Of a stretch of 64,000 bases of DNA, positions 1 through 64,000 are shown piece by piece. The notes beneath the pieces were generated by a model. The model did not search any database. It had not been told where the DNA came from and saw only the letters and a program-made list of their open reading frames with translations. Made by a program: the position numbers and the translations under genes. Where the stretch lies: positions 519,492-583,491 of the forward strand of contig CM074822.1 in NCBI GenBank assembly GCA_037447605.1, written 5' to 3'. Numbering within the stretch: position 1 is the stretch's first letter; each line of letters begins with the position of its first letter. Source of the DNA: Zygnema circumcarinatum SAG 698-1b. Its lineage: Eukaryota; Plantae; Zygnematophyceae.

Positions 1-219
1 CTCTTTCCCCAAGGGTCAAAAACATTTGTCTTCAACGGATAGTTCTAACAACTCGACCGACCTCGATTTAGCCGCTAACGTCCAGTCTGTTCGTACGGTT
101 TATTGCTTTTCCGTACGATTTGTCGCTCAACAAGAGCCTTGCCAGGTGTCAAACGGAAGTAGCTCCGCAATTCACGGTTAGTCACCTGGCAGTCGCTGGC
201 TGAGCCACGTACGTCTATT

Positions 220-660
220 GATACGTGGCGGAATATAATTTGGCCACGTGTCAGAATTGACTGTTGAAATATGGGACTACTTGGGCCACTCCACTGGGAA
301 CCTTTTTTTTTGAAGATCGTCTAATCACAACGTACCACGCGTACACTCTTGCGTACGTGGCAGGATACCATTGGAGGATTTTCCCGAGGGAGGCGGCCCC
401 TTTTTGGAGACGACAAGGGCGCGAGGGCGAGCAGATGACGGAGCCCAGAAGGACCGCATCCAATCAGATCCTGAAACGTGTAACTTGTGTACACGTGGCA
501 CTCTGCCATTGGGTTGGGAGGGAGCAGACGGCCCTTCCTGGAAGGAAACGAGAGGACTTGACCGAACTCAAGGAACAACGTCCAATCGGGACGCGCCACG
601 TGTATATTTCTGCCTACATGGCGATCTCCCATTGGCCAGCACTTTCCCATATTGTATAAA
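220..660 (+). promoter_or_regulatory. G-box/ABRE-rich proximal promoter with TATA box upstream of the lipocalin gene
   Basis: CACGTG at 245, 492 and 597; ACGTGGC at 223, 355 and 493; ATTGG (reverse CCAAT) at 631; TATAAA at 655-660, about 70 nt upstream of ATG 732. Confidence 0.55.
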
Positions 661-731
661 GTAGCAGGAGGAGGTTCAATCTCTGAAAGGGAGGGAGGGG
701 GAGAGAGGAGCAGTTGGCTGAGCTTGAAGCC

Positions 732-3700
732 ATGGCGGCAGCGATGATGGCCCGGAATAGGGTTAGGGTTTTGGTACCCCTTCTGGTGATTTTAGGGCTA
801 CTGCCGCTGCAGAGCGCGCAGGAGACGCAGCTTGGAAAGCAGAGGGGCTTCTGTCAGCGCTACTATGGAGGGAGCACTGCCTGCAGAACGCCTCCCACTG
901 TAGATACTGTGGATCTTTCAGCCTATCTGGTGAGATTAATCTCTTATTTCTATGTATGCTTCTTTTAATAGAGGTGACGCTCTCTGTTCTCGTATCTTAC
1001 TCGCTCCCGGCCATTTTCTCACTCTCCCTCCCTCGGTCTCTGTCGGTCTCTCTCTCCTCACTCTCCCTCGGTCTCTCTCGGTCTCTCTCGGTCTCTCTTT
1101 TGCTCTCTCTCCCTCGGTAACTCTCGGTCTCTCTCTCGCTCTCTCTCTCTCGGTCGCTCTCGGTCTCTCCCTCTCTCTCTCTCTCTCCGTTTCTCTCGCT
1201 TCTTTATTTCTCGCTCCGTCTGATTGCTCTGTGTGTGAAAAGAGCTGACTTTGGACCTTTCTTCTTTTGTAAAAACAGTCAAGCATCTTCCAATGGCGAC
1301 TCGCCACCTCAGCAATTTGGCGCACGTAGCGAATCACCATTGGAAGATGCTTGAATGTAGTCTGCATCGGAAGGCAGCTCATATTGTCTTTGTGATTATT
1401 GGAAAGGCGAGAAACTTATTTCAGACGAAGCGTGACTGAAAAAATGTGAAAAGAAGCTTATACTCTGTTCTTCCGAAAACCTTAAAATTACTTCATACCT
1501 CACCAGCTTGCTCTCCACCTTCAGTTTCAGTTTCAATTTCAATTTCCCTCAGCCCCTTTTTTTTTTTTGCTGCAATGTTGTACTTGCTTTAACTTTCCAC
1601 TTGGAGTGATTAGCACGCACTCGCTTAATCAAACTACCTGGTCCCTTCATTTCCTCTCTCTCTCTCGTTCTCTCTCAAACTCTCTTCTTCTTCCCCTCTC
1701 TCTCCTGTCCCGCTTCCCTCCCTCTCCCTCTCCCTCTCCCTCCCCCTCTGACCGGATACAGCTATTTTCATCTATTTTTTTCTTCTCACGCTCTTTTCAG
1801 TCGTTCATCCTCGTGTTCTCCTTTTTAGGGTTCTCCTCACTCCTTGTCTTGATGCGTGTACTTGGCGCAGGGTACTTGGTACGAGATCGGATCAACGGCT
1901 GACTTTAAGTTTGTTCAAGAGAATGGTTTGATCTGTATCACGGCGAATTATTCCATTATTGGCTATTCCACTGACGGTCTACCGAAAATCAGGTGCGCTT
2001 AACAACCCAGACATTCGATCCCTTCTTTGTGCAAGCAAAAAAAGAAAATGTGAACCTGAAATTGTGCTTTTGATAGGCATCAATAGATCCAAATGCTTAT
2101 ATTCTTCGTCCTAATGCACGACACAGTTGCAAGAAAGACATCACCTCTTATCGCCAGAACTCTTTTGAGTACTCATGACTCATATTTCTTAGGAGGGCAT
2201 TTTATATTTTTTTAATATCTTAAGCGAGTATGAATATATCATAAATTCCCCAACTACCTTGTCCTTGTTGAAATTCAGGGTCATCAACCGTGGGCTGATT
2301 GTAGCCCCTCCAGAATTGCAAGCCGTAGTATCCAACATCTCCACAAATGCAATCTTTGTCACGTCAAGTACTACTGCAATCTGTCGACTATTAAGCAGCA
2401 ATTCCGCCCTCGTTCAAGCCCTTCAGTCGCTGCTTAACTTATCTACAACGTTAGACTCGGAATCTCGCAGTAAGGTGAGCTCCCTCCTCTCCTCCCGCCC
2501 TTCTCCTTCCTCCCTCCTCTCTCCCTCCTCCCTCCTCCCTCCTCCCTCCTCCCTCCTCTCCTTCCGCCCTTCTCCTCCCCTCTCCCTCCTCCCTCCTCTC
2601 CTCTGCTCTTCTCCTTCGTCCCTCCTCTCTCCCTCCTCCCTCCCTCCCCTGCTCCTCCTCTCTCCATCTCCTGCGTCCTGCTCTCCTTCGCTCCTTCTCT
2701 GCTTCCTGCAGATCAGTTGTCGAGAGTATTGACACATATTCAGAACCGTATTTTTGGCAGATTCAAGGCTTCACTTTAGACATAGATAATGCATTGCTCG
2801 AACTTTCCCCGTTGAGCCGAGCTATTTATAAGGACATTCAGACTATTATGTCCGGTACGGATGAGTTGATGACGTTTCGAACACAGAATCAGAGTTTGGT
2901 GACGAGAAGAATCTCCACTCGAGTCGACAAAATTCTCTTGTCTGTAGAAGCGATAAAAAATATCACTCTACGAGTTACAGGGTTGGTAGGGCAGCTTCAA
3001 ACAGTTTCTTCTCTCGACGAGGTATTGACCAATTTAATTTTTTAGTCCTTTGCTTCTGTTAGAATTTGAGGAGGGTATGAAAAAAAATTCATACTGAGGG
3101 GAAGAGGAAAAATTCTACAACATGATGCTGCATGTTTCTCTTTGCCTCACTCCTTTCTGCTTTTCTTCTCAATTTTCCTCTTTCCACTCGTTGTTCCTCC
3201 GCTCTTTCTCTCTCCTCTCCTCTCTCTCTCTCTCTCCTCTCTCACTCCCTTCCAATTATCCCTCCCTCCTCTATCCCCTCTCTGTCGACCGTCTATTCAG
3301 CAGTTCTTTATCTATGCAATTGATCGATCTGAAATTCCAACCATTCATTCATCCATTCATTCTATTCATCCTCTCTCTGCAGGTGAAGAACTCTGCGGCT
3401 ACACTTGCAAAGGTTGCGGGATTTGGAGGTAACATAACCGGTTTAGCATACAGCATTGCTACATTTTCGGGTATCTTGAAAACTGCAGTCGAGGGTTTGA
3501 CTCTACCTGTGACTCCCATCACAGCCCCAACAACTGTAATTGGAACAGCATCCCCAAAATTGGGCGCAGTAAGATTACGATACAAGCTTTTGTTTGCTTC
3601 ATTCATTTTGAATTGTAGTTTCTGTTCATAGAAAGATTCTGTTCATAGAAAAAAGTATCGTTTCTTCGTTTTGTCCCCAACAACTGCAGATACTACATTG

Positions 3701-4213
3701 TTAGCCTCTATGTTTCCGTTCCGTTTTACGTCGGAATATGTGCGAAGCTACAGTTTTCATATTCTTCCTGTTCTTGATGTGTACAGAAGGGAAAACTCGC
3801 AGTGGCTTTTGGACCAGTTCCGGGGCCCTATTGGATTATTGGCCTTTATGGGAACGCAAGTTCAGGCTATGATGAGGCAGTGGTGTACTCGTGTGAGCCT
3901 TCTTTCTTTGCGGCCAACGAGGTACGCTTGTGAAGCACATGGAAACATCAGTTTTCGCTCCCCTCCCCCTCCCCCTCCNNNNNNNNNNTTTCCTTCCTCA
4001 TTCTGACCTCTTCTTGTTGTTGTTTTGGTGTAACAGATAACTATGTATTTGCTGTCCCGAAAACCAACCGTTCCAGCCTCATCGTTTGAGAGGTTCAATG
4101 CTCTTGTGAAGAAGTACCGCCTGTTCGTGGGAGGGAGCAACCCCTTCACTCTTACAGTGCAGGACGAGGCACGCTGTGCTCTGTATCTCAATAGTGTGCA
4201 GTATGGAGGCTGA
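732..4213 (+). CDS. Secreted ApoD-like lipocalin with a ~200-aa helical insertion (7 exons, 424 aa)
   Basis: Exons 732-929, 1871-1992, 2279-2474, 2761-3021, 3383-3568, 3787-3921 and 4037-4213. All introns are GT-AG and phase-compatible (1275 nt). N-terminal hydrophobic signal peptide (VRVLVPLLVILGLLPLQSA). Lipocalin SCR1 VDLSAYLGTWYEIG, then CITANYS, KIRVINRG, KLAVAFGPVPGPYWII, AVVYSC and SCR3 YLLSRKPTV. The exon 4 acceptor at 2760 was chosen on phase. Confidence 0.88.
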
Positions 4214-4419
4214 TTCTTTGAGGCTGCCGCGCAATAAAGAATATGCAGCCCAATAATGGAAGTGTGTTATCCAAAGCAATTCCTGAAGTGAGGCATTTTT
4301 TGGCAATCATGGATAGCATGAAAATTGATAGGAAGAATATCTTCTAGTTTTGTGCGAAGTTGGTTCATAAACATCCATTAATGTCACGGTTTTTATGTTC
4401 TTATGAGGGGTATGGGGAC

Positions 4420-4453
<34 letters not shown>

Positions 4454-4926
4454 NNNNNNNNNNCCCCCCCCCCCCCCCCCCCCCCCACCAACCACGAAAT
4501 TTTTGGACCCTTCCCTGTCAACTAAAAATTAAGCTTCGACCAACAAGTCCCTCTATCTTTGAACAGTTGCCAGTCAAGAATTGCTCGAAGTTCTCTTTGT
4601 CAGAAGGCTGCATTCCATTGCATCGAAGGGTTCCTGGCAAAGCATTTTGTTTTTGTTTTTTCTTTTTAAATAGTTGGTGAAGGCTGTTACAGTGTCTGGC
4701 CAACGGCGAGGCTCGGCTTCAAGCTCTGACGGTAGAAAGTCTCACTGTCCTTCAGCGACATGTCCGCGATGGTGCAAAAGTTTCCAAACCAAGCTGCAAA
4801 GGGAACTCCCTCGGCCCATCCATGGCTGGGCTCTGCTCTATGATCAAAGCCACAGCTTGCTCCCTCCTTCAGCTGCTTAAAAATGGGCTTGCCACAGCAG
4901 CCATTTACTTTATTATATTTATTTAT

Positions 4927-5170
4927 GTCGGACCATTGGACCGGCAACCATTAGCCAACCATTGGGTAGCCAATCCTTGCTGTTCGCAACCATTGGCATA
5001 GGGTTGCCTACCATTGGCGTTCAATGGATACTGCGGCCCGGAGCCAATGCTTAGAAACCAATGATGAATCCAATGGTTGCAACCATTGACAATGGTTGCT
5101 TGGGTCGAAAATCAATGGACAGCCATTGGCGCAATGGTTGGAGGGATCGTTGGTTGACAACCATTGGGAA
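4927..5170. repeat. Dispersed CCATTGG/CCAATGG-rich repeat family, copy 1
   Basis: Begins GTCGGACCATTGG and holds many CCATTG/CAATGG motifs in both orientations. The same end motif recurs at 14068 and 23810, and in reverse at 37555-37565 and ~41125-41135. Confidence 0.7.
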
Positions 5171-5884
5171 TGGGTTATCAACATAATATAATTAGGGAAA
5201 ATGTCATTGAACTTGCAATGGCGAGGCCATCAAATGTACATGGACAAAAGCAAAATGTGGAACCACGAGGGACTGGTCGCAAAGGACCGAAACACAATAA
5301 AACAAGGGAAAATTCTATTCTCACACCTTTTTTGTCTACACGCAGGCCTCTTTTCGCCGGGCAGATTTTAAAATAGCACAAAAAAGGAACACACCTTTCA
5401 CACCTTTTCACCCTTTTTTCTTTCACCTTTTTTTTCACACCTTTTTGGAATCGATACACACCTTTCTCCGTCGGGCAGATTTTACCCCTTCTTGTTTTTT
5501 TCAGAGAAAAAAATATNNNNNNNNNNCGGCCGCTCAGGACTAGTAGCGTGTATCGATTCCAAAAAGATGTGAAAAAAAAGGTGAAAAAAAAGGTGAAAAA
5601 AAAAGGTGTGTTCCTTTTTTGTCTATTTTAAAATCTGCCCGGCGAAATGAGGTCTGTGTGTAGACAAAAAAGGTGTGAGAATAGAATTTTCCTATAATCA
5701 GGTTCTATTTGAGAAAAAAAAAGGATTATGAACGAAAAATGATTTGTTCGCACCTTTTTTGTCTATACACGCTCCTTTTTCCGTCGGGCAGATTTTATTT
5801 TAGAAAAAAAAGGTTTTGAAACCCTAAAAACGCGTCTGCACCACCGCCCACCCCCTGCAAGCAGTTAGCGCAACGCAACAGGAT

Positions 5885-6107
5885 ATGCAGTTCGCTACGC
5901 GGCAGGAGGTGATGGAAGATCTCAAGAACAGCTATAAACAGAGGAGTGGTTTAGTGGCGGGTGGTTTTGAAGTGTGATCGAGGTGGGGAGTATAAGAACC
6001 CTAAAAACTTTACAAATGGAATGCGCCAAAGAAAGACGCACACCAGACGAACTGGGTGTAAGTTTGAGATTGTTTGCTCTTCAATGAAGGGAGTTTGTTA
6101 TTTCTGA
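5885..6107 (+). pseudogene. Frameshifted N-terminal fragment of a MULE/FAR1-type transposase DNA-binding domain
   Basis: Frame A (from 5885) reads MQFATRQEVMEDLKNSYKQRSG. Frame B (from 5961) reads VVLKCDRGGEYKNPKNFTNGMRQRKTHTRRTGCKFEIVC. The CDRGGxY...RxTxTRRTGCxF pattern matches the Mutator/FAR1 WRKY-like zinc-finger region. It stops at 6105-6107. Confidence 0.65.
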
Positions 6108-6959
6108 TGATAAAATGCAGACTTGTGAACAAGGTAATAATTATGCGGTTGTACCAAGTGATGTGATCTTTTAAGCCTTTACTCTTTAGGTGCGTGAATT
6201 CCTTTTCATTCTGTCAATTGTGAAACACATGCAGGCCGTCTATCTCTTCGTTGTGCCTCTTATTTTCACCTAAACTACTGTAGAGTGTGGTTGTTCTTCC
6301 TGTTCAGGTGAGTAAGCAATACTAGCATTACAAGGAGAAATGGAGGAGGAGAAAATAGGAGTTCGAAGGAGAAAGGAGTTCATATCACGGCTGTTGTTTA
6401 AAAATATGGCTCCGTATACCTGCCTAGGCTACGGCTTCAATGAAGGGAGCCATGGTCATGCCAGAGAAATTTCTCGCAAGGAATGTTTATAGAGAGGGCT
6501 CGTAGCTTGTTTCGATTTAATGTAAATTTTTTTTTTTTTGTTTTAATGGAGAGAAAAGGAGGGCCAGCGAGGAAAGTCTAATTCTTTTTCAAGTCAAGAA
6601 GCAGATGGGAGAAGATGAAAGCCACAAGGGCAATTGTTTTGCTTTGTAAAGAGGAGAACCTTTTTGTGTGGAATAACAGTCGAATAATAAGTAATTTGAA
6701 TGAAGAAACTTGTGTACAGGCCTTTGGATCAAAGCCACCTTGAGCTAGCCTGCTTGATGTGGGAAGAGTTTGCAGGCATGTAACGTTTACTTACCATTCA
6801 AACAAAGAACACATGCTAACATTGTGCTTTCTCCTTTTTTTTTTTCACCGAAAATCGATGACCAAACAGTGTCTATGTTCTTTAAGGTCGAGTCTCGTAT
6901 TGGGTCAAAGAGACGAAGAGACTCAAAGAGCTCGCAAAGTTAAACAACATCCCTCAATA

Positions 6960-7116
6960 GGGGGTGTCAGACTTAACAAAATCTTACGAAAAGCGTTACG
7001 AAAAAAAAGGTTACGAAAGTACTCCGCCGCAGGAGGATCGCGATTATACTGGAGTACTCATTCTGATGTCAAACTTACGAACACGCGTACTGAAATTTTT
7101 TAAGTCTGACACCCCC
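6960..7116. mobile_element. TA-flanked MITE nested in the MULE
   Basis: Inverted termini GGGGGTGTCAGACTTAA / TTAAGTCTGACACCCCC with TA on both sides. Shares its terminus and CTTACGAAA motifs with the element at 14788-14986. Confidence 0.75.
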
Positions 7117-8975
7117 TAATTCTTGTGGAATTATAATGCGTTGTTAGGGTTTCAAAACCTTTTTTTTTCAAAATAAAATCTTCCCTATGGAAAAAGGAGC
7201 GTGTATAGACAAAAAAGGTGCAAAAAAATCATTTTTCTAATGCGTTATTAGGGTTTCAAAACCTTTTTTTCTAAAATAAAATCTGCCCGACGGAAAAAGG
7301 AGCGTGTAGTGACAAAAAGGAGCGTGTAGTGACAAAAAAGGTGCGAGAAAATCATATTCGTTCATAATCTTTTTTTTTCTCAAATAGAACCTGCCCGGCG
7401 AAAAAAGGTCTGTGCGTAGACAAAAAAGGTGTGAGAATAGAATTTTCCTAAAACAAGGCTAGGAGCGGAAAACTACGCCTAGGCACAACAACGCAGGCCT
7501 AGAAGCCCTAACGGTTATCAACCGTTAGTTTTCAAAAATCCCAAAACATTCCAACGGTTGGTCCAACTGTTGGTCCAACGGTTGATCCGCTCTGTGCAGG
7601 TCCACGGTCTTTCAAAGTCAAGTGAACAGATTTTATTGGTTTCGGTCATTGCCGCAATAGGCCGTACGGCTAGAAGGCCCCTAACGACAAAGTCTACCGC
7701 CCAACCTCCAGCTGTGGCAGTAGGTCAGCTGACAAAAAACTGACGTGGTTGTGTAGGTAGGTTTTTTGTCGCCAAGTGCACCCCCTCTCCATGTACATGG
7801 ATGTAGTTTTATTCCACTTCCAGTTCATTCGCAGTTTCATTATCCGTAAACATTAGACGGCGCGTATGCATGAACTCTTTTCTTCACATGGAAACGCAGT
7901 CTACAAAATCGACGAGGTGGTCCCCAGTTCGAACGTCTTCAAAAGTCACCTTTTGGATGACTGTACAATACCGTGCAATGCGGTACAATGGAGAACAAGG
8001 CCGTACCCAAAGTGTACGATTTCTGAACAGACCGTATCACACGGACAGCCCGTGCTTTAATGGCGGAGATTCTTCTCCACCCCTAGATGACAAAATAGAG
8101 ATTTGCGACTCTTGCGGTGACCGTACACAAAGCCAATCCTTTTTGGAACTTCTGAATATGCGATGACGTGGCACGATTTTATTTGTCGTTTTAAGTCGTT
8201 CAACTAATCATAACTTGTCACGTCAGCGCACATTAAAAAAGGAAGAACGGTGCCGACATTTTCCCATGTGCTTTAATTCTCGCAAGTGTGAACCGACAAA
8301 CACGTGGCAGTTTATAAGTCGCTATTAAGCAACCCTTTTTCGTAAATGTTTGTCGTCTAGTGAGTTCAAATCGTTGCTCACAAATCCGATCTTCTAGAAC
8401 GGCCTCCTATTTGAAAGTGCCGATATATCGTTTTGCGATACTAAGACGAAAAATCGTATGTATCTCCACGTGGAGATCTGCGACTGGTCGAGAATTTGGA
8501 AACCACGCAGAAGGTAATGCGGAGGAAGCTTCCACGAAGCCAGATTTGTCGGTGGAAACTTTGGGATCGGATTTTTTTATTTTTGTATTTTGTATAATGT
8601 TTTCTTCTTGACCGAAGATAGATGTGCTCCTATCCGCCAATGAACGTGCCGATTGACACGCTTTTAGAGTGTAAAAATAGTATTAAAAATTTCTGCTTGT
8701 ATACCCGTTAATGTCGGGCAGACCGAAAATTCAGAAAAAAATTCCCTACTGTTTCTGGGCCCTACAGGGCCTCTCCTTTCCAAGCTTTTTAAGCCATGGC
8801 GGCTTCGTCTTCCCCTTCTGCTAAGCCCCATCCTCTCACCCTTGAACTCTAAACAGCATAAAAACAACCCGAAACAGCATAATTGGAGGAAACAGGGGCT
8901 AGGAAAGAAAACCCACATTTTAGTTTTCTAATTTAGGCATCAAATTGGTGTGATTTTTGTGGGGGTAGACGAGCC

Positions 8976-9884
8976 ATGGCTTCCAAGATGGAGAAGAGGA
9001 GTGGGGTACTCACTGAAGAGCATGTGCAGGAGCTTTCTTTGACGTTTCAACACTTTGACAGAAACGGAGACGGAAGGATTTCTATGTTGGAGGTGGCAGA
9101 GGTTTTGCAGCGTCTTGGAGAGACGGCGTCGCAGGAGGAGTTGGAAGCCATGGTGAGGCCTCCTCCGGGTGGCAGCTTACTTTTTAACGGATAATTAGGG
9201 TTTTGTAAATTCTGGGTTTCTCTTAAGAGTGAATAGCGGGACATTAATCTCTGTGTTTTGAATTCGATGTTGGTTGTTTTCCGAGGTTTTTGAACTCCTC
9301 GAATCATAGTTACCTTCATAGGTTTGTTTTTTTAGGGTTTGCATGTGGGGGCCTATCTCTTAGTACCTGTAAAGCTGTCTCTCTTTCTGTCTGTCTGTGT
9401 GAGAGCATATCTGTACAGGAAATCGCTGGAAGCATGTTTCGATTTCCTGTAAACTTCCACTCGCTCTGAAATAAAAAAATACATGAAAATTTGATAGCAC
9501 TTTGAAATGCTATAAAGAGAAAACTTATTTCTTTTCGAGGTGGTGTTCCTTCAGATGAATTGTGCAGACATTGACGGCGACGGCTGCATTGACTTGGAGG
9601 AATTCATCTCTCTCCACGAGAGGGCGGCGAGAACGGACACTGAGGAACGGCGAACGGAACTGAAGGCGGTTTTTGCGCTCTTTGATCGCGACGGAAATGG
9701 GAAAATCTGCGCAGAAGAACTGTTCCATGTGATGAGCGGCGTGGAGGGGGCGGAGGTCACTTTGGAGGACTGCTTGGAAATGATTCGAACCGCCGATGTG
9801 AACGGAGACGGGCAGGTCGACTTCTCGGAGTTTGAGCGGCTCATGTGTGCAGACTGCGGCTTCCAGGGCATCTCGGTCTGCTGA
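8976..9884 (+). CDS. CML: Calmodulin-like protein (CML-a), 4 EF-hands, 168 aa
   Basis: Exons 8976-9152 and 9555-9884 (GTGAGG...TTCAG, phase 0). Loops DRNGDGRISMLE, DIDGDGCIDLEE, DRDGNGKICAEE and DVNGDGQVDFSE. Confidence 0.93.
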
Positions 9885-11153
9885 TTTAGGCAGTCAGTCA
9901 GTCAGTCAGTCAGAGGGAGGGGAGAAGAGGGAGAGGAAGGAGTCAGTCAGTCAGTCAGGTGAGTCAGGGGAGGGAGGAAGAAGAAGGAAGAAGAACGAGG
10001 GAAGGGAGAAAGGAAGGGAGAAGGGAAGAAGGGAGAGAAGAGAATGGGAAGGGAGAGGAAGAGGAAGAGGAAGAAGATGGGAAGAAAGGGAGTGGGAGGA
10101 GAGGAGATGGGAGAAGGAGTGGGAGAAGAAAGGAAGTAGAGAAGATCTGATAAACGTATATGACAGAGTAATGCTTGCTCTGTACATCGAGATAAACTGT
10201 AACTTGAGTCGCTTTTTTGGAGCCTATGGGCGGGCTGTAGCATGACTGTACTCTAGTGAGATGTACCAGATAAGATGATAGGCAGTGTTATAAGAGACAT
10301 CATCTGTAGCTGTAGCTGGCTGCTACAGCAACTACTGAAGTCGGGAGGTTGCCATGCCTCTGTGCAGCATCGGCTTAGAAAAAGTACTTTGGGATAAAAA
10401 AAAGTGCTTAAAAAAAAAGAGTAGAAGTGCTTAAAAGTGCTTTGGGATGAGCTGCTGTAAGCTAGTAAGGGCCTTCGTTGTATGGACAGAGGGATGAATT
10501 TCTATGAAGGTTCGATCCCCTCTGATTGAGCTTGCAGTCACTTTGCTCTCAGCTTCAAAGCTTTTAAATTTCAGAACTGTGAAGCAAAAGCAGCGTTACT
10601 ACTACACTCTTAAGGTCAACTAATGGCTATCAATTTTGGAGTAAAGAGGTGGCTATTTGTCAGAATTTAATCGGCAAAGCATGAAACTCAAGGTGGTAAC
10701 TTTTGAGGTCAGTTTTTAGTCTTTTGTTGAAAACAAGCCTCTTGTTTTCAGTAAAGAATTACTCTCCAATTTCAACAATAACTGCATCCAATAGCAACTC
10801 GACACGTGTCCCGTTATGTACACGTCGCGGTTCGCGATTGGAAGATCCTCCCCCATTTTAGGTCGCAATGGATAACGGCCCCTACTTACATGTTCATGCT
10901 ACAGTCCCCGTTTAGCTGCTCAGTGTGTACGGGAACTACAAACCGTAAATCGTACCACGAACTGTATGCAAGTAGAACCGTATGAATGTGTACAGCAGAA
11001 AATGCTCTGTGCACACCTCAAAAAAAAGTCGCCCGGTCGCCGTCAACGGCCGGCCGAGTGCAAAGCGAAAATGCTAAAAAAAAATGCTCCGCGCACACCC
11101 CAGAAAAGTCGCCGGTCGTCGCCGGCCGCCGGTCCTTTCTGGTCTCTCCTTAC

Positions 11154-11528
11154 TAGGGATGGCCCGCGTTATAAATTCCGAATATATTATATAATTTACA
11201 ACGGGTTTACAAATAGTAATATATTACAAAGTAAAACAGTTTATTACATATATTATACCCACTCGTTTTGAACAATTAACGACCGTACGGCCGTACTCGT
11301 ACGGTCATACGGTCGTACCATACCAAAGTTAGGTCGTTTTGGCGTTGGCGTTGCGAAATGCGTCCGTCTGGTTCACACTGTCTTCACCGCATAATACCGT
11401 ACAGTCATACGACCGTACGACCGTACATGTTGTAAAGGCGTTGTAAATTAATATATATCAGCCGTTATCTAGTCGTCACAGTTGTATAATATAATATATA
11501 ATATATAGTCGTAACTAATCCATCCCTA
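11154..11528 (+). mobile_element. hAT-type MITE, copy A
   Basis: Termini TAGGGATGG...CCATCCCTA. Perfect 8-bp TSD CTCCTTAC at 11146-11153 and 11529-11536. Subterminal CCGTAC/CGTACG arrays. Confidence 0.9.
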
Positions 11529-11598
11529 CTCCTTACCTTTTGACTGCCGCCTGGGAGTCTGGGACGCGTTATTTGCCGCCCGGCCAACGCGTCGCCAG

Positions 11599-12064
11599 TA
11601 GGGATGGATTAGTTACGATTATATATTATATATTATATTATACAACTGTGACGAATAGATAACGGCTGATATATATTAATTTACAACGCCTTTCCAACAT
11701 GTACGGTCGTACGGTCGTACGACTGTACGGTATTATGCGGCCCGAGCACGAGCAGACAGAGAAAACCAGGCGAATGTAGCGTAACGGAGCTGCGTTCGGC
11801 GGATCCGCGTCCGTTCAGTTGTACTTGACATAGGCCTCTTCCGTGTAGCGGATCAGCGGAATCCAGGAGCTGCCAACGGAGATTAAGAGAAGGCGGCGCC
11901 ATGCGTTGGCGGCCCACGGAACGGCACACCATCCAGCAAGGCGCACTCGGAAGCGCCGCAAGATGCCGCCGATTGTCATCAGTTGACCTATCCGAAGGNN
12001 NNNNNNNNTAAACCCGTTGTAAATTATATAATATATTCGGAATTTATAACGCGGGCCATCCCTA
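11599..12064 (-). mobile_element. hAT-type MITE, copy B (inverted relative to copy A)
   Basis: Termini TAGGGATGG...CCATCCCTA. Perfect 8-bp TSD GTCGCCAG at 11591-11598 and 12065-12072. Both arms match copy A in reverse; the centre is replaced by unrelated sequence plus an N-gap. Confidence 0.85.
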
Positions 12065-12437
12065 GTCGCCAGCCGGCAACGCGTTGGCCTGCCGGCAACG
12101 AGATAGGCGCACATACCAGGAAGGTGGGCCACCTGCTGCACCAGGTGGGGGGGCACCGGCTGGGGGGTGCACTTGGGCGGTTGGGCTGTGCTGCAAGCGG
12201 GCACATTTAGGGTTAGCTTGTATGGTTTCTCCTTTTTCACTAAAACAAAACAAAAAAAGAAGGGGTGCAGAGTTTTGGAGAAGGCAGAATTGGGGGAATC
12301 TCTACCTCTCTCTCTCTCTGTCTCTTCCTCGCTCTCCCTTTCTCTCTCTCTGTCTCTTCCCCTCTCTCTCTTTCTCTCCCTCTCTCTCTCTCTCTCCCTC
12401 CCTACCTCTCCCTCTCTCTCTCTCTCTCCCTCGGATC

Positions 12438-13061
12438 ATGTGGTGGTGGCCATGGGGCGAGAGCGAGCAGGCAGAGGGCAAGAAGAAGATTGAGGAGGCG
12501 AAGCCCGCCGTTGTGAAGCTCAACCGGCAGAGCTTCAAGAGGGCTCTGTCAGTGGCGAAGGCAGCGAGCAGTAACCATGGCGAAGCTCCGGAGGTAGTGG
12601 ATGAAAGGTTTGTGTTGGACCTTTACCACGTCTTCAAGAGGTTTGATCGTGATGGAGATGGAAAGATTTCTGCAGAGGAGCTTATGGATGTGCTTGTTGA
12701 CCTCGGAGCATCGCCGTCTATGAGCGAAGTGAAGACAATGATCAGCGAATTCGACGAAGATCAGGATGGAAATCTGGATATGGAGGAGTTTGTGAAGCTG
12801 AATGTCTTGGCAGCCATAGTGCCTGATGATGTGACGGGTGAAGATGAAATCCATCAACTCTTTAAGGTGTTTGATCACAATCAGAACGGCTTGATTTGCG
12901 CTGACGAGCTCTTCAGAGTGATTAGGAGTACAGGGGAGCCTGTGACGCTGGAAGAGTGCTTAGATATGATCCGAATGGCTGACACAAACGGCGATGGCCA
13001 CATCGATGTTGAAGAGTTTCGTCGACTCATGGGCAAGCCCTTTCATGCCGCCAGCTCCTAA
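12438..13061 (+). CDS. CML: Calmodulin-like protein (CML-b), intronless, 207 aa, with N-terminal extension
   Basis: ATG 12438 (MWWWPWG...) follows a CT-rich leader. Loops DRDGDGKISAEE, DEDQDGNLDMEE, DHNQNGLICADE and DTNGDGHIDVEE. Confidence 0.92.
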   Translation: MWWWPWGESEQAEGKKKIEEAKPAVVKLNRQSFKRALSVAKAASSNHGEAPEVVDERFVLDLYHVFKRFDRDGDGKISAEELMDVLVDLGASPSMSEVKTMISEFDEDQDGNLDMEEFVKLNVLAAIVPDDVTGEDEIHQLFKVFDHNQNGLICADELFRVIRSTGEPVTLEECLDMIRMADTNGDGHIDVEEFRRLMGKPFHAASS

Positions 13062-14062
13062 GGCTTGGAATGAGCAATACCTAACAACTCTAATCCTATT
13101 GGAGGTATCCAATATCCAGATATTCAGGTCATCTTAACCGACCTCAGTATGAGACAGGCATGCTACCAGACACATAGCAGATGCAGTTGCAGTTGTGTTT
13201 AGCCATGTGAAATGCTTCAATGAAGGAGCCGCATAACCCTTTAGCGATCATCAAAACTGCTCCTTTGATGTGCGAATTACCTCAGCTAGGAGGGCTGGTG
13301 CAGCTCACGAGCGCCCTCTGAACATAGAGTGGTTTGAAGAATCAAGAACGGGAGGCGGGAGAATGGAGTGCAGGGAAGCTTCAGTATCTTTCTCAAAGAA
13401 GGATGCCTGTTAAGTTATTTCACACTGATATGTGTGGTGAGAAAGTATCCTGGCATTGATCATGGCCTAGCAGGTGAGATAAACATGGAGAGGAATGCGG
13501 GAGAGGAAACGAAAAAAGTTGGAAGTTAGAAAGAGAGAGAGGAAGCTGATAGGTCTAGGTAGCCCACTTGCTTCACTTTCCAGAGGGACTCAGACATAAA
13601 TTGAAGAGCAGGACAGGTGGAAACTCCCTTCAGTTTGTGTGTGTGTCAGACTCTTCATTTCATTGGTTCCTCTTCGCTAAGTTGTAGATAGGTGACTTCT
13701 TTACTGCTTCAGCTCCTTTCTGGTGTTCCATACCATCTCCTCTGACTATAATAAGTGGTCAAAAAGGCCTGACCTGACCTCTATGACCTGACCTGGCTCG
13801 ACCAGGCCTTATATTGTTTTTGCGTGCCGAGGATAATTTTTTGTAAATTAAAAGATTTTCTTGAGGCATGGAACGCTCTGTGAAGGCGGTCGAGTGGCAA
13901 CTCACAACCTTTTTAAAAAGAAAGGAAAACTGTACTGGACATTTATGTGATGATGATGATGATGATGGCCATCCCCCTCCAGGAACACTAAGCAGTCTGA
14001 GGCCATGTCCGTTTCCCCTGTGGCGATGCGCGCAATATTGGACATTAGATATGGGACATGAG

Positions 14063-14500
14063 CACAGGTCGGACCGTTGGATCAACCATTGGAATGGTTG
14101 CGAGCCTCTGATTCGCGATTCAGCCAACCATTGCCAATGGTACCAACCAACCATTGCCAACGTTGCCAGACACTGCCGAAATGGTACCAATCAACCATTG
14201 CCAATGCTTCCAACCATTGAATTCAGTGGTTCGCAACCACCAAATGGTTATTTAAGGATTTCTATATTTTATTTTCATTTTTGAGGTGAAGACTTACGTT
14301 ACTTTGCTTGCGACTAGTGGTTGGCAATGGTTGGCAATGTTTGGCAATGGCTGGCAATGGTCGACACTACTGAATGGTACCGGTAATGCTTGCCAACCAC
14401 TGGCGTCGGACCAAGCCAATCATTGCCAATGATCGCAACCATTGGCCGTCCAACCATTGCCATTCAATGGCTGATCCAATGGTTGCCATCCCATGGTCCG
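14063..14500. repeat. CCATTGG/CCAATGG family, copy with both end motifs
   Basis: Left end CACAGGTCGGACCGTTGG, right end CCCATGGTCCG. Dense CCATTG/CAATGG motifs surround an AT-rich core. Confidence 0.7.
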
Positions 14501-14787
14501 CACATGGGCCCATGGCCACGAGCCTGCCAATAATTTTCCAGCCGGCCGCAAAAGCCGGAGGAATCATCGCAAGCCGACAAAAAAAATCGCTGAGATTTTC
14601 CGTTGCGTGTCGCCACGTGGCGCGAGGACAGGGGGCGGCCGGCATAAATTCCATTCTGATGTCATCGTGACGCGGAACCCGACAGATTCAGCAAAACTTT
14701 CTTGCGTCAGCTCCTCAAACCCAGTTTTGAGGGCCTTGTTCTGTTTGTCGTTATCGGACCTTGTTTCACTGCGCTCGTCGCAATTTA

Positions 14788-14986
14788 GGGGGAGTTAGAC
14801 CTGGACCATCGCTTACGAAATTTCCGAATTCTTTATACTAAAAGTCAAAATTTCGTATACGAATTCCGGGTCGGGATCCCTGGCTATGCCGTACACAGTC
14901 GTACCGAAATGCGTAACTAGCCAATGCTGAATTCGCCCGACAAGCTTACGAAATTGATTTGGCGATGGTCAAGGTTTGACTCCCCC
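14788..14986. mobile_element. TA-flanked MITE (same family as 6960-7116)
   Basis: Inverted termini GGGGGAGTTAGACCTGGACCATCGC / GCGATGGTCAAGGTTTGACTCCCCC with TA on both sides. Confidence 0.75.
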
Positions 14987-16342
14987 TAAATTGCCTCGGT
15001 TCTGGCAAACCCAGATTTAGGGTTTGAAACCGACCCGAACCGGTTTCGAACTGCGCGAGACCCGGTTCGGCACGGAAAAGGGCAAACATGTACGGAGGGT
15101 CAAAACGTGAAAAAACCCTAAAACCCTAAAAAACCCAAACCCTGAAAATCCTACGAACCCAAAACAACTACAAAACGAGAAATTTGACTAAAATTTAAGG
15201 TCAGAACAAGTACTTTGTACAGCCACATTGTGAAACTAAAAAGTACTGTTTTTGAATTTATCGCATGGACGGGGAAAAAATTCCATTACGGTATCAATTT
15301 TTTCTTAACTATTTGTTCCCACGACTTTTCAACATTTACATTTAAATTTCATGTTCAAATTGAAAGCTGTCGAATCCGACAAGTACACCATACAAATTTC
15401 GTACGAAATTTGTACGGGTTTTTCTAGTAACCAAATCACCAAAGGTTTTATGCCACGTCATAAAAGTCTTCCCACGTGGCACCATTCCATTAGCCAATTT
15501 TTTTCACTAGCTGCCAAATCCAAAAAGGAGAAACCCCCATAGAATGAGCTTCATCCCAATTGCCAAATCTGTCGGCGCAAGACGACAAATGACATAAATG
15601 AACAGTAGATTCATGCCCATTTTTTGTGTCGTTACCCGCTGTACGTAACGGAACTAGTCTCGCACGTGGAATCATCACAAACGACAAAAATCGGTCCGTT
15701 TCCCTCTGCCCCGTGGCCGTTCTCAACCGCCGCACCGCCGCATTTTCCGGAGCTCTGATTTTACCACCCTATCCCATTTCTTAAATCGATTTTTTAGCAA
15801 AAACCGCAAACCGCGGGACTCCAAAAGCTCGCCCCAACTTTCCGGTTTTCGCTATGAGATTGGTTTGTCCAGCAAACTTTGCACTTGATGCCGCCATGGA
15901 GGGAGGCGTGGGAGTGGGAGAGGGGGGGGTGAGGAGCGGGAGAGGGTGAGGGAGAGGGGGAGGGTGAGGGAGAGAGGTGGGAGGCGAGGAGGCAGCCTTC
16001 ACTCTCCCAGGCTGAAGCTCAGGCTTGGAAGCTTTTTTAAGGGTTCTCAAAGAGGAGGAGCGTGCTCTGTCCTCCTCTCTCTTCTCTCTCTCTCTCTCTC
16101 TCCCTCTCTCTCTCTGGATCTTGCGAGCATTCCTCCTCTATCTCTCTCTGTTGGTTCTCTTCCTCCCTCCATTAAGTCTTTCTCTCCCTCAATTCCGCCC
16201 CTCTCTCTCTCCCTCCCTCCTCTCCTCTCTCTTCCTCCTCGCCTCCTCTTCTCTCTCCCTCCATTCCTCCTCTCTCTCCCTCCAATCCCCCTTTCTCTCT
16301 CCCCTCCCGCTCTCTCCCTCTCTCTCTCTCTCGAGCCTCCCG

Positions 16343-19300
16343 ATGACTGTCAACAGCGCTCTCGATTCCGTGTGGCGATTTGGGCGGCAGGGAAGCGCTG
16401 ACCTGCAGAGAAGCATCAAGCAGTATGTGGTGGCGGGGGCTGAAATGATGCGGAAGACGGAGCCCCTGGAAGAGCACAATGGGAAGCTTTGGGATGCTGG
16501 GAATGCAGGCGTTGCAAGGTGGCAAGTGGTGGAAAGCGGGGAAGCAGGGACTTATGCATATCAGCTTATGCTTCAAAGCAGGGCAGGGAAGATATTATCG
16601 CCATGGAATGATGTGCCCCTTTGGACCTCTGACAGGCAAAATGTGCATGTCATCTGCAAGACCCCGCGGGGGATGTGGACAGACCTCGAGGTCTCCATGG
16701 AAGGCTCGAAGCCTTCTCTCAAACTGAGAATCACTTCACAAGGAAAGCTATCGCATTATGCGTTTAATTCTCCATGGAACATCGGCATGTTGCCGCAGTC
16801 TTGGGCAGATCCTGACCTTCAAAATGCCAATTACGGAGGCCTTCCCTATGATGGGCTTCCTATGGAAGTGATAGACATAGGGTCGAGAAAGCGCTCCATT
16901 GGAGAGGTTTATACTGTGAAGATTCTGGGAGGCTTTGCGGTTGTCAATGCACAAGGCGGAGATCTCTCTTGGAAAGTCTTAGCGATAGATTTGGAAGATC
17001 AAATGGCTGGAAAACTGCAGGATGTTAAGGATGTGCATCATAATGTGCCGTACCTTCTGGAGGAGGTTCGGGAATGGCTGCGCTCCTGTCGCTGTGTTGA
17101 ACCAGGTGAAGCTTGAGCATGGCGAGGGTTTCATGTCAGAAAATGGATGCAAGATGTAGAATATGGACACCTATATATTTGGTCTTTTAAGGAGCTGACA
17201 TGGGGTCTAGGGTAAGTAGGCATTGACTTGTCATAGATTTCAAGTTTCAGGTTTCAGGTGTATTTTTTCAGTCGTGGTAGAGTTTACGGGGAAATTGAGT
17301 GTTGAAATCTCCAGATTTGTATTCTAGGTTCTTATTTTGACTATCGCCTCTCAGCAGTGTTGGTTCATAGAGAATACTGAACATGCAAAAAATGAGACAT
17401 TTTTTCAGCCTGCTTCGTTTCCTTTCTCTGATGTCCTGCCCTTTTCTTGCTGTGTGTAATCACAGAAGCAAAGGAGAACATTTTCGGTCTCAATGAACGT
17501 GCAGCAAACCGTGCATCCTTAATGAAGGTGGTAACCCAAGCTCATGCCAGCTGGCAGCAGCTAACAACTGGTAAACGCCAACATAGAGGAATGGAAAAAT
17601 CCACTTCTGCTGCTCCTTCTGCTGCTCCAATCCCACTCTCTGATCCAAATGTAGGGTCTGAATCCGAAACCTCGCCTCCTTCTCTTCCCAACGCATCTGT
17701 AAGCTCTACAGAAGATCATTTTGCTGCTATTCCTGAAGCTTTGAAGATCAAAGCGCATCTAGCAAGGCCGGCTTTCTTGGAAGCTTTGGAGCTTCAAACC
17801 AGTTATTCTATACAGTTAAAACGTGCTTTGAAATCTGCTCTGAGGACAAGTCCTCCAGACAGTGTGAGACAGGCTGCTTCCCATCTTCCTTTCACAGAGG
17901 GAGGTACAGAAAATGAGCGTTCCCGGAAGTCAGAAAAGGAGGTTATGTCCAGGAATGAGGGAGAGGGAGTCTCCAAAGAGGAGGGATTGGAAGACATTGA
18001 GAGTGGGAGGGGAGAACGGAAAGGTGGAAGTGGACCCCTTAGACCGAGAGTGACTTTTGCAGACACTCACATAGGGTCGGGACATGCAAGAAGAAAGCAT
18101 ATTTCTTTGAGTGGTGAGTTGCATCCTAAGAGAAATGCACGTTCAGAAGTTCTATCTTCTGGAGCAGTTGCATTAGAGGGAACATGGAAAACTGGCGGAA
18201 TGAATAGAGGGCCGAAAACTAGAGTTCGGCCGACAGATATAGCAATCTCAGCAGGAATGGAAGGTAGTAATGGAGAGAGGGGATTGAGAGGAGGCAGAGT
18301 ATGGCCGGCAGGGTCGAGAAATACAGCTGTAAGTGTTGGGAAATTGGAGCAAAGCAGAGGAGGAGAGAAGGTTTCTGTCGGAGGAGTTGTGGGAGGGATA
18401 AAGAGCAATGATGTGCAGATATGGCTTCGAGATCAGCTCCAAGAGCGTAGGAGAAGCGAAGGAGATGCACATTTAGATGGGCAGATGAAGGTGAATGGTG
18501 GAGGGGGGGTATTGAGAATGAGGGTGGAAGATGAGAGGAGAAGACAAAGTCAGCTTGATGGTTTGTTAGAGGAGAGGGTAATGAAAGCAGAAGCAGGAGA
18601 TAGGGAAGGGGCTTATGAGGAGGTAAGGGAAGTGCATGTTAGAGCGGATGGTGTTTGGGAAGAAGCAGAGAGACCAAGGGGTAGCACAGAGAAGGAGTGG
18701 GAAGTAGCAGAGTTTGAAGGTATACTGAGAAACAGCCAAGATTGGAGAAATGGGGAGGGAAATTTGGAGGGAGACAGTTACTCGGAACTGCATGAAAACA
18801 TTCCAGTTGCAATCGCCGTTGTTGACAACGGACACGAGCAACATGGAACGCATCCTATCGCGCAGTCGGTCAGTTTTGGTCGATATATGGTTAACCAGGG
18901 CACTACTAGGCTCGCTTGGTCGGAATCTCCCGAAACCCTCCTTGGCCCTACCGCTGTTAGAAGAATGGAGAATGTTCGATATCCCGGATCAGAAGGTGAA
19001 GAAACCGTAAGTTCAACAAATTTTTCAGCACATGATGCAGAAAATTCTATCTTTCATGAGGATGAGAGAGTCTCTGGGAGCTCAGAGTCAACTTCAAGGT
19101 TTGACCGTTCCGGAGCAGGAAGAAGAGTTTCATGGGGATGGGTGGAGGAAAGGAAGTTTCCCAGAGGGAGTGGGAGAGGGTACGAAAAGGTCAATGGGGG
19201 GGTGTTGACTTCTTCTCAGCAGCTTCCCCGACTTGCAAGGAGAGGAGGGGAAGAGAGAGATGCTGGGAAAAGGTATATGGGGGGTAATTCTCATCATGGA

Positions 19301-19495
19301 GCAGTGGGATATGGGTGGCATGCATCCCATAATGGAGGAAAGCTTCCTACAAAGTATCGATCTGAACCCCTCGGTTTGCAGCAGCTTAGTACGGAGCAAG
19401 TCATGGAACGGTTAAGTGGTCGACCTCGGAATGAAGCAGAGGCGAGAGCTGTAGCGGCTGCTTTGCAGAAACTGCGCATGCATACAAATGCATGA
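16343..19495 (+). CDS. Family-I soluble inorganic pyrophosphatase homolog, probably inactive, fused to a long low-complexity C-terminus (930 aa)
   Basis: Exons 16343-17105 and 17466-19495 (GTGAAG...CACAG, phase 1; 2793 nt). PPase scaffold motifs ILSPWNDVPL, WNIGMLPQSWADP, EVIDIG, WKVLAIDLED and VREWLR. The second exon begins with the expected PPase C-terminal helix (ENIFGLNERAANRASLMKVVTQAHASWQQL), which supports the splice. Confidence 0.85.
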
Positions 19496-21970
19496 AAGCA
19501 GAATATAACATTTGTAGCATAGAGAAGTGGGGGGCTGCAGACTCATGCCACCAACGACGGGTAATGGGTGCACAGCATATGGGTCTTGAATCTTCCATGG
19601 AGAGTTTAGGGTTGGCTCCGAGTGGAGGAGGTATGGATAGTATGGATATAGTAGGAGAAAGAAACGGTCTCTCTGTTTAAGTAGACTTTGGGTGAGTGGG
19701 AACCATCCTTACCTTGGGGCATTATCTGTCACTTTTTTAGGGTTTCGGTAGGCATAGGACGGTGCACTTGTTCTGTTCCTTCTTGGAACAAGACGAGTAG
19801 CTTTACCAAATGTGAGTGTGTGTGTGACAGAGAGAAAGAGAGTTCTTATCCTCCTTAGAACCAGACAGGTTACATAACTCTAGCAAATGAGAGATAGAAA
19901 GGGGGAGAGAGAGAGAGAAAGAGAGAGAGAGTGATGGATTTTCATTAGCGTTCCTGAAAGGAATAGAGTAGGTAACTTATTGTGGTTTTGGGTCAGTAGA
20001 TTGAAGGTGCAGGTACTTAGTTAGATGAAGCCCGGTTGGTTGGTCGACCGGGGACAACTGACTGACGGTTGTTCTTTATAGGGTTGGCTCGTTAGTTGAG
20101 CTTTGTGCTATTCTCTGTGACATTAGCCGCAGGCTGCCCTTTATTGGCTGGATGGGGTAAGCTGAATGTATTGCTCAGGTTTCTGATTGACTTCAATTAC
20201 AGACAGGGCGAGAAAGCAAAACGGTTTGTATCTTGCCGGTTTTGCTGTGTTCATTGGTTTATGTCATGGGTGCGTGGATGCCTTAAAAATCCTAAGAATT
20301 CTCGACATCCTATGGACTCTTGAAGTCTGAAAACCCGAAGAACTCCAAAAACTTAACAACCATAGAAGCCCTAAAAGCCCCCTATTGGTTTTAAAGGACA
20401 TGTCTTGTGTTCAATGCCACACAAAAGGGCTGATTTGGGTTCTCTAAGGGGCTGCCTTCTGTATGGTCCAAACCATGATGGTAATCAAGATGCGATGCGG
20501 TATCATGTGTAAAGGAACTCTACAATTCCTTCCCTACCCCCTACCTACTCTCCCACCTGGGCCCTTCCCACCCCCCTCCTTTACCTCCCCCTCCCCCAAT
20601 CGCTGTCGCTCTCTCCCTCCCTCTCTCCCCTCCCCTCCCCTCCTCTCTCCCCAATTCCTTTCCTTCCTGCCTCTCTCGCTGTCCCTCTCTCCCTCCCTCT
20701 CCCCTTCGCCCCTACGCTTTCCCAGCCTATCTCACTCCATCCCCCTTCCCCTTCCCTTCCCTCTCCGCCACCCCCCAATCTCTCGCCCTCGCCATCTCCC
20801 TTTCTCCTCTCTCCCACTCTATCCCTAAATCTTCTTCCCCCACCCCAATCTCCCCCTCTCGCTATCCCACTCTCCTTCTCCCGGTCGACCTCCGCTTTCC
20901 CTCACTATCTCTCACCCTCACCCTCCCCTTTCCCCCTACCTCTCCATCTCCCTCTCTCCTCTCGCCCTCCCCCCCGTCCCCTCTCTCCCTCTCTATCTCT
21001 CTCTCCTTCCCTCTCCCTCACCCATCCGTCCTCCCCATCCCCCCCCTCTCTCTATCCCTCTCTTTCTGTCGCTCTCGATGCAATCTCTCTTCATCGTTCT
21101 GCCTCACCCCTGAAATTAGCCTTTCCAAAAAACTACCTGCCGTTAAAAGAGCTCCCTCCCGTGAAGTTTCCATGAAAGCTGTGCCTATATCATAGAAGCT
21201 GTGCTGATACCACCAGATGTCAACTTTTAGAGAAGCCTCTTCAGCTGTGCCCATAAAGAAGCTTACTGGCAGGGCCTGCAGGGCTACAGAAGAAATGAGC
21301 TTTCCAATTACAGCGGAGGAGAAACAATGGCTTCCATAGCGAAAGCGCAAAAGTAATGAGAACAAATACTCAATTGATAGGGAAAATATAACATACAAAG
21401 AGCTATTAATGACCTCACTCTTAATGGAAGCTCACTTTCACTGCTTCCAAGAAGACTTGAGATCTTTGCTGGCTCCATTGCCAAGCACGAATAACGACTA
21501 ACTGACTAAAGTTTCACCTAATTTGACACTTAGCCACTGACTACTTCACCAAAGACAATGCTTTTGCAAAGTCCTAACGCTCAAAGCAGTAGGATTACCG
21601 CGCTACAAGAACTACTACAGGACGACTGTACAGACAGGTTAGGACTTAAAAAGGAAAAGGGAAATATGTTTGATGAAGGTCGATAATGAAGGCAGAAAAC
21701 GCCTGTGCGTTTTCATAACAAGCCACATATCGACTGCTCTCAATTATGTACTATGTGACGAAATACCGCTTGTACTACTAATACCCAGTCCTTGGGACGA
21801 ACACTATCAGAAAGAATACGCAGCATTCTATTATCAACTATCGACGGCGGCGAAGCCGAAGCCGGCGGAAAGAAGGCAGCAATGCAGGGCCGGCATTAAA
21901 AGTATCGCATGAATTTTCTATTTCCGCATATACATGCTATCGCCCTCTGCATTCTTAAAGTGAAAAGAAG

Positions 21971-22510
21971 TCAAAGTAGGGCCTTATCGCTCATCATTTT
22001 CTCGAACTCAGAGATGTCCACATTCCCATCGCCGTCCGTATCCCAACTTGCGATCATCTTCTTGCAGTCTTCTAATGACTTGTTCTTATCCCCAAATATA
22101 GACAGCACTTGATGAAGCTCCACAGGCGATATCTTCCCATCCTTGTCTAAATCAAACATTCTGAACACTGCAGCCAGATCCTCTTTAGGTTTCGAGCAAT
22201 CGATCGCCACTCGATTGAGAATCACAAACTCCTCAAAGTCCACGAACCCATCTCCATTGTAATCTATCTCATTGATAAGCTCCTGCACCGACTCCTCTGT
22301 ACAAGTCGAACTAAAGCATCGCATCATCGCCAAAAGCTCCTTCTTTGAAATCCTTCCGTCTCCGTCCGTATCATACGTTCTGAATGCATGTCGCAATCGT
22401 CTCCGCTCGCTGGGAGTCAACTCTAAGGAACCCACATTGTGGGCCCCTTTATTCATCTTCTCAGAGTGAGAGGCTCTGGGGCTTTCAGCAGCCTGCACTT
22501 CCGGGGCCAT
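21971..22510 (-). CDS. CML: Calmodulin-like protein (CML-c), intronless, 179 aa
   Basis: First ATG at 22510 (MAPEVQAAES). Loops DTDGDGRISKKE, DYNGDGFVDFEE, DLDKDGKISPVE and DTDGDGNVDISE. Telo-box AAACCCTAA at 22582-22590 upstream. Confidence 0.93.
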   Translation of the reverse strand: MAPEVQAAESPRASHSEKMNKGAHNVGSLELTPSERRRLRHAFRTYDTDGDGRISKKELLAMMRCFSSTCTEESVQELINEIDYNGDGFVDFEEFVILNRVAIDCSKPKEDLAAVFRMFDLDKDGKISPVELHQVLSIFGDKNKSLEDCKKMIASWDTDGDGNVDISEFEKMMSDKALL

Positions 22511-22984
22511 AATGCAACTAATGGGTCTGCTTAAAGACGGTCTCCTTGAGCCCCCCAAGTCCGTACAATTCAGTGCAGAGGAAACCCTAATTCGTAAGAC
22601 CCAGTCTCGCCCTTGTTCCTTGCCTTCCTTTCACTTGGCACCTATAGCTTACTGACAACCTCCCTCCCTCCCTTCCTCCCTCTCTCCCTCCCCCCCTCTC
22701 CCTCCCACTTCACCTCTCTCCCTCCCTCCCTCTCCCTCCCTCTTATCCACCTCCCTCCCCCTCTCCCACCTGCCCACACTCTCTCCCACTCCCTCCCCCT
22801 TCCTCACCTTTTCCTCCTTCCCTCTCCCTTTCCCTCTTTCACTCCCTCCCACCTTCCGCCCTCTTTCCCTCTCCCTCTCCCTCTGCGTCTCTCACTTTTC
22901 TAACCCTGCTCTCCCTCCACGGCCAGAAACTTCCACCAACGGCCTCTCTTCATAACGCGGCTTTTAGCATCCGCCAATGGCGTC

Positions 22985-23016
22985 TCGCCACGTATGCTAA
23001 TTTGCATACGTGGCGA
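22985..23016. promoter_or_regulatory. Perfect inverted pair of ABRE-like sites upstream of CML-c
   Basis: TCGCCACGTATGC-TAATTT-GCATACGTGGCGA: 13-bp perfect arms, each carrying ACGTGGC. Confidence 0.5.
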
Positions 23017-23804
23017 ATTGTCATTGGAGGCGACGTTTTCTAACGGCTCCCTCCGCCACGGTAAAGGGCCCGCTTCGCCGCAACTCGAAACGTTTCTTCT
23101 GCCCATTCGTACAGATTCGGGCAGAAAACAAAAAAAACAAATATTAAAGAAACGGGTAAGGAACTTGTCGTATTGAAAAGCTGTCCGCGGTCATCTTTTT
23201 TTGATGAAAATATTTTATCACTGCCCGTACAAACCGGTCTGATCTCTACCTGCCCGAAAGGTCGGGCAGAGGTTGCGAAAGAAAAAGTGCCGACGCCGCA
23301 TGGAACGGAACCGCCGTCGCGCTGGACGGTAATATTCTTGCAATGGCGCGCTCTGATTGGCGGATGGGGCTATCCGTGAGACACTGTTTTAGTTACTGTT
23401 GCAGGTGCAATTGGTTGCGGCTACGCACATAAAACAAGCGCATAGAAAGGCCTAACCAACCGTCCAACAAATTTTCCCATGGAAAATCTCATGTATCCAC
23501 CAACAGTTGGACGAAATTGAAGTACATCTCCACCGTCCAATTCACCGTGATCGACGGCTGCGCTTCATCCTCCCCGATCCAGTCAAAATCTAAATACTGT
23601 AGAACTTCCACCGATGAAAGTACCGTACGGTAAAATTGTCGTTACTACCGTTACGGCCAACATGAGCATGACCGTAACAGTCCCGAGAGATTTTCGTACG
23701 AAATTCCGATGCTTTGAACCTGTTTCACAGAAACTAAGACAAGGAACGGGTTCCAGCATAGATCAAAAAGCTCAGCTTTCTGCAAACTGAGGCGGATAAG
23801 TTCG

Positions 23805-23886
23805 CACAGGTCGGACCATTGGATCTGCCAACCATTGGATCGGCAACCATTGGATACCAATGGTTGGCAGATCGAACGGCTGGCAA
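23805..23886. repeat. CCATTGG family, left-end fragment
   Basis: CACAGGTCGGACCATTGG followed by four CCATTGG/CCAATGG motifs. Confidence 0.6.
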
Positions 23887-23926
23887 CTCTCCGTACAACT
23901 TCTACTTCCGTACAATGATTTGATAT

Positions 23927-24818
23927 GGAAAATTCTATTCTCACACCTTTTTTGTCTGCACACAGACCTTTTTCCACCGGGCAGACTTTAAAATAGACAA
24001 AAAGGATTATTAGTGCAAAATGCTTTTTCACACGTTTTTGGAATCGATACACACCTTTTTCCTTCGGGCAGATTTTACCCCTTATTTTTTTTTTTTCAAA
24101 GAGAAAAATATCGGCCTGCCCGAATCCGCTCGGAGCGGAAGATCCGTCCGCCACGAAATCGTTCGCGGGTGGCCGTCCTTCGCACATGCAATGAATCTCC
24201 ACCGTCGATTCTCACGCTGAAGGCACCACGGCAGATCACCGTTCGATCAGCAGCCGGGCTCGGCCCCAGCGAATGGCACACACCCACCTGTCCCACCCAA
24301 GCCGGTTCAAATGTCCGTACAAACTCTGTACGGCCGCAGCTTCGAGGAAAGTCATTATTTCGTACATTGAGAGCCTGAATACGAATTTTTGACTTTCCAC
24401 AAAGATTCAGCCGTACCACGTTTTGTACGGACCTTTGAGCCGGCTTGGGTGGGACACGTGGGTGTGTGCCATTCGCTGGGACCGAGCCCAGGCTGCTGAT
24501 CGAACGGTGATCTGCCGTGGTGCGTTCTGCTGAGAATCGACGGCGAAGATTCATTGCATGTGCGCAGGACGGCCACCCGCGAACGATTTCCTGGCGGACG
24601 GATCTTCCGCTCCGAGCGGATTCGGGCATGCCGATATTTTTCTCTTTGAATAAAAAAAAAAGGGGGTAGAATCTGCCCGACGGAAAAAGGTGTGTATCGA
24701 TTCCAAAAAAAAGTGAAAAAGCATTTTGCATTATTACTCCTTTTCTGTCTATTTTAAAATCTGCCCGGCGAACAAAGGTCTGTGTGTAGACAAAAAAGGT
24801 GCGAGAATAGAATTTTCC
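23927..24818. mobile_element. Non-autonomous foldback element of the same MULE family
   Basis: About 397-bp inverted arms (23927-24323 vs 24422-24818) starting GGAAAATTCTATTC. Flanks TTTGATAT / TTCGATAT match at 7 of 8 bases and are a candidate decayed TSD. Confidence 0.85.
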
Positions 24819-26658
24819 TTCGATATATACCGTACCGTACGAATACCGTCAGGCCAGTACAGTAGGCCACCACCCCTGACGGTCCGTCCAGTGTACGCTG
24901 TACCGATGTGTCGTTTTGTGGGCTCCATAGACCTGTCTGAATGTTCCCTTACCCCTTTATGGCAGGAAAGATTCAACTACTGCCATGTGGCTCTCGTGGA
25001 TTGGGTGCCCAACCATAGGGCCAGGACCTCGCCGGATCTTTGAAGATTCGGTCGGCACAGTTCTGCTTTATAGCGCAGAGGTCAAAGATCTGGGAGCTCG
25101 GGTCTGTACAAAAGTCCAGTCAGGTCAAAATAGGTCAAGTCTGTGTTGGCGTTCCCATGTGTGGCCAATTGAATCTCGCCACCTGTCTACCGCATCCCAA
25201 CGCCAGCCAACCCGCCATAAGCGGATCTGATTTGGCTGGAAATTTTGATACTTATCAGGCGATGCTGAGTCATTTGGATGCACGTGGCGGTCGGCAATTG
25301 GCTGAAAGTAACTGAGAAATTTTAGGAATCTTTGTGAATCTTGAAGCCCTTCGTTTTGGCAGAGAGCGAGCGGTGCAGATCGAGCCAGCGGCTCCGACCA
25401 CTGCGAACTGTACTGATCCAGTACGGCCAAAAGCGACGCCACCTAACCGTACCTAAGGACAAACGACAGGCCTCTTCAAATAGGGGATTTCGGCTTAAGA
25501 TAGGGGACTGTCCCCTAACTTGGTTTTGTAAAAACACGTAAATATGGACTGTACGGACGAAACCGTGCACGTACGGACGTTCATCATTTCCCAACACTGC
25601 TACCATCGAGTCTGATTTTTCAGTAATTGGATGGGAGAAAGACGAGTTTCGAAAGAGGTTGACAGACTTTTCATTGGAAGGCATTCGTCACTGCAAACAG
25701 TTTGATAGTTTGACCGCTCTTCGAGGGTCTCTTTGAGTAGTTTGCATCACTTCTATACCTGTCTTGTTCAGCCTAAAAACTCATAAGGGAGTGAGAACAT
25801 TTTTCATTTCATTTCTAATTTTAGTTCCTATTTCAGTTTTTCTTTTGTGACTACACCTAGAATTTCAAAGGTTATGATTTGGAATAGAGTTTTTGTGAGG
25901 AAATTTCAAGACTATGATGGATTCTAAAGTGATACTTGGAGTAATTAATGATGGATGGAAAAGGAAATAGAGAGCTTAGGATTGAATCTACAAAGTTTCC
26001 GTGCAATTGGGTTTATGAATAAGCAACTATATGTTGTGATTGCCAAATGCACAGTTGTTCTAATTGATTGGTAAAATTTACCAATCTATAAGAGTCGAAG
26101 AGGTTGCACCAGTTTCTAAAGCCGTGTTGTTATACCAACAAGTAAAGTTCACATACATCATTGCTATCGTGGTTGCAAATGCAATTCATTTCCTTTTTGT
26201 TTTTAACCAAAAAAATGCTTTTTTGGGGCTTGTGTGGTATTTAAGTTGAAATCACGTAAACTAATCTCAAAATCTTACATAAATAAGCTATTTACGATAT
26301 TTAGGGGATCTCCCCTATTTGAAGAGGCCTGCCAAACGATGTCGACGTTTGGACTATGTAACGGCCGCCTTTAAGACGCCTCCAAGCATTGTACGGCCGG
26401 TACGGATCCCGCATTCTGAGAGAATATCCCGTACGGCCTTTGCCCCCGGTGTCGGGTGTACGAAAATCTAGCCTGGTAGGTCAACAAAAGGTCGGTTCGG
26501 GTAGGTCGGCTGTGTACGGCCTGACTGTTTCCATGGGGGAGAGGGTCATTCGTGCATGGGCGGAGCCATGCCATGGCATGGCATTGGCATGCCCCCATGC
26601 CATGATGCGCACATGCCATGCCAGTGCCATGCCATGCCATGCCATGGCATCACATCAG

Positions 26659-26689
<31 letters not shown>

Positions 26690-26783
26690 TCCTGGTGCCG
26701 TTGGAGGGCGGCAGCTTGGAAGGAACGGAGGGAGGCAGATGGGCAGTAAACGTTGGAGGGAGACAGGCGGGCAGGAGCAGGAT

Positions 26784-26818
26784 TTAGGGTTAGGGTTAGG
26801 GTTAGGGTTAGGGTTAGG
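26784..26818 (+). repeat. Interstitial (TTAGGG)5 tract upstream of the TPR/J gene
   Basis: Five perfect TTAGGG plus TTAGG. Confidence 0.85.
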
Positions 26819-29107
26819 AAGAGGGTGAGGGAGAGGGAGAGGGAAAGGGAGAGGAAGAGGGTGAGGGCGAGGGTGAGGGTGAGGGGGAGGAGGGAGCGGG
26901 AGAGGGGAGGAGGGAGAGGGAGAGGGGGAGGAGGAGAGAGAGGGAGAGGGAGAGCGGAGGAGGAGGGAGCGGGAGAGAGGAGGAGGAAGAGGGAGAGGGA
27001 GAGGAGGGAGAGNNNNNNNNNNAGAGAGGAAGAGGGAGAGGGAGAGGGAGAGGGAGAGAGGAAGAGGGAGAGGGAGAGGGAGAGGGAGAGGGAGAGGGGA
27101 AGAGGGAGAGGGAGAGGGAGAGGGTGAGGGAGAGGGTTAGACCATGGGGCGGGGGGAAGGGGAGGAGTCTGCTGTCTGAGAGCTACTGTCTGGTCCTTCT
27201 CTGCTTAGGGTTTGCAGGATGGAGAGAGAGGGAGGAGGGGCATTGGCGGCCATGGTGGCCTCGCAGGAGGCTGGAATGGTCGCTTTGACAGTGCTCGGCG
27301 GCGTGGCTGTCGCTGTGGGCTTGCTTGTAACGCTAGTCTACTTTATCCTCCTGCATCATCGAGAATCTAGAAAAGTAATTATTTGGAGCTCTCTTTCTTT
27401 CTCTATCTCTTTCTCTATCTCTCTCTCTCTCTTCCTTTCTCTCTCTCTCTCTCCCTCTCTCTCTCGCGCTCGCTCTCTCTCCCGCAAAGTGTTTGGAAGA
27501 TGTGAAGAGATTCAGAAGCGCTTTATCATTGACTGTCACGACACCAGAGTGATATTTGCATGAGCAGGCTAAAATGGTCTTTGGTTTATTTTTTTTTTCT
27601 CATTCGCCCGCGTGACTCAAGCGCATCACCCGAATGAATGTAAAAAAAGAAAATCTTTGTGGTCGAGAAAAGAAGCGACCTGAGCTTAATAACAGTGTGC
27701 ATGACAATCGAGAGCATGTTTAAGCCAAGCCACTGTACGGTCGTGTCGGGGGAGCCTGACCTAGCCGTGCTGTGGTTGACCATGTCGTAGTTTAAGCTTG
27801 CTCTGTTTAACCTTGCTGTAGGTAAAACAATTGTGTATTTAACCATACTGTAGTTGACCTCGCTGTAGTAAACCTTGCTGTAGCTAGCCTTGGTGTGACT
27901 AGTCAACCAATAGCTCACAGCTTAGATGACTCGGTCTAGTTGTCATGATTTCATTTTGAGGGGAGTTGTTGGCCAGCAAAGAAGCTCTTGACTTTACATG
28001 TTTACTTCAGTCTTGCGGAACTAAGCCTGAGCCGCTTCCATTGGGAAATAGCTAGCACATCTTAAACTCAATTAGGCTCATGCGTTCGTGCAATGAATTA
28101 CCACAGAAGCAGTAGTTTTATGAAAGAGATGGATTGTGTTCAAAACGGCAGAAGTTGTTTGGGCCCCTGTAAAGTGGAAACGACTGTGTTTTAGGACCAA
28201 AATTAGCTGATGTGCAGTGTGTTCTTGAGGTGGTCTTAAAGCAGTTTGTTCAGAAGGGGATGTGGGAGTACACGCTCAAAACTGTCTATAGAGTTGCAAT
28301 GCTTTTCAAAGCAAGATTAGAGCTTTGCCTGGCAGGCATGTGGTTTCACTGAAAGCATTATACATGGAACTCCCGTTTTTTATTCTCATTAAACTTTTTT
28401 GAAGTGACCTTCTCAGTCCGCCAACTCACATGCTGTTGTCTATCATCATCTTCCAGCGTGTAGAACTGTATGTGGAGGAAGCTCGAGCCCTTCTACGAAG
28501 TCAATCTGCAGATGATGTGGAGGTAGCTGTGGAGCTATTGAGCAAAGCGATTAGGTGCACACCCGCCTGGTGGGGACCTGCCCTTGTTGAGCTCAAGGCA
28601 CGTGCCCTTATGCGCCTTCAGCGCTATGAAGCAGTAGTGGAGCTTCTCCATGAATTCCTGCCTGTGCAGAATGGTCGAAGCAAGTCGCTGCTGGAAGGTG
28701 AGACAAAAGAAACTGAATTCAAAATGGAGACTTCTGATCATGATGGCCATGCATGCAAAGCTGAGTGTGCTGTTGGATGTTAGCCTCTCCCTCTCCCTCT
28801 CCCTCTCCCTCTTCCTCTCCCTCTCCCTCCCTGTTTGGATGTTAGTTTGTTTTGTTGTTTGTTTTTGTTTTTGTGGAAATTAATTGTTGTTTTTTGGTTA
28901 TTTATCGAGAGAGGAATGACGAGGAGGAAATGTGTGAATGCAGGTTGTTGGAGCCGAACGGACGAGCGGGAGGAAGAGGCTTTTTGGAAAAGTGTATTGT
29001 TGGGACAAGCCTGCTACCATTTGGGTCGTTTGGAGGAAGCCCTTTCCCTCCTGCAGTCTGCCAAGTCTCACTGTCGCAGTTTGACAAGGTATGCCACCTT
29101 GCAAGCT

Positions 29108-29219
29108 GGGAGGGGATAGATATGGAGGTAGTATTGGGAGGGGATAGATATGGAGGTAGTATTGGGAGGGGATAGATATGGAGGTAGTATTGGGAGGGGA
29201 TAGATATGGGGGTAGTATA
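29108..29219 (+). repeat. Intronic minisatellite, 4 x 28 bp
   Basis: Unit GGGAGGGGATAGATATGGAGGTAGTATT. Confidence 0.9.
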
Positions 29220-32200
29220 TGTTATGATTCTTCCGAGCTCCTTAGGTGAAGGCAAATTTGTTCTGAGAAAGGAGGCAGAATGGAGGAGGCGAAGAGAGGA
29301 GGGAGAAGAGAAGAAGAGAAGAGAAGAAGGAGAGAAGAAGGAGAGGAAGACGAGGAGAAGAGGAGGGGGGAAGGGGAGAAGAGAGGGAGGGGTGGGAGAG
29401 GGAAGGGAGGGAGGAGCGAGGAGAGGGAATGGAGAGGGATGGGCGAAGGAAAGGGAGCAAGAGAGAGGGGACGCAGAAAAGGACAATACCAAATCCCGAA
29501 TCTGCAAGAAACTCTAGCAATCCCAAAAGACCCATTAACCCTAGAAAGGAAGTAACCTGTCAAAATATACTTTCCTCGTTTTGAAAAGTGACTTGGGAAC
29601 TTACAAAAAAAACTGAATCATCCTATTGTCCTATTGTCCTATTGTCCTATTGACCTATACTCCAAATTTTCCTCTTGTTCTAAAGCGTGTTCTGGGTAAG
29701 GGATGTTCACAATAGGAAGGAAACTGCTCGCTTGAGCACAAAGCCCTGCTCTGAAGATAGCTTTGGAAGCTCTGAAGGAGGGAGCTATCCCATAGAAGCA
29801 GTGAACCGGCTTATGGCTGTTATCAAGTTTTTGGTGCGGAGGAGAGCAGCGGGAGAGGCGGCGTTTTCTGCAGGACTGTTCTATGAGGCAGTCCGCCAGT
29901 TTTCACGAGGTATGCGTTTTTCCTTCTCTCTCTCTCTCTGTCTCTCTCTCCCTCTCTCTCTCTTTCTCTCCCCCCCTCTCTCTCTCTCTCTGTCTCTCTC
30001 GCTCTCTCCCTCCCTCTCTCTCTCTCCCTCTCTCTCTCTCTGATCATTTGATGCACAAATTTGTACGTGAGCATGCACAGCATTCAAACTGCGAGACAAT
30101 TGCAAGACCCTAAAGGCTTGCTGAAGTTCAGAATCCGCGGTTTGATCTTCAAAATCCGTGGCTAAATGTGCATGCTTTGTCTACCTGTGGGTATGAATCT
30201 CATTCGTACTTTAGACCTTTCTTCTGAACTTGCTATTCAGACACAAACTCAGGGTTTTACAACTCTGAATCATTGTTTCTTCAATCATTTCTTTGCTGAT
30301 GCAGTTTTAGACTCAAGAAAGGGTACACCTCAAGCCCTTGCAGCTGCTCTCTACCTCAGACGAGCTGCTGCTTATGAAAAGCTTTCTCGCATTCCTGAAG
30401 CTATTGCTGATTACAACAGAGCAGCAGCCCTTGATCCCTTCAATATGGAAGCCCTTTGGAACAGAGCTGCTCTTTACAGTGCTGTGGGATGCCATAGTGA
30501 GAGTGCTTTGGACCTTCAGAAACTTCTCGAAATTGAGTCAACTCTTACTAACAGGACCTCTCAGCTAAATCGAGGTGGAGAGAATCGGTTACAGGCACCA
30601 CTGAGCAGTTTACAGGGGTGGTGGAAGGTGTTCGCACAACCCTGGTTTGACTCCTTTGTGAGAGGGGTTGCTGTGTTGGATTCTGGGCCATTCCTCTATC
30701 AAATACTTAAGATGGGAGAGTGGGCAGCAATCCATAGATTAGGGAAAATCAGGACAAGGGGTGGGAGGGGAGTATCCTCATCCTTAGGACAGAAAATTCA
30801 AATGCATAACCGTATAGGTGAAATAAAGACTCGTCTTTTACAGCTTGAGCAAATGCAGGAACAGAAGGGGGTAGAGGTCGACCATGGCAAAATTCTTGGG
30901 CTTCCCTCTCCGGGACGATCTCAGCCGTCCATTTCAGCGATTGAAACGGCTTATCGGGTAGCATTGCTTAAGCACGATCCTGAAAAGGCTGGTCAGTTTT
31001 TGGAACGTTGTGCTATTAGCGATCAAGAGAGAGTGGATGCAGCCAAAGTGACAGTTACTGTTGAGGGTGAGCGACTCCAACGGTTGGTAGAATCTGCACA
31101 TTCAGGAGCTATAAGGGCACTGTGGGGGCTGCGGGAGATGGAGGGAGAGAGAGACGAGAGAGAGGGGGAAGGGAGAGAGGGGGAAGGGAGAGAGGATGCA
31201 GTGCAGTCAATTGCAAGCTCTGTGGAGTCTGATGAGAGAGGGAAAGGGTTGAGGGAAGGAGGAGGGGACATGGAAACGAAGGAGTTGGGAGGAGAATGTA
31301 TGGTGAGGAGAGTTTCGGTTGATGATATTTGCCTTGAAGAGAAGAGTTTGAGGGTAGAGGAGGAGGCAAGTAGTAAAGACAGTGAGCTTATTACCAGTGG
31401 AGTGGAGAAAGCTTCTCTCAGTTTTGTGAAGGTTAAAAGACCAAGTAGGGTGAAAAAGGAGCTGTTTGCAAAGGTGGGGGTGGGGGGGAAAGATCAGGAA
31501 GGAAAGGATAAGCAGCGAAGGTGGAGACCGAAGGAGAAGGAGGGAGGGAGAGGGGATCAGGTGGAGAAGAAGGGGATTCGTGTACGGCTGAGTGGGAGGA
31601 GGAGGTTAGAGCAAGAGCAAGGGCCATTACAGGCAGGAGAATATGACAGTTTACTGAGAGGTCTCAGCCCTAGTAGACAGTTAGCAGGAGAGCTTGTGGA
31701 AGAGGCAGACTTTAGGGCTTTAGCCTCTTTAGATAATTTGCAATTAGAGCCCATGAGGGAGAGAGGGAGAGAAAAGGGGTTTTTGGGAAGAGGTTTGCGA
31801 GGGGTATTGTCGGTTGGAGGGGAGCCGAAGAGTGGAGACAAGGAAAGAAAGGAGTGGGTGAGGAAAAAGGAAGCATCGTCTACTAAGGAGAGATCGAAAG
31901 TGGAAGAGGTTGTAAAAGTTGCCGTTGTGAAGGAGCCGAAAAGGAAGGGAAGGAGACGAAGTGGGGGGGCTGTGGAGACTTTGAAAAGAATAATATTGGA
32001 AGCTCAGATGGAAGATAGAAAGGAGGAGAACAGTGAGGGAGTGAAGGCAGAGTCTCCTGTAGCTACCAATGAGGTAGTAGAGAGTGGGATTCAGAACAGT
32101 GAGGTAGTCAAACAGGGAGTAGTGGTTGGAAAGGAAGGCTGTGCTGAAGAAGAGGAGGAGAAGCAAAAGTCTTGGAAGTTGATTAAGAAGAAAGTGGGGG

Positions 32201-32749
32201 CTATAACCTCTTTAGGAAGAGTTCGAAAAGCAGTTTCAGGCCCTACTGAATCGAGTGGGTTGGAAGCATGGAGGCAGGAGGGAGAGGAGAGTGGTAGTCA
32301 ACAGGGAGGGTTTGTAGTAGCATTGGGATGTTTAGGAAGTGGGGGAAGTCCAAGCATTAGTCCTTCAGGGTTAAGAAAAGAGTCTCATTTTGGAAAGTTT
32401 GAGCGATCTCCTTCCGATTCGGGTGCAATGAAAACAAGGGTTGGGAAACTGGGTTTAACTCAGCCTTGGTTTTCTTCTCCCTCTATAAATGAAGGGGATG
32501 CAGCTGCTATTCCGGCCGGAATTAGGGTTCCTACCTCTGTAAGAATGCCGCTTGCAACATGGCCATTAAGTAGAGACGAGGAGAATGCTGCTGTCAGCCG
32601 TCGGATTGAGGTGAGCTCAATCTGCCTCTCTCTCTCATCTCCCCTCTCAGTGGAGCCTACAGATGGAGAGGGAGAGGGAGAGGGAGAGGGAGAGGGAGAG
32701 GGAGAGAGGGAGNNNNNNNNNNGAGAGGGGGAGAGGGGGAGAGGGGTCT

Positions 32750-35600
<2,851 letters not shown>

Positions 35601-36473
35601 AGGAAGAGGGAGGGAGTGGCAGTGGGAGAGGGAGAGGGAGGGAGAAGGAGAGGGAGAGGGGGTGAGAGAGGAAGAGGGGGGGGAGGGGGAGAGGGAGGGA
35701 GGGTGGAAGTGGGAGAGGAAGAGGGAGGGAGTGGGAGTGGGAGAGGGAGAGGGAGGGAGAGGGGGAGGGAGAGGGCGAGGGAGAGCGATAGGGAGTGGGA
35801 GAGGAAGAGGGGGGAGGGGAGAGGAAGAGGGGGAGGGGGAGAGGGAGGGGGTGGAAGTGAGAGAGGAAGAGGGAGGGGGAGGGGGAGAGGGAGGGGGGTG
35901 GAAGGAGAGAGGAAGAGGGGGGAGGGGGGAGAGGGAGGGGGAGGGGGAGAGGAAGAGGGGGGAGGGGGAGAGGGAGGGAGGGTGGAAGTGGGAGAGGAAG
36001 AGGGGGGAGGGGGAGAGGAGAGGGGAGGGGGAGGGGGGGGAGGGAGGGGGAAGGAGAGGGCAAGGCAGGTACTGGTGGTAGGGTTCAAACTGAGTCAATC
36101 GCCGTCGAATGCATCTTATCGCAATCAGAGAACAAGAGTGACAAATTTTCTCTTCCCAAAACAGAAAAAAACTAGACCCAAGAAGAACGCGTGAGAGGGA
36201 CGGGAAGCGGCCGGCGTGCAATGTATCGAGCCAAGTGGCGGGTCAGGATCCGTCATAAGATGCCACGTGGCCCGTGTCTCGCAGTAATCTACCCGCCGCG
36301 TGGCGACGACGTGACAAGCAACGATTGCTGTGAAATCTGGGCTGTGGTGGAACCCGACGTTTTTTCCGAATAAAAGGCGATATCCAACGTGGCACTTTAT
36401 TGACCGTTCGATGGATCTCCATCCTGACGCGGTCCTCCCTCTGCAGGAGGACAGCTCTGGGACCACGTGGTGA

Positions 36474-36640
36474 CTCCCCATTGGGCCACGTGGCCAATTT
36501 GGCCGCGTGGTGTCGTCCCATTAGGCCACCTGCTAGCCCTGAAGCCGCGTGGTGGCTCCCTTTGGGGCCACGTGACAGGCCTGCAGCCGCGTGATGTCTC
36601 CCCATTGGGCCACGTAGCTCTAGGAAGGTGTCCACGTCAA
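36474..36640 (+). repeat. Four degenerate 40-42-bp repeats, each with a G-box-like core and mostly a CCGCGTG box
   Basis: CCAC cores at 36486, 36526, 36568 and 36610. CCGCGTG at 36503, 36545 and 36587. ATTGG-N-CCACG at 36480 and 36604. Confidence 0.7.
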
Positions 36641-37451
36641 CTGTCACATGGCAACATGTCATTTGCTCTTCAGGGATTCGCTTAAAACCGAAACCCTTTC
36701 GATTGTGAGGCAAGAATTTTGTCTCTTTTTACATTTTGTCGTATTAGCACGCCTGATGCAGGAACAGATTTTTCAGATTTTTTTGGGCCGTACTAATACG
36801 ACAAACGTCACTATACGGAGATTCAGACTTTGGGAACTGCGCCTTTCTTGTCGTGTCACGGAACACGGGCTGAACTTTAATGCCACTCGTGTCAACGTTG
36901 GCAGGTCCAGACAAATTTGGTTTGTCGGATGCGGGAGGCTCGTACTTTTTAAGCCTCTTTCACATAATAGTCCGAGCAAAAGCAATGACGTCCTGCCACG
37001 TGTACGCGGGGTGGGGGAGCGGGGGCGTGTGGGGCCAAAAAAGGACTTCGGAATTTGGGATTTGATCTCTCGCGATGGCGATGGCATGAAATGGACAACA
37101 TGGCCAACAACAACACCAACAACATGGGGAAGGAACCACGAGGAATTGGTCACAACATTGACCTATTGACGAAAGTATGAAGCCATGAGTAAAACTTGCT
37201 TTTGGGCCCAACAACAACAACATGGAGAGAGGAACCACGAGGAAACGAGGGCACACACATTGTTGTCCTGTGGATGAAAGAATGAAGTCATGAGTGAAAT
37301 ACTTCCTTCTTGGCCCAACAACAACAAAGGCAAAAACGCGGCTCTAGAAGCAGGAAACCCGAAACTGGAAACTTCCGGAGAGCAGAAAAGAAACTAAAAA
37401 TGAAAAAAAATTCTGCACAAGGCGGACCAATGAATCAACTATTGAAATTTT

Positions 37452-37565
37452 ACCAACCATTGGCTCGCGACCCCAGCCAGCCATTGCCAATGGTTGTCAA
37501 CCATTGGTTGTCCAACCATTGCCATCCAATGGTTAATCCAATGGTTGGAGATCCCATGGTCCGAC
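37452..37565. repeat. CCATTGG family, right-end fragment
   Basis: CCATTG/CAATGG array ending CCCATGGTCCGAC. Confidence 0.6.
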
Positions 37566-38969
37566 TTAAAAACAGAAACCCTCCAAAACCGACAAAGGCA
37601 CAAGCGCGACTCGCAAAAGCACGAGGGACGCGCCAGACAAAACGACAAAATAACAGCGTGAGCCTGCCACGTGTCTACATTAGAGGCGGCGGCGGCGGCA
37701 CCGGGCGGCAGCAACTGTCGGAAGCATTATAAACGACAAAATTGGCATTGATTTAATGAACCCAGACAAAGACTCAAGGACAGAATCCCTCCCTCAAAAA
37801 GACAAATGTACTCCAAAAAATGTTCTATCCCGGGGAGGGCTCACCTCTAGTCGTGTCGTCTAGCGATTTGCGACAGTCAAAAGTTTGTCGTTATTATTCT
37901 CTGGATCCGACTATTTTGTTATCTTCTGTGAGATCCGCTCGAAAAATCAATTCCGAACCACCCAAGGCCCAGCTGCCACGTGTCCCGCCGACCGCGTGCC
38001 CGCCCGGAGGGGCCGGTCGTAACGGGGCGTCGAACCAAAATATCGACCAAATGTCGGTAGGATCCACTCCCAGGATCAACTCCATATTAACCAATCACCG
38101 ATGTGCGTCCCACATGCGGTTTCTCTTACAGCCAATAAAATACTTTCACGTGTTCCAGAATTTTGGCACCCCGCTGGAAGGGCTGACGTGGCGCGGACAC
38201 TTTTGGTCACTCGGGTCGCGCCGCGCCGCCCGCCGACAAGCGGAATTTGGCTCAGCGCGGGCTCCGACTGGCTGCGACGGTTTCGGTGGGCGACAGTTTG
38301 GGGGCGTGCGACGTTTGTGATTAGCTGGCGACTTTGTCGGTGCGGACGGGTCGGCTCGGCGGGGCTTACCGGTCCGATAGTAAATTGTGGGGGCAGGCGC
38401 CGGGCGGGTACGAGAGGGAGGGAGGGAGGGAGAGCGAGAGAGAGGAGCAAAGGAGGGAGGAAACAAGGGAGACAGAGAGAGAGAGATAGAGAGAGAGAGA
38501 GGAAGAGGGAGGGAGGGAGAGAGAGAGGAGCAAGGGAGGGAGAGAAAGGAGGAAACAAGGGAGACAGAGAGAGAGTGGGAGGAAGAAGGGAGGGAGGGAG
38601 AGAGAGGCAAGGGAGAGGGAAGGGAGAAAGGGAGGGAGAGGGGAGAAGAGGCCAGCGAGTGGAATATCGATCTGGATACAGATAACTGAGGGAGGGAGGT
38701 AGAGGATTCGAGAAGGACAGCGAAGGGGTAGGGAGGTGGAGCTAGCAGATCAGAGAGAGAGATTAGAAAGAGAGAAATATCCGAGAGAGAGATATAAGGT
38801 CAGGAAGAGGGAGAGAGAGAGAGTGGGGGAATAAGAGAGAGAGGGGGAGAGAGCGAGTGGGGTAAGCAGAGAGAGAGGGGGGGAGCGAGAGGGGGGAAGC
38901 AAAGAGAGAGAGGGGAAGAGAGAAAGAGGGGGAAGCAGAGAGGGAGGAGGAACCGGAAGCAGGCTCTCC

Positions 38970-40343
38970 ATGGTGTACGAGTCGTGGCCCGGTGGATTGG
39001 AGGCTCTCAGGATGCAGGAGCGTGACGTGGCGCTCTGGGATTGGTGGAGGCAGCAGGAGGCGGCCGCCCATTGGCTGTGGGCGCAGCAGCATGCTCCGTA
39101 CGGCCACAGTGAGAGGGCAGCCATGGCTGCCACGTGGAAGCAGCAGATCCAGCCGTACCTGACAGCTGGCCAGGCAGACCTCGCCCGGGCGACCTCCGAG
39201 CTCAACCAATCCCTCGACGCGAGGAAAAAAAACGTCTCCAAAAAACGGGCTCCTTTTGGGGCTACAGCCGATGCTACAGCGAGAGCGAGGGCGAGGGGAA
39301 ATGCTAGAGTCACTGCTACAGCCGCAGCTACAGCCGCCTCGTCTGAAAAGTCCCCCCTCTCCTCCCTCACTGTAGCGCTCTTTCCTCCGTACGGAACGAA
39401 GCAGAGCTCGAGTCCCCCCCTCCCGGAGGAGCAGGACGTGGACACGTGGACCTATCAGGAGCAGCCATGTGGCAGTCACACAAGCGACTCGCACTCTACG
39501 ACGGCCAACGGAGCAGGGATCATAGAACCTCATGTGCATGCAGCATGGCTGGCATCCATGGGTGGGCCTGTGGGGGGTGGGCAGCGGTTCAGCCATGGCG
39601 GCGGACCTTTGGGGGTTCAATCTGAAGGAGAAGGTCTGCTTGCTTGCAAGCATCGGCGATTCGGCCCTAATGGAAGAGATAAGGAGGGTCGGAGGGAGGG
39701 CAAGGAGCAAGACATGGGGGGGGTTGCAGCCGTTAGGGTTTTGAATGGGAATGGTGGTGGGAACAGCAAGGGTTTACAAGATGGTGGGGTGATTGAGAAG
39801 CAGAGACATAAGCGGCGGAAAGTTGTGAAGGCGGGGGGTCGGCAGGCGTCCTCTGAAGTTCATGTGGTCCCAGTTCTACGGAATTCCGTTGAAATCGCAA
39901 CAGGGAACCTCAGTTATCAGATCCCATCAAGCTCCCTGCTTCCCCCCTCTCCCAGCATCACTCTTGACACGTGTCCTCCTGGAAGCAGCCCTCTTCTTTG
40001 CAGGACACGTGGCAACCTGCCACAGGCTACATCCCCTTCATTAAGGAAGTGTGAGGATCAGAAGGAGGGGCAAAGTTTCCCTGTTCCAATGTATGAACCG
40101 GTGGCTGAAAGATTTAACCTTTCTAATCCGCCACGTGTCGCATCTGCTGTGCTCCGAGCGGTGGAGAAGATGACTAGGGGCACAAGGAGGGAGGGTAGAG
40201 GCACCCCTCTCTATGAATGTCTGACCTGTAAGACAGGGCAGACTTCTCTGCGAATGGGGTCTGAAGGTTCATTTGAGGTAGATGGGGGGGGGTGTGGGAG
40301 AGAGGAGAGGAAGGCTGAGTTAGATCTTGAACTTCACCTTTAG
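38970..40343 (+). CDS. Intronless uncharacterised protein (457 aa) with NLS-like motifs and a C-terminal EAR motif; putative transcriptional repressor
   Basis: A 1374-nt ORF of mixed complexity with the ATG in CCATGG context. Basic clusters RKKNVSKKR and KRRKVVK, a YECLTC remnant and the terminus AELDLELHL*. Confidence 0.7.
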   Translation: MVYESWPGGLEALRMQERDVALWDWWRQQEAAAHWLWAQQHAPYGHSERAAMAATWKQQIQPYLTAGQADLARATSELNQSLDARKKNVSKKRAPFGATADATARARARGNARVTATAAATAASSEKSPLSSLTVALFPPYGTKQSSSPPLPEEQDVDTWTYQEQPCGSHTSDSHSTTANGAGIIEPHVHAAWLASMGGPVGGGQRFSHGGGPLGVQSEGEGLLACKHRRFGPNGRDKEGRREGKEQDMGGVAAVRVLNGNGGGNSKGLQDGGVIEKQRHKRRKVVKAGGRQASSEVHVVPVLRNSVEIATGNLSYQIPSSSLLPPSPSITLDTCPPGSSPLLCRTRGNLPQATSPSLRKCEDQKEGQSFPVPMYEPVAERFNLSNPPRVASAVLRAVEKMTRGTRREGRGTPLYECLTCKTGQTSLRMGSEGSFEVDGGGCGREERKAELDLELHL

Positions 40344-40900
40344 CAGAAGAATTTTCTGTACAATTTTTTTGTTTTTGTTTTGGGTAGGTGGTAGGTACGC
40401 TTTTCTGTATGATATGTTGAAGGCAACTTCTCAATTTGTTTAGGACAGGTGATGTACAGTTGAAGTGTTTAGTGGTGGTTGGATTGGTGGGTGGTAGGCA
40501 GAGGTGATGCTGGACAGAAGAGAGGGAGAGGGAGAGGGGAGAGGGAGAGGGAGAGGGAGAGGGAGAGGGAGAGGAGACGGGAAAGGGTGGGGCTGTACCT
40601 CGGTTTAAACAAAACAGGCCCATTTTGAGCAGTTCCACGTAGGCAGATTGAAATTTGGAAGGTGTGCGCTCATGCCTTTGTGTGGTCCCAAACACAAACT
40701 TGAACTTGTGAGGGCCTTTTGGGACATTAGGATGGTCAATGTTAGTTAGTCAGGTTGGTAGACCTTAGTCACTGTCATGATTTTCATGTACGGTTTGAGG
40801 AATGAAAGTTGGTGGGAGTTCAACAAAGTCTCTAGGAATGGAAATTTGTGTGTTGCGCAAACCACTTGTTTCATGAACCATGTTTGTTGACTCACACTCT

Positions 40901-41151
40901 GCAAGTATTGCACATGGCAACCATTGGACAACCATTGGATGGCAATAGCTGGATGGCCAATGGTCGGATGGCCAATGGTTGGCAGCCGTTGGCAATGGTT
41001 GTTCGGGTCGCGAATCACTGACCATCTCAATGGTTAACCACCCATTGAATCCAATGGTTGGAACCATTGGCAAAGGTTGGCTGCGTCGCGAATCAATAGT
41101 TGGGAACCATCCCAATGGTTGGTCCAACGGTCCGACCGGTGACATACTTGC
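40901..41151. repeat. CCATTGG family copy bounded by a short inverted repeat
   Basis: GCAAGTATTGCAC ... GTGACATACTTGC flank a CCATTGG/CCAATGG array containing CCAACGGTCCGACC. Confidence 0.6.
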
Positions 41152-41686
41152 AACAACAACATTGAACAACATTGAACCCAATAACAAAAACAACATTGAA
41201 CAACAACAATGCTCCTAGAAAGGGGGGACTTCCGCTCTCCATGGTCAACATCTTAACGGAACTGTAATTCGTTTCTATGACGAAACTTCAACAACTAACG
41301 CTGGAACTGGAACTGCGAAAAAACGACTGTCACATGTGGTCCGGAGGCGGTCCCTTTCTTGTTGTCCTTTAGGGGGACCCAAAAAAGGAAAAAAAAAGGA
41401 AAGACTCGCCCCACACTCCCTCTGAATCGCTCGCAACAGCTCCTCCCCACTTCACTTCTCTCACTCTTTCCTCTCGAAATTCACAAATTTCGACAGGTTC
41501 TGAAGAATTCTAGTTGTGGGTCGGAGCCCGAAAGGTGTTAATCTTTACATTTCAACTTTTTTTGGGGCTTCTAGTTTCTGTTTTTTGGTTTCTTGGCTTC
41601 CGGGTTTCGAGGAAGATACAGAGCTTGGTTGATTCTTGAGCATACGTTACATTTGGAGCGCTGTTGCAGCTTCATGCTCAAGGGAG

Positions 41687-43620
41687 ATGTCAGAAAGCTT
41701 GTCTGCTTCAAGTCTGTCGGAATCGCAAAGGAGGGACTTGGCTGCAGAGTTTAGCAGGTTTGATAAGAATGGAGATGGTCGAATATGTCTCTCCGAGCTT
41801 GAGACTGTGCTTAGGAGCTTAGGAGAGGGCTTTGCGCAAGTCGATGTCAATCGCCTCATGAACAGAGTATGCAGCTCTCTCTCTCTCCTCTCTCTCCTCC
41901 TCCCTCTCTCTCCTCTCTCCTCTCGCGCTCTCCTTCTCTTCTCCTCTCTCTTTCTCTCCTCTCTCTCCTCCTCTCTCTCTCTCTCTCCCTCTCTCTTTCC
42001 ATTTTTTCTCTCTGCTCTTCCTCCTCCCTCGCTTCCCCACTTTCCCTCTCCATCTTTCTTTACCCTTTCCTTCTTAGTTCCTTCCCTTCCCGTATTCTTC
42101 TTCCACTCCGCTCTTATTCTAAAAGCTCATGCTTGAGCAGCAATAAACCTCGCTTTTAGCGCCAGAATCACGTCATTTAAAAGGATTTGAGGATGGCTTT
42201 CTCTGGCTTCAGCATGCTTAATGGACCAGATCATTGGATGGGTTGGGTCTGATTTTTTTCTTTTCTTGGATGGGTTTTGGATAACATGTCAAAATTCTTG
42301 AAATTCGTAGAGAACTGCTTTATACGATCAATAAGATGTAGCTTCAAGATGGACTCCCGTGGATCGCTTGCACAGTTCGCTGTTAGCCCCTGTTCCGACG
42401 CTCACTGGTATTCATAACATTCACATTTGTATAATCAAACCGTATTCTGTAATGTACATGGAACTATATGAACATTCAGCTGGTAATTGGCGGTCATCTA
42501 AGCCTCCCTGCCAATTTCTCTCCCGCTTTCTCTCACTCTCGCTCTTCCCTCCACTCCCCTCCACACTCTTCCCCCTCCGCCTCCCCCCTCCCCCCTTCCC
42601 TCCCTCCCTCCCTCCCCCCTCCCTTTCCCCCATCTCCCTTCCCCCTTCCCCCTTCCACCCTCCCCCCTCTCCCCCTCTCACCCTCTCCCCCTCTCCCCCT
42701 CTCCCCCTCTCCCCCTCTCCCCCCTCCCCCCTCCCCCCCCTCCCTCCCCCCTCCCCCCTCCCCCTCCCTTCTCCCCCCCCCCCTCCCCCTCCCTCCCCTG
42801 CCCCTCCCCCTCCCCTCCCCCTCCCCCCTCCCCCCCTCCCCTCCCCCCCTCCCCCCTCCCCCTCCCCCCTCCCCCTCCCCCTCCCCCCCTCCCCCTCCCC
42901 CCTCCCCTCCCCCTCCCCCCTCCCCCCTCCCCCCTCCCCCCTCCCCCTCCCCCCTCCCCCCTCCCCTCCCCCTCCCCCTCCCCCCCTCCCCCCCTCCCCC
43001 CCTCCCCTCCTGCCTCACATACCCCTCCCCCCTCCCCCTCCCCCTCCTCCCCTCCCCCCTCCCCCCTCCCCCTCCCCCCTCCCCTCCCCCTCCCCTCCCC
43101 CCCTCCCCTCCCCCTCCCCCCTCCCCCCTCCCCCCTCCCCTCCCCCTCCTCCCCCTCCTCCCCTCCTCCTCCTCCTTCCTCTCCCCTCCCCCTCCCCCTC
43201 CCCCTCCTCCCTCCCTCCCCATCCCCTCCCCCTCCCCCTTCCCCTCCCCCCCTCCCCCCCTCCCCCCTCCTCTCCCCTCCCCCCACTCCCCTCCCCTCCC
43301 TCCTCCCTCTCTCCCCCCCTCCCCTGCAGGCGGACAGAAACAAGGACGGGTTCATCTCCCTGGACGAGTTTCTCCAACTTCAAGAGAGTGCCCACCGCGA
43401 GGACAAGGAGCAGCATGACCTCCTCGCGGCCTTCCAACTGTTGGACCGTGACAGTGATGGGTTCATCTCCCCCGCAGAGCTGCATGTCATGATGGTGGCC
43501 AGTTTGGGAGATGAGAATGTGACCGTTAGGGACTGTGCGAAAATGATAAAGGCAGTCGACCAAGACGGAGATGGGAAGTGCAACTTTGCTGATTTTCAGG
43601 TTTTGATGAAGGGGATGTGA
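41687..43620 (+). CDS. CML: Calmodulin-like protein (CML-d), 156 aa
   Basis: Exons 41687-41866 and 43330-43620 (GTATGC...CTGCAG, phase 0). Loops DKNGDGRICLSE, DRNKDGFISLDE, DRDSDGFISPAE and DQDGDGKCNFAD (Asp at position 12 in EF4). Confidence 0.9.
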
Positions 43621-44914
43621 TAGGGAGGAAGAGTGTGTTAGTAGGGTTCAGGGTTTTGAGAAGCAGGGGAGTGAAGGGTTTTGTTTTGTTTTTTTGAGAG
43701 GTATAGTTGTGCATAAGTGAGAGGACTAGTTTCCATTCTTTTTGTGAATATCAACATGCGGACAAAGGTACAGACGAGAATTTGTACTTTATCTGAAAGG
43801 TCTATTTTTGCCGTTCCGCAAGGGCGAGGAGTTCTATCTCCAACTGCTCTTGTTTTTCCACCCTCTCGCTCCTCCTCCCCCCCCCCACGCTCACCCCCTC
43901 CCTCTCTACTCCTGCACTCCCTCTCCTCTCCCTCTCCCTCCGCCGCTCCCTCCCACCTCTCTCTCCCTCTTGCCCCTCTCGCTCGCTCCTTTCCCCTCTC
44001 CCCCTCCCCCCCCCTCTCCTCCCTACCCCTCCCTCTCCTCCCTCCCCCGTCCCCCCTTCCCTCCCTCCCTGCCCCTCCTCCCTTCTCTCTCTATTCTTCA
44101 CTAGGTCTCCTCCTACACAGCATAGCATACACAGCAAGAGAGTGAAGAAGGGCCACACGAGCCATACATAAAAACCTCCTCAATTGCAATGTGGGTCCAT
44201 CTCTGTAAATATTTACAACGGCTGAATGACCAAACTTGGCCCCCTAACATCCTATCTCTTTCTAAGGCTACAAAACTGCGCATCCTCTCCACAAAAGATC
44301 TACAAAACCATCATCTGTGGGGGGAAGCAGGCGTACAAAATTGGGGCTAAGCTTGGGCCCTTAACTACTCGGACTAGGCTCACCTAGGGCTGTACATATT
44401 CTCCTAAGCAGCTCAAATTAATCCTGCTCTGAGTCCAAAAAATTATCCACAGCTCTTAAGAAAAGTTCTCCTACTCCGCAAGAGAAGAAAAAAGAACTTT
44501 ACAAACGGCANNNNNNNNNNGATTTCGGCGATTTAGATGACTGTGAGCACTTGCGCTGCTTCTCTCTCTCTCGCCTCTCCCGCATCTCCCCTCGCTTGGA
44601 TTCGCTTCACAATCACTCCCGACCATTGCGAATTGTGGGACGGAGCATCCTGCAACATTTATCAGCAAAAAAAATTTTAGAAAAACTGTTTCTTCTTGCA
44701 GTGCTTCGAACATAGAGAAGCAATCAACCCCTTGTTCCAGCACTTGCTTTCCATCCTCCATCCTACGCCCCACCCCAACTGTACCATCTACCTCTCTCAC
44801 CCACTCTCTCTCTCCCTCTCCCTCCCTCCCTCTCTCCCTCCCTCTCTCCCTCCCCCCCCTCTCCCTCCCCTCCCCCCCCTCCCCTCCACTCCACTCCCCT
44901 CCCCNNNNNNNNNN

Positions 44915-46120
44915 CCCCTCTCTCCCCCCTCCCCTGCAGGCGGACAGAAACAAGGACGGGTTCATCTCCCTGGACGAGTTTCTCCAACTTCAAGAGAGTG
45001 CCCACCGCGAGGACAAGGAGCAGCATGACCTCCTCGCGGCCTTCCAACTGTTGGACCGTGACAGTGATGGGTTCATCTCCCCCGCAGAGCTGCATGTCAT
45101 GATGGTGGCCAGTTTGGGAGATGAGAATGTGACCGTTAGGGACTGTGCGAAAATGATAAAGGCAGTCGACCAAGACGGAGATGGGAAGTGCAACTTTGCT
45201 GATTTTCAGGTTTTGATGAAGGGGATGTGATAGGGAGGAAGAGTGTGTTAGTAGGGTTCAGGGTTTTGAGAAGCAGGGGAGTGAAGGGTTTTGTTTTGTT
45301 TTTTTGAGAGGTATAGTTGTGCATAAGTGAGAGGACTAGTTTCCATTCTTTTTGTGAATATCAACATGCGGACAAAGGTACAGACGAGAATTTGTACTTT
45401 ATCTGAAAGGTCTATTTTTGCCGTTCCGCAAGGGCGAGGAGTTCTATCTCCAACTGCTCTTGTTTTTCCACCCTCTCGCTCCTCCTCCCCCCCCCCACGC
45501 TCACCCCCTCCCTCTCTACTCCTGCACTCCCTCTCCTCTCCCTCTCCCTCCGCCGCTCCCTCCCACCTCTCTCTCCCTCTTGCCCCTCTCGCTCGCTCCT
45601 TTCCCCTCTCCCCCTCCCCCCCCCTCTCCTCCCTACCCCTCCCTCTCCTCCCTCCCCCGTCCCCCCTTCCCTCCCTCCCTGCCCCTCCTCCCTTCTCTCT
45701 CTATTCTTCACTAGGTCTCCTCCTACACAGCATAGCATACACAGCAAGAGAGTGAAGAAGGGCCACACGAGCCATACATAAAAACCTCCTCAATTGCAAT
45801 GTGGGTCCATCTCTGTAAATATTTACAACGGCTGAATGACCAAACTTGGCCCCCTAACATCCTATCTCTTTCTAAGGCTACAAAACTGCGCATCCTCTCC
45901 ACAAAAGATCTACAAAACCATCATCTGTGGGGGGAAGCAGGCGTACAAAATTGGGGCTAAGCTTGGGCCCTTAACTACTCGGACTAGGCTCACCTAGGGC
46001 TGTACATATTCTCCTAAGCAGCTCAAATTAATCCTGCTCTGAGTCCAAAAAATTATCCACAGCTCTTAAGAAAAGTTCTCCTACTCCGCAAGAGAAGAAA
46101 AAAGAACTTTACAAACGGCA
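44915..46120 (+). other. Redundant copy of CML-d exon 2 and its 3' flank (probable assembly duplication)
   Basis: Appears identical to ~43320-44510 at offset 1610, including exon 44940-45230. It has no exon 1 and is bounded by an N-gap. 44521-~44870 also duplicates 46550-~46900. Confidence 0.75.
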
Positions 46121-46819
46121 AAACTTTTTCGGGGCGAAAGAAAATTTCCGGCTCCATTTGCCCGACCGACCGACCAAAATTATAGATCAGTTAAAATTCT
46201 CCAACTGGTTAACAGCGACTCATATCCTACCGGTCAAAATTTGTTGTGAAAGAAGTTGCGATTACCTGTCCTCAATAGACAAGGATCAATGCTTGGGAAT
46301 AGTTAAATAGGGCTTCGAAAGTGATAGAGAGAGAGCGAGGGGGAGGGAGGGAGAGAGAGAGTGGGAGAGGGGAGGGGGGAGGGGGAGGGAGAGAGTTAGA
46401 TAGGGAGAGAGAGTGGGGGAAGAAAGATTGAGAGAGAGAGAGGGGGAGGGGGGAGAGAGAGAGTTAGATAGGGAGAGGGAGTGGGGGGAGAGAGATTCAG
46501 AGAGAGAGAGTGGGAGGGGGACAGAGAGAGAGAGAGGAGAGAGAGAGAGGATTTCGGCGATTTAGATGACTGTGAGCACTTGCGCTGCTTCTCTCTCTCT
46601 CGCCTCTCCCGCATCTCCCCTCGCTTGGATTCGCTTCACAATCACTCCCGACCATTGCGAATTGTGGGACGGAGCATCCTGCAACATTTATCAGCAAAAA
46701 AAATTTTAGAAAAACTGTTTCTTCTTGCAGTGCTTCGAACATAGAGAAGCAATCAACCCCTTGTTCCAGCACTTGCTTTCCATCCTCCATCCTACGCCCC
46801 ACCCCAACTGTACCATCTA

Positions 46820-48840
46820 CCTCTCTCACCCACTCTCTCTCTCCCTCTCCCTCCCTCCCTCTCTCCCTCCTCTCCCTCCCCCCCTCTCCCCTCCCTCCCC
46901 CTCCCTCCCACTCCCCTCCCCTCCCCTCCCCTCCCTCCCCCTCTCTCACTCCCTCCCTCTCCCTCCCTCTCTCTCCCTCCTGTCCCTCCCTCTCGCCTCC
47001 CTCTCCCTCCCTCTCCCTCCCCCCCCTCCCCCCCTCCCCCTCCCCCTCCCTCTCCTGCTCCCTCCCTCACCTCCCTCCCTCTCTCTCCCTCCTCCCTCCC
47101 CTCCCTCCCCCTCCTCCCCCTCCCTCCCCCTCCCTCCCCCTCCTCCCCCTCCCTCCCCCTCCCTCCCCTCCCTCTCCCTCCCTCCCCCTCCTCCCCCTCC
47201 CTCCCCCCTCCTCCCCCTCCCTCCCCCTCCTCCTCCCTCCCCCTCCCTCCCCCTCCTCCCCCTCCCTCCCCCTCCCTCCCCCTCCCTCCCCCTCCCCCTC
47301 TCTCCCTCTCCTCCTCCTCTCTCCTCCCTCTCCCTCCCCCCCCCTCTCCCTCCCTCCCCCTCCCTCCACTCCCCTCCCCTCCCCTCCCCTCCCCCCCCCT
47401 CTCTCTCACTCCCTCCCACTCTCCCTCCCTCTCTCTCCCTCCCTGTCCCTCCCTCTCACCCTCCCTCTCCCTCCCTCTCCCTCCCCCCCCCTCCCCCTCC
47501 CCCTCCCTCTCACTCCCTCCCTCACACTCTCCCTCCTCTCTCTCCCTCCCCCTCCTCCCTCCCTCCCCCTCCCTCCCTTCCCTCCCCTCCCCTCCCCTCC
47601 CTCCCCCTCCTCCCTCCCTCCCCCCTCTCCTCCCCTCCCCTCCCCTCCCCTCCCCTCCCCTCCCCTCCCCTCCTCCCTCCCCTCCCCTCCCTCCCCTCCC
47701 TCCCCCTCCCCTCCCCCTCCCTCCCCTCCTCCCTCCCTCCCCCTCTCTGTCCCTCTCTCCTCCCTCTCTCCCTCCTCTCCCTCCCTCTCCCTCCCCCTCC
47801 CCCCCTCCCTCCACTCACTCCCCCTCCCCTCCCTCCCCTCCCTCTCTCTCCCTCCTCCCTCTCCCTCCCTCTCTCTCCCTCCCTGTCCCTCCCTCTCCGC
47901 CCTCCCTCTCCCTCCCTCTCCCTCCCCCTCCCCCTCCCCCTCCCTCTCAGCTCCCTCCCCTCACTCACTTCTCCCTCCCCCTCTCTCTCCCTCCCCCTCC
48001 CTCCCCCTCCTCCCCCTCCCTCCCCTCCCCTCCCCTCCCTCTCCCTCCCTCTCTCCCTCCCTCTCTCCCTCCTCTCCCTCCCCCTCCCTCTCCCTCTCCC
48101 TCCCTCTCCCTCCCTCTCCCTCCCTCTCCCTCCTCCCTCCCCTCCCCTCCCCTCCCCTCCCCTCCCCTCCCCTCCCCTCCCCTCCCTCCTCTCCTCTCCC
48201 TCCCCTCCTCCCCCTCCCTCCCCTCCCTCCCCCTCCCTCCCCCTCCCTCCCCCTCCCTCCCCTCCCTCCCTTCCCTCCCCCTCCCTCCCCCTCCCTCCCC
48301 CTCCCTCCCCCTCCCTCCCCCTCCCCCTCTCTCTCCCTCTCCCTCCCCTCCCTCTCTCCCTCCCTCTCTCCCTCCCCCTCCCTCCCCTCCCCCCCTCCCT
48401 CACTCCACTCCCCTCCCCTCCCCTCCCCTCCCCCCCCCTCTCTCTCACTCCCTCCCACTCTCCCTCCCTCTCTCTCCCTCCCTGTCCCTCCCTCTCACCC
48501 TCCCTCTCCCTCCCTCTCCTCCCCCTCCCTCCCCCTCCCTCTCACTCCCTCCCTCCCACCTCTCCCCTCCTCTCTCTCCTCCCCCTCCCTCCCCCTCCTC
48601 CCCCTCCCCTCCCCCTCCCTCCCCTCCCTCTCCTCCCCTCCTCCCTCCCCTCCCTCTCCCTCTCCCTCCCTCTCCCTCCCTCTCCCTCCCTCTCCCTCCT
48701 CCCTCCCCTCCCCTCCCCTCCCCTCCCCTCCCCTCCCCTCCCCTCCCCTCCCTCCTCTCCTCTCCCTCCCCTCCTCCCCCTCCCTCCCCTCCCTCCCCCT
48801 CCTCCCCCTCCCTCCCTCCCCCTCTCTCTCCCTCTCTGCC
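46820..48840 (+). repeat. ~2-kb near-pure polypyrimidine (C/T) tract
   Basis: Almost exclusively CCCT/CTCC/CTCT permutations with very few purines. Confidence 0.9.
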
Positions 48841-48999
48841 CTGGCCTCTCTCCTGCACCACTCTCTCCAGCGTCCTGACCACTGCCGCAAAGTCCGGCCT
48901 CTCCCCCGGCCCCGCCCTCCAGCACGCCTCCATCAGGGAACCCAGCACGCGGGGGCAGCCCCGGGGGATGCACGGACGCAAACCCTGCAATGGGAGGAC

Positions 49000-49046
<47 letters not shown>

Positions 49047-51636
49047 GTCAGGAAGGCTGTTTGTTTGGAACAGAAGGACAGGATGCACGCAGGAAGTCAC
49101 AACATAGAGATATTGCTCTCTCTCTCTCTCACTCTCCCTCTGTCTCTCTCTCTCTCTTCGTTCTCTCTCTCTCTCTGTCTCTCTCTCTGTTCTGTCTCTG
49201 ACCTTGTTGAACACAGCATAGGCGGCCTGCAGGGGCGTCATGCCATCGAAGGGCAGCTCGCGGGTCCACAGCTCCCACAGGACAATGCCAAAACTGTACA
49301 CGTCCACACTGAAGCTGTACGGCTTGCTGTCCATCACCTGCACATAGCATCACATCACATCACATCAGATTCACATCACATCACATAGCATCACATCAGA
49401 TTCACATCACATTACATAGCATCACATCAGATTCACATCACATAGCATCACATCACATCAGATTCACATCACATAGCATCACATCACATCAGATTCACAT
49501 CACATAGCATCACATCACATCAGATTCACATCACATCAGATTCACATCACATAGCATCACATCACATCACCTCTGACATCACATCACTTCAGCTCTCACA
49601 TCACATCACACCACATCAAATAAATCACATCACACCACATCACATAACATCACATCACCTCTCACATCACATCATCACAAAAGCAGTGCGAGAGCAGAGC
49701 TCACAGCACAAAGAAACAAACAAAAGCATGGCAAAAAAATTGTCTTCCTAGCATTGCAGAACCCTCCAGAACATCACCAAACCTGCAGAGCTTTAAGAGA
49801 CCCCTTCCTGCAAGGACCTGCAAGCAAGGACTCATAGAGACATTAGGGCTGCAGGGCATGAAGGTCTAAATTTGAAAAAAGTTTCTTTCTCACCTCCGGA
49901 GCCATCCAGCGGTAGGTCCCGGTCTCCGCCGTCATGTCTTCCATATCCTCCGTAAATCTTGAAACTCCAAAATCCATCACTTTCACCACTCCTTCACTGC
50001 TGATGATGAGATTATCTGACTTCAAATCGCGGTGAATGAAACCCTAAAACAGAGGAAGATAAAAGGGAAGAAAGAGAGAGAGTTTAGAGAGAGTCAGAGC
50101 ATTCCTTTAGAACAGGAAGAAAGAGGGGAAGAAAGGCAAAGGGAGAGTCTTCTATTTCATCATTTCTTGACATATTTGTACGCACCTGCGAATGCAGGTA
50201 TCGCATTCCCCGGGCTATGTCAAGGGCCATCCGTACAACTGTACGGAATGGAAGAGGCCCTCTCTGCTTCATCAGAAAGTGGCGAACAGTTCCACCGGAC
50301 AGAAACTCCGTAACGATGCAGCTGACGGAGTTCCGTTGGCAGGCACCGAAAAACTGCAGACAGAACACATGGAAGCAGAGCCGAGGAGTGGGTCAATAAA
50401 GTAAAAAGAAAAGAGAGCCGCAAATCGATTAACAAAGAGAGCAAAGATGAAAAGTTATCTGCAATACTGAAGAGGTAAAAGAAAACACGTTATATTTCAA
50501 AGGGAGAAGTCCCATCAATGGCCAATTACGCGCACAGACAGACCTGCAGAAACCCTAATTGGACAGATTCCATGGAGCTCTGAACCCCACTCCCTCCGCC
50601 TCACATGCTCTAACCCTAATTCTGAAGATGCTCAGGAAGGCATTGTCTCGCCCTCCTCCGTGATGAATGAGTTTTAGAGGAGGGGGAGGAGGGGAGAGAG
50701 AGATAGAGAGAGGGAGAGAAACCCACGTCCATACCGAGAAGAAAAGAGAGAAAGAGAGACAGAGAGAGAGAGAGAGGGAGGGAGAGAAAGAGAAAGAGCT
50801 AGACCCACCTGCCCAGAAAACTACAGAGAGAGAGGGAGACTGAGAGTGAGAGATAAATAGATATAAATAGAGATAGAGCGCGAGAGAGAGAGAGCGAAAG
50901 AGCGAGAGAGCGGGAGAGAGAGAGAGAGAGACAGTCCCCCTACCTCCACAATGTTCCGATGCTTGAGGCTGGAGAGCACCTTCACCTCCTGCCTGAACTG
51001 CTTCCTCAGCGTCCTCCTCTCCTCCTCCCCCCCTCCCTCCCTCAATATTTTCACCGCCGCCTCCCTCCCCCTCCACCGCCCGCAGAACAGCGAACCCGAC
51101 ATTCCCGCCGCGAACTGCGGCCCTACGAGCACCTCCTTCAGGTCCAGCTGCCACGTGGCGTCCTCGCACTGGTCCTCGTCATCCGCCATGTCGCTACAAG
51201 CACACCCCACCGCCGCCGCGCCGCCGCCCTCCCCCGCCATGTGGCGCGGCGCCGCGCGGACACGTGGCGGGCTGAGCGCGATGAAGGCGCGGAGGGATTG
51301 GAGGAGCGTGCGGCGGTCGGTGGGGACACGTGGCAGAGGGAGAGGGAGGGAGTGGCCGCGCCGGCCAATGGGGGACCGCACCTCCCCCGCCGCCATGGCC
51401 ATGCTCCGCCGAGCAGAGTGAAGCCGCTGCCCCGCCAGCACCTGCTCCAGGGAAACCATGGCGTCCTCTCCCTCGCCCTCTCCCTCCGCCTCCGCCGACG
51501 CCTCCGCCATGGCGACTCCCGCCGCCTCGAAATCGTCGCTCTCCGCTGCGTCTACCACCTCTCTCCCCACTCTCTCCCTCTCTGTATCCCTCCCTCCCGC
51601 GCCCTCTGAGACTCTCGCTTTACTCAAAGGCCCCAT
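48445..51636 (-). CDS. Raf-like MAPKKK (plant group C, STY/HT1-like) Ser/Thr/Tyr kinase; C-terminal end uncertain
   Basis: Exons 51636-50944, 50353-50186, 50043-49894, 49337-49203 and 48984-(48445), all phase 0 GT-AG. Motifs [58 protein letters not shown] and ERPDF. The last exon runs into a GA-rich tract, so the stop position is tentative. Confidence 0.9.
49341..49676 (+). repeat. Intronic (CACAT)n pentanucleotide satellite
   Basis: CACAT repeats with TAGCAT and CAGATT variants in kinase intron 3. Confidence 0.9.
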
Positions 51637-52079
51637 GGCGGGCCTCACTGTGGGGCTGCTGCTCGCAGAGGGGCCAGTCACAGAACTTAGTCTCTCAAGG
51701 GAGAGGGAAAGGGAGGGAGAGGGAGAAAGCGAGAGAGAACGAGAGAGAGAGAGAGGGCGATGGCGGGAGCGGGAGAGGGAGAGGTAGAAAGCAAGGAAGA
51801 GATGGAGGAAGAGGAAGCAAGCGCGCGAGAGAGAGAGAAAGGGCGAAGGACGAAGGGAGTATGAGAGGGCCAGGTGGAAATTAAGTGAGAGAGGGAGAGG
51901 GAGGGAGGGTGGCAGGTGGCGGCGGAGTCTCAACCGCCGCCCTTTGGCGGCAGCGGCGCCGGGCGGCAGCGGACACGCGGCACGTGCCAAGTGGCCGAGG
52001 CGGCCACCCGCCCGGCATGCCCGCGGGGGACCCGGGCGGGGACGTACGGAAGCTTGGGGGCCACGACAAGAAGGACGCG

Positions 52080-53100
52080 TCGGTAGTGGATTACGTGGCA
52101 CAATACCAGAATGACACGTCAGCTTTCACATGCGGGATTCCTGGAAAAGATGCGAGCTGGACCAATAGGGAGACGACACGTGAAGGAATCTTTTGCGAAT
52201 TTGAGAGTATGTGTGGATGCCACGTGGGATATGGAAGATCCGCGTCACACGGCAGATTTCGGGGCTTTTGTACTTTTTTCGCACGTTCGAACGGACGGGT
52301 CGTCGTGGTTTCCAGGAGGGGAAGGCGTGCCGGTTACGGACGGGGCAGGGCTGTGAAAATAACGGGGCGATCGGCCAACGGAAATCGAGTTTTGTGCCAC
52401 GTGGCTGGTTGTGATTGGATGTGGTGGATGGTTTGGTGAGAACCTGTCGCTGTCGGTGGGGCTCCCGTTGGACTTTTTGTGCCGGAAGGTCGAAAAGGCG
52501 GCCAGGTGTAGTGAACCTGACGATGGTGAAATTCAAAAGTTAATAAAAGCAGAAAATTGCCGATAAAAATAGCACATAATGGATCGTATGTTGGCGCCGT
52601 CGATTCAATGCATCCGACGGTTTAGATTCATTTAAAAATGAAAAAGTTTATTTGAGCGATTCTGCTCCAATTGAATAATTTCAACGGCCGGAAGTGCCGT
52701 CCTGAGCACGTTTGTCACTTAGTGACTGTACGAATGCTTTATCGTTTCGGAACGATCCAAGTTCGAGCATTCAAAAAATCGTGGTCGCTTTGTCGCTTCG
52801 CAATGACCAATTTGTCGGATCGGCCTTGTCGCCACGCCAGCACCTGGTCACGTGCTGCCCAGTCAGCTCCGGCGCCCCTTCCGCGTGGAAGGGGCACACG
52901 TGGCAGCCCGCCAATGTCGTGCACTTTCCACGTCATCCGGCGTACCCTTCTGCGATTCGATGAGGCGCATGTTAACGTTGTGCGCACGTGGCGCGCCTGA
53001 GGCGGTTGGATCCGTTTCCCGGAAAGGCGGCAAGCGACCTTCCTTGACCAACTCGGAAGAATCGGCCAATGGCAGCATGCCACGTGTACATGTGCCTCCC
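52080..53100 (-). promoter_or_regulatory. G-box/ABRE-rich upstream region of the kinase
   Basis: Numerous ACGTG cores (e.g. GATTACGTGGC, GACACGTGAA, GCCACGTGGG, GCCACGTGGC, GTCACGTGC, GCACACGTGGC, GCACGTGGCG, GCCACGTGT) lie 450-1450 nt upstream of ATG 51636. Confidence 0.45.
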
Positions 53101-53473
53101 AATTGGCTAATATATATTTACCGGTCAAAGGCCGGTGAGATGAATGTTTGATCGTCCGATCTTTGCCGATCTGTTATCTCGTTTCTCTGACGATCTGGAC
53201 CGTCCGTTTAGCATTGACCAGATTTGTTGCCGTTTACTTGTTTGAATTCCGGAACTTTCGGAACATAGCGGTCAATTTCAGAATATCGGAATAAATATCA
53301 GTAGGACTTCGTACGCCGTCGGATCCCCAAGAATCCCGGGCCACGTCAGATCCGACGGCGTCCAATAACTCTTGTACGAGCCATTTTTTTTTGAAATAGA
53401 GAAGGGTGTAGGGTTTAGTTGGAAGGTTTAGTTCTGTGGGGTTTTAGGGGTGCCTAAGGGTTTTGGTGTAGGG

Positions 53474-53528
53474 TTTAGGGTTTTAGGGTTTTAGGGTTTT
53501 AGGGTTTTAGGGTTTTAGGGTTTTAGGG
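53474..53528 (+). repeat. Interstitial telomere-like array TTTAGGG(TTTTAGGG)6 in a degenerate field (~53405-53790)
   Basis: Six perfect TTTTAGGG copies at 53481-53528. Confidence 0.85.
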
Positions 53529-55324
53529 GGTCAAAACTTAGGGTCGAGGGATAGAGTTTAGGGTTTAAGGGTGCCAAAATTTAGGTTCGAGGGATAGGGT
53601 TTAGGGTTAGGGTTTACAATTTAGGATTAGGTTTAGGGTTTAGGGTTTTAGGTGTTAGTTCAGGATTTAGGTATTTTTAAGGCGTTAGGGGTTTAGGGTT
53701 AAGAGTTTAAGTTTCTTAGATTTCAGGGTTTGGTTTTGGCATAGGGTTTTGGGGCTTTTTGGTTGTAGGGTTCAGGGTTTTAGGGTTTTATTCATTTCTC
53801 ATTTCTCATTTCTCAAAATGAATCGTGTTCACAAATACAGGAGTTTTTTCTTATCCCAGAAACTGGTTTTGAATTTTTTTTTTTTCGAGAAGCTAAATTC
53901 TTTTATTTCTATTTTTCTAAACCTGTTCGGTTTTACGGAAGTTAAGAATGGTATTTTTTTTTTTTTTTTCGCCCAGTGCCCGAAAGCTACACGTGGGTGG
54001 GCTCCACCCCTTTTTGAATTTCTAAGTTCAAAAAAAGTAAACGTGTTTTTTAAAATCCATCCCAAAATCTTATACTTACCATCTGTACCCAACATTAACT
54101 CTCGATACAATATTGACCTCTGGTCAACTCCACTTTCCAATGTTGAGTCCATAAAATAATTAACTCTCCACAAACATAAGCAAAGGGAGTGCTTCGTCCG
54201 GTCCCATCTCCCATCTCCCCCCTTCTCCTCCCCCCCCCCCCCCCCCACCAATGCCGGTCCATCCACATCTAACTCTTTCTCATACTTTTCCTTCTTTGAT
54301 ATTAAGATAGCTTTTTTTTTAACGCTAAAACAAGGGCCTCCTCCTCCCTCCCTTCCCTCCTCCCTCCTCCCTCCTCCCTCCTCCCTCCCTCCCTCCTCCT
54401 CCCTCCTCCCTCCTCCCTCCTCCCTCCCTCCCTCCTCCCTCCTCCCTCCTCCCTCCTCCCTCCTCCCTCCTCCCTCCTCCCTCCTCCCTCCTCCCTCCTC
54501 CCTCCTCCTCCTCCCTCCCTCCTCCCTCCTCCCTCCTCCCTCCTCCCTCCCTCCTCCCTCCCTCCCTCCTCCCTCCTCCCTCCTCCTCCCTCCTCCCTCC
54601 CTCCCTCCTTTGGACACTTTTTAACTCTAAAAACAATCAAAACCCGAAAAACCCTAAAAGGCCACTCCCTCCCTCCTCCCACCCTCCTCGCTCCCTCCCT
54701 CCCTCCCCCTCTCCTTCCTCCCTCCCTCCTCCCTCCTCCCTCCTCCTTCCTCCCTCCTCCCTCCTCCCTCCTCCCTCCTCCCTCCCTCCCTCCCTCCCTC
54801 CCTCCCTCCTCCTTCCTCCCTTCCTCCCTCCTCCCTCCCTCCCTCCTCCCTCCTCCTCCTCCCTCCTCCCTCCTCCCTCTCCTCCCCTCCTCCCTCCTCC
54901 CTCCTCCCTCCCTCCCTCCTCCCTCCCTCCCTCCTCCCTCCTCCCTCCTCCCTCCTCCCTCCTCCCTCCCTCCTCCTCCCTCCTCCCTCCTCCCTCCTCC
55001 CTCCTCCTCCTCCTCCACTCCCTCCTCCCTCCTCCTCCTCTCCTCCTCCCTCCTCCTCCTGCTCCCTCCTCCCTCCTCCCTCCTCCCTCCTCCCTCCTCC
55101 CTCCTCCCTCCTCCCTCCCTCTCTCCTCCCCTCCTCCCTCCTCCCTCCTTTGTGATTACTTTTTGACCTTCTAAAACAATCAAAACCCTACAAAACCCTA
55201 CAAACCCTAAGGCCTCACTCCCTCCCTCCCACCTCCTCCCTCCCTCCCTCCTCCCTCCCTCCCTCCTCCCACTCCCTCCCTCCCTCCCTCCCTCACCCCT
55301 CCCCTCCCTCCCTCCCTCCCTCCC

Positions 55325-57022
55325 TCAGTCCCAACACCAGTATCCCGGCTGTAGGGCGAATCTCTCTATGGCCTCCGCCAACCCGTCCTCATCGTTCCCT
55401 CTCGTCACAACCCTCGCCGCCCTCTTAACGCTCCGCCCCGCGTTGCCCATCGCCACGCTCAGCCCCGCCATACGCAGCATCTCGAGGTCGTTCTCGCCTG
55501 CCACCCGCCACTCTCTCTCCCTCTCTCTCTCTCTCTCTCACTCAGCTCACATCTTCATTTGAAGTTTTCAGGAGAAAGAAAGAAAGAGCCAAACTATCAC
55601 TTCCTCGTATCCTCTCAGCCAAGGCAATGATCACGAATAATAAATAGGCTGTGTCTCCCTTTTCTCTGCCGCTCCCTCTCTCATTCCCTGTCTCTGCCTC
55701 TTGTCTCTCGCTCTCGCGCACTCCCTCGCTTTCCCACTGTGTCTCTCTCACTCCCTCCTCGCTCTCTCGTTCCCTCTCACTCTCCCGTTCCCTCTCGCTC
55801 TGACTCTCACCCCCTCTCTCGCCCTGTCTCTCTCTCCCCGCGTCCCCTGCCCCGCCTCTCTTCTCCTCCCCCCTCCCCCTCCCCCCCTCTCCGTGCCTTC
55901 TCCTCCCACTCCCCCTCCCCTCCCCTCTCTCCCCTCCTCCTCCCCTCCCCACGTCCCCCCTCTCCGCGTCCATCCCCCTCCTCCCCTCCCCTCTTCCCCC
56001 CTTTCCCCCCCCCTTCTTCCCCTCCCCTCTTTCCCCCTCTCCCCCCCCCCTCCCCCTCCCTCTTCTCCCCCCTCGTCCCCGTCCCTTATCCCCCCCTTTA
56101 CCCTCNNNNNNNNNNCACCGTCTCCCACCGCCATCATATTCTCCGCCTTCACTCCCATCCTCTCCAGCACCCAGGCCACGCCTCCGCCCTTGGATGTGCC
56201 AGCTGGCAGAATCTCAAGCATCCCTTCAATGGCCCTCACCACCGTGGCCCTCTCCCCCAATAGCCTCTCGACACGTGGCCTCAGCCTGTCAAGCATTTCA
56301 TCCTCTCCCATATACAGCACCTGCTCCCCCCCCCTCTCCCTCACCCCTCATCTCTGTGAATTCTCTCTCTATCAATGCTTTTGTTTCTTAAACCCACTCT
56401 CTAATGTCGATAAATCTATAAATCTTCTATGTTACCCAGTAATTACTGATTATAACTCGTTTTCTTTTTTTCTTTCTTTTCAATTCTCGTCTTTACCTTA
56501 TGAATGGCCGTACTTCCGACAATATTTTTTAAGGGTCCGACCGGCTCCGGTGTGGGCTCTCCGAATCCGATCATTCGGTCCGTGTGGTGGTCGGCTACTT
56601 CACATAGTCTAAAGAAAAAAAAAAAAAAAAAGATGGGAGAAGGGTTGAAAGAGTAAGAAGTTAATATGCTCCGATTTCGCTGAGACATATTCCTTCGGAC
56701 TAGCCGCACCACAAACCCTAAAAAATGTGTCTCTATGCGCATAATCTGTTTCACTGTGCTAACAACTTTTTGACCTTAAAACTGGAGACAGCCAATTGCA
56801 CCTAGATTTCATCACGTGACGTCACGTGACGTCACACCATGACGTACATTCGCTCCCCGCAGTAGGCGATGTGCGTCACACCCTCCGCCACCGCCAACCG
56901 GATGACGTCATCCGCCAGCTCGTCCTCCATGGTCCTCTCGTACAGCAGTTCGCCGTTTGCTCCGTAAATCTGCAAACCCTGCATCCGCACACACACAGAA
57001 ACTACCCCGTCAGTCCTCTCGT

Positions 57023-57088
<66 letters not shown>

Positions 57089-59830
57089 CTCTCAACCCCA
57101 CTTCTGCCCGCTATTCTCTCCTCCACTCCTTTCTTGACTCTCTCTCTCTTTCTTTCTCACTTTCACCCACCCTCCTGCCCGCCAGCTCTCTCTCCCTCTT
57201 CTCTCTCCTCCCACTCTCTCTCCCTCTCACTCTCTCTCTTCCCCTCCTGCTCGCCCTCTATCCACTCTCAATCTTCCCCCTCCTCTCCCTCTCTTCCCTC
57301 CTCCCTCACTCTGTCTGTCTCTCTTCGGAATCCCACTCCCTCCCTCTCGTCAGGCACTCTCTCTCCCTCTCCCTCCCTCTCGCCAAGCACTCTCTCTCCC
57401 TCTCCCCGTCTCTCACACAAACGTAGAAAGATACGTAAATTCGAAGGCTCTAAACTACGAAAAAGGAGCATTAACCCGTGCAGCTCTACCGTTTGCATGC
57501 TCTGGGAATGGCTGCTTTCCGCACTTCCAAAACTTACTTGCAGAAATACCGCCGGGGTTGAAAGTTGAAGGCGAGGAAAAATTTCCTTTACCCACGGACC
57601 CCGCGATTTCCCCGTTGCAATGATCACCTGCAAAAATATAAATAAAGAAATCAATAGATATTAAAAAATTAATACAATCTATTCAAACCTCGACATATAC
57701 CTCCGTTACCACCATCATTCGTCTAAGAAAACGACCCAACAAGCTCAACCCGTCCAACGGAATTCCGTTATTCCCTACTGAACTGTTTCAGGGTTCTCAG
57801 GGTTTTCAGGGTTTTTAGGGTTTTTAGGGTTTTTAGAGTTTGTAGGGTTTTTAGGGTTTTTAGGGTTTTAGGGTTTTAGGGTTTTAGGGTTTCTGCCTGC
57901 AAATGCATATACCCACCTTCACGCCCTGCTCTGTCGCCATTTTGATGGCGTTCTCTGTCCGTTGGCTCAGTTCCTGTTTACTGTTTAGGAGCGTTCCGTC
58001 GACATCCGTTGCAATAACTTCAATGTTGCACTGCGACTCATAGAACGCTTCGCGCATGCCATCTGCTCTCCGATGCTGAACTGCTCGCGGAGCAATTTGA
58101 GAGTCTTCAAGGGAGACAAGAGCAGACTGAGTTTGGAGGGAGGGCAGACTTCTCTTGAAAGAAGGAGATTGGGCCTACGACAAGGAGAACACTTAAGCAA
58201 GGTTTCAGGCAGCAGTAGCAGGGCAGGGCAGGAGGGAAGTGGGGGAGAGGGAGGGGGAGGGGGGGAGGGGGGGGGGGGGGGGNNNNNNNNNNGAGAGAGA
58301 AGGGAGGGGAGAAGTGAGAAGAGGGGAAGAGAGCTGGGGGGTAGGAGGGGGAGTGAGAGAGAGAGAAAGAAAGTGAAAAGTGAGTAGCGGGGGAGAGCTG
58401 GCGAGCAAGAACGGGGAGAGAGAGAGAGAGAGATGGAGAGAAGGGGGGAGTGAGAAGAGGGGAGGAGAGCTGGCCTGCAGGGGGGGAGAGATAGAGAGTG
58501 GGAGAGAAAGGAGAGGAGGGGGAGAGAGTTGGCGGGCAGGAGAAGGGGGAGAGAGAGCGAGAGAGAGAGAGAGAGAGAGATGAAGGGGAGGGGCATTTCA
58601 GGGCTTTTTGCTTTTGCCTCGTTAGGTTCAGGTTTATGGTTAAGTCTTAAAGTAGAAAGGGTGTTACGGTGAATGAGTGGAGGTTGTAGATGAGCAGTTA
58701 AGAATAGGATGTGCCTGTAGCGATGTGAGAAGAGGATAAATGCACAACGTAGAAAAAGCTGGGACGGATAATGAATTAGGGTCCTGGCTTAGTTTGGGAA
58801 CATAGGGAGAAGGACATAAACTACTAATAAGAAACGATATTGAATCGAAAGAACTTCAAATCCTCAGATGCTATTTCATTCGTGGGCTACAAAAGCGCTT
58901 GCAGGCTTCATGCTGCCACTAAGAGTGAATTAAGAAAATTAAAGACAAGAACACTTGTTTGGATACAGTAGTCGATGCCTGTCTCTGGTTGACCGATCCA
59001 CTTTAAATCGGCTAGATAATGGTAAGCTTAGTGAACCACAAAGAAGTTCGAAAGATTAAGCGAGCTTCTTTTTTTTTAAATAAAAAAAGTTAACTTAAGA
59101 GTTGAATAGCTTCAATGAAGGCGCCCATGCAGCTTCCTCTCTTCCTCGATCCCACTTCCTTCTCTATCTTCCTCCATCTCTTACGTTTCCTTCCGCTCTC
59201 TCTCCCCCTCATTCTATCGATCGCTTCCTTTCCTTTACTTTCGCTCTTCATCTCTGACTGATCCACTTCTTCCCACTCTCGTCTCTCCCCCCTTCCCTCC
59301 CGCGTCAAACTCCACCTCCCTCCATTCCTCCACCTTCCTCTCTTCTCTATCCCTCTCTCCCTCACTGCCTCCCTCCTCTCTCCCTCATTCACTCCCTCGT
59401 CCCTCCCTGCCTCCTTCCCTCCATCTCCCTCCTCTCGCCCTCCCTGCTTCCCTCACTCCCTCCCTTCCTCCCTCCCTCCTCCCTTCCTCCTTCCCTCTCT
59501 TGTCCCTCCTTTCCCTCTCTCTCCTCCACTCAGCTTCCGTGCGATTAAAAATGCCCGTTCTAAACAGCATAATGCCGATCAGGAATCCTGCGGCTTCCTT
59601 TTTCACATGTGCCCCTCTTTCCATCCGAAATCTATCAGTAAAGCGACAAAGCATGCCGCTACATGCCACATCCACATCCTGCACACATAAGAACCCTACA
59701 ATGCAGCGATCACATCCACCCGGCCGCATCTCACCGGCCGCCATTCCCCAAAGGCGGCGCCTTTACTCCAAGCCCATCCCCTCTGCGTTGTCGCAAAGCT
59801 CTGCGATGGGAGGCAGCATTGACCCGCCAT
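55325..59830 (-). CDS. Cof-type HAD-superfamily (IIB) hydrolase with a putative organellar transit peptide (353 aa)
   Basis: Exons 59830-59735, 58174-57917, 57627-57538, 56978-56848, 56608-56497, 56320-56119 and 55497-55325 (1062 nt, phase-compatible). Motif I ATDVDGTLLN, motif II IIATGKS, motif III EILPAGTSKG and motif IV AVGDGENDLEML...VAMGNA. Exon 1 is the least certain. Confidence 0.88.
57787..57892 (+). repeat. Degenerate T4-5AGGG telomere-like array in HAD intron 2
   Basis: Mixed TTTTTAGGG, TTTTAGGG and TTTCAGGG units. Confidence 0.8.
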
Positions 59831-60444
59831 AGCGGGAGAGATACAGAGGGAGACGGAGAGAGAGAGGGAGAGGGAGGCAGAGGGGGAGAGAGAGAGAGGG
59901 AGAGGGAGGGAGAGAGGGGGCGAGGGGACAGAGAGATAGGAGACAGAGGGAGAGCTAGGGAGAGGGAGGGAGAGATGGGGGCGAGGGAGAGAGAGGGAGA
60001 GGGAGGGAGGGACAGGGAGACAGGGAGAAAGTGGTAGCGGGAGGTGGAGTGGGAAAGAGAGGGAGCCGCCGAGCACCTGCACGCCCCTCCAAGAAGTCGG
60101 GTCGCACGTGCGACACAGTGCTCCCATTGGCCGCCGAGTCCGCACCACACGCGAGGTCGAGCTTTCATGGCCTCAAATTTTCCCAACTTGGGCAACTTTT
60201 GCTGACGTAGCTCAGTTGTTGCTGACGTCACATCAAGTTGACGACACGTGGCGCTTTTATATTGGCTCTCAGCGACGCCGGGACTTAAATTAAAACAGAA
60301 AACTACACAAATAGAACTTTCCGTCTCGCACATGCGGAGGATTCTGAAAAACTTTCAGCAGTTGGAAAACTTTTGGTTTGCGGGTTGCAAACCGAAAAAC
60401 GTCCGGTTCGCAAACTTGAGAGCTCACCGGTTTTGAAAAAAGTT

Positions 60445-60575
60445 GGGGTTTCTAGGGTTTTTAGGGTCTTAGGGTTTATAGGGTTTTAAATTTTAAGGGT
60501 TTAGGGCTTTAGGGTCTTTAGGGTTTTAGGGTTTAGGGTTGTAGGGGGGTTTAGAGTTTTTAGGTTTGTAGGGTT
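60445..60575 (+). repeat. Degenerate telomere-like TnAGGG field upstream of the HAD gene
   Basis: About ten TnAGGG-like units. Confidence 0.7.
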
Positions 60576-61871
60576 TTTTTTATGGAAACGCGCACTAGTA
60601 AGGAAAGGACACGTGGAGGCGCCCCATTGGCCGGCCCGGCGGCCTAATTTAGGGTTTCAAATAGCCCTGAAAACTCTCAAAACTGCTCTCCGGTTTGAAA
60701 GGAGGAACCTTGTTTTTGTGGTTGAAATGTGGGACGTGAAGGGCAACAAAAGAAACAAGAGGAGGAGGCAGACGGTGAACAAGAGCGACATGAAAAAACA
60801 ATAACAGCAATGTCATGAGAAACGTTCCCAACAACGACTGCAACAACCTAAACCTTTCCAAGTTCTAACAACAACTAAAACAAGTAAGTCATCAACTTAC
60901 TTTTTCTGTTTGGATCGACGTTTCAAGTGTTTTTTAGGGCACAATTGCAAGATAGTAAAAGCACACTGCATTATGTTCATCAAGGCTTTGTCTACAGCTC
61001 AAAAATTGTACAACATATGTACATCTTTAGAAGGTTCTAGTTCTTCTAGATCACTTCACAACCTATGTACATTTGCACGCAGTCTAAAGTTTCGATATAT
61101 TGCCCAAAAACTAGAGGCGGCAGCAACAAGGGTTTCAATCTTGCAAAAACAGGCCGAATGGAAACCTGAATAAGCACTGAATCTTCCCCCAGATTCGGTC
61201 CAGATTCATCGAGTCTTGAACCCCAATTCCACCTGAAAACACCATTTTTCCACCGCCTGTTTTGCAAGATTGAAACCCTCTCATGATGAGGCGACACTGC
61301 TCAGAACATAGCCTCAGAATGTCTTGAATCCCAATATGTGGCCTGCTATAGGCACACTGAACCAGATTCTAGGTGGTTAAAAGCACACTGCAGATGTCTG
61401 ATCGGTTAAAGACACACTACACGTTGTGCACATTTCACCACCCTACAAGCCCTCAACTAGCTCTTAGCTTCTTTCTATTGTGTGCTTAGGTCCTTTGCGA
61501 CCAATCCCTCGTGGTTCCACATCATGCTTTTGTCCATATACATTTGATGGCCTCGCCATCGTGAGTTCAATGCCATTCTCCCTCAACTAGTCGTGGGAGC
61601 TTTTCCATAAATTTATGAGTAGGGCTGCCTCGACGTTTCCTAGCGGGTTTAGAGGGGACAGATAATTTGTACAAAAACATCTCCTTATTCAGCTGCATAG
61701 GTGGTAGAGATGTGCACGTATACTCCATCATGCGCCATCCTGTGCTTTCTTGAAACTCTGAGCACTCCCATGGCTCAAAGAAAGGACAAAAAACGAAAAA
61801 GGCATCATGAGAAAGAGAGGCAAACAAAACATCGCCAATCTGACGAATTGATCCGAGAACCTATCAGTGTG

Positions 61872-64000
61872 AAAGGCATAGTACAGGTGCTTATGAATGG
61901 AAGGGAAACCCTAATTCAGTCAAAGGAATAGTACAGATTCTTATGAATGGAAGGGAAACCCTAATTCAGTCAAAGGCATAGTACAGATGATTATGAATGG
62001 AAGGGAAACCCTAATTCAGTCAAAGGCATAGTGCAGATGCTTATGAATGGAAGGGGAACCCTAATTCAGTCAAAGGCATAGTACAGGTGCTTAGGAATGG
62101 AAGGGGAACCCTAATTCAGTCAAAGGCATAGTACAGATGCTTATGTGCTTAGGATAGTGGTGCTTAGGGGAAGGGGAACCCTAATTCAGTCAAAGGCATA
62201 GTACAGATGCTTATGAATGGAAGGGGAACCCTAATTCAGTCAAAGGCATAGTACAGGTGCTTAGGAATGGAAGGGGAACCCTAATTCAGTCAAAGGCATA
62301 GTACTTATGAAGGGGAACCCTAATTCAGTCAAAGGCATAGTACAGGTGCTTAGGAATGGAAGGGGAACCCTAATTCAGTCAAAGGCATAGTACAGATGCT
62401 TATGAATGGAAGGGAAACCCTAATTCAGTCAAAGGCATAGTACAGATGCTTATGAATGGAAGGGGAACCCTAATTCAGTCAAAGGCATAGTACAGATGCT
62501 TATGAATGGAAGGGGAACCCTAATTCAGTCAAAGGCATAGTACAGATGCTTATGAATGGAAGGGGAACCCTAATTCAGTCAAAGGCATAGTACAGGTGCT
62601 TATGGAAGGGGAACCCTAATTCAGTCAAAGGCATATGGAAGGGGGGGACCCTAATTCAGTCAAAGGCATAGTACAGGTGCTTAGGAATGGAAGGGGAACC
62701 CTAATTCAGTCAAAGGCATAGTACAGATGCTTATGAATGGAAGGGGAACCCTAATTCAGTCTTATATGAAGGGAAGGGGAACCCTAATTCAGGCATAGTA
62801 CAGGTGCTTAGGAATGGAAGGGGAACCCTAATTCAGTCAAAGGCATAGTACAGATGCTTATGAATGGAAGGGGAACCCTAATTCAGTCAAAGGCATAGTA
62901 CAGGTGCTTATGAATGGAAGGGGAACCCTAATTCAGTCAAAGGCATAGTACAGGTGCTTAGGAATGGAAGGGGAACCCTAATTCAGTCAAAGGCATAGTA
63001 CAGATGCTTATGAATGGAAGGGGAACCCTAATTCAGTCAAAGGCATAGTACAGATGCTTATGAATGGAAGGGGAACCCTAATTCAGTCAAAGGCATAGTA
63101 CAGGTGCTTAGGAATGGAAGGGGACAGGTGCTTAGGAATGGAAGGGGAACCCTAATTCAGTCAAAGGCATAGTACAGATGCTTATGAATGGAAGGGGAAC
63201 CCTAATTCAGTCAAAGGCATAGTACAGGTGCTTAGGAATGGAAGGGGAACCCTAATTCAGTCAAAGGCATAGTACAGATGCTTATGAATGGAAGGGGAAC
63301 CCTAATTCAGTCAAAGGCATAGTACAGGTGCTTAGGAATGGAAGGGGAACCCTAATTCAGTCAAAGGCATAGTACAGATGCTTATGAATGGAAGGGGAAC
63401 CCTAATTCAGTCAAAGGCATAGTACAGATGCTTATGAATGGAAGGGGAACCCTAATTCAGTCAAAGGCATAGTACAGATGCTTATGAATGGAAGGGGAAC
63501 CCTAATTCAGTCAAAGGCCTAATTCAGTCAAAGGCATAGTACAGATGCTTATGAATGGAAGGGGAACCCTAATTCAGTCAAAGGCATAGTACAGATGCTT
63601 ATGAATGGAAGGGGAACCCTAATTCAGTCAGGTGCTTAGGAATGGAAGGCATAGTACAGATGCTTATGAATGGAAGGGGAACCCTAATTCAGTCAAAGGC
63701 ATAGTACAGGTGCTTAGGAATGGAAGGGGAACCCTAATTCAGTCAAAGGCATAGTACAGGTGTTTAGGAATGGAAGGGGAACCCTAATTTAGTCAAAGGC
63801 ATAGTACAGGTGCTTAGGAATGGAAGGGGAACCCTAATTCAGTCAAAGGCATAGTACAAGGCATAGTACAGATGCTTATGAATGGAAGGGGAACCCTAAT
63901 TCAGTCAAAGGCATAGTACAGGTGCTTAGGAATGGAAGGGGAACCCTAATTCAGTCAAAGGCATAGTACAGATGCTTATGAATGGAAGGGGAACCCTAAT
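61872..64000 (+). repeat. 50-bp tandem satellite (~42 copies, continues past the window end)
   Basis: Unit GAATGGAAGGGGAACCCTAATTCAGTCAAAGGCATAGTACAGATGCTTAT. A period of 50 is visible directly (e.g. 62401 and 62451). Confidence 0.95.

Follow-up and report, generated by a model that had tools for sequence, protein, structure and literature searches.

The gene described here lies on the forward strand near the start of a 64,000-nucleotide stretch (the window) of Zygnema circumcarinatum SAG 698-1b DNA. Its coding sequence (732-4213) was rebuilt from the sequence as seven exons, which join to 1275 nt encoding 424 amino acids with zero internal stops. All six introns have GT-AG borders, and the ATG stands in a Kozak-like context. 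No paralogue of the gene was found within the window. The features of the locus are as follows.

223..635, + strand: upstream region, four tandem modules of ~130 bp at a spacing of 122-139 bp (repeat families D1 and D2)
655..660, + strand: TATAAA, a pattern position read in the sequence, 72 nt 5' of the ATG
732..929, + strand: exon 1, aa 1-66; signal-peptide-like N-terminus (aa 1-29), Cys linker (C41, C51), lead-in to strand A
1871..1992, + strand: exon 2, aa 67-107, phase 2 at its end; GTWYEI (SCR1), strands A-B
2279..2474, + strand: exon 3, aa 107-172; strand C (RVINRG), possible D-like strand (aa 123-138), first insert helix
2761..3021, + strand: exon 4, aa 173-259, phase 0-0; insert core
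3383..3568, + strand: exon 5, aa 260-321, phase 0-0, donor GT at 3569; helix (aa 262-298) that takes in the Gly-rich hydrophobic stretch, Pro/Thr linker, G-x-A segment (aa 308-316)
3787..3921, + strand: exon 6, aa 322-366; strands E-G, its start being the exact start of the C-terminal lipocalin profile match
3979..3988, no strand: assembly gap (N) inside intron 6 (3922-4036), with CT-rich low-complexity flanks
4037..4213, + strand: exon 7, aa 367-424 and TGA; strand H with LSRKP (SCR3), C-terminal region with C413
4233..4238, + strand: AATAAA, 20 nt 3' of the stop codon

On this evidence the gene, with its 424-codon frame, is probably real and intact. Exons 6 and 7 are both in phase 0, and the lipocalin profile alignment passes over the boundary between them (aa 366/367) without loss of a profile segment; because the alignment is continuous there, no hidden exon is needed at the gap in intron 6. 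Each of the four upstream modules holds an ACGTGGC (a G-box/ABRE-like core) and a CCATTGG (an inverted CCAAT). Both are over-represented across the whole window, so that neither is specific to the lipocalin gene, and a reading of the ACGTGGC elements as a stress (ABA) promoter was rejected, as 54 copies occur in the window against 2.4 expected.

Two separated parts of the protein, aa 50-116 and aa 322-387, correspond in bacterial lipocalins to the N-terminal and the C-terminal portion, with their order kept. Residues 53-112 matched positions 23-78 of Blc, the outer-membrane lipocalin of E. coli, with 44% identity (E 7e-8), exon 1 contributing aa 53-66 (aligned with Blc 23-39), and aa 329-378 aligned with Blc 109-147; when aa 113-307 were deleted in silico, a single colinear match was obtained, spanning Blc 23-147 with 34% identity over 144 columns (E 3e-11). 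A homologue search with Blc returned enterobacterial Blc only, and diversity was therefore taken from 80 bacterial loci instead; the lipocalin profile was built from 75 diverse bacterial lipocalins. It matched the protein as two abutting domains, profile positions 13-95 at aa 50-140 and 94-149 at aa 322-387, with a full E of 2.2e-13. Exon-by-exon queries of Pfam and NCBIfam gave no lipocalin match from single exons. SCR1 is present, GTWYEI at aa 67-72 aligning with GTWYEI of Blc, as is SCR3, with its conserved Arg where strand H ends (YLLSRKP aligned with WILSRTP of Blc). For SCR2, the TDY-type motif around the F-G turn, the candidate segment is GYDEAVV, which aligns with D-x-x-Y-x-x-A-L-V of Blc but with a 4-residue insertion. 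The hydrophobicity periodicity of the barrel halves peaks at 170-180 degrees. The two halves may still close into one ligand-binding eight-stranded barrel.

Between the halves, at about aa 117-321, lies an insert of ~185-195 residues that is mostly helical in periodicity: its hydrophobicity signal peaks at 100 degrees, with a power of 28.9 compared with 3.5 at beta angles. Read in frame, the 193 codons of the insert contain 0 stops, as opposed to 19 and 6 when the alternative frames are read. When exon 4 alone was modelled with AlphaFold2, a helix was predicted over aa 189-258 (mean pLDDT 87), and exon 5 alone gave a helix over its residues 3-39 (mean pLDDT 77); a Chou-Fasman prediction contradicted AlphaFold2 on the helices and was discarded. 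No internal repeat was found within the insert. The initial annotation, which had described a lipocalin barrel split by a long helical insertion, agrees with the colinear halves, the 100-degree periodicity and the AlphaFold2 helices. Its figure of ~200 heptad-like helical residues supplied by exons 3-5 needs trimming, since helical character is not evident in the ~25 residues that follow strand C (aa 117-142), which could form a strand instead.

The five N-glycosylation sequons and the Gly-rich hydrophobic stretch (aa 268-291) that had been noted in the insert are both there, with sequon N276 in the middle of the stretch. The whole protein has seven sequons, and the five in the insert compare with a mean of 2.1 in shuffles (P 0.034), a mild enrichment; the domain is probably N-glycosylated, judging from these sites. 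Charged residues make up 15% of the insert. By Eisenberg's criteria all of its 18-residue windows are globular and lie under the surface-seeking line, with a maximum hydrophobic moment of 0.56 and a maximum mean hydrophobicity of 0.57, and the highest Kyte-Doolittle mean over 19 residues is 1.32, so that no segment reaches transmembrane hydrophobicity. These values suggest helices of the ordinary globular type, which would pack as a soluble bundle rather than on lipid.

The N-terminus has the features of a signal peptide by a heuristic reading, with an n-region that holds three Arg and then a 14-residue hydrophobic core, and Kyte-Doolittle 19-residue windows above 1.4 occur in the whole protein at aa 3-31 only. 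Its content of six Cys and seven sequons is compatible with secretion. A secreted, signal-peptide-bearing product is thus predicted, in keeping with the two-module protein proposed at the outset.

The insert takes the place of a turn that has a few residues in Blc, as had been claimed; which turn it is appears less secure than the claim implied. Strand D has two candidates, aa 123-138 and the segment at aa 308-316 preferred in the initial annotation. Periodicity is of the beta type from aa 309 onward, and deletion scans with shuffle controls made no decision between the two. The insertion site is accordingly ambiguous between the C-D hairpin at the barrel mouth and the D-E hairpin at the closed end. 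If the D-like strand is the one at aa 123-138, the insert belongs to the D-E turn and hence to the closed end of the barrel, whereas an insert in the C-D turn would sit on the rim of the ligand mouth (PMC8693463). The picture of a ligand cup on a stalk follows from the D-E placement only.

A search for relatives of the insert was made at several levels. With exon 4 as the query, phmmer gave 0 matches among 1.84 billion representative proteins, a library without this lineage (the best match of a neighbouring gene is only 40% identical), so that close relatives fall outside its scope. A word-indexed search and a PDB sequence search with exon 4 gave none, nor did metagenome scans with exon 4 and with exon 7. 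Across all exons, Pfam and NCBIfam gave only a sub-threshold match of DUF7864 on exon 3 (E 0.021), a family of which no mention was found in the literature, and ESM Atlas feature searches with exons 3, 4 and 5 returned compositional look-alikes only. No precedent for a lipocalin barrel split by a helical domain was found, published or in databases, and the statement that the architecture was not recognised is upheld to that extent. The inserted domain is probably lineage-specific, as far as these searches can tell.

Among known lipocalins the closest group by description is that of the seedless-plant-specific lipocalins (SLL) of charophytes and bryophytes, with Pp3c11_15530 and Pp3c1_13830 in P. 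patens (bioRxiv 10.1101/2025.03.13.638958). These are 'mostly' limited to the Blc-like domain, no function is assigned to the group, and the word 'insertion' is absent from the main text of this 2025 preprint (bioRxiv 10.1101/2025.03.13.638958). Compared by description only, the two are alike as lipocalins of the plant lineage in which a Blc-like domain is combined with a secretory signal peptide; the gene here differs in that the domain is not bare but carries the ~185-195 extra residues inside it. The protein is most likely a member of these secreted lipocalins of non-seed streptophytes. Secreted charophyte and bryophyte lipocalins have thus already been described, and only the insertion is new.

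Blc and the bacterial Lipocalin_2 family (PF08212) resemble the barrel without its insert at the 34% identity given above, and the GTWYEI, VINxG, FGP and LSRxP blocks of Blc are kept in order. Blc, however, is a 177-aa lipoprotein with hairpin turns of a few residues, whereas here ~190 residues stand in one turn, the signal peptide is of the eukaryotic type and the gene has six introns. The animal proteins apolipoprotein D (ApoD) and Lazarillo are likewise secreted and glycosylated lipocalins, properties that are predicted from the sequence here. In ApoD, Cys165 is the partner of Cys41. We take C51, C88, C357 and C413 to be placed as the cysteines of the two disulfides of ApoD (Cys8-Cys114 and Cys41-Cys165), and the IGTASP segment presumably resembles the strand-D motif of ApoD. 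The Cys8-Cys114 bond of ApoD is confirmed, and its Cys41 is in a second bond with a partner that is printed as Cys16 (PMC2784685). Unlike the present protein, ApoD has short hairpins throughout, and there are two extra Cys here (C41, and C142 in the insert). Temperature-induced lipocalin (TIL) and chloroplastic lipocalin (CHL/LCNP) of plants belong to the same superfamily and occur in the same plant lineage; TIL differs in being a protein of 189 aa in P. patens without a signal peptide, CHL differs in having a chloroplast transit peptide, and for neither of them has a helical domain within the barrel been described.

Altogether, these comparisons are read as pointing to a secreted lipocalin of the Blc/ApoD/plant type in which one hairpin turn has been expanded into a mostly helical domain of ~185-195 residues, a reading of the sequence to which we give a probability of about 0.5. 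One turn of the eight-stranded barrel would have grown into a lineage-specific, probably N-glycosylated helical domain, and the new coding sequence may have been born inside an ancestral intron, as suggested by the 0-0 phase of both exon 4 and exon 5 and by the exon 5/6 junction, at which the non-lipocalin sequence has its downstream limit. The protein might act as an extracellular carrier of a hydrophobic ligand, and the extra domain might serve as a docking or self-association module; with the C-D placement it could instead form a lid over the pocket, or an extension of it, at the barrel mouth.

A gene model that is wrong or incomplete would leave a different protein, the main mRNA having most of the middle spliced out to give a plain lipocalin of 220-251 aa, with the long form minor or not made. 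Ordinary exon skipping cannot yield such a lipocalin, because the joint skipping of exons 3-5 breaks the frame (the phase is 2 at the end of exon 2 but 0 at the start of exon 6) and strand C is in exon 3. Cryptic bypass splices could do so, as seven in-frame, stop-free donor/acceptor pairs (2279-2327 to 3489-3549) yield lipocalins of canonical length, but their donors (GTGGGC and GTAGCC, for example) are weaker than the six donors of the model, and roughly one in three random GT/AG pairs would be in frame in any case. The public sequencing runs lend this alternative some weight: word shares of 0.44-0.87 were obtained for 732-2474, above the exon-only expectation of 0.25, and splicing is not shown by them. 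A run share of 0.43 for 2279-3569, taken at one point as 'exons only' (expected 0.44), was dropped after that result. Against it, sequence removed from every transcript would not keep 193 codons free of stops, with 19 and 6 stops in the other frames, nor would it carry a strong helical periodicity, and on balance we consider a plain lipocalin as the main product rather unlikely. An assembly artefact, in which foreign sequence was joined into a lipocalin gene, could be suspected from the gap in intron 6 and from the low-complexity introns, but the gap lies downstream of the insert, at both of its ends the non-lipocalin part shares an exon with barrel sequence (certainly so for exon 3, and for exon 5 if strand D is at aa 308-316), and several independent runs of the same organism contain both stretches, 732-2474 and 2279-3569; we regard this as very improbable indeed.

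The insert could be real and yet mark a young, decaying or non-functional derivative, in which an exonised intron broke the barrel and the product neither folds nor works. The ambiguity of strand D and the lack of relatives of exon 4 in the searches would suit such a history, as would the nil correlation of codon usage between the insert and the lipocalin parts, for which the sample is too small to mean much. The frame, however, runs unbroken through seven exons with canonical splice sites throughout, the lipocalin motifs and Cys have been retained, the sequons of the insert are mildly enriched, and the insert resembles designed helices in its AlphaFold2 single-sequence pLDDT of 77-87, all of which makes a broken protein improbable. 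Slightly less credible still is a lipid-surface or membrane-active module, either like an exchangeable apolipoprotein or a pore-former with the Gly-rich stretch as its inserting hairpin. The helices are long and amphipathic, the segment at aa 268-291 is hydrophobic and rich in Gly/Ala, and lipocalins such as ApoD associate with lipoprotein particles and membranes (PMC2784685). Yet the class A amphipathic helices of exchangeable apolipoproteins have highly charged polar faces and a high moment, and the insert, with the charge and moment given above, has no 18-residue window in the surface-seeking or membrane field. The hydrophobic hairpin of alpha-helical pore-forming toxins of the ClyA/Hbl type likewise has no counterpart at the hydrophobicity found, and a sequon stands in the middle of the supposed inserting stretch. 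No sequence match to membrane-active or apolipoprotein families, the ClyA/Hbl type among them, was obtained in the single-exon searches of Pfam, NCBIfam or PDB. The initial suggestions of an apolipoprotein-like carrier and of a membrane-inserting module thus find no support in the composition of the insert.

Lipocalins are usually treated as compact single-domain carriers with loops that vary by a few residues. A bolder extension of the preferred reading, which we hold possible but doubtful, is that the expanded turn makes this the first natural lipocalin with a whole folded domain in its barrel, a lineage-specific helical bundle whose exons arose in an ancestral intron and which would gate the pocket or dock the carrier to a partner in the wall or membrane. 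If it were true, early-diverging streptophytes would have built an extracellular shuttle for lipid or pigment on the lipocalin scaffold, and the gene would clearly exemplify how new exons within an intron can add a domain. An SLL member with a docking or gating module would also offer a handle for tracing ligands and partners outside the cells of early-diverging plants. A barrel that tolerates ~190 inserted residues would, moreover, indicate how much extension the scaffold can bear, a point that matters for engineered lipocalins (Anticalins).

The gene most likely encodes a real secreted lipocalin with a lineage-specific helical domain inside its predicted barrel; the initial annotation's observation was confirmed, but its interpretation was only partly supported. 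Joining seven plus-strand exons rebuilt from the raw sequence gave an open frame of 1275 nt (424 codons, zero internal stops) and GT-AG at all six introns, and the earlier gene model needed a sole correction, the end of exon 5, now placed at 3568.

Features of the lipocalin gene
655, upstream of the ATG, TATAAA motif
732-929, plus strand, exon 1
1871-1992, plus strand, exon 2, ending in phase 2
2279-2474, plus strand, exon 3, including barrel strand C
2761-3021, plus strand, exon 4, phase 0-0
3383-3568, plus strand, exon 5, phase 0-0
3787-3921, plus strand, exon 6, phase 0
3979-3988, assembly gap within intron 6 (3922-4036), flanks CT-rich and low-complexity
4037-4213, plus strand, exon 7, phase 0

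The start codon context is GCCATGG, and AATAAA lies 20 nt past the stop codon. Because exons 6 and 7 are in phase 0 and the lipocalin profile alignment crosses their junction with nothing missing, no hidden exon is needed at the gap in intron 6 and the frame is unaffected. A second assembly gap (4454-4463) splits a long poly-C tract (4421-4486) just past the 3' end of the gene.

Residues 53-112 matched residues 23-78 of the E. coli outer-membrane lipocalin Blc with 44% identity (E 7e-8), and aa 329-378 aligned with Blc 109-147; when aa 113-307 were deleted in silico, a single match to Blc 23-147 was obtained (34% identity over 144 columns, E 3e-11). A profile built from 120 Blc sequences gave two matches on the 424-aa protein with their order conserved, and a profile from 75 diverse bacterial lipocalins gave two abutting domains (full-sequence E 2.2e-13), in which profile positions 13-95 align with aa 50-140 and positions 94-149 with aa 322-387. 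The conserved lipocalin motifs SCR1 (GTWYEI) and SCR3 (LSRKP) are both in the expected place. Pfam, NCBIfam and PDB searches used single exons, which are too short for these. These data indicate that, as far as sequence can show, the protein is a split lipocalin, as had been proposed. Four of its six cysteines (51, 88, 357 and 413) presumably match the two disulfides of human ApoD. ApoD has a Cys8-Cys114 bond, with additional involvement of Cys41 (PMC2784685). A 2025 preprint describes seedless-plant-specific lipocalins (SLL) as a third plant lipocalin group, secreted, confined to charophytes and bryophytes, of unknown function and "mostly" a Blc-like domain (bioRxiv 10.1101/2025.03.13.638958). 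Compared by description only, the present gene fits this group, and the insert is its one departure.

In the insert, none of 193 in-frame codons is a stop, versus 19 and 6 stops in the other two frames. Hydrophobicity along the insert recurs most strongly at 100 degrees (power 28.9 versus 3.5 at beta angles), and along the barrel halves at 170-180 degrees. AlphaFold2 predicted one long helix at aa 189-258 for exon 4 alone (mean pLDDT 87) and, for exon 5 alone, a helix at aa 262-298 that takes in the Gly-rich hydrophobic stretch (mean pLDDT 77); the periodicity and these singly folded exons support the helical character predicted earlier. Leu, Ser and Thr are abundant, charged residues make up only 15%, all 18-residue windows of the insert fall in the "globular" field of an Eisenberg plot, and, with the signal peptide excluded, the maximum Kyte-Doolittle 19-residue mean of 1.32 is below transmembrane hydrophobicity, all of which argues against the apolipoprotein-like and membrane-inserting options of the initial annotation. 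The five N-glycosylation sequons it had listed in the insert were confirmed and exceed the 2.1 expected (P 0.034). Based on composition, hydrophobicity and sequons, the insert looks like a soluble helical domain, probably glycosylated. No internal repeat was found in the insert, and no paralogue within the 64-kb window.

Two segments compete as strand D: aa 308-316 (IGTASP), preferred in the initial annotation, and aa 123-138 (NAIFV). Of the G-x-A-x-F motif conserved in bacterial lipocalins (G in 74, A in 72 and F in 73 of 75), aa 308-316 retains G and A, with canonical spacing to the strand E that follows, and aa 123-138 retains A and F. By periodicity, aa 308-316 lies within a beta-type stretch, whereas aa 123-138 is not clearly beta. 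Against the bacterial profile, aa 308-316 scored no better than shuffles (equalled or beaten by 112 of 200), whereas the N-terminal alignment reaches through aa 123-138, as happened in only 26 of 1000 shuffled inserts; a deletion scan gave at best 44.4 bits for the former and 52.4 bits for the latter, a score that 7 of 80 shuffles reach. The insert would lie in the C-D turn if strand D is aa 308-316, and in the D-E turn if it is aa 123-138. At the open end of a lipocalin, the ligand pocket takes its shape from four variable loops that join the strands in pairs (PMC8693463). An insert in the C-D turn would therefore be located at the mouth rim; one in the D-E turn would project from the closed end, giving the "stalk" envisaged earlier. 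With aa 123-138 as strand D, the non-lipocalin part stops exactly at the exon 5/6 junction, and, because exon 4 and exon 5 each have phase 0-0, this would fit an insert coding sequence that arose inside an ancestral intron.

A plain lipocalin is not obtainable by ordinary exon skipping, because the phases of exon 2 (2) and exon 6 (0) clash and exon 3 carries strand C. Bypass splicing through cryptic sites could yield one and remains a rival, as seven in-frame bypass splices exist on paper, but these rely on weaker cryptic sites. Public runs from the same organism contained 0.43-0.75 of the words sampled from 2279-3569 and, for 732-2474, 0.44-0.87; because the latter far exceeds the 0.25 expected from exons alone, the shares reflect sequence presence, not splicing. 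Intron 1 has paired CCATTGG motifs together with an ACGT core (1290-1343), akin to upstream promoter modules, which could be an internal enhancer or alternative promoter and may explain why the runs hold more of 732-2474 than exons alone.

Exon 4 had no match among 1.84 billion representative proteins in a collection without this lineage, in a word-indexed protein collection or among PDB sequences; JGI metagenomes matched neither exon 4 nor exon 7, and Atlas feature searches with exons 3-5 returned compositional look-alikes only. In full-text literature searches, no lipocalin with an inserted helical segment or domain came up, and lipocalins go unmentioned in the main text of a 2026 survey of domain-insertion architectures. 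A neighboring gene bears on the library's coverage:

12084-13061, plus strand, single-exon EF-hand open reading frame, 325 aa, four EF-hands in the C-terminal half

Its N-terminal half (~170 aa) was unmatched, its best database match was a lycophyte calmodulin-like protein (CML) at only 40% identity, and its own protein is absent from a 5.8-billion-protein collection, which indicates that the library lacks this lineage. The "orphan" status of exon 4 is therefore limited to such libraries, and close relatives sharing the insert could exist unseen.

The window contains 54 copies of the G-box/ABRE-like heptamer ACGTGGC (2.4 expected; reached by 0 of 100 shuffles) and 42 of CCATTGG (10.7 expected), which often accompanies it; this pattern suggests a promoter or repeat element present genome-wide, not specific to one gene.

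Mostly clustered ACGTGGC sites, and long open frames
204-601, ACGTGGC
8166-8308, ACGTGGC
14612-15480, ACGTGGC
22987-23014, ACGTGGC
30166-32751, plus strand, open frame of 861 aa, single TPR match only
32907-34506, ACGTGGC
36262-40136, ACGTGGC
46725-48878, plus strand, open frame of 717 aa, no Pfam match
51150-53346, ACGTGGC

An identical five-site ACGTGGC pattern at 32907-33037 and 34376-34506, offset by 1469 bp, suggests a tandem duplication of ~1.5 kb. A dense CCATTGG/CCAAT-type cluster (4933-5167), with seven exact copies and many variants in ~250 bp, begins some 700 bp downstream of the gene for the lipocalin; it could represent satellite DNA, a mobile element or an array of CCAAT boxes.

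Follow-up and report, generated by a model that had tools for sequence, protein, structure and literature searches.

A transcribed pseudo-pyrophosphatase of Zygnema circumcarinatum with a motif-bearing tail predicted to be disordered, a member of a probable zygnematophyte pseudoenzyme family

Pseudoenzymes are recognized regulators, and a gene of Zygnema circumcarinatum SAG 698-1b raises the question of whether a soluble inorganic pyrophosphatase (PPase) fold that has lost most of its catalytic residues, and is fused to a long tail of biased composition, belongs among them. The gene lies in a window of 64,000 nt (assembly GCA_037447605.1, contig CM074822.1, positions 519,492 to 583,491), the numbering of which is used throughout. 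It comprises two exons on the + strand (16343-17105 and 17466-19495), begins with an ATG at 16343, ends with a TGA stop at 19493-19495 and encodes a product of 930 aa. The gene and its flanks are laid out as follows.

16075..16332, + strand: CT-rich low-complexity tract (TRF) just 5' of the ATG, 5' UTR or promoter
16343..17105, + strand: exon 1 CDS, aa 1-254 and base 1 of codon 255, carrying the N-terminal leader and the larger part of the PPase fold
17106..17465, + strand: intron, 360 nt, GT..AG, phase 1
17466..19495, + strand: exon 2 CDS, aa 255-930 and TGA, last PPase helix and the whole tail, uninterrupted
19496..20222, + strand: 3' UTR, RNA contigs to 19808, then from 19942 to about 20222

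The gene is transcribed and spliced as predicted. The joining of 17105 to 17466, proposed in an earlier note on this DNA, was found in RNA contigs of four runs (X1, X2, X3 and X5) as a junction that skips 360 nt between GT and AG (cut +3), and was bridged without mismatches by one 3373-nt X1 contig. Contigs of four runs covered exon 1 over 16339-17105, whilst the 682-codon ORF of exon 2 lay under contigs that ran unbroken over 17463-19808 with zero mismatches; depth of the spliced transcript was about 30-54 in the four runs. In three runs the intron was retained, at approximately 20-45 % of the word depth of the contigs on either side; an unspliced 417-nt contig displayed a depth of 9-13, whereas the neighbouring exons reached 27-46. 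Homology across the junction was also consistent, with the C-terminal helix of the PPase fold running on into exon 2, and the homologous gene L001 carries its intron at the same position. On the 5' side, an X1 contig extended 141 nt beyond 16339 in repeat sequence; the tract identified there by TRF consisted of arrays of CT and of CT-rich periods of 21-71 nt. The break in the RNA contigs of the 3' UTR (19809-19941) overlaps (GT)n/(GA)n low complexity, including (GA)n at 19889-19931 (TRF). A 3' UTR intron at 19809-19941 was considered and rejected, as k-mer contigs break at low complexity and the edges fit GT..AG poorly.

The N-terminal part of the product displayed the following domain.

16508..17602, + strand: pseudo-PPase fold, aa 56-300 (phmmer envelope 56-300), interrupted by the intron

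Pfam family PF00719 matched with E = 5e-15 (bit score 56, cut-off 23.5) and the best PDB sequence match was 5wrt_A (E = 1.4e-25), homology far beyond chance. An AlphaFold2 (AF2) model of the domain, built on a 66-sequence alignment, had a pLDDT of 86.5 overall and of more than 93 for aa 61-250. Its top Foldseek matches were the PPases of Toxoplasma gondii, yeast and human, with an rmsd of about 1.7-2.0 Å over about 193 columns, and a search of the ESM Atlas with the domain returned canonical PPase clusters only. Pfam, PDB, AF2 and Foldseek thus agree with the earlier claim of a eukaryote-type family-I scaffold, and by both sequence and fold (an OB-like barrel) the domain belongs to family I. 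The fold ends near aa 300, within exon 2. The N-terminus of the protein contains acidic residues and, by eye, is unlike a plastid transit peptide.

The active site was compared with that of the yeast enzyme, whose numbering was mapped by alignment (window residue 250 = yeast 193). At the 13 catalytic positions the window protein reads E48K, K56D, E58 (kept), R78S, Y93I, D115 (kept), D117L, D120E, D147N, D152S, K154 (kept), Y192C and K193R. Only three of the 13 residues (E58, D115 and K154) are therefore kept, compared with all 13 in 50 canonical matches from the same search. The D-x-D-x-x-D metal signature (D115, D117, D120) has become D-G-L-P-M-E, so that the protein has neither this signature nor the 13-residue set. 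With ten of 13 positions changed, the earlier view that most active-site residues had been replaced held true in yeast numbering, and all of the substituted motifs it had listed were found (ICKTPRG, WTDLEV, KLSHY, WNIG, YDGLPME, VNAQGGDLSWK and LRSCR). Such a domain probably no longer hydrolyses PPi, and we infer that it is a non-catalytic binding or assembly module.

Zygnematophytes are the algae that form the sister lineage of land plants, and it is to them that the relatives of this protein point. An exhaustive protein search (clusters at 50 % identity), followed by a maximum-likelihood tree of 142 domains, placed 69 cluster representatives retaining 1-6 of the 13 catalytic residues in one clade (SH-aLRT 100). 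The smallest supported set holding the window protein comprised 69 rows, all of them dead, on a stem of length 0.54. Canonical PPases were the nearest neighbours of the clade (SH-aLRT 82), whilst the closest relative of the window protein in the tree was P0002 (52 % identity). Clade members with a named source were all zygnematophytes, namely Mesotaenium endlicherianum, five Closterium strains and Netrium digitus, and the window genome itself contains many pseudo-PPase paralogues. The window protein belongs to this clade by its placement in the tree, its remodelled pocket and its tail of ordered motifs. Word-index searches returned nothing with the tail, one canonical PPase only (36 % identical) with exon 1 and a single Closterium protein with the P0002 domain; no close orthologue was found among these. 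Protein P0001 is 5113 aa long. The best explanation, which we consider probable, is that the family arose once from a eukaryote-type family-I PPase and radiated in the Zygnematophyceae.

The earlier note had not recognized the architecture. A literature search for a PPase pseudoenzyme, or for PF00719 in Zygnema, likewise found no published description, and the available part of the supplements of PMC11096116 makes no mention of such a protein; no pseudoenzyme derived from a soluble inorganic pyrophosphatase was found described in the literature searched. The architecture is, nonetheless, that of a large and old family of Zygnematophyceae with many paralogues.

A search of the relatives for the same substitutions revealed that the pocket had changed across the whole clade, including at one family-specific motif.

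17087..17095, + strand: C249-R-C251 (CxC), in which C249 replaces Y192; family-specific and conserved, consensus REWLRxCxC

The dead-clade pocket consensus comprised E58, D115, D120E, D152S, K154, Y192C and the CxC, with T107, H138 and Y190 as neighbours; the corresponding window residues are E116, D170, E175, S209, K211, C249 and C251. The first six of these (E58 to the cysteine at 192) were present in 77, 51, 74, 60, 83 and 61 % of the clade, respectively, and position 147 was acidic in 54 %. The Y192 column held cysteine in 43 of 70 dead sequences, whereas 63 of 68 active sequences had tyrosine. E48, K56, R78, D117 and K193, which serve PPi binding or water activation, varied freely across the dead clade.

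The tail (aa 301-930, roughly 630 aa) had no Pfam match when scanned whole at E up to 0.1. A single-sequence AF2 model gave a mean pLDDT of 40.8, and a 41-residue charge-hydropathy scan scored most of it as disordered, with ordered-scoring stretches centred on 321-381, 501, 561 and 721-741. The disordered tail of about 640 aa described previously thus stands as mostly disordered by prediction, its length being refined by the end of the fold near aa 300. TRF found no tandem repeats in the tail, and a tandem-repeat origin was rejected on the lack of arrays in 17629-19888. The tail is best described as a non-repetitive, polyampholytic spacer, predicted to be disordered and, across the family, very variable in length. 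Two further candidates were set aside: a BAR-like tail (ESM Atlas, recognition 1385), whose scores of 0.74 or less were treated as noise, and a cryptic second PPase domain, prompted by the likeness of RRVSWG to the RRVEFG domain start of some paralogues, none being found when the dead-family HMM was run on the tail with --max.

Short sequences conserved in their order nevertheless punctuate this tail.

17630..17650, + strand: tail motif 1, IPLSDPN, aa 310-316
17756..17779, + strand: tail motif 2, HLARPAFL, aa 352-359, within a helix predicted by AF2 (tail 82-127)
18041..18064, + strand: second RVxF-like sequence, RPRVTFAD, aa 447-454, a weak motif-HMM match
18794..18811, + strand: tail motif 3, ENIPVA, aa 698-703
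19121..19150, + strand: tail motif 4, RRVSWGWVEE, aa 807-816, RVxF-type candidate docking motif for protein phosphatase 1 (PP1)
19385..19477, + strand: C-terminal helical segment, LSTEQVMERL...AAALQKLR, aa 895-925

The motifs LSDPN, HLARPAF[FL], [DE]N[IV]PVA and [RK][RK]V[ST]WGWVEE occur in the same order in the window protein, P0002 and the L001 gene, and partly so in P0071, P0019, P0026 and P0012; the last of them had been overlooked in the earlier note. Motif 1 reads IALSDPR in P0002 and IPQSNPN in Closterium P0036 and P0038. The core of motif 2, [RHK]PA[FY][FLIV], was present in eight of 70 dead-clade proteins compared with none of 72 active ones, and L001 carries RPAYF. Motif 3 (DDIPVA in P0002, ANIPVA in P0071, ENVPMA in P0026, GNIPVA in L001) sits 65-166 aa upstream of the RVxF-type motif in the four proteins that have both. 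At RPRVTFAD, P0071 aligned over the adjacent GSGPL.PR but lacked VTF. AF2 predicted both of the helices named previously, at aa 337-382 and aa 911-928. The C-terminal segment, with AF2 helices at tail 642-648 and 656-673 (pLDDT 57-66), had no counterpart in 43 homologous tails, and the prominence once given to it is not borne out in any relative found.

Aligned in eight family members, the RVxF-type motif has an invariant V, an anchor that is always F or W, basic residues in front and S, T, Q, H, R or K at the variable position, and L001 carries KVSWGWVEE. In the window protein, RRVSW (aa 807-811) fits [RK]-x(0,1)-[VI]-{P}-[FW] within a region of pLDDT below 50, that is, in a predicted disordered segment. 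A strict RVxF expression matched six of 43 tails, compared with 1.2 +/- 1.0 in shuffled sequences, a figure that measures conservation rather than recurrence in independent sequences because the copies are kin by descent. In GADD34, KVRF lies at 555-558 and is followed by a phi-phi motif, V564-H565 (PMC10743859). Matching GADD34, P0026, P0028, P0044 and P0076 display RVxF-x3-V-x-V spacing and, in a search for a phi-phi motif 5-8 residues beyond RVxF, showed V-I, V-V or V-R at +6/+7. The block of the window gene's own subgroup, RVxWGWVE, falls one residue short of the GADD34 spacing and has no obvious phi-phi; in the window protein the motif is followed by GWVEERKFP, with no clear phi-phi pair, and PP1 docking does not account for the conserved GWVE. 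The motif was present in only about nine of 44 tails, although many representatives are fragments, which possibly explains part of the shortfall. A PDB profile search with the motif recovered no PP1-binding peptide, only chance homeodomain matches (E >=0.2), and a Pfam scan of six motif regions at E up to 10 found no family and no homology to PPP1R15 (GADD34/CReP, PP1c_bdg), of which no plant homologue is known (PMC10743859). The accessory PP1 motifs SILK and MyPhoNE were not enriched in the tails. On this pattern, it is possible, though we would not count on it, that the PP1 catalytic subunit docks at the last motif ([RK][RK]V[ST][FW], then xxVx[VE]xx-hydrophobic).

How is such a protein best explained? 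Loss of catalytic residues and a compositionally biased tail with no word-index homologue could be taken for a decaying pseudogene, or for a gene model that joins two genes by mistake. The probability of either is negligible. The spliced transcript was present in four runs at the depth given above; the 675-codon second exon stays open over 2 kb; the two-part architecture and the intron position recur in independent transcripts and contigs (P0002, L001 and P0025); and motifs are conserved almost to the C-terminus. Compared with L001 over 196 domain codons, dN was 0.40, far below dS, which was saturated (70 % of four-fold sites differed) so that omega could not be quantified. The domain thus appears to be under purifying selection, in answer to the suspicion of decay raised in the earlier note, and transcript, tree, pocket and L001 data together refute that reading. 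Given its expression, its splicing at the predicted sites and such selection, the gene is not a pseudogene, and its product is probably a pseudoenzyme.

The remodelled pocket might instead still bind a small ligand that controls the action of the tail. E116, D170 and E175 would then hold a divalent cation, or H138, C249 and C251 would respond to a thiophilic metal or a redox signal. Such a sensor would account for the frequent retention of E58, D115 and D120E (77, 51 and 74 %), for the acidic residue at position 147 in 54 % and for three newly conserved residues that would lie at the former P1 phosphate subsite, namely H138 (beside the R78 position), C249 (at the Y192 position) and C251. As E116, D170 and E175 remain, one metal ion may still bind. 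The PPi or phosphate sensor proposed previously is nonetheless unlikely, because the basic residues that hold PPi and Pi (K56, R78 and K193) are not conserved, and the general base D117 varies clade-wide as well; we regard a sensor of any of these kinds as an unlikely account of the whole. Eukaryotic family-I PPases are homodimers, and a dead domain with a highly conserved fold core, whose tree neighbours are canonical PPases (SH-aLRT 82), might pair with the alga's canonical enzyme and tether or inhibit it. A genome holding tens of divergent paralogues that differ in their tails fits poorly with a single housekeeping partner, however, and on inspection of the sequence the N-terminus, with its acidic residues, does not resemble a plastid transit peptide; such pairing is still less likely than sensing. 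A new hydrolytic or transfer activity using the conserved Cys, Ser and Lys is more improbable again: S209, K211, C249 and C251 are family-specific and conserved at the old active site, but they form no known catalytic motif and no CX5R (the family consensus being C.C...G), the pocket has lost its general base and most of its metal ligands, and too many positions around the pocket vary freely for a tuned active site.

We therefore favour, as the probable explanation, a transcribed pseudoenzyme in which a non-catalytic PPase-fold module is joined to a motif-bearing scaffold, possibly a PP1-targeting subunit. In this arrangement, the pseudo-PPase domain would serve as a binding or assembly module on the N-terminal side of the disordered tail, the RVxF-type motif would dock the PP1 catalytic subunit, and the domain would supply specificity for a location, partner or ligand. 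The Ser/Thr inside RRVS/TW would be a plausible phospho-switch. More speculative, and somewhat less probable than PP1 docking taken alone, is the full family-wide version, whereby pseudo-PPase modules specify substrate or location, possibly while sensing metal or redox state, and PP1 is brought in by the tails through an RRV[ST][FW] docking motif open to regulation by phosphorylation.

The family has split into dozens of diverged lineages, counted as at least 69 clusters at the 50 % identity level, and a single genome holds many paralogues. It has been seen so far only in zygnematophytes, a lineage under active study for signalling innovations of its own. With its ordered motifs, and above all the RVxF-type one, the tail offers a hypothesis, recruitment of PP1, that can be tested directly. 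According to the Zygnema genome paper (PMC11096116), orthogroups specific to zygnematophytes are enriched for GO terms that include 'pyrophosphatase activity'. If those orthogroups are the pseudo-PPase family, this annotation is misleading and PPi hydrolysis is not to be expected; if PP1 delivery were true, a previously unseen signalling layer may underlie the enrichment.

Among known systems, yeast IPP1, human PPA1 and T. gondii PPase share 29-31 % identity, the same fold and a clear common descent with the window protein, which retains the family-I core motifs SPW[HN]D.PL, LPQTW and WK. Unlike them, it has a leader of roughly 55 aa and the long disordered tail. The trypanosomatid acidocalcisomal or vacuolar soluble PPases (5cuu, 5cuy) likewise combine a family-I fold with an extra region, but they keep their catalytic residues and are active, and in place of a disordered C-terminal tail they have a folded EF-hand domain at the N-terminus. 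STYX and the inactive D2 domains of receptor tyrosine phosphatases are pseudoenzymes derived from phosphate-handling enzymes that act as binding or scaffold modules. They offer a conceptual analogy, a conserved fold with a dismantled site retained for scaffolding, whilst differing from the pseudo-PPases in fold and ancestry. PP1 interactors of the GADD34 type likewise have, within a disordered region, a basic-V-x-[FW] motif with acidic or beta-branched residues after it; the four pseudo-PPase relatives named above share their RVxF-x3-V-x-V-hydrophobic spacing, whereas the window subgroup displays a different register, RVxWGWVE.

The gene at 16343-19495 of the window comprises two exons on the + strand and encodes a product of 930 aa, starting directly 3' of a CT-rich low-complexity tract. 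Its landmarks were as follows:

Landmarks of the gene model
16343, + strand: start ATG
17105, + strand: end of exon 1 (CAG/GTGAAG)
17466, + strand: start of exon 2 (..CACAG/AAG)
19493-19495, + strand: stop TGA, with the frame open up to it

The splice junction is phase 1 and reads ..CRCVEP-E-AKENIFG... The exons were joined as the earlier note had predicted, the joint ('skips 360, GT..AG, cut +3') being present with 0 mismatches in RNA contigs from each of four public runs on this organism, one of which (X1) yielded a single 3373-nt contig that bridged both exons at a word depth of 54. The tail exon (exon 2) contained no additional intron. An unspliced 417-nt contig was found in three of the four runs at ~20-45% of flanking exon depth, with none in the fourth; it may represent pre-mRNA, carried-over DNA or a regulated isoform. 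Retention of the intron (17106-17465) would lead to a stop after ..VEPGEA and a 257-aa product without the last PPase helix or any of the tail. Upstream of the ATG are a GA/G-rich block of GGGAGA-type repeats (15899-15989) and, <100 nt beyond it and immediately 5' of the ATG, a long CT-rich block (16075-16332). The two form mirror purine/pyrimidine tracts in the promoter or 5' UTR, and CT-rich blocks of a similar kind are found again at ~20500-21000 and ~22500-23000. ORFs for calmodulin-like proteins with four EF-hands flank the gene at 12084-13058 (+ strand) and 21974-22558 (- strand; Pfam EF-hand_7, E = 1e-30 and 5e-32).

Several analyses bore out a eukaryotic family-I PPase scaffold. Exon 1 matched Pfam PF00719 (E = 5e-15), and a PDB search returned eukaryote-type family-I PPases at E = 1e-25 to 1e-21, with the bacterial type reaching just E = 0.008. 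An AlphaFold2 model of the domain, built on an alignment of 66 family sequences, had a mean pLDDT of 86.5 (>93 at residues 61-250) and was matched by Foldseek to T. gondii, yeast and human PPases at an rmsd of ~1.7-2.0 Å over ~193 columns. The final helix of the fold (..NERAANRASLMKVVTQAHASWQQL..) is encoded by exon 2, and the fold therefore spans aa 56-300. By yeast numbering, taken from the PDB alignment (query 66-250 to chain 8-193), three of the 13 active-site positions were kept (E58, D115 and K154), whilst the remainder were replaced (E48 by K, K56 by D, R78 by S, Y93 by I, D117 by L, D120 by E, D147 by N, D152 by S, Y192 by C and K193 by R); the motif-level substitutions listed in the earlier note were all correct. 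The structures matched by Foldseek include yeast variants that probe these positions (E48D, Y93F, D115E, D117E, D120E/N and D152E). Even conservative single substitutions at active-site residues cripple catalysis in yeast PPase, so PPi hydrolysis by this protein is not expected. It is a family-I PPase by descent and fold, yet not by the defining catalytic features.

When 1.84 billion cluster representatives were searched exhaustively with phmmer, 1482 matches were obtained, and the best 150 of these were scored at the 13 catalytic columns. Scores were strongly bimodal: 50 sequences displayed 13/13 catalytic residues, and the 69 members of a single clade, hereafter the dead clade, displayed 1-6/13. 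This clade of 69 degenerate sequences, to which the window protein belongs, was recovered in a maximum-likelihood tree of 142 domains (SH-aLRT 100, stem length 0.54), with canonical PPases as nearest neighbours on weak support (82). Many members are long (600-2000 aa), and all those with a named source were from zygnematophytes (30 proteins looked up). Mesotaenium endlicherianum had five representatives, and the clade was also present in Closterium strains Yama58-4, NIES-67, -53, -54 and -64 and in Netrium digitus. P0001, a 5113-aa protein from an 18.7-kb contig (NCBI source), carries 15-20 tandem degenerate PPase-like domains, the best with the pattern KKEIIDQESSKQP and with K48, E58, I93, D115, E120, S152 and K154 in common with the window protein; in the tree its branch was very long and lay outside the dead clade, possibly a long-branch artefact. 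On another branch, the partly degenerate 317-aa PPase P0068 (6/13 catalytic residues) carries KRQIRFSEVVVTV just N-terminal of its domain, an RVxF-x2-VVxV-like string in an independent lineage.

Column counts from 70 dead and 72 active sequences revealed a structural core conserved equally in both (SPW[HN]D.PL, C.TP.G, WN.G.LPQTW, G.VY.VK.LG, WK and REW). Within the dead clade, the old active-site positions 48, 56, 78, 117 and 193 were variable, and other active-site positions were fixed, either in the original or in a new state (E58 77%, D115 51%, D120E 74%, D152S 60%, K154 83% and Y192C 61%). New family-specific residues adjoin the pocket (T107, W112, P136, H138, N142, R184, Y190, F198 and L246), along with a second family-specific Cys (consensus REWLRxCxC); we infer that they cluster in space because they neighbour known active-site positions. 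This pattern marks a new constraint, not decay. Relative to the homologue on contig L001 (52% identical), dN was 0.40 over 196 codons and four-fold sites were 70% different, and thus saturated, so omega is clearly <1 without an exact value. No close orthologue of the window gene was found.

The tail (residues 301-930) is charge-balanced and, as the earlier note described, G/E/R/S-rich (G 12%, E 11%, S 10%, R 10%) and, by prediction, mostly disordered; the C-terminal helix highlighted there did not hold up as a conserved feature, having no counterpart in any relative found. Single-sequence AlphaFold2 gave a mean pLDDT of 40.8 with a few isolated helices. Charge-hydropathy scores indicated disorder at aa 401-481, in most windows at 521-701 and in all at 761-881, and order for windows centred on 321-381, 501, 561 and 721-741. 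The tail displayed no tandem repeats, Pfam match or hidden second PPase domain, and nothing recognisable in the ESM Atlas. Family tails range from <200 to >1700 aa and are essentially unalignable; four short motifs recur among relatives with their order kept:

Recurrent tail motifs, with positions in the window protein
aa 312: motif 1, LSDPN
aa 352-359: motif 2, HLARPAF[FL]
aa 698-703: motif 3, [DE]N[IV]PVA
aa 807-816: motif 4, [RK][RK]V[ST]WGWVEE

The L001 gene has its intron at the same position and a tail of just ~390 aa that contains, in order, RPAYF, GNIPVA and RKVSWGWVEE. The motifs are old, since proteins of a basal dead-clade branch have them (NIPVA and RVQWGWVE in P0071, RPAYF in P0012). 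Elsewhere in the window protein, RRKHISLSGELHPKRNAR (aa 463-480; 18089-18142), with two basic clusters ~12 residues apart, resembles on sequence inspection a bipartite nuclear localisation signal. WRFGRQGS (aa 11-18; 16373-16396; YRLGRQGS in the related P0002) lies in a low-confidence predicted helix and fits a putative basophilic kinase site of CDPK/SnRK type (hydrophobic at -5, R at -3, then S).

We favour, with somewhat better than even confidence, a reading in which the PPase fold serves as a non-catalytic module attached to a disordered, motif-bearing scaffold. The pocket could still accommodate a single metal site or one made of Cys/His, and the acidic residues that remain, together with the Cys/His gained at the former active site, speak for a metal or redox sensor, which we nevertheless consider unlikely; PPi or Pi as the ligand, the sensor proposed in the earlier note, is disfavoured because the basic residues of the phosphate clamps are gone across the dead clade. 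A role as partner of an active PPase dimer is more doubtful still, being hard to square with dozens of divergent paralogues, and a new catalytic activity is improbable given that no known catalytic motif is present. Least credible, to the point of being negligible, is a pseudogene or gene-model artefact, which is refuted by the spliced RNA contigs, the dead-clade tree, the pocket conservation, the intron position common with L001 and the dN set against saturated four-fold sites.

For the favoured scaffold, motif 4 offers a candidate docking site. Eight aligned copies (alignment A2) conform to [RK]-[RKQP]-V-x-[FW]-x2-3-V-x-[VE]-x-x-[FIL], in which V is invariant, F or W serves as anchor throughout, basic residues precede and x is S, T, Q, H, R or K. 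RVxF docking motifs in PP1-interacting proteins follow this pattern. A strict RVxF expression matched 6/43 tails against 1.2 +/- 1.0 after shuffling; because the copies are related by descent, this enrichment reflects conservation, not independent recurrence. No homology to any PP1 regulator was detectable by PDB profile search and Pfam scan of the motif region. PP1 recruitment through motif 4 is possible, though we would sooner bet against it.

In GADD34, KVRF at 555-558 is accompanied by the phi-phi pair V564-H565 (PMC10743859), and this spacing resembles the RVxF-x3-V-x-V-hydrophobic arrangement of the related proteins P0026, P0028, P0044 and P0076, whereas the register of the window-gene subgroup is one residue shorter, with an unexplained conserved GWVE. 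Some ~105 aa beyond the RVxF-like motif lies the Arg/Ala-rich C-terminal helix RPRNEAEARAVAAALQKLR (aa 910-925; 19430-19477). It bears a superficial likeness to the Arg/Ala 'RARA' region C-terminal to KVRF in GADD34 (PMC10743859), probably by coincidence since it is unconserved in any relative found. The earlier note did not recognise the overall architecture, and likewise a search of 8.4 million full texts gave us no account of a PPase-derived pseudoenzyme or of the dead-clade family. In the Zygnema genome paper, 'pyrophosphatase activity' is one of the GO terms enriched in orthogroups specific to zygnematophytes (PMC11096116); behind that term may stand this family, mis-described through its Pfam domain. 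In sum, whilst its derivation from a PPase is without a description that we could find in the literature, the window protein would, from its sequence, be a pseudoenzyme scaffold of a kind already known.
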